This document shows positions 1-64,000 of a DNA stretch of 64,000 bases, piece after piece. The notes under the pieces were generated by a model, which saw only the letters and a list, made by a program, of their open reading frames with translations, was not told where the DNA came from and made no database searches. Location: NCBI RefSeq assembly GCF_044324785.1, contig NZ_CP172127.1. The stretch is one strand, 5' to 3'. The position numbers and the translations under genes were made by a program. How positions within the stretch are numbered: the first letter of the stretch is position 1; the number at the start of each line of letters is the position of its first letter. This DNA comes from Escherichia coli (GTDB taxonomy: Bacteria; Pseudomonadota; Gammaproteobacteria; Enterobacterales; Enterobacteriaceae).

Positions 1-24501: not shown

Positions 24502-26598
24502 TTAGCGGAAATTGACGCTACGGTCGCTGGTCATGTCATACAACTGGAACTTACGCCCAAGTTGCTGACCACCGTCACGCGTCAGCGGCGTCCAGCCAAT
24601 TGCCGCACGGCTGCGTGTCGGGCCAGACGAGAAGAGATCCAGCGGTACAGAGACATACACGCCTTTGGTGAAGTCCCCTTCGCCGTACTCCTCTTTCGAA
24701 ACATTCGTGATCGTGGCATAGCCACCCACCACCACGCCGCTATCAAAGCGTTTGGCGATCTCCAGCGTGCCGCCTTTATCCCCTGCCAGATACTGCCCGA
24801 CGCTCGCTTTCACTAACACATCCTGAGCGAAAGATGGCGTCCAGTATGCGGTCAGATGTCCGGTTTTCACGCTGTAGTCGGTGAATTTCATCATATCTTT
24901 TGCGCTACGCCAGTCGCGCTGTTTAACGTAGTTGGCATCCAGACCAAACGCCCAGTTGCTATCCAGCGGGCGATACAACACTTCTGCCCCCACGCCGCCA
25001 AACATGGTTTCGAGATAACCTCCGTAGACCTGACCGTAGAAGCCGTTGCCCAGATGCTGGAAGTAGTTGGCTTGCAGGTTATTCACATAGACATCGTTCT
25101 GCACATACTCGCGCACATGGGTACGAACGCGCGGTAAGTGCGAGTCCTGCGGCGGATTGGTGTAGTTAAACTTGTCGTAGTTGTTGGCAAGATTTGCAAA
25201 CAGGCTGCCGGTGGTCAGCAGATGGTCCGTCAGCCACAAATCTGCCGTTCCCATCACGCCCAGCTGATACATGTAAAAGTTTTCCGGGCCACCGACCGAC
25301 TGGTTCAGCACCGGATCGATATGGAAATCAAAGCGTGATTTGTCGATATACCAGCCCTGCTCGGTGGACTGCGGAACCACTGGCTCGACGCGTTTTTGCG
25401 CCAGCGTCGTTTCGTGGCCCAACGGCTCTCCGGCGAGATGATTTTTCAGGCTGGCGACATCGGTTTCCGTCGTCACCTGCGGCATGTTAAGGCGATTTTC
25501 CGTAATGCGGATCGTTTTGATCCCATCCGGCAGATCGTTCATCACGATCCGATTAGCACGGATGATCCCTTCGCGCGAATCACGATATTTCACCTGCTCG
25601 CCGGTAACATACAGCGTATCGCCTTTCGCCTGGATCTGTGGATCGGCAAGTCCGGCATTGTATTTCAACAGCGTTAACTGATTCGCCACCACCGAATGCT
25701 GCAAAATGGCATCCTGCGGCTGCGGTTGATATTGCGGGCGGGCGTTATCGTTGTAAGACGGGCGCAGATCGTTAAAGTTGGTGCGCAACGTAACGCCAAA
25801 CATAAATGTGTTGCCACGTTCATAGCTAAGGTTAACGTCGGCCCAATCGGTAACGCGATAAATCGCACCGACGTTAAACTTACTTTTTTGCTCCAGCTTC
25901 CCGGCAAAATCCTGCTGATAATTATTGCCTTCATACTCCAGTTTCAGGCGCAGCGGTTGCCAGGGCGTCTGGTATTCCACGCCGCCAAACAGTGAGGCAG
26001 GACCGTGGAACATCTGGCTACCGTCGATAGATCCCGCCTGTTTGTAGCTGTTATCGCGATAGCAATATTTATCACTGGCTGAACAGAGCGGATTTTTCAC
26101 ATTACCGCTGGTGCCCAGATATCCCCAGCCCAGGCCGAGCGTAAAATCGAACGGCCCCCAGGCTTTGCTGGCAACAAGATATTCCGCATCAAACAGCCCC
26201 GTACCGCCGATATCCCGCGCACCAACCGCCACTTGCGGCAGCCAATAACTCTCTTCCCACAAACGCAGTTTGAGATCGAAGGCTTTATCTTTATACGTTT
26301 GATCACCAGAGAACGCTTCGACGCTGCTGTACTGCCGGGTGCGCACGTCGGTGTAGCGCAGCGTTGTTTCCAGCCACGGGAAGAGTTGCACTGAAGCTGA
26401 GTAATAACGGTACTGATCGTTATCGCGATAGTTCAAACTCAACTCCCCTTCCCGCGCCATGCGGGCGGTGGGCGTTTGTAATAATCCTACGCCACCGAAA
26501 TCCGACTGCGACGGACCAATGGGCGCAGGATATGTTTCGCCGTAGCAAGCTGTGCTAATGCCCAGCGCCAGTAAGCTAAGCAGATGTCTTTTTTTCAT
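24502..26598 (-). CDS. yjbH: Outer-membrane protein YjbH (exopolysaccharide-associated yjbEFGH operon)
   Basis: 698-aa ORF with an N-terminal signal peptide and beta-rich composition ending in an aromatic residue (...SDRSVNFR). Fourth gene of the yjbEFGH cluster. Confidence 0.85.
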
Positions 26599-27335
26599 TA
26601 TTGAGGTATCCGCTGCGTCAGAGTCTGAAGAATGTCGGCGTTAAGGGCATCAGGCGTCTCACTCCAGACGGAGTCCGCGAGGCCAACATAAATAATGCTG
26701 CCGGGCATCGGCTCTACGTGACGCTTGTTCCAGTAAGCCACCGGCGCTTTTTGCGTGCGTCCGTCCGGGTAAACCACCCACGCGTAGCTGCGATCCGCAC
26801 CGCTGAGCAGGCTCTGGTCAGAGAGATAGCTCGCCACGTCGCGACCTGGAGTGAATGGCTGCTTGCCAGGACGGCTGATAAGCCCGAACAACGTGACCGT
26901 GGACGGCGGTGGTCCGACCCACAGCGTGTAGTTGCCCTGCAACGGCGGGTTACCGCGTTCGGCAACGCGGACGATATCGGGATCAAGATTGATTTTTTGC
27001 CTGCCCGTCACTTTCAACGCCTGAATTTGCTGGCGTAAGGCGTTAATCGCAGCGGCATCGTCGGCGCTGGAATCTGCGGCCAGTTCTGCCAGCCGTGTCA
27101 GTAGCGCCTGCTGCTGACGCAATGCTGCCGCCGTTGCCAGCTCTTCGCTAATCACCGCACCAGGCCACCAGCTGTTTGCCAGCCGCGGTTGGCCTACCAG
27201 GTCGATTAAATGCTCTGCACCCGTCAGCGTTTTGGCCTCACTGCTGCTATTGCTGAATACCTTGACGGTTCCCGCCGCGAAGACCGATGACGCCCCCACA
27301 CTCAAAATCAATGCGACAATAGTTTGTTTAATCAT
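26598..27335 (-). CDS. yjbG: Periplasmic/secreted protein YjbG
   Basis: 245-aa product [23 protein letters not shown]... with a signal peptide. Its start overlaps the yjbF stop (ATGA) and its stop overlaps the yjbH start. Confidence 0.85.
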
Positions 27336-27970
27336 TGTTTTGCCGCCTTGATGAGAGTGGTTTTCACCGGGAAATAATCCGCGCCGAGATACTGTTCCGA
27401 CTGGCGAATTTGCCCTTCGCTGTCGATCCAATAGCGGTTATGCCAGCGCGCCTGGTCGGTGGAGACTTCTTCGTCCAGCACGCGAACCGGGGTTTCATCG
27501 CTGCCGACCTTAACGGTACCGGTGCCATCCCATTTGAAGACTGAGCGTGCGGTGGCGTAGCGTACCTGCTGGTACTCGGTCCAGCCCATCGTGCGCGTCC
27601 ATGTTGCACCATCAACAATTTGTGCGGGTTTAATCAGCGGGTCGGCGGCAAGGTTATTCACTTCAATCAGGTTGTCGCCGCCAAGCAAAGTCTTCACCAG
27701 ACGACCATGTTGTGTGACAAGAGTGGCCTGATCCTGAGTGACCCATTTTTGTTGTCCGTCTTCAGCGAAGGCCAGCACCACAAACAATTGCGGCCCGCCA
27801 TTAAGCTGCATGTACTGGCTGGCGTAGGGCATATTTTGAATATCATCGTCCGTCAGCTGTACGCCTGGCGTGCCGAACAGACTGTCCCACAGTGAATTGC
27901 CCAGCTCTTTAGTCGTGGCTGAACAGGCCTGTAATAGCAGGCAGATAAGAATGAGTGCAGGTCGCTTCAC
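27332..27970 (-). CDS. yjbF: Lipoprotein YjbF
   Basis: GTG start at 27970 after GGAG gives MKRPALILICLLLQAC... with a lipobox (LLQAC); 212 aa. The ORF-track extension to 28000 is rejected. Confidence 0.8.
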   Translation of the reverse strand: MKRPALILICLLLQACSATTKELGNSLWDSLFGTPGVQLTDDDIQNMPYASQYMQLNGGPQLFVVLAFAEDGQQKWVTQDQATLVTQHGRLVKTLLGGDNLIEVNNLAADPLIKPAQIVDGATWTRTMGWTEYQQVRYATARSVFKWDGTGTVKVGSDETPVRVLDEEVSTDQARWHNRYWIDSEGQIRQSEQYLGADYFPVKTTLIKAAKQ

Positions 27971-28083
27971 GACTCTTCTCCAGAGGGGCAGAATAACCAC
28001 ACCGGAGTGTGGTTATGGTAAATCCCTTCATACTTCAAGCCACAGATGCAATGACTCGAATTATTTTGGGGATACATACTTTA

Positions 28084-28326
28084 TTACTGGGTACTGGTGG
28101 TCGTGGTTGTTGTGGTCCCGGTATTAGAACCATCACCGCCACCGGTTGCCGCGAGCGCGACACCCACCGCCGAGCTTACGGTGCTGACGCTGGTCGCGGA
28201 GGAACTCCCCGCCGAAACCGACGTTGCTGCCGACCCTGCCGCTTCGCCCACCTGTACAGGTGCAGCCCACGCAGAAGTCGCCGCAAGCGCAGATATGGCA
28301 AAAATGCCATACAGAACTTTTTTCAT
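28084..28326 (-). CDS. yjbE: Small secreted low-complexity protein YjbE
   Basis: 80-aa product [48 protein letters not shown]...[10 protein letters not shown]: signal peptide plus a Ser/Thr/Ala/Gly-rich tail. First gene of yjbEFGH. Confidence 0.85.
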
Positions 28327-28632
28327 AACAATTTCCCTTCATTGAATGAATGGAGATTTACCCAAAAACATTTCGGGCGGGATCGAGTATACACAACTAA
28401 AGCATGCGAATTACGGCGCGGGGAATTAGCGATGGCGTTTTAGGATAATTGGAATTAATATCAAATATAAGTTTCAACTTATATATAAATAAGATTAAAA
28501 ATCAAAAAGTTAAAATAGAATCAAAAATAATCAATCTACGTATTTTCCGAAATCAATCACGATTAAAAATTTATTTTAGGATTAACCTCACAGCATGATT
28601 TCCGTTAAATCACAGACAAGGGGATTTATCTG

Positions 28633-28666
28633 ATAAAAAATGCCGACATAACGTCGGCATTTTTAT
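28633..28666. terminator. Bidirectional Rho-independent terminator downstream of pgi
   Basis: aaaaaa-tgccgacataacgtcggca-ttttt: a perfect hairpin flanked by A and T runs. Confidence 0.75.
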
Positions 28667-28679
28667 TAAGGTTATTTAA

Positions 28680-30329
28680 TTAACCGCGCCACGCTTTATA
28701 GCGGTTAATCAGACCATTGGTCGAGCTATCGTGGCTGCTGATTTCTTTATCATCTTTCAGCTCTGGCAGAATACGGTTCGCCAGTTGTTTACCCAGCTCA
28801 ACGCCCCACTGGTCGAAGGTGAAGATGTTCAGGATCACGCCCTGAGTAAAGATTTTGTGCTCATACAGCGCAATCAACGCACCCAGGCTGAACGGAGTGA
28901 TTTCGCGCAGCAGGATAGAGTTGGTCGGGCGGTTACCTTCGAACACTTTGAACGGCACCACGTAGTCAAGCGTTGCCGGATCTTTACCCTGATCACGATA
29001 TTCCTGCTCAACCACTTCGCGGGATTTACCAAACGCCAGCGCTTCGGTCTGAGCAAAGAAGTTAGACAGCAGTTTCTGGTGATGATCAGAGAGCGGGTTA
29101 TGGGTGATAGCCGGGGCGATGAAATCGCACGGTACCATTTTGGTTCCCTGGTGGATCAGCTGGTAGAACGCGTGCTGACCGTTTGTGCCTGGTTCACCCC
29201 AGATAATCGGGCCAGTCTGGTAATCCACAACGTTACCGTTACGGTCAACATACTTACCGTTGGACTCCATATTGCCCTGCTGGAAGTACGCCGCGAAACG
29301 GTGCATATACTGGTCATACGGCAGAATCGCTTCAGTTTCCGCACCAAAGAAATTGTTGTACCAGATGCCAATCAGCGCCAGCAGTACAGGCAGGTTTTTC
29401 TCGGCAGGCGTGGTGGAGAAATGCTTGTCCATCGCGTGTGCGCCAGAAAGCAGTTCAACGAAGTTATCAAAGCCGATGGAGAGAACAATCGACAGGCCAA
29501 TCGCTGACCACAAAGAGTAACGGCCGCCAACCCAGTCCCAGAACTCGAACATGTTGGCAGTATCAATACCAAACTCGCCAACGGCTTTGGCATTGGTGGA
29601 AAGCGCCGCAAAGTGTTTCGCAACGTGTTTTTCATCACCAGCCGCTTTCAGGAACCAGTCACGCGCACTATGGGCGTTGGTCATGGTTTCCTGAGTGGTG
29701 AAGGTTTTAGATGCTACCAGGAACAGCGTGGTTTCCGGGTTTACTTTTTTCAGCACTTCCGCGATGTGAGTACCATCGACGTTAGAAACAAAGTGCATGT
29801 TCAGGTGATTTTTGTACGGACGCAGTGCTTCGGTCACCATGTACGGGCCGAGGTCAGAACCACCGATCCCGATGTTCACTACGTCAGTGATTGCTTTGCC
29901 GGTATAACCCTTCCACTCACCGGAAATAATCGCTTCCGAGAAGGTTTTCATCTTCTCCAGCACCGCGTTGACTTCTGGCATTACGTCTTTGCCATCAACC
30001 AGAATCGGGGTATTGCTACGGTTACGCAGCGCTACGTGCAGCACGGCGCGGTTTTCGGTGCGGTTGATCTTCTCACCAGAGAACATCGACTTAATCGCGC
30101 CCGCCAGATCGCACTCTTTCGCCAGATCTTGTAATTTCGCCAGCGTCTCTTCAGTGATGCGGTTTTTGGAGTAATCCACCAGCATCTGATCGTCGAAGGT
30201 TGCGGAGAACTTAGAAAAACGATCGCCGTCTTTAGCAAAAAGATCGGCGATCGTAACGTCTTTCATTTCATCGAAGTGTTTCTGTAGTGCCTGCCAGGCA
30301 GCGGTCTGCGTTGGATTGATGTTTTTCAT
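28680..30329 (-). CDS. pgi: Glucose-6-phosphate isomerase
   Basis: Translation [66 protein letters not shown]... (549 aa) matches Pgi. Confidence 0.97.
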
Positions 30330-30540
30330 TAGCAATACTCTTCTGATTTTGAGAATTGTGACTTTGGAAGATTGTAGCGCCAGTCACAGAAAAATGTGAT
30401 GGTTTTAGTGCCGTTAGCGTAATGTTGAGTGTAAACCCTTAGCGCAGTGAAGCATTTATTAGCTGAACTACTGACCGCCAGGAGTGGATGAAAAATCCGC
30501 ATGACCCCATCGTTGACAACCGCCCCGCTCACCCTTTATT

Positions 30541-30853
30541 TATAAATGTACTACCTGCGCTAGCGCAGGCCAGAAGAGGCGCGTTGCCCAAGTAACGGTG
30601 TTGGAGGAGCCAGTCCTGTGATAACACCTGAGGGGGTGCATCGCCGAGGTGATTGAACGGCTGGCCACGTTCATCATCGGCTACAGGGGCTGAATCCCCT
30701 GGGTTGTCACCAGAAGCGTTCGCAGTCGGGCGTTTCGCAAGTGGTGGAGCACTTCTGGGTGAAAATAGTAGCGAAGTATCGCTCTGCGCCCACCCGTCTT
30801 CCGCTCTTCCCTTGTGCCAAGGCTGAAAATGGATCCCCTGACACGAGGTAGTT
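30541..30853 (+). ncRNA. lysC 5' leader containing the lysine riboswitch (L-box)
   Basis: Long structured leader directly upstream of lysC (gtactacctgcgctagcgcaggccagaagaggcgcgttgcccaagtaacggtgttggaggagccagtcctgtgataacacctgagggggtgcatcgccgaggtg...), which I recognise as the E. coli lysC lysine-riboswitch leader. Aptamer boundaries are approximate. A possible promoter (TTGACA at 30513..30518) lies just upstream. Confidence 0.7.
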
Positions 30854-32203
30854 ATGTCTGAAATTGTTGTCTCCAAATTTGGCGGTACCAGCGTAGCTGA
30901 TTTTGACGCCATGAACCGCAGCGCTGATATTGTGCTTTCTGATGCCAACGTACGTTTAGTTGTCCTCTCGGCTTCTGCTGGTATCACTAATCTGCTGGTC
31001 GCTTTAGCGGAAGGACTGGAACCTGGCGAGCGATTCGAAAAACTCGACGCTATTCGCAACATCCAGTTTGCCATTCTGGAACGTCTGCGTTACCCGAACG
31101 TTATCCGTGAAGAGATTGAACGTCTGCTGGAGAACATTACTGTTCTGGCAGAAGCGGCGGCGCTGGCAACGTCTCCGGCGCTGACAGATGAACTGGTCAG
31201 CCACGGCGAGCTGATGTCGACCCTGCTGTTTGTCGAAATCCTGCGCGAACGCGATGTTCAGGCACAGTGGTTTGATGTACGTAAAGTGATGCGTACCAAC
31301 GACCGATTTGGTCGTGCAGAGCCAGATGTAGCCGCGCTGGCGGAACTGGCCGCGCTGCAGCTGCTCCCACGCCTCAATGAAGGCTTAGTGATCACCCAGG
31401 GATTTATCGGTAGCGAAAATAAAGGTCGGACAACGACGCTTGGCCGTGGAGGCAGCGATTATACGGCAGCCTTGCTGGCGGAGGCTTTACACGCATCTCG
31501 TGTTGATATCTGGACCGACGTCCCGGGCATCTACACCACCGATCCACGCGTGGTTTCCGCAGCAAAACGCATTGATGAAATCGCGTTTGCCGAAGCGGCA
31601 GAGATGGCAACTTTTGGTGCAAAAGTACTGCATCCGGCAACGTTGCTACCCGCAGTACGTAGCGATATCCCGGTCTTTGTTGGCTCCAGCAAAGACCCAC
31701 GCGCAGGTGGTACGCTGGTGTGCAATAAAACTGAAAATCCGCCGCTATTCCGCGCGCTGGCGCTTCGTCGCAATCAGACTCTGCTCACTTTGCACAGCCT
31801 GAATATGCTGCATTCTCGCGGTTTCCTCGCGGAAGTTTTCGGCATCCTCGCGCGGCATAATATTTCGGTAGACTTAATCACCACGTCAGAAGTGAGCGTG
31901 GCATTAACCCTTGATACCACCGGTTCAACCTCCACTGGCGATACCTTGCTGACGCAATCTCTGCTGATGGAGCTGTCTGCACTATGCCGGGTAGAAGTGG
32001 AGGAAGGTCTGGCGCTGGTCGCGTTGATTGGCAATGACCTGTCAAAAGCCTGCGGCGTTGGCAAAGAGGTATTCGGCGTACTGGAACCGTTCAACATTCG
32101 CATGATTTGTTACGGCGCATCCAGCCATAACCTGTGCTTCCTGGTGCCCGGCGAAGATGCCGAGCAGGTGGTGCAAAAACTGCATAGTAATTTGTTTGAG
32201 TAA
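30854..32203 (+). CDS. lysC: Lysine-sensitive aspartokinase III
   Basis: Translation MSEIVVSKFGGTSVADFDAMNRSADIVLSDANVRLVVLSASAGITNLLVALAEG... (449 aa) matches LysC. Confidence 0.97.
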   Translation: MSEIVVSKFGGTSVADFDAMNRSADIVLSDANVRLVVLSASAGITNLLVALAEGLEPGERFEKLDAIRNIQFAILERLRYPNVIREEIERLLENITVLAEAAALATSPALTDELVSHGELMSTLLFVEILRERDVQAQWFDVRKVMRTNDRFGRAEPDVAALAELAALQLLPRLNEGLVITQGFIGSENKGRTTTLGRGGSDYTAALLAEALHASRVDIWTDVPGIYTTDPRVVSAAKRIDEIAFAEAAEMATFGAKVLHPATLLPAVRSDIPVFVGSSKDPRAGGTLVCNKTENPPLFRALALRRNQTLLTLHSLNMLHSRGFLAEVFGILARHNISVDLITTSEVSVALTLDTTGSTSTGDTLLTQSLLMELSALCRVEVEEGLALVALIGNDLSKACGVGKEVFGVLEPFNIRMICYGASSHNLCFLVPGEDAEQVVQKLHSNLFE

Positions 32204-32455
32204 ATACTGTATGGCCTGGAAGCTATATTTCGGGCCGTATTGATTTTCTTGTCACTATGCTCATCAATAAACGAGCCTGTACTCTGTTAACCAACGTCTT
32301 TATCGGAGAATAATTGCCTTTAATTTTTTTATCTGCATCTCTAATTAATTATCGAAAGAGATAAATAGTTAAGAGAAGGCAAAATGAATATTATCAGTTC
32401 TGCTCGCAAACGAATTCCCGTACACTGAACTCTCTGGCTCACTGAGGGCACCATC

Positions 32456-32728
32456 ATGGCACTCCCCCGTATTACCCAAAAAGAGATGACTGAACGCGAG
32501 CAGCGTGAACTTAAAACACTGCTGGATCGGGCGCGGATTGCGCATGGTCGCGTACTGACCAACTCCGAAACCAACAGCATTAAGAAAGAGTACATCGATA
32601 AATTAATGGTCGAGCGTGAGGCTGAAGCGAAAAAAGCCCGCCAGTTAAAGAAAAAGCAGGCTTATAAACCGGATCCTGAGGCGTCATTTAGCTGGTCAGC
32701 AAATACGTCGACGCGCGGCAGGCGCTGA
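32456..32728 (+). CDS. yjbD: Small basic protein YjbD (DUF3811-like)
   Basis: 90-aa ORF MALPRITQKEMTEREQRELKTLLDRARIAHGRVLTN... in the conserved position between lysC and rluF. Its stop codon abuts the rluF stop on the other strand. Confidence 0.8.
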   Translation: MALPRITQKEMTEREQRELKTLLDRARIAHGRVLTNSETNSIKKEYIDKLMVEREAEAKKARQLKKKQAYKPDPEASFSWSANTSTRGRR

Positions 32729-33601
32729 TTAACGCCCCTTCTTTTTACGCCCCGGCGAGGTAAAACGCTTACCGTTGGACGCCGGGCGACCGCCTTTTTC
32801 CGCCGTTTTTTCCATCTTAACGACTGGACGTTTGATGCCTACCGTTTTCGGTTTGGCCTTCGCTTTAGGTTTTGCCTCGGAAGAGGAATTTTCAATGTGC
32901 TTAAAGAGATCGATTAACTCATCGTCGGTTAAATCGCGCCACTCACCCAGCGGAATGCCGCTTAAGCTGACGTTCATAATGCGCGTACGTTCCAGCTTTT
33001 TCACTTCGTAACCAAAGTGCTCGCACATGCGACGAATCTGACGGTTCAGCCCCTGCACCAGGGTAATGCGGAAGACAAACGGCGCTTCTTTTTTGACTTT
33101 GCACTTTTTCGTCACCGTCCCGAGGATCGGCACCCCCGCCCCCATACCACGAATAAATTCATCGGTAATCGGTTTATCGACCGTCACCAGATACTCTTTC
33201 TCATGATCGTTACCCGCACGGAGGATCTTATTCACCAGATCGCCGTGATTGGTGAGGAAAATCAGCCCCTGAGAGTCTTTATCCAGGCGGCCAATCGGGA
33301 ACACGCGTTTGCTGTGGTTAACGAAATCGACAATGTTATCGCGCTCGCCATCTTCGGTGGTGCTGACAATACCGACGGGCTTGTTCAGGGCGATAAGTAC
33401 CAAATCTTCGGCTTCCCGAGGCTCAATCAACTGACCGTTTACTTTCACAACGTCGCCGGGTTTCACCTGATCGCCAATGGTGGCTCGCTTGCCATTAAGG
33501 AACACATTGCCTTGCTCGATATAGCGATCCGCTTCGCGGCGTGAGCAAATTCCGCTTTCGCTGATGTATTTATTTAAACGGACTGATGAGTCGGGCAGCA
33601 T
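32729..33601 (-). CDS. rluF: 23S rRNA pseudouridine synthase F
   Basis: Translation [40 protein letters not shown]... (290 aa): S4 domain plus RsuA-family catalytic core ([10 protein letters not shown]). Confidence 0.93.
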
Positions 33602-33948
33602 AAATTCTCCTGTAAAACGCGGAATATACCGTACCTCTTAGCGGGGAAAAACAGGGTTATGCGGCAACGTCGAAATTAAATGTGATCTGCCACGCCTTTT
33701 ATCACAAAAGTGTCTCCGGAAGTACGATGCAAATTTGCCTGGCAAAATAAGGATAATCAACATATTACGAATCGCTGCACACCTGTGCTGATGACTACTA
33801 CGCAGAGAAACAAATGTGCAAGAGAAAGCGCTATTTCTCCCCATGCAAAGAGTGAAAAATCGCTTTGAAAGGCCATCATGATGGGGTTATATCAGATCAA
33901 GCGGTGAGAAAGCGTATTTGCACAAATGTGCAGAACCAGGAGGCGGCA

Positions 33949-34896
33949 ATGGAAAACAGTGACGATATCCGTTTGATTGTGAAGATTGCCCAACTCTATT
34001 ACGAACAGGATATGACGCAGGCGCAAATCGCGCGCGAACTGGGTATTTACCGCACCACCATCAGCCGCTTGCTTAAACGAGGCCGCGATCAGGGAATTGT
34101 CACCATCGCCATCAACTATGACTACAACGAAAATCTCTGGCTGGAGCAGCAACTGAAGCAAAAGTTTGGCCTGAAAGACGTTGTGGTGGTGTCGGGAAAT
34201 GATGAGGATGAAGAGACTCAACTGGCGATGATGGGGTTACACGGCGCGCAACTGCTGGATCGCTTGCTGGAGCCTGGCGATATTGTCGGTTTTTCCTGGG
34301 GTCGCGCGGTGAGCGCACTGGTTGAAAACTTGCCGCAGGCGGGGCAATCGCGGCAGTTAATCTGCGTACCAATTATTGGCGGACCGTCCGGTAAACTCGA
34401 AAGCCGCTATCATGTAAACACATTAACCTACAGCGCGGCAGCGAAGTTGAAAGGGGAATCGCATCTCGCGGATTTTCCGGCTCTACTGGATAACCCATTA
34501 ATTCGTAATGGGATCATGCAGTCTCAGCACTTTAAAACCATCTCTGCCTACTGGGATAATCTGGATGTCGCCCTGGTGGGAATTGGCTCACCGGCCATTC
34601 GCGACGGCGCTAACTGGCATGCGTTTTATGGTGGTGAAGAGAGTGACGACCTGAATGCCCGCCAGGTTGCTGGCGATATTTGCTCGCGCTTTTTTGATAT
34701 TCACGGCGCAATGGTTGAAACGAATATGAGCGAAAAAACACTCTCTATCGAAATGAATAAATTAAAGCAGGCGCGATATTCCATTGGCATTGCCATGAGC
34801 GAAGAAAAATACAGTGGAATTGTTGGTGCACTGCGTGGAAAATATATTAATTGTCTGGTAACGAATAGCAGCACAGCTGAACTATTACTGAAATAA
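33949..34896 (+). CDS. sorC: SorC-family (DeoR-like) transcriptional regulator of the sorbose operon
   Basis: 315-aa product MENSDDIRLIVKIAQLYYEQDMTQAQIARELGIYRTTISRLLKRGRDQGIVTI...: N-terminal HTH plus sugar-phosphate-binding SorC domain. ATG at 33949 follows CAGGAGG. First gene of a sorCDFBAME-type cluster. Confidence 0.85.
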   Translation: MENSDDIRLIVKIAQLYYEQDMTQAQIARELGIYRTTISRLLKRGRDQGIVTIAINYDYNENLWLEQQLKQKFGLKDVVVVSGNDEDEETQLAMMGLHGAQLLDRLLEPGDIVGFSWGRAVSALVENLPQAGQSRQLICVPIIGGPSGKLESRYHVNTLTYSAAAKLKGESHLADFPALLDNPLIRNGIMQSQHFKTISAYWDNLDVALVGIGSPAIRDGANWHAFYGGEESDDLNARQVAGDICSRFFDIHGAMVETNMSEKTLSIEMNKLKQARYSIGIAMSEEKYSGIVGALRGKYINCLVTNSSTAELLLK

Positions 34897-34965
34897 AAAT
34901 CTTCCCGATGTTTACCGTAATAAAAATTACGGCGGGTCCCTATTATCTAAAATCAGGAGTCTGTT

Positions 34966-35772
34966 ATGCAAACGTGGTTAAATTTGCAGGATAAAATCAT
35001 TATCGTCACCGGCGGCGCATCCGGTATTGGTCTGGCGATTGTAGAGGAATTATTAGCACAAGGCGCAAATGTACAGATGGTCGATATTCACGGTGGCGAT
35101 GGTCAATATGAAGGTCATAAAGGCTATCAGTTTTGGCCGACCGATATTTCCAGCGCCAAAGAGGTAAATCATACGGTAGCGGAAATTATCCAGCGTTTTG
35201 ATCGCATCGACGGTCTGGTCAATAACGCCGGGGTCAATTTCCCGCGTCTGCTGGTCGATGAGAAAGCGCCTGCCGGGCAGTATGAACTCAACGAAGCTGC
35301 ATTCGAAAAAATGGTCAATATCAACCAGAAAGGCGTTTTTCTGATGTCACAGGCGGTGGCGCGACAGATGGTCAAACAACATGATGGCGTGATTGTGAAT
35401 GTTTCCTCAGAAAGTGGACTGGAAGGCTCAGAAGGCCAAAGCTGTTACGCCGCGACCAAAGCCGCGCTTAATAGCTTCACGCGCTCCTGGTCGAAAGAGC
35501 TGGGTAAGCACGGTATCCGTGTGGTCGGTATCGCGCCGGGGATTCTGGAAAAAACAGGACTGCGCACGCCGGAATATGAAGAAGCGCTGGCGTGGACGCG
35601 CAATATCACCGTCGAGCAGCTGCGTGAAGGCTATACCAAAAATTCCATTCCTATTGGGCGCGCCGGAAGATTAGCAGAAGTGGCTGATTTTGTTTGTTAT
35701 CTGCTGTCTGAACGCGCCAGCTATATCACCGGAGTAACCACTAACATTGCAGGCGGCAAAACGCGCGGTTAA
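34966..35772 (+). CDS. sorD: Short-chain dehydrogenase/reductase (D-glucitol-6-phosphate dehydrogenase type)
   Basis: 268-aa SDR with the TGGASGIG cofactor motif and YxxxK active-site region (SCYAATKAAL); second gene of the sor cluster. Confidence 0.85.
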   Translation: MQTWLNLQDKIIIVTGGASGIGLAIVEELLAQGANVQMVDIHGGDGQYEGHKGYQFWPTDISSAKEVNHTVAEIIQRFDRIDGLVNNAGVNFPRLLVDEKAPAGQYELNEAAFEKMVNINQKGVFLMSQAVARQMVKQHDGVIVNVSSESGLEGSEGQSCYAATKAALNSFTRSWSKELGKHGIRVVGIAPGILEKTGLRTPEYEEALAWTRNITVEQLREGYTKNSIPIGRAGRLAEVADFVCYLLSERASYITGVTTNIAGGKTRG

Positions 35773-35781
35773 GGAGGCTTT

Positions 35782-36189
35782 ATGGTCAATGCCATTTTTT
35801 GCGCCCACGGCAAATTAGCCTGCGCCATGCTGGAATCGGTTCAGATGGTGTACGGCGATGCCAGGGTCGAGGCCGTTGAATTTGTGCCCGGCGAGAACGC
35901 CGGAGACATTGTGGCAAAGCTGGAGAAGTTAGTGAGCATTCACAATCATGACGAGTGGCTAATCGCCGTGGATTTACAGTGCGGCAGCCCGTGGAATGCG
36001 GCAGCGATGCTTGCGATGCGCAATCCTCGCCTGCGGGTAATCAGCGGCCTTTCTCTGCCGCTGGCGCTCGAACTGGTTGATAACCAGGACAGCATGAATG
36101 TTGATGAACTGTGTGAACACCTGACGCAAATCGCAAAGCAAACCTGCGTCGTCTGGAGACAGGTGGCAACAGCAGAGGAGGATTTCTGA
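35782..36189 (+). CDS. sorF: PTS mannose/sorbose-family EIIA component
   Basis: 135-aa product MVNAIFCAHGKLACAMLESVQMV... (EIIA-Man fold). Its stop overlaps the sorB start (TGATG). Confidence 0.85.
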   Translation: MVNAIFCAHGKLACAMLESVQMVYGDARVEAVEFVPGENAGDIVAKLEKLVSIHNHDEWLIAVDLQCGSPWNAAAMLAMRNPRLRVISGLSLPLALELVDNQDSMNVDELCEHLTQIAKQTCVVWRQVATAEEDF

Positions 36190-36683
36190 TGAACATTACG
36201 CTCGCCCGCATTGATGACCGCCTGATCCACGGCCAGGTCACTACCGTCTGGTCTAAAGTGGCTAACGCCCAGCGCATTATTATCTGCAATGACGAAGTTT
36301 ATAACGATGAAGTTCGCCGGACATTATTGCGTCAGGCTGCGCCACCGGGAATGAAGGTTAACGTGGTCAATATTGAAAAAGCCGTCGCGGTTTATCACAA
36401 CCCGCAATATCAGGACGAAACCGTTTTTTATCTTTTCACTCGCCCACAGGATGCCTTAGCGATGGTTCGCCAGGGGGTAAAAATAGGCACCCTGAATATT
36501 GGCGGCATGGCCTGGCGGCCCGGTAAAAAACAGTTAACCAAAGCGGTTTCATTAGATGATGATGATATTAACGCATTTCATGAGTTAAATAATCTTGGCG
36601 TCATACTGGATTTACGCGTCGTAGCGTCAGATCCCTCAATCAATATTATCGACAAAATAAACGAACAGTTAATCGCAAATTAA
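36189..36683 (+). CDS. sorB: PTS mannose/sorbose-family EIIB component
   Basis: 164-aa product MNITLARIDDRLIHGQVTTVWSK..., with the EIIB-Man phosphohistidine motif (DDRLIHGQV). Confidence 0.88.
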   Translation: MNITLARIDDRLIHGQVTTVWSKVANAQRIIICNDEVYNDEVRRTLLRQAAPPGMKVNVVNIEKAVAVYHNPQYQDETVFYLFTRPQDALAMVRQGVKIGTLNIGGMAWRPGKKQLTKAVSLDDDDINAFHELNNLGVILDLRVVASDPSINIIDKINEQLIAN

Positions 36684-36748
36684 ATAATAGCGCCTGTGTA
36701 CATATGCTTTAACAGGCAGGGATGACGACACTTAAAAGGTGACAAATC

Positions 36749-37546
36749 ATGGAAATAAGTACCCTACAAATCATTGCTATATTTCTTTTTTCCTGTATTG
36801 CCGGAATGGGCAGCGTGCTGGATGAATTTCAGACTCATCGCCCATTAATTGCCTGTACGGTGATTGGTTTAATTCTCGGTGATTTAAAAACCGGAATAAT
36901 ACTCGGTGGTACGCTGGAATTGATAGCTCTCGGCTGGATGAACGTCGGCGCGGCGCAATCTCCGGATTCCGCGCTCGCCAGCATTATCTCCGCCATTCTG
37001 GTTATCGTTGGTCAGCAAAGCATCGCCACCGGTATCGCCATCGCGTTGCCTGTGGCTGCTGCAGGCCAGGTACTGACGGTGTTTGCCCGCACCATCACCG
37101 TAGTGTTCCAGCACGCGGCGGATAAAGCAGCGGAAGAAGCACGGTTTCGCACTCTCGATATTCTGCATGTCTCCGCGCTTGGCGTGCAGGCGCTGCGCGT
37201 TGCTATTCCGGCACTAATTGTCTCGCTGTTCGTCAGCGCTGATATGGTGAGCAATATGCTGAGCGCCATTCCCGAATTTGTGACCCGTGGACTGCAGATT
37301 GCTGGCGGTTTTATCGTGGTGGTCGGTTACGCCATGGTGCTTCGCATGATGGGCGTGAAATATTTGATGCCTTTCTTTTTCCTCGGTTTCCTCGCAGGTG
37401 GCTACCTCGATCTCAGTCTGCTGGCGTTCGGTGGCGTCGGCGTGATCATGGCCCTGCTCTACATCCAGTTAAATCCACAGTGGCGTAAAGCTGAACCACA
37501 TCCCCAGACCACCACTATCACCGCCCTTGACCAACTTGATGATTAA
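36749..37546 (+). CDS. sorA: PTS mannose/sorbose-family EIIC component
   Basis: 265-aa polytopic membrane protein MEISTLQIIAIFLFSCIAGMGSVLDEF..., typical of EIIC-Man. Confidence 0.85.
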   Translation: MEISTLQIIAIFLFSCIAGMGSVLDEFQTHRPLIACTVIGLILGDLKTGIILGGTLELIALGWMNVGAAQSPDSALASIISAILVIVGQQSIATGIAIALPVAAAGQVLTVFARTITVVFQHAADKAAEEARFRTLDILHVSALGVQALRVAIPALIVSLFVSADMVSNMLSAIPEFVTRGLQIAGGFIVVVGYAMVLRMMGVKYLMPFFFLGFLAGGYLDLSLLAFGGVGVIMALLYIQLNPQWRKAEPHPQTTTITALDQLDD

Positions 37547-37556
37547 CGGAGCCATC

Positions 37557-38381
37557 ATGGAACAGAGAAAAATTACACGCAGCGATCTGGTGAGCATGTT
37601 TCTGCGCTCCAACCTGCAACAGGCGTCCTTCAACTTTGAACGCATTCATGGGCTGGGCTTTTGTTACGACATGATCCCCGCCATCAAACGACTTTACCCA
37701 TTAAAAGAGGATCAGGTTGCGGCGCTCAGGCGACACCTGGTGTTCTTCAATACCACGCCAGCCGTATGTGGCCCGGTCATCGGCGTCACTGCCGCCATGG
37801 AAGAGGCGCGGGCCAACGGCGCGGAAATTGATGACGGTACCATTAACGGCATCAAAGTCGGTCTGATGGGACCATTGGCAGGAGTTGGCGATCCACTGGT
37901 CTGGGGAACGCTGCGCCCGATTACCGCCGCGCTCGGCGCATCTCTGGCACTTTCGGGCAACATTCTCGGCCCGCTGCTGTTTTTCTTTATTTTCAATGCG
38001 GTGCGTCTGGCGATGAAGTGGTATGGCCTACAGCTCGGCTTTCGCAAAGGGGTGAATATCGTCAGCGATATGGGCGGGAATGTGCTGCAAAAACTCACCG
38101 AAGGCGCGTCGATTCTCGGACTGTTTGTGATGGGCGTGCTGGTGACCAAATGGACGTCAATCAACGTACCGTTGGTGGTTTCACAAACGCATGCCGCCGA
38201 TGGCTCCACCGTCACCATGACCGTGCAGAACATTCTCGACCAACTTTGCCCTGGTTTGCTGGCGCTCGGTCTGACGCTACTGATGGTTCGTCTGCTCAAC
38301 AAAAAAATTAACCCGGTATGGCTGATTTTCGCCCTGTTTGGCTTAGGGATTATCGGCAATGCGCTGGGCTTCCTGTCCTGA
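37557..38381 (+). CDS. sorM: PTS mannose/sorbose-family EIID component
   Basis: 274-aa product MEQRKITRSDLVSMFLRSNLQQASFNFERIHGLGFCYDMIPAI..., characteristic EIID-Man N-terminus. ATG at 37557 follows ACGGAG. Confidence 0.85.
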   Translation: MEQRKITRSDLVSMFLRSNLQQASFNFERIHGLGFCYDMIPAIKRLYPLKEDQVAALRRHLVFFNTTPAVCGPVIGVTAAMEEARANGAEIDDGTINGIKVGLMGPLAGVGDPLVWGTLRPITAALGASLALSGNILGPLLFFFIFNAVRLAMKWYGLQLGFRKGVNIVSDMGGNVLQKLTEGASILGLFVMGVLVTKWTSINVPLVVSQTHAADGSTVTMTVQNILDQLCPGLLALGLTLLMVRLLNKKINPVWLIFALFGLGIIGNALGFLS

Positions 38382-38432
38382 TTCTTCGCCCCGGCACGAC
38401 TGCCGGGGCCATCGCTCAACATGAGGTGGTTT

Positions 38433-39662
38433 ATGAAAACAACAGCTCTGCGTCTTTATGGTAAACGTGATTTACGCCTGGAAACCTTTGATCTTCCTGA
38501 AATGCAGGAGGATGAAATCCTCGCGACGGTGGTCACTGACAGCCTGTGCCTCTCTTCCTGGAAAGAGGCCAACCTGGGTGAAAACCATAAAAAAGTACCC
38601 GACGATGTGGCGACCAACCCAATCATCATCGGCCACGAGTTTTGCGGCGATATTCTGGCCGTGGGTAAAAAGTGGCAGCACAAATTCCAGCCGGGTCAGC
38701 GTTATGTGATTCAGGCCAACCTGCAACTCCCCGACCGCCCGGACTGCCCCGGCTACTCCTTCCCGTGGGTGGGCGGCGAAGCCACGCATGTGGTTATCCC
38801 AAATGAGGTTATGGAACAAGATTGCCTGCTGGCATACGACGGCGAAACCTATTTTGAAGGCTCGCTGGTTGAACCGCTTTCCTGCGTGATTGGCGCGTTC
38901 AACGCCAACTATCATCTTCAGGAAGGTAGTTATAACCACACGATGGGGATTCGCCCGCAAGGGCGCACGCTGATCCTCGGCGGCACCGGACCAATGGGAC
39001 TGTTGGCGATTGATTATGCGCTGCATGGACCCGTTAACCCGTCGCTGCTCGTCATTACCGATACCGACAACGACAAATTGAGTTATGCGCGCAAGCACTA
39101 TCCATCAGAACCGCAAACACTGATTCATTATCTCAATGCCGCCGATGCAGCATTTGATACGTTAATGGCACTGAGTGGCGGTCACGGCTTCGATGATATT
39201 TTCGTCTTTGTGCCTAATGAAGGACTGGTGACTCTCGCCTCTTCCTTGCTGGCGACAGATGGTTGTCTGAATTTCTTCGCCGGACCGCAGGATAAGCACT
39301 TCAGCGCGCCAATTAATTTCTACGATGTGCATTATGCATTTACCCACTACGTGGGCACGTCAGGCGGCAATACCGACGACATGCGCGCAGCGGTCAAATT
39401 GATTGAAGAGAAAAAAGTGCAGGCCGCAAAAGTGGTAACACATATTCTTGGGCTGAATGCCGCGGGCGAAACCACGCTTGAATTGCCTGCCGTCGGCGGC
39501 GGCAAAAAGCTGGTGTATACAGGGAAATACCTGCCGCTGACGTCACTCACGCAGATTCAGGATCAAGCACTGGCGGCGATTCTGGCGCGTCATCAGGGGA
39601 TCTGGTCCGGTGAGGCGGAGCAATACCTGCTCGCCCATGCAGAAGCAATTTCCCATGATTAA
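38433..39662 (+). CDS. sorE: Zn-dependent medium-chain dehydrogenase (L-sorbose-1-phosphate reductase type)
   Basis: About 409-aa MDR-family enzyme (MKTTALRLYGKRDLRLETFDLP...; GHEFCGDI zinc-site region). ATG at 38433 follows GAGGTGG. Last gene of the sor cluster. Confidence 0.8.
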   Translation: MKTTALRLYGKRDLRLETFDLPEMQEDEILATVVTDSLCLSSWKEANLGENHKKVPDDVATNPIIIGHEFCGDILAVGKKWQHKFQPGQRYVIQANLQLPDRPDCPGYSFPWVGGEATHVVIPNEVMEQDCLLAYDGETYFEGSLVEPLSCVIGAFNANYHLQEGSYNHTMGIRPQGRTLILGGTGPMGLLAIDYALHGPVNPSLLVITDTDNDKLSYARKHYPSEPQTLIHYLNAADAAFDTLMALSGGHGFDDIFVFVPNEGLVTLASSLLATDGCLNFFAGPQDKHFSAPINFYDVHYAFTHYVGTSGGNTDDMRAAVKLIEEKKVQAAKVVTHILGLNAAGETTLELPAVGGGKKLVYTGKYLPLTSLTQIQDQALAAILARHQGIWSGEAEQYLLAHAEAISHD

Positions 39663-39821
39663 TCGCGCTACTTAACTCTGCATGTCGCTGGCTGGTCGCC
39701 GCGGCAACTTCGCGACCTGATGTGCGGCTGATTGCAGAAGCGGCACAATGTGCACGAGAAGGATAAAAAACATCAGCGCCTTAAGGGGCGCTCAAATTGG
39801 TGGCAAAGTGCACATTGTTTA

Positions 39822-39919
39822 TGCCGGATGCGGAATGAAGCCTTATTCGGCCTACAAAATCGCGAAAATTCAAGACATTGCAATTAGCTTGTAGGCCTGA
39901 TAAGCGTAGCGCATCAGGC
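39822..39919. repeat. REP/BIME pair downstream of sorE
   Basis: gccggatgcggaatgaagccttattcggcctac ... gtaggcctgataagcgtagcgcatcaggca. Confidence 0.8.
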
Positions 39920-40043
39920 AATGCTGTGTTTGTCATCAGGCTCAACGCCCGGTGCAATACGTGACATCGTGAGCCATGTCAGTAAGTGGTTAAATTCGCA
40001 GTGGTAGCATGCCTTCCGTGATTTCTTACTAACCGGAGAAGTA

Positions 40044-40733
40044 ATGGAACTGCTTTTATTGAGTAACTCGACGCTGCCGGGTAAAGCCTGGCTGGAACAT
40101 GCACTGCCGCTAATTGCTGAACAGTTGCAGGGTCGCCGCTCAGCGGTGTTTATCCCTTTCGCTGGCGTAACGCAGACCTGGGATGATTACACAGCGAAAA
40201 CGGCTGCGGTTCTCGCTCCGCTGGGTGTTTCTGTCACCGGTATTCATAGCGTTGTCGATCCCGTTGCCGCGATTGAAAATGCTGAGATCGTGATTGTCGG
40301 CGGCGGTAATACTTTCCAGTTGCTGAAACAGTGCCGCGAGCGCGGGCTGCTGGCACCAATTACTGACGTGGTTAAACGTGGCGCGCTGTATATTGGCTGG
40401 AGCGCTGGCGCTAACCTTGCTTGCCCAACCATTCGTACCACCAACGATATGCCGATTGTCGATCCGCAAGGTTTCGATGCGCTGAATCTGTTCCCGTTGC
40501 AAATCAACCCGCACTTCACCAACGCGCTGCCGGAAGGCCATAAAGGTGAAACCCGTGAACAGCGTATTCGCGAACTGCTGGTCGTCGCGCCAGAACTCAC
40601 AATTATTGGTCTACCGGAAGGTAACTGGATCACAGTGAGTAAAGGTCACGCAACGCTGGGTGGCCCGAACACCACTTATGTGTTTAAGGCTGGTGAAGAA
40701 GCGGTTCCGCTGGAAGCGGGTCACCGTTTTTAA
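40044..40733 (+). CDS. pepE: Dipeptidase E (alpha-aspartyl dipeptidase, S51 family)
   Basis: Translation [42 protein letters not shown]... (229 aa) matches PepE. Confidence 0.93.
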
Positions 40734-40750
40734 ATGAATTGCCGGATGCA

Positions 40751-40820
40751 TAATCCGGCATCTTGTTCATCGTGCCTGATGCGACGCTTTACGCGTCTTA
40801 TCAGGTCTACAGGGTCACGG
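40751..40820. repeat. REP-like palindromes between pepE and yjbB
   Basis: gccggatgcataatccggc hairpin followed by gcctgatgcgacgctttacgcgtcttatcaggtctac. Confidence 0.7.
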
Positions 40821-40822
40821 TA

Positions 40823-42454
40823 TTAATACTCGTCCCGTCCTTCGTCTTCATCCGGCTGTTCCAGCACACTGTAAGCCACCGAACAAAACAGCGAGTTCAG
40901 ACGCTGCATATCTCCCAGTAAGCCTAAATGTAGCGAACTGGTTTCAATGCTTTGCACGTTTTGCTGATGCAGGCGATCGACGTGAGCATGGGAATAACGG
41001 CGATTAAGAATGCGAAAACGATGCTTGCTGCGGCGCAAACGACGGGCGCTGGTAACATCGCCAGAGAAGAAAACCGACATTGCCAGTTTTAAATTACTGA
41101 GCAATTGCTCATAGAGCGCATCCAGTTCCTTCAAGCCATCAAGCGAAAATGCCCGCCGTGCTGCCAGCGATTTATCGGCAATTTCGCTCCCCATGCGCTC
41201 GACGATATCGGAGGCCTGTTCAAGGTTGAGCGACATTTCGATGATCTCCGCCCAGCGGCGCGACTCTTCCTCCGCCAGCTCTTCTTTTGGCATCCGCGCC
41301 AGATACAGCTTAATGGCGGTATAGAGAACGTTGATATCATCAGCCAGCTTACGCAGCTCTTTCTCCTGCCGTGGCTCGCCGTGCATCACTTTATTCAGCC
41401 CTTCCATCATCTGTTCCATGGCGTCGCCAATGCGCAGGGTTTCGCGGGCGGCGTTCGCCAGAGCAAGCGTGGGCGTATCCAGCGCGCTGACATCCAGATG
41501 TTTAGGCCGTAGCTGGGTATCCAGTTCCGGTTCATCGCGAATAATCGTTTTGCAAAACCGTGCCATCGGGTCAACAAATGGCAGCATGACCAGGCAACGT
41601 ACAAGGTTGTAGAAGACATGGAAATAGATCACCAGTTCCGCTTTTGGCAATGGCAACTTCCCCATTGTCTCTGCCAGCAAATGAACAAACGGCAGGATAA
41701 TCAGGCTACCCACCAGCTTAAACAGCAGACTACCCAGCGCGACACGGCGGGCTGCGGCATTGGCGGCACTGTTGTTGAGCATCGCCAGCAGGCCGGAACC
41801 GAGGTTAGCACCAATCACCAGACAGAGCGCCACGGGGAAGGAGATAATGCCTGCGGCGGTCAGAGTCGCGGTCAGCAGTACAGCAGCAAGGCTGGAGTAG
41901 CTGATAATGGCGAACATCGCGCCAATCAGCGCATCCAGCAGAATATCGCCGGTCAGCGAGGCAAAGATCACCTGAACGCCGTTTGCCTGGGTGATCGGCG
42001 TTACGGCCTGCACAATCAACTCCAGCGCCAGCAAAATCAGCCCAAGACCAATACCGACGCGGCCCAGTTGCCCGGCGCGTGACTGTTTGCGTCCGAGGAA
42101 AAAAATCACGCCGATAAAAATAAGTAACGGTGACAGCCAGGATAAGTCGAAGGTGAGAATACGCGCCATTAGCGCCGTCCCGACATCTGCACCCAGCACA
42201 ATCACCAGAGCCGGTGCGAGGGCAACCAAATCCTGAGCGACGAACGAGGTCACCAGCATGGTGGTGGCATTACTGCTCTGCACCAGTGCGGTAACGCCGA
42301 TCCCCGCGCAAAAGGCAAGCGGCTTCTTTTCGACGCTTCGGCTAAGAACAGTACGCAGACGCGCGCCGAAGACGCGCATTACGCCTGTTCGAACAATATG
42401 CGTCCCCCAGACCAACAGGGCGACGGCAGAAAGCAGGTGAAGCAGCGTTAACAC
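40823..42454 (-). CDS. yjbB: Na+/phosphate-cotransporter-family membrane protein
   Basis: 543-aa ORF with an N-terminal polytopic membrane domain and a C-terminal soluble domain, in the conserved position between pepE and metH. Confidence 0.85.
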   Translation of the reverse strand: MLTLLHLLSAVALLVWGTHIVRTGVMRVFGARLRTVLSRSVEKKPLAFCAGIGVTALVQSSNATTMLVTSFVAQDLVALAPALVIVLGADVGTALMARILTFDLSWLSPLLIFIGVIFFLGRKQSRAGQLGRVGIGLGLILLALELIVQAVTPITQANGVQVIFASLTGDILLDALIGAMFAIISYSSLAAVLLTATLTAAGIISFPVALCLVIGANLGSGLLAMLNNSAANAAARRVALGSLLFKLVGSLIILPFVHLLAETMGKLPLPKAELVIYFHVFYNLVRCLVMLPFVDPMARFCKTIIRDEPELDTQLRPKHLDVSALDTPTLALANAARETLRIGDAMEQMMEGLNKVMHGEPRQEKELRKLADDINVLYTAIKLYLARMPKEELAEEESRRWAEIIEMSLNLEQASDIVERMGSEIADKSLAARRAFSLDGLKELDALYEQLLSNLKLAMSVFFSGDVTSARRLRRSKHRFRILNRRYSHAHVDRLHQQNVQSIETSSLHLGLLGDMQRLNSLFCSVAYSVLEQPDEDEGRDEY

Positions 42455-42673
42455 GAGTTCAGGTTCTCCTTATCGTTATATGTTCCTGAAGCAATTGAAT
42501 GACCAAAGGACCGGAAACACACTGACTGGCATCTTTACTGTGCCTTTTGACCTTCGTTTTTCCGGCTAAGATTATTCCAGCCTGATTCCAGTATAAGTGT
42601 TTCATATTAATAAAGAGACAGGGCACTCATTGAGCGCCCTGTTTGTTGTAAGGAAAAGTGACAGATTTGTGAA

Positions 42674-46357
<3,684 letters not shown>

Positions 46358-46556
46358 ACTTGCTCCCGACACGCTCAACCCAGATTTAATAAAAATTCAA
46401 CAAACCATACTGGCATAAACGCATCTGTGGTAAAAGCGACCACCACGCAACATGAGATTTGTTCAACATTAACTCATCGGATCAGTTCAGCAACTATTGC
46501 ATTAGCTAACAATAAAAATGAAAATGATTTCCACGATACAGAAAAAGGAGACTGTC

Positions 46557-47381
46557 ATGGTCGCACCCATTCCCGCGAAACGCGGCAGAAAACCCGCCGT
46601 TGCCACCGCACCAGCGACTGGACAGGTTCAGTCTTTAACGCGTGGCCTGAAATTACTGGAGTGGATTGCCGAATCCAATGGCAGTGTGGCACTCACGGAG
46701 CTGGCGCAACAAGCCGGGTTACCCAATTCCACGACCCACCGCCTGCTAACCACGATGCAACAGCAGGGTTTCGTGCGTCAGGTTGGCGAACTGGGACACT
46801 GGGCAATCGGCGCACATGCCTTTATGGTCGGCAGCAGCTTTCTCCAGAGCCGTAATTTGTTAGCAATTGTTCACCCTATCCTGCGCAATCTAATGGAAGA
46901 GTCTGGCGAAACGGTCAATATGGCGGTGCTTGATCAAAGCGATCACGAAGCGATTATTATCGACCAGGTACAGTGTACCCACCTGATGCGAATGTCCGCG
47001 CCTATCGGCGGTAAATTACCTATGCACGCTTCCGGTGCGGGTAAAGCCTTTTTAGCCCAACTGAGCGAAGAACAGGTGACGAAGCTGCTGCACCGCAAAG
47101 GGTTACATGCCTATACCCACGCAACGCTGGTGTCTCCTGTGCATTTAAAAGAAGATCTCGCCCAAACGCGCAAACGGGGCTATTCATTTGACGATGAGGA
47201 ACATGCACTGGGGCTACGTTGCCTTGCAGCGTGTATTTTCGATGAGCACCGTGAACCGTTTGCCGCAATTTCTATTTCCGGACCGATTTCACGTATTACC
47301 GATGACCGCGTGACCGAGTTTGGCGCGATGGTGATTAAAGCGGCGAAGGAAGTGACGCTGGCGTACGGTGGAATGCGCTGA
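46557..47381 (+). CDS. iclR: Glyoxylate-shunt repressor IclR
   Basis: Translation MVAPIPAKRGRKPAVATAPATGQVQSLTRGLKLLEWIAESNGSVALTELAQQAGLPNSTTHRLL... (274 aa) matches IclR. ATG at 46557 follows AAAGGAG. Confidence 0.95.
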   Translation: MVAPIPAKRGRKPAVATAPATGQVQSLTRGLKLLEWIAESNGSVALTELAQQAGLPNSTTHRLLTTMQQQGFVRQVGELGHWAIGAHAFMVGSSFLQSRNLLAIVHPILRNLMEESGETVNMAVLDQSDHEAIIIDQVQCTHLMRMSAPIGGKLPMHASGAGKAFLAQLSEEQVTKLLHRKGLHAYTHATLVSPVHLKEDLAQTRKRGYSFDDEEHALGLRCLAACIFDEHREPFAAISISGPISRITDDRVTEFGAMVIKAAKEVTLAYGGMR

Positions 47382-47697
47382 CTTTTTCTGGCGGGCAGAG
47401 GCAATATTCTGCCCATCATACCTGAGTGGCAATAGAATAAGGGTGTCTGTTAATCGCATTGATGCCAAAATAACTTAATGTCATACACTTCACACACTTT
47501 TATTAACTCAGTATTATTTTTAAACATCAAACCACTTAATTATTAACAAAATCGCAAGATCTCATTCCACCGAAACTTTTACGGCTGCATTATGAGATTG
47601 AGCGATTTATGATATTTCTTTACTTGTAATCATATTAAATTTTTTCACTGTTCTGATAGTTAAAATTCAAGACATCAATAAACAATGAGATATTTAA

Positions 47698-51598
<3,901 letters not shown>

Positions 51599-51602
51599 TT
51601 AA

Positions 51603-51630
51603 TTCGCCCCTCGCCTTACGGAAAGGGGCG
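51603..51630 (-). promoter_or_regulatory. Stem-loop in the aceA-aceK intergenic region
   Basis: Inverted repeat cgcccct...aggggcg between the aceA stop and aceK start. Stable intergenic structure here is known to lower aceK expression relative to aceA; its role in this strain is inferred. Confidence 0.45.
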
Positions 51631-51637
51631 TTGGTTG

Positions 51638-52942
51638 TTAGAACTGCGATTCTTCGGTGGAGCCGGTCAGAGCAGTAACTGAAGACGTACCGCCCTGAAT
51701 AATGGTCGTCACTTTATCGAAATAACCTGTGCCCACTTCCTGCTGGTGAGAAACGAAGGTGTAACCATCTTTCGCGGCGGCGAATTCCGGTTGCTGCACT
51801 TTCTCAACATAGTGCTTCATACCTTCGCCCTGGGCATAGGCGTTTGCCAGGTCGAACATGTTGAACCACATGCTGTGGATGCCTGCCAGGGTGATGAACT
51901 GGAACTTGTAGCCCATATCCGACAGCTGCTGCTGGAAGCTGGCAATAGTTTTGTCGTCGAGGTTTTTCTGCCAGTTGAACGACGGCGAGCAGTTATAAGC
52001 CAGCAGTTTGCCCGGATATTTCGCGTGGATGGCTTGTGCAAAGCGACGCGCCAGTTCCAGGTCTGGCGTGGAGGTTTCACACCATACCAGGTCAGCATAT
52101 GGCGCATACGCCAGGCCACGGCTGATCGCTTGCTCAATGCCCGCATGAGTACGGAAGAAGCCTTCGCTGGTACGCTCGCCGGTAATAAATTCGCTGTCAT
52201 ACGGGTCGCAATCGGAGGTAATCAGATCCGCCGCATCGGCATCGGTTCGAGCAACCAGCAGGGTTGGAACGCCCGTCACGTCAGCTGCCAGACGCGCCGC
52301 GACCAGTTTCTGAATAGCTTCCTGAGTTGGCACCAGCACTTTGCCGCCCATGTGACCACATTTCTTCACTGATGCCAGCTGATCTTCGAAGTGAACTGCC
52401 GCTGCACCGGCTTCAATCATCGCTTTCATCAGTTCAAAGGCATTCAGGACACCGCCAAAACCGGCTTCCGCATCGGCAACGATCGGCAGGAAGTAATCCA
52501 CATAGCGCGGATCACCCGGCTCAATGCCCGCGGACCATTGGATCTGATCCGCACGGCGGAAGGTATTGTTGATCCGCTCCACCACCGCTGGCACCGAGTT
52601 TGCCGGATAGAGCGACTGATCCGGATACATGCTGGCCGCCAGGTTAGCGTCCGCCGCTACCTGCCATCCCGACAGATAGACCGCTTCAATACCCGCTTTC
52701 GCCTGTTGCAGCGCCTGACCGCCAGTCAGTGCACCGAGGCTGTTGATGTAGCCTTTTTTCGACTCGCCGTGCAGCAGACGCCACATTTTCGCCGCGCCCA
52801 GTTGCGCCAGGGTGCATTCAGGATTGACTGAACCGCGTAATTTCACCACATCTTCCGCGCTGTAGGGGCGAGTAATGCCTTCCCAACGCGGTTGAGTCCA
52901 CTCTTTCTGTAATTCTTCAATTTGTTGTGTACGGGTTTTCAT
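51638..52942 (-). CDS. aceA: Isocitrate lyase
   Basis: Translation [59 protein letters not shown]... (434 aa), including the KKCGH active-site motif. Confidence 0.97.
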
Positions 52943-52971
52943 GTGCAGATGCTCCATAGTTATGTGGTGGT

Positions 52972-54573
52972 TTACGCTAACAGGCGGTAGCCTGGCAGGG
53001 TCAGGAAATCAATTAACTCATCGGAAGTGGTGATCTGTTCCATCAAGCGTGCGGCATCGTCAAAACGCCCCTGGGAGAATCGTTCTTCGCCCAGTTCGCT
53101 GGCAATGACTTTCATCTCTTCGCCCAGCATCTGGCGGAACAAGGCTTTGGTCACCGGTTTGCCATTGCTCAACGTTTTTTGATGATGGATCCACTGCCAG
53201 ATTGAGGTACGGGAAATTTCAGCCGTCGCCGCATCTTCCATCAGGCCATAAATCGGCACGCAGCCGTTGCCAGAGATCCATGCTTCGATGTACTGCACAG
53301 CCACGCGAATGTTGGCGCGCATACCTTCTTCGGTGCGTTCACCATCACAAGGTGCCAGCAGCTGATCGGCAGTAATCGGCGCGTCTTGTTCGCGCATCAC
53401 TTCAAGCTGATTTTTACGGGAGCCGAGAATGTCGTTGAATACCGCCATTGCCGTATCCGCAAGGCCTGGGTGGGCAATCCATGTACCATCGTGACCGTTA
53501 TTAGCTTCCAGCGATTTATCCGCTTTTACTTTGTTGAGCACCTGGTTATTGCGCTCTTCATCTTTGCTCGGAATAAATGCCGCCATACCGCCCATCGCAA
53601 AAGCACCGCGTTTATGGCAGGTTTTAATCAACAGGCGTGAGTAAGCATTCAGAAATGGTTTATCCATCGTCACTGCCTGTCTGTCTGGCAGGACGCGATC
53701 GGGATAGTTTTTCAACGTTTTGATATAACTGAAGATGTAATCCCAACGACCGCAGTTCAGACCAACAATATGGTCACGCAGCGCGTGAAGGATTTCATCC
53801 ATCTGGAACACGGCGGGCAGCGTTTCAATCAGCAACGTCGCCTTGATGGTGCCGCGCGGCAGATTAAAGCGATCTTCTGCATAGCTGAAGACTTCGCTCC
53901 ACCAGGCCGCTTCCTGCCAGGACTGGGTTTTCGGCAGATAGAAATAGGGACCACTGCCCTTTGCCAACAGTGCCTGATAGTTGTGGAAGAAATAGAGCGC
54001 AAAATCAAACAGGCTACCGGGGATTGCCTCACCACGCCAGGTGACATGTTTTTCCGGCAAGTGCAGACCGCGTACCCGACAAATCAACACCGCTGGATTG
54101 GGCTTGAGCTGATAAATTTTGCCTGCTTCATTGGTATAGCTGATGGTGCCGTTAACCGCATCGCGCAGGTTAATTTGCCCGTCGATCACTTTGTTCCAGT
54201 CTGGTGCCAGTGAATCTTCGAAATCGGCCATAAAGACTTTCACATTGGCGTTGAGCGCGTTGATCACCATCTTGCGCTCAACCGGGCCGGTAATCTCTAC
54301 CCGACGATCTTCTAAGTCCGCAGGAATCCCGCGAATTTTCCAGTCAGCATCACGAATGGAAGCTGTTTCCGAAATAAAATCAAGCAACGTTCCGTTATCG
54401 ATATCCTGCTGCTGCTGAATGCGCGCTGCCAGAAGTTTATTGCGTTGTGGCGTAAAATGCGTCACCAGCTCAGTCAGAAATTCTACCGCTTCGGCAGTAA
54501 GAATTTGCTTCTCCTGCTCGCCATACGGCCTTGTGAAAGCCAATTCATCGGTTGTTGTTGCCTGTTCACTCAT
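52972..54573 (-). CDS. aceB: Malate synthase A
   Basis: Translation [61 protein letters not shown]... (533 aa). ATG at 54573 follows GAGGAG; the ORF-track extension to 54648 is rejected. Confidence 0.96.
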
Positions 54574-54771
54574 CGTGCAGCTCCTCGTCATGGATCCGAA
54601 AACTTCCCACTGTGAACGAAGGATCGTTGTGCGCTTTTCGTTCAGCACAACTAAGACTACTCATTTAAAATGCAAAATCAAAAACAATTTCCATTTTAAT
54701 TAAAAATATCTGATAACTTATTGATAACAATATGAATAAAATTTATTCACCTGCTGAGGTGTGTGTCGGAA

Positions 54772-54795
54772 ATAAAAAAGGCACCCGAAGGTGCC
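54772..54795 (-). terminator. Rho-independent terminator of metA
   Basis: Minus strand reads ggcaccttcgggtgcc followed by ttttttatt. Confidence 0.7.
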
Positions 54796-54840
54796 TGAGG
54801 TAAAGTGCTGAATCGCTTAACGATCGACTATCACAGAAGA

Positions 54841-64000: not shown

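Follow-up and report, generated by a model that had tools for sequence, protein, structure and literature searches.

Conserved stop/start overlaps between yjbF, yjbG and yjbH of Escherichia coli as probable sites of translational coupling

The genes yjbF, yjbG and yjbH, the three distal genes of the previously described yjbEFGH exopolysaccharide operon, are joined by two standard stop/start overlaps, ATGA and TAATG, which most likely serve translational coupling that would supply YjbF, YjbG and YjbH in the fixed ratio of a heteromeric complex. Both overlaps, and a coupling interpretation of them, are already in print for the yjb genes or their family. Huber et al. 2023 tabulate yjbF-yjbG (-4) and yjbG-yjbH (-1) in their supplementary Table 2 and flag both pairs 'CMPLX not' (PMC10666635), and according to Larson et al. 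2021 the genes of gfcBCD and of homologous operons may be coupled in translation through their 1-4 bp overlaps, thereby preserving stoichiometry (PMC8592465). As standard operon architecture the overlaps carry little weight as a discovery and change no current view; what is added here is the quantified conservation of the -4/-1 geometry, both between yjb and gfc and among Enterobacteriaceae, together with synonymous (RNA-level) constraint placed exactly at both internal initiation regions.

The DNA analysed, referred to below as the window, is a stretch of 64,000 nucleotides from an E. coli genome (contig NZ_CP172127.1). The region of interest corresponds to the pgi-yjbEFGH-yjbT-psiE-xylE neighbourhood of E. 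coli. Its yjb genes lie on the minus strand, and it contains the following features, listed in the direction of transcription.

28084..28326, minus strand: yjbE, first gene of the operon (open reading frame list, Pfam PF11106)
27332..27970, minus strand: yjbF coding sequence, a 212-aa lipoprotein, with GTG start at 27970..27968 and TGA stop at 27334..27332
27286..27368, minus strand: predicted hairpin at the yjbF/yjbG junction, in which the Shine-Dalgarno (SD)-like site pairs with yjbG codons 8-17 and ATGA lies in the loop
27343..27349, minus strand: SD-like AAGGCGG, 7 nt upstream of the ATG of yjbG and within the final codons of yjbF, 16S duplex energy -6.9 kcal/mol
27332..27335, minus strand (minus-strand reading): ATGA, yjbG start over yjbF stop, the -4 junction
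26598..27335, minus strand: yjbG coding sequence, 245 aa, GfcC family, with ATG at 27335..27333 and TAA at 26600..26598
26607..26630, minus strand: cluster of rare codons and synonymous constraint at the 3' end of yjbG, 9-32 nt upstream of the ATG of yjbH
26630..26628, 26612..26610 and 26609..26607, minus strand: the cluster codons CTT, CGG and ATA, respectively
26596..26600, minus strand (minus-strand reading): TAATG, yjbH start over yjbG stop, the -1 junction
24502..26598, minus strand: yjbH coding sequence, 698 aa, YjbH/GfcD family, with ATG at 26598..26596
24454..24490, minus strand: terminator-like hairpin past yjbH, with a 9-bp GC-rich stem, a 10-nt loop and a T-run, read by eye

The gene names given in an earlier note on this DNA are right, as Pfam families and RefSeq names agree: the yjbF product matches PF11102 (E=2.8e-63, with identical RefSeq extent), that of yjbG matches PF20616 and PF06251 (GfcC_N/GfcC_C) and that of yjbH matches PF06082 (E=2.9e-271). 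Pfam order and RefSeq names place four co-oriented genes, YjbE/GfcA-like, YjbF/GfcB, GfcC-family and YjbH/GfcD, in the yjbEFGH/gfcABCD-type arrangement, and synteny (pgi ... psiE/xylE) and near-identical DNA establish orthology with K-12 yjbEFGH. Of 5,426 complete E. coli genomes, 5,413 match the locus with an identity of 95-99% and a query coverage of 80% or more, the closest being that of strain N3 (99.0% identical over 4 kb). Operon status is attributed to Ferrieres et al. 2007, as cited in PMC8592465; expression of the operon accompanies Rcs induction or osmotic stress. A consensus scan, limited for terminators to loops of up to 8 nt, found no minus-strand promoter- or terminator-like site within the operon; the hairpin at 24454..24490, with its longer loop, was overlooked by this pattern scan. 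The yjbE-yjbF spacer in the window is 113 nt, without overlap, and the two downstream junctions leave no space for a terminator or promoter. An Rfam search at both junctions found no family. One riboswitch-screen paper includes the yjb operon in a listing, and nothing more.

On the minus strand, gcggcaaaacaATGAttaaa contains the yjbG ATG (27335..27333) and the yjbF TGA (27334..27332) in a 4-nt overlap, within the context GCGGCAAAACA-ATGA-TTAAA; in atacctcaaTAATGaaaaaaag the yjbG TAA (26600..26598) and the yjbH ATG (26598..26596) share a single A, within the context ATACCTCAA-TAATG-AAAAAAAG. The coordinates that the earlier note had given for the two overlaps are exact: the open reading frame list ends yjbF at 27332 and yjbG at 26598 and starts yjbH at 26598, and the RefSeq/PGAP annotations of the strain N3 genome and of K-12 contain the same -4 and -1 overlaps.

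For comparison across species, an orthologue set was assembled by a genome scan with a 13-sequence GfcC alignment, from which the best 80 of 197 matches, all Enterobacteriaceae, were taken. The counted set comprised 79 loci, namely those of 78 Enterobacteriaceae species and the window, with YjbG 54-96% identical, and stops and starts were placed by tblastn and open reading frame logic. This is the comparison of junctions that the earlier note had proposed. Among the matches listed, 75 of the 79 loci have a yjbF/yjbG (F/G) distance of -4 and the other four one of -1, and the yjbG/yjbH (G/H) distance is -1 in 70 of 79, +2 in six (mostly Kosakonia), -4 in two and 0 in one. At a single locus among these matches, that of E. 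whittamii, the F/G overlap reads GTGA. The non-overlapped yjbE-yjbF spacer is far less constant, spanning 60 to 187 nt in the same listed orthologues. Four apparent non-overlap outliers were rejected as such: in one the yjbF frame is shifted within a G-run but the ATGA is intact, and three carry a REP-like insertion after yjbG codon 4; in these three species the frame is still open from the overlapped yjbG start, at which they were counted.

Ten distant homologues at 27-42% identity, sampled singly from metagenomes and genomes, were read with raw gene-caller coordinates, which give F/G distances of -4, -4, -4, +3, +2, +1, -4, -4, -1 and +19 (9/10 within -4..+3) and G/H distances of -1, -1, -4, -4, +127, +2, +45, -4, -4 and -7 (8/10 within -7..+2). 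Tight junctions between the three genes are thus an old feature of the family, steadier at F/G than at G/H. The conserved geometry is in large part trivial, because the protein termini are themselves conserved.

The K-12 genes gfcB, gfcC and gfcD of the group 4 capsule operon are paralogues belonging to the same Pfam families and arranged in the same order as yjbF, yjbG and yjbH, and their products are 39%, 42% and 65% identical to YjbF, YjbG and YjbH, respectively. Their junction geometry is identical, -4 (ATGA) followed by -1 (TGATG), but the junction letters differ (ccATGAat and acTGATGaa), and gfc lacks the AAGGCGG and CGGATA motifs that are conserved in the yjb lineage. The two operons also end differently: that of gfc runs on into gfcE-etp-etk, whereas yjbH precedes the terminator-like hairpin.

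Constraint at the nucleotide level is found at both internal starts. The calculated duplex energy with the 3' end of 16S rRNA is -6.4 kcal/mol for yjbF (GGAG) and -6.9 kcal/mol for yjbG, against an in-CDS background with a mean of -2.8 kcal/mol and 9% of positions at or below -6; for yjbH no SD-like match was found by this measure, its value of -3.3 kcal/mol lying near the background mean. Among the matches listed, the Lys codon of AAGGCGG is AAG in 78 of 78 species, compared with 35% in the background, and the adjoining Ala codon is GCG in 85%, compared with 38%. This constraint reads straightforwardly as that of a candidate Shine-Dalgarno site for yjbG, located inside the upstream gene. In only five of 782 informative yjbF/G/H columns does a synonymously rare codon persist in 80% or more of the species listed, and three of these five (CTT, CGG and ATA) fall within the last ten yjbG codons; among the listed matches CGG is conserved in 78/79 and ATA in 60/70. 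RNA-level constraint, as judged from codon usage, thus sits at the internal initiation regions of yjbG and yjbH.

In the mechanism that we favour, a ribosome ending at the yjbF stop would step back one base to the yjbG ATG and reinitiate there with the aid of the AAGGCGG embedded in the last yjbF codons, and a ribosome ending at the yjbG stop would restart at the overlapping yjbH ATG. Because yjbH has no recognisable SD, it would be expected to depend most on reinitiation. The outcome would be that the lipoprotein YjbF, the periplasmic YjbG and the outer-membrane YjbH are made in a fixed ratio, serving a heteromeric complex that would resemble the one formed by GfcB, GfcC and GfcD. Both yjb junctions fall within the overlap classes (4 nt or 1 nt, same strand) of termination-reinitiation pairs, and are of the same types as the -4 and -1 pairs studied by Huber and co-workers (PMC6728339, PMC10666635); like those pairs, yjbG has an SD motif inside the upstream gene, whereas yjbH, unlike them, has no SD-like motif; in E. 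coli pairs of this kind such a motif is customary but not required. Reporter assays showed coupling for four of five native E. coli pairs with a -4 overlap, and SD removal lowered reinitiation in 4/5 tested E. coli pairs (PMC6728339); coupling collapses once the distance reaches ~20 nt (PMC10666635). A literature search found no ribosome-profiling or reporter data for yjbF, yjbG or yjbH.

The case for a YjbF-YjbG-YjbH complex at the outer membrane is made by extension from paralogues of only 39-65% identity. Complex formation has been shown for the Gfc proteins: GfcB and GfcC form a 1:1 dimer with a KD of about 100 nM, and this dimer binds GfcD with a KD of 28 uM (PMC8592465). A single predicted protein among the homologues fuses YjbF and GfcC domains, and would be supportive of such a complex. 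Short-distance gene pairs are, moreover, 4.5-fold enriched for complex subunits (PMC10666635). Given the GfcB-GfcC-GfcD interaction data, the 'no complex' flag that Huber et al. assigned to the yjb pairs is probably outdated.

Overlap alone does not prove coupling, and the overlaps might instead be neutral, the default end state of start and stop drift in a compact operon, with the cistrons mainly initiated de novo, yjbG through its own AAGGCGG and yjbH by way of an A-rich, unstructured stretch around AAUAAUGAAAAAAAG. According to the published genome-wide summary in PMC10666635, -4 (ATGA) is the commonest spacing of same-strand neighbours in E. coli, followed by -1 and -8, and 707 of 2,987 same-strand pairs are spaced -8 to +6; these spacings are common with or without complex subunits, 69.6% of short-distance pairs encoding no known complex. 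The -4/-1 pattern is accordingly no rarer than chance for an operon, and the drift of the junctions among -4, -1, 0 and +2 between genera is also what neutrality would allow. It is conservation across species that exceeds chance: among the matches listed no junction in 78 species is looser than +2, whereas the length of the E-F spacer differs by over 100 nt. Also difficult to accommodate under neutrality are the clustering of synonymous constraint just upstream of both internal starts, the lack of an SD-like match for yjbH and the stoichiometric complex made by the paralogue products (PMC8592465), and we regard this explanation as unlikely. The earlier note had held that the overlaps imply tight translational coupling of the three envelope proteins. 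Coupling is indeed plausible in view of the literature on -4 pairs, the conserved junctions and the Gfc complex, but the wording was overstated, since bioBF, itself a -4 pair, is initiated de novo and uncoupled (PMC6728339), and yjbG has an SD-like site of its own at -6.9 kcal/mol, a reasonable one that makes de novo initiation possible. A third overlap in the 44 kb around the yjb locus, of -1, lies between two sorbose PTS genes.

Coupling might also arise mainly by unmasking, upstream ribosomes melting a hairpin so that free 30S subunits then bind, rather than by reinitiation of the same ribosome. In the window, the predicted ~23-bp F/G hairpin is long and imperfect, CCAC-CUCAUCAA-GCGGCAA pairing with UUGUCGC-UUGA-UGAG-GUGG so that AAGGCGG is sequestered against yjbG codons 8-17 and AUGA is left in the loop, and it is more stable than shuffled sequence (z=-3.76, 0/200 shuffles equally stable, local MFE -26 to -33 kcal/mol). 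The corresponding prediction for E. whittamii is stronger still (z=-6.0), and the positions at which K-12 or E. whittamii departs from the window are mostly unpaired, K-12 differing at one paired and some unpaired positions. A smaller predicted stem, AGCGGAU/AUCUGCU, brackets TAATG, and in the window the pairing probability of both upstream regions exceeds that in all 20 downstream-shuffled controls. Sequestration of the downstream SD in the predicted hairpin recalls the structure-gated coupling of atpHA (Rex et al. 1994, as cited in PMC6728339); unlike that of atpHA, the window hairpin is predicted only, and is not conserved beyond Escherichia. Across 76-79 species among the matches listed, stability showed no excess over downstream shuffles (mean z -0.31 for F/G and -0.67 for G/H), nor was pairing of the upstream regions enriched (0.59 vs 0.54 in shuffles for F/G, 0.67 vs 0.62 for G/H), so that conserved masking hairpins were rejected as a family-wide feature and the hairpins are treated as predictions specific to Escherichia. 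The whole G/H region, moreover, has a z of only -0.37, and any signal peptide offers Ala-rich (GCC GCN) codons with which GGCGGC will pair. We therefore consider it improbable that unmasking is the main route, and retain same-ribosome reinitiation as the preferred form of coupling.

The overlaps also withstand the suggestion, raised in the earlier note, that yjbG or yjbH truly starts elsewhere: that they are annotation artefacts is scarcely credible, for whilst the yjbG frame in the window reaches back to an in-frame TTG at 27431, 32 codons upstream of the ATG, the overlapped codon is the earliest possible start at 76/78 (yjbG) and 66/78 (yjbH) of the orthologous loci listed and, for yjbH, in the window as well. 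Signal-peptide-like N-termini that later starts would remove follow both starts directly, protein alignments start at residue 1, and the N-terminus of the paralogue GfcD was examined experimentally by Larson et al. (PMC8592465). The start of yjbF is GTG in 76 of 78 orthologues among the matches listed.

Only one of these observations has some novelty, the cluster of conserved rare codons that precedes the yjbH start, which itself lacks an SD. Speculatively, the last ten yjbG codons may form a cis-element that works independently of an SD and is dedicated to the (re)initiation of yjbH or to its regulation, a proposal drawn from codon conservation that we hold to be doubtful; such an element could act by a programmed slowing of ribosomes as they approach the stop codon, by forming a local hairpin or as a protein-binding site of the GGA type, and a literature search found no support for reading the CGGATA motif in terms of CsrA. 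If the proposal were true, yjbG/yjbH would offer a natural model for what specifies reinitiation at -1 overlaps that lack an SD. Conserved geometry, constrained sites and the Gfc interaction data are in place, and yjbFGH is therefore worth including in a coupling assay. A fourth of the five conserved rare-codon columns is yjbF codon 3, which is CGA in 78 of 78 species among the matches listed.

The features of the yjb operon and its 3' flank lie in the window as follows.

27961..27980, minus strand: yjbF initiation region, conserved at nucleotide level across 79 loci
27971..28083, minus strand: yjbE-yjbF spacer
26607..26630, minus strand: rare-codon cluster (CTT, CGG, ATA) in the last 10 codons of yjbG, from codon columns across species
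24454..24490, minus strand: terminator-like hairpin (GGTGCCAGT/ACTGGCACC) and T-run, 3' of yjbH
24177..24455, plus strand: yjbT, a small ORF convergent with yjbH

Across the 79 loci the yjbF initiation region has the consensus GGAGAAg.GTCGTGAAGCGAC, with GTG as the start codon in 76 of 78 and the rare CGA as codon 3 in all 78. The GTG is enclosed by a 4-bp mini-hairpin (GUCG/CGAC), which may confer a low or regulated rate of yjbF initiation. The preceding spacer measures 113 nt in the window; among 67 other Enterobacteriaceae its length runs from 60 to 187 nt, with a median of 63 nt, and Escherichia therefore carries approximately 50 additional nucleotides between the first two cistrons.

Only five of 782 informative codon columns hold a synonymously rare codon kept in at least 80% of species, and three of these five are the CTT, CGG (78/79 species) and ATA (60/70) of the yjbG end, directly 5' of a yjbH ATG that has no SD-like match. 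At the other end of yjbG, Cedecea sulfonylureivorans, Buttiauxella izardii and B. agrestis (loci L074, 3462-3484; L080, 3486-3508; L081, 3456-3478) carry the palindrome TCGGATAAGCGYRGCGYCATCCG, which we take to be a REP-like element, together with flanking sequence directly after codon 4. The reading frame stays open from the overlapped start across the whole insert, which adds a long Arg/Lys-rich extension preceding the signal-peptide core.

The hairpin downstream of yjbH was not picked up by the pattern scan because its loop is 10 nt long; it is also faced by yjbT, and could be active in both directions.

At the protein level, a 494-residue metagenomic representative (P0216) combines YjbF, GfcC_N and GfcC_C domains in one predicted protein, which may be either a naturally fused F-G protein or an artefact of gene calling. 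Supplementary Table 2 of Huber et al. (PMC10666635) marks yjbF-yjbG, yjbG-yjbH, gfcB-gfcC and gfcC-gfcD as 'CMPLX not' in its entries for these pairs (NGHB#3895/3896 and #944/945). Larson et al. 2021 (PMC8592465) showed interactions among GfcB, GfcC and GfcD, and all four pairs are therefore probably misclassified in the complex-enrichment statistic of Huber et al.

Rfam matches in the window were as follows, with STnc430 located between pgi and yjbE and oriented opposite to yjbE.

28523..28671, plus strand: STnc430, an enterobacterial sRNA (88.4 bits; gathering score 47)
30566..30762, plus strand: lysine riboswitch upstream of lysC
19122..19192, minus strand: naRNA4
56666..61677, minus strand: complete rRNA operon with tRNA and StyR-44

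Follow-up and report, generated by a model that had tools for sequence, protein, structure and literature searches.

What lies between rluF and pepE in this Escherichia coli genome, in a position that is nearly empty in K-12, and did it arrive there or was it lost elsewhere? The window, a stretch of 64,000 nucleotides, holds at this site what we regard with high confidence as the canonical enterobacterial L-sorbose operon, sorCDFBAME, which is intact, very probably functional, and ancestral at its site, K-12 carrying a deletion allele.

The rluF-pepE intergenic interval runs from 33602 to 40043, exactly the span marked in the initial annotation, and is bounded on the left by rluF (32729-33601, minus strand, divergent from sorC; NCBIfam NF007784 RluF, 605 bits, cutoff 318), which is annotated as such in E. 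coli N3, CFT073, and MG1655, and on the right by pepE (40044-40733, plus strand; NCBIfam NF003642, 357 bits, cutoff 156). It carries seven intact plus-strand genes, sorC, D, F, B, A, M, and E (33949-39662), and the content, order, and families proposed for them at the outset are borne out by family models and by identity with CFT073. SorC (33949-34896, 315 aa) is a SorC-family regulator with an N-terminal HTH and a sugar-binding domain (Pfam PF04198, 270 bits); it matches Klebsiella pneumoniae SorC 2W48 over its full length (612 bits, E 2e-183) and is 99.0% identical to CFT073 c4987. SorD (34966-35772, 268 aa) is an SDR-type D-glucitol(sorbitol)-6-phosphate dehydrogenase (NCBIfam NF004817, 498.8 bits, cutoff 304) with the motifs TGGASGIG, NNAG, and YAATK and 98.1% identity with c4986. 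The mannose-family EIIA and EIIB are SorF (35782-36189, 135 aa; TIGR00824, 145 bits, cutoff 98), with His9 in an AHG motif and 98.5% identity with c4985, and SorB (36189-36683, 164 aa; TIGR00854, 223 bits, cutoff 164), with the phospho-histidine motif RLIHGQV and 100% identity with c4984; sorF and sorB share 1 nt, where the one stops and the other starts. The membrane subunits are SorA (EIIC, 36749-37546, 265 aa; TIGR00822, 423 bits, cutoff 340; 99.6% identical to c4983) and SorM (EIID, 37557-38381, 274 aa; TIGR00828, 472 bits, cutoff 293; 98.5% identical to c4982). SorE (38433-39662, 409 aa), the L-sorbose-1-phosphate reductase, has a medium-chain Zn-type dehydrogenase fold, the motifs GHE and GTGPMG, 99.5% identity with c4981, and an orthologue named sorE in RefSeq; its ADH_zinc_N score (29.6 bits) falls slightly below the cutoff of 31.8. 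SorD, SorF, SorB, SorA, and SorM score above their NCBIfam cutoffs, as do the sugar-binding domain of SorC and the ADH_N domain of SorE above those of Pfam. Gaps between the genes range from -1 to 69 nt, and a Shine-Dalgarno sequence precedes each of the seven ORFs. For sorC, sorM, and sorE, the ATG starts were preferred to those of the mechanical ORF list (TTG 33865, TTG 37527, and ATG 38421, respectively) because each has a Shine-Dalgarno sequence and agrees with the RefSeq annotation of N3 and CFT073.

Genetics in K. pneumoniae and E. coli has assigned these products to a short pathway (PMC2831201, PMC12817954). L-sorbose is taken up and phosphorylated to L-sorbose-1-phosphate by the mannose-family PTS, the phosphate passing from SorF/IIA to SorB/IIB and reaching the sugar during its passage through the SorA/SorM (IIC/IID) membrane complex; SorE then reduces L-sorbose-1-phosphate to D-glucitol-6-phosphate, which SorD oxidizes to D-fructose-6-phosphate for glycolysis. 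SorC plays a dual role, as repressor without sorbose and as activator with it (PMC2943609). DH5alpha carrying the cloned sor fragment of CFT073 grows on L-sorbose (PMC2831201), and the cloning primers have exact matches in the window at 33606-33630 and 39663-39692. The operon here is, as first described, a known accessory catabolic module, ordinary and not novel, by which L-sorbose is used in many strains of E. coli and Klebsiella. Work on ST131 and ST648 strains has reported sor knock-outs and one knock-in, together with sorbose induction (PMC12817954).

In CFT073, c4981-c4987 occupy the same site as seven genes of equal length with 98.1-100% protein identity, and DNA identity reaches 97.6% over the whole 6442-bp rluF-pepE interval. 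The 381-bp sorE-pepE spacer and the sites of the cloning primers are shared as well, and the differences from the window are point substitutions only. The operons of EAEC 042 (Ec042-4384-4390) and of ST131 and ST648 are also alike. The experimentally defined prototype is reportedly sorCDFBAME of K. pneumoniae (Sprenger, Lengeler, Wehmeier), which shares the gene order, the regulator family, the four-subunit mannose-type EII, the SorE reductase, and the SorD dehydrogenase. Compared with loci of other Klebsiella species, a set without the K. pneumoniae type sequence, the proteins are 85-88% (SorC), 88-91% (SorD), 77-79% (SorF), 87-88% (SorB), 93-94% (SorA), 93-96% (SorM), and 86-87% (SorE) identical, and rluF adjoins as it does here.

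The operon differs from those of Klebsiella at its distal end, where the Klebsiella-group loci examined carry an intact sdhL after sorE and longer DNA up to pepE, whereas the window retains an sdhL relic, which was overlooked in the initial annotation. This remnant of a shikimate-dehydrogenase-like eighth gene (39655-39766, plus strand), was recognized by aligning it with intact copies from E. whittamii, Escherichia sp., and E. coli JNEC-KY178. Of the gene, 58 bp at the 5' end and 54 bp at the 3' end survive, 112 bp in total, with a 701-bp internal out-of-frame deletion at 39712|39713 and a CAA-to-TAA change in codon 7 (39673-39675). Its 5' end overlaps the sorE stop (ATGATTAA), an overlap that measures 8 nt in most other genera, and in the window tblastn recovers SdhL only at residues 1-21 and 254-270. 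The intact SdhL of related loci (270 aa) matches Haemophilus influenzae SdhL HI0607 (1NPY) end to end (E 6e-113), as well as NCBIfam NF009202. In the window, as in most sor-positive E. coli, an eighth, translationally coupled gene has been lost through the 701-bp deletion. The cloned CFT073 fragment carries the same relic, because the primer includes the codon-7 TAA, and sdhL is dispensable for growth on sorbose.

Directly past the relic stop lies a GC-rich hairpin, AGCGCC-TTAAGG-GGCGCT (39775-39792), which may mark where the transcription unit ends; it received a terminator-like call on the minus strand, to which its T-run is limited, and such calls in the region show no excess (9 against 8.1 expected by chance). 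Both members of the REP pair initially placed between sorE and pepE are real, with the sdhL relic intervening between sorE and the pair. The left member (39822-39857, plus strand) is a slightly decayed inverted repeat that has lost 1 nt relative to TGCCGGATGCGGCGTGAACGCCTTATCCGGCCTAC in other Escherichia, seen as a 1-nt gap in the alignment. At other places the window has 3 copies of the intact TGCCGGATGCGGCGTGAACGCCTTATCCGGCCTAC pattern, where 0 are expected. The right, inverted member (39891-39919, minus strand) matches the searched REP consensus GCCTGATGCGCTACGCTTATCAGGCCTAC exactly, with 0 expected by chance. The pair lies within the segment absent from K-12, 34 bp from its right end. When the locus was used as a query, complete E. 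coli genomes had a median of 18 matching places each, and one off-locus match, on a plasmid of H30, spans query positions 6423-6523, that is, the REP pair at 39822-39922.

Control of the operon can be considered from the 347-bp rluF-sorC spacer (33602-33948, plus strand), in which the MG1655 alignment extends up to 33636. An alignment of 23 spacer sequences from approximately 12 genera revealed conserved blocks, and the promoter, operators, and IHF site described below, all on the plus strand, are proposed from this conservation and from analogy. Farthest upstream is an IHF-like site, AATCAACATATTA (33755-33767), which appears to fit the IHF consensus WATCAANNNNTTR and in which AATCA(A/G)NNNNTTA is conserved between genera. 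The palindrome GCACACCTGTGC (33777-33788), in which GCAC-N4-GTGC is conserved between genera, is a candidate distal SorC operator, and AAACAAATGTGC (33808-33819), 31 bp away centre to centre, appears to be a half-palindromic copy of it, with CAAATGTGCAA nearly invariant between genera. The putative sor promoter comprises a -35 element TTGAAA (33865-33870), a 17-bp spacer, and a -10 element TATATC (33888-33893), amid conserved GCTTTG and GGTTATATCAGATCA blocks. A consensus scan of the region gave no canonical sigma-70 call there, since the -10 element ends in a base other than T; the promoter would be weak, as expected if it depends on an activator. Between the putative -10 element and the sorC start codon lies the near-perfect palindrome TTGCACAAATGTGCAG (33918-33933), nearly invariant in the approximately 12 genera and a candidate proximal, repressing SorC operator. 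It is one of two occurrences of GCACANNTGTGC in the 64 kb, against 0.1 expected, both of which fall within the rluF-sorC spacer. SorC would act on conserved palindromes built around GCACA-NN-TGTGC, a pair of candidate operators lying upstream of the putative promoter by approximately 80-120 bp and one downstream of its -10 element; the conserved IHF-like site lies further upstream. Among SorC-family regulators, DeoR and CggR were said in 2010 to be the only ones with known operators (PMC2943609). Bacillus subtilis DeoR, of the same HTH subclass, binds a palindromic operator, TTGAACAAAATTTCAA, as a dimer within a tetramer and needs two half-operators (PMC11229326). The layout of TTGCACAAATGTGCAG, with a second site pair upstream, resembles that of the DeoR operator, while half-site sequence and inter-site spacing differ.

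Two doubts concern what the operon does. Its four PTS parts are resolved by NCBIfam and Pfam only to the mannose/fructose/sorbose subfamily, a sorbose-specific model being absent, and an ST131 sorAM mutant kept using sorbose through other PTSs (PMC12817954), which implies loose specificity within mannose-family PTSs; the components might then serve mannose, fructose, or N-acetylgalactosamine in an operon that is merely sor-like. This is extremely improbable, because SorB scores 305 bits against K. pneumoniae IIB-Sor 1NRZ (approximately 87% identity) but 171 against E. coli ManX IIB, 142 against 1BLE (deposited as 'fructose permease'), and at most 75 against N-acetylgalactosamine-type IIB chains, the PTS genes lie together with sorE and sorD, arranged as in Klebsiella, and the CFT073 operon confers growth on sorbose. 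Judged by their sequences, these components are orthologous to those of the K. pneumoniae sorbose system and not to those of another mannose-family system, as had been proposed from the start. The genes might also be cryptic, leaving the strain phenotypically Sor-negative, as in Shigella, where sor DNA is retained (in the Lehmacher and Bockemuhl study and in the genomes compared in PMC2831201) while L-sorbose was used by 0 of the 26 strains that Lehmacher and Bockemuhl tested (cited in PMC2831201); intact-looking genes are therefore no proof of function, and the adjoining sdhL has already decayed. We consider this unlikely, given that all seven ORFs are full length and 0-5 residues off the functional CFT073 set, that catalytic and phosphorylation motifs and all conserved regulatory blocks upstream of sorC are intact, and that the functional clone shares the sdhL relic.

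A further doubt concerns origin. As initially stated, K-12 lacks sor here: the MG1655 rluF-pepE spacer is only 211 bp, without sor genes, and homology ends at 33636 and resumes at 39954, leaving the pepE upstream region (39954-40043) in common and 33637-39953 of the window (6317 bp) opposite 86 bp in K-12. The operon occupies the site in 2865 of 5426 complete E. coli genomes and is absent from 47%, every listed sor-negative genome having the same 620-bp empty site as K-12. Such absence, the sharp edges of a discrete 6.3-kb block, and a SorE nearer to that of Pseudocitrobacter (96%) than of E. albertii (93%), hinting at some intergenus exchange, would suit a horizontally acquired island inserted in this strain's lineage. 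That origin is nevertheless very unlikely. No integrase, transposase, IS element, tRNA, or flanking direct repeat was found at the locus, and its GC content (51.4%) is that of its surroundings (50.7% in the remaining window). The arrangement yjbD-rluF/sorCDFBAME/pepE-yjbB-metH recurs in Escherichia, Pseudocitrobacter, Citrobacter, Klebsiella, Raoultella, and Enterobacter, and the flanking synteny, with rluF to one side and pepE/yjbB/metH to the other, extends to Cedecea and others. The sor genes have diverged from those of other E. coli as far as the flanking core genes have; the nearest complete genome is N3 (99.1-99.3%), all others reaching at most about 98%, and the window belongs to a rarer E. 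coli lineage. In every phylogroup, more than 86% of genomes carry the operon, except A (9.6%) and B1 (12.1%) (PMC12817954). The 86-bp K-12 filler had no match among the 46 enterobacterial and other loci compared.

Because the same site is filled in at least six genera, with normal GC content and core-like divergence, the empty site of K-12 is most probably the derived state, a deletion, and the initial term 'inserted' had the direction reversed. From synteny and published frequencies, the sor operon is best read as ancestral at the rluF-pepE site in Enterobacteriaceae, and K-12, like most phylogroup A and B1 genomes, would carry a deletion allele with 86 bp in place of 6.3 kb.

The interval between rluF (32729-33601, minus strand) and pepE (40044-40733, plus strand) holds seven intact plus-strand ORFs. 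The leading gene, sorC (33949-34896), encodes a SorC-family regulator with an N-terminal HTH (PF04198, 270 bits), followed by sorD (34966-35772), whose product is an SDR sorbitol-6-phosphate (glucitol-6-P) dehydrogenase (NF004817, 499 bits against a cutoff of 304). The mannose-family IIA, IIB, IIC and IID components are encoded by sorF (35782-36189), sorB (36189-36683), sorA (36749-37546) and sorM (37557-38381), which exceed the cutoffs of TIGR00824, TIGR00854, TIGR00822 and TIGR00828, respectively. The last gene, sorE (38433-39662), encodes a medium-chain dehydrogenase for which ADH_N passes and ADH_zinc_N falls just below its cutoff. These coordinates are backed by Shine-Dalgarno sequences and by the RefSeq annotation of two E. 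coli strains, and the intergenic gaps of -1 to 69 nt fit a single operon. The order of regulator, SDR dehydrogenase, IIA, IIB, IIC, IID and reductase recurs in CFT073, in N3 (the nearest complete E. coli genome) and in about 30 enterobacterial loci. The four EII parts are separate polypeptides; SorF and SorB keep their phosphorylatable histidines (His9 and the one within RLIHGQV, respectively), SorD its SDR motifs, and SorE its GHE and GxGxxG motifs. SorE, with its MDR fold, shares 99.5% identity with CFT073 SorE; the curated models include none specific for SorE. Across species, SorF varies most among the Sor proteins (75-93% identity versus 83-100% for the others), which fits the four sorF clusters described previously (PMC12817954).

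Comparison with known systems places the locus firmly among sorbose operons. With the solved K. pneumoniae IIB-Sor (1NRZ), SorB shares about 87% identity and scores 305 bits, far above ManX IIB (171 bits), the 1BLE chain labelled 'fructose permease' (142 bits) and N-acetylgalactosamine-type (Aga) IIB chains (at most 75 bits), so that it is closer to sorbose IIB than to mannose, fructose or Aga IIBs and the PTS parts do not belong to another mannose-family system. SorC aligns full-length with its K. pneumoniae orthologue (2W48; E 2e-183, 612 bits). All seven proteins equal the products of CFT073 c4981-c4987 in length and are 98.1-100% identical to them; the 6442-bp rluF-pepE interval of CFT073 shows 97.6% DNA identity to the window, and the cloning primers of the CFT073 operon have exact sites in the window, at 33606-33630 and 39663-39692. 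The ORFs, the curated models and the CFT073 identities thus bear out the initial annotation of seven co-oriented genes of sorCDFBAME type. The classical E. coli sor locus was reportedly mapped next to metH/iclR by Wehmeier and colleagues in 1992. This position fits the window, where metH (42674-46378) lies two genes past pepE, and the CFT073 gene order is iclR-metH-yjbB-pepE-sor. The cloned CFT073 sor fragment conferred growth on L-sorbose to DH5alpha (PMC2831201), and knock-outs, a knock-in and induction by sorbose have been published for ST131 and ST648 sor (PMC12817954). Sorbose-inducible growth on L-sorbose is therefore known for the near-identical operons of CFT073, ST131 and ST648, and the sequence predicts a Sor-positive phenotype for the window strain. 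The locus is a well-characterised operon at a well-known place, already known rather than novel, as had been stated from the outset.

Alignment of the interval to MG1655, the K-12 reference, showed that the operon is absent from K-12 at this site, also as previously proposed. The pepE-rluF distance in MG1655 is 211 bp; K-12 homology stops at window position 33636 and restarts at 39954, and the 6317 bp between them (33637-39953) replace 86 bp of unmatched K-12 DNA. The whole operon occupies the rluF-pepE site in 2865 of the 5426 complete E. coli genomes, and all sor-negative E. coli genomes listed have the same 620-bp empty-site structure as K-12. Presence of the operon marks the strain as not K-12, and by the same token it is probably not a typical member of phylogroup A or B1. 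An ORF of arpA size (47698-49884, 728 aa), in a region that the RefSeq annotation calls espL4, presumably argues against phylogroups B2 and F under the Clermont phylotyping scheme. When 33400-40250 and 40000-60000 were compared, N3 was 99.1-99.3% identical and the other approximately 5400 genomes reached at most about 98%, which places the window in a lineage of E. coli that has been sparsely sampled.

The 86-bp K-12 filler found no match outside the shared flanks in a short-word BLAST against 46 loci. Its first 30 bp or so loosely resemble by eye the rluF-proximal spacer of Citrobacter/Klebsiella, a likeness too weak to claim. A second small indel between the window and K-12 is the yjbD-rluF gap: in the window the two genes are convergent with zero spacer, their stop codons abutting at 32728/32729, while MG1655 has an annotated 132-bp gap (5228-5359 of its locus), of which about 125 bp are unaligned, holding a CCCTCACCCTAACCC...GGGGCGAGGGGAC-type palindromic repeat.

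The operon had been described as inserted between rluF and pepE, an interpretation that the surrounding evidence does not favour. SorE was scanned in one genome per species, followed by tblastn with the flanking and Sor proteins of the window. In this survey, sorCDFBAME was flanked by rluF and yjbD on one side and by pepE, yjbB and metH on the other in E. whittamii, E. albertii, another Escherichia species, Pseudocitrobacter, several Citrobacter, several Klebsiella, Raoultella, Enterobacter, Cedecea and others. The K-12-absent segment has a GC content of 51.4%, compared with 50.7% in the remaining window, and genomic-island marks (mobility genes, tRNA or direct-repeat borders, atypical composition) are absent from it, its edges being free of direct repeats. 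A 14-nt direct repeat at 39616 and 39950 was considered as a target duplication and rejected, since its copies agree at just 86%, one of them falls within sorE and the left border has no matching copy. Additionally, the sor segment is 99.3% identical to N3 and at most 98.1% to all other E. coli, and 20 kb of flanking core DNA give 99.1% and at most 98.0%; this equal divergence points to an ancestral operon. With the exception of A (9.6%) and B1 (12.1%), all phylogroups also carry the operon at a frequency above 86% (PMC12817954). From synteny and these frequencies rather than from a reconstructed tree, we infer that the operon is ancestral at rluF-pepE and that the empty K-12 site is a deletion, so that 'retained, and deleted in K-12' is preferred to 'inserted'. 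The Sor proteins of Pseudocitrobacter (SorE 95-96%, three loci) are nearer to those of the window than are those of E. albertii (93%), whereas for Pseudocitrobacter pepE the identity is just 86-87%, a hint that homologous recombination at this conserved site has exchanged the sor segment across genera.

Related loci carry an eighth gene of 270 codons, sdhL, after sorE. It is found in E. whittamii, E. albertii, Escherichia sp. MOD1-EC7003 and the GTDB E. coli representative, as well as in most Citrobacter, Klebsiella, Raoultella and Enterobacter loci. Its ATG lies within ATGATTAA, overlapping the sorE stop by 8 nt, and the same overlap occurs in about 28 enterobacterial loci from many genera. 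Intact examples include those of E. coli JNEC-KY178 (L083, 1501-2313) and of a further locus (L003, 11223-12035). The intact protein matches NCBIfam NF009202, aligns end to end with H. influenzae SdhL/HI0607 (1NPY, E 6e-113) and has PDB matches that include a 5-ketofructose reductase of the shikimate-dehydrogenase family (7COK). To our knowledge, no natural substrate has ever been assigned to the SdhL class.

An intact ORF of about 270 codons is absent from the window, where only a plus-strand relic remains at 39655-39766. It joins the 5' end (39655-39712, codons 1-21) to the 3' end (39713-39766, codons 254-270) across an out-of-frame 701-bp deletion, with a stop at codon 7. One and the same deletion relic appears to recur in about 94% of sor-positive E. 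coli, as in the window, and sdhL is intact in only 177 of the 5426 complete genomes. The CFT073 operon, whose cloned fragment conferred growth on sorbose, carries the same relic, which makes sdhL dispensable for such growth. A 2025 mSystems paper (PMC12817954) found sdhL only in ST648, where it was differentially expressed in the sorbose condition, and took it as ST-specific. Our comparative data indicate that this 'ST648-specific insertion' reflects the ancestral condition, from which most E. coli have lost the gene. Around the deletion, identity between the window (39635-39839) and JNEC-KY178 (L083 1481-1558 and 2260-2386) is about 85-90%, well below the usual 98% or so between E. coli strains; the cause is either rapid decay of the relic or an sdhL-positive haplotype that has diverged or arrived through recombination.

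The initial annotation had placed a REP pair after sorE, at the pepE-proximal junction. The pair is real, comprising a slightly decayed plus-strand copy (39822-39857) and a minus-strand copy that matches the REP consensus used in the search exactly (39891-39919). The sdhL relic lies between sorE and the pair, so the annotation of the sorE-pepE spacer should read as the relic followed by the REP pair. The pair (39822-39919) is in inverted orientation within the K-12-absent segment, and a REP pair after the sor locus is conserved in other Escherichia species. A second BIME-like pair of the same two REP types, also inverted, lies at 10347-10446. An 11-nt inverted repeat (39745-39755 / 39808-39818) was dismissed as an operator or mobile-element end because its left arm falls inside the sdhL coding relic, where intact sdhL genes have CAATTTGCAC. 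An Rfam scan of 30000-43000 gave no match inside the sor locus. It returned the lysine riboswitch expected upstream of lysC (30566-30762; RF00168, 99.5 bits) and a sub-threshold match to naRNA4, a REP-derived nucleoid-associated RNA, between pepE and yjbB (40740-40807; 40 bits against a gathering score of 59.5), probably another REP cluster.

Regulatory blocks were read from conservation in an alignment of 23 rluF-sorC spacers from about 12 genera. A nearly invariant palindrome, TTGCACAAATGTGCAG (33918-33933), lies between the putative promoter and the sorC start codon; a second conserved palindrome, GCAC-N4-GTGC (33777-33788), is accompanied by a conserved half-site, CAAATGTGCAA, centred 31 bp from it. 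Other conserved blocks are a predicted IHF-like site, AATCAACATATTA (33755-33767), and TGTGATC...CACAAAAGTGT (33681-33713). A putative weak promoter combines a -35 TTGAAA (33865-33870) with a -10 TATATC (33888-33893); the sigma-70 consensus scan upstream of sorC returned no promoter, so the proposed sor promoter is a reading of conservation alone. The number of terminator-like hairpins did not exceed chance expectation. GCACANNTGTGC occurs at two sites in the 64 kb, both in the rluF-sorC spacer, against 0.1 expected. The conserved palindrome resembles the operator of B. subtilis DeoR (PMC11229326), a relative of SorC, and the upstream sites together with the site 3' of the promoter fit the dual activator/repressor role reported for SorC (PMC2943609). 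On conservation and likeness, the palindromes are candidate SorC operators. TGTGATC (33681-33687) was considered as a CRP site and left unassigned, given its poor second half-site (2-3 of 5) and its distance of about 215 bp from the putative start, on the upstream side.

The sor operon is a textbook accessory catabolic module, mapped, sequenced, cloned and lately revisited as a marker of fitness in high-risk lineages of E. coli, and the practical weight of this analysis is small. Of possible use are the readings of the K-12 state as the loss of an ancestral locus by deletion and of sdhL as ancestral, and the cross-genus promoter-region alignment offers testable candidate SorC operators. That the whole combination holds appears rather unlikely, though conceivable: an ancestrally eight-cistron sor with sdhL last, a gene co-induced by sorbose in an ST648 strain and lost elsewhere through the shared relic, an SdhL possibly acting on a sorbose-related compound, and TTGCACA-AA-TGTGCAG palindromes as the first defined SorC operators. 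If SdhL does act on a sorbose-related compound, this would provide a physiological context for the SdhL class.
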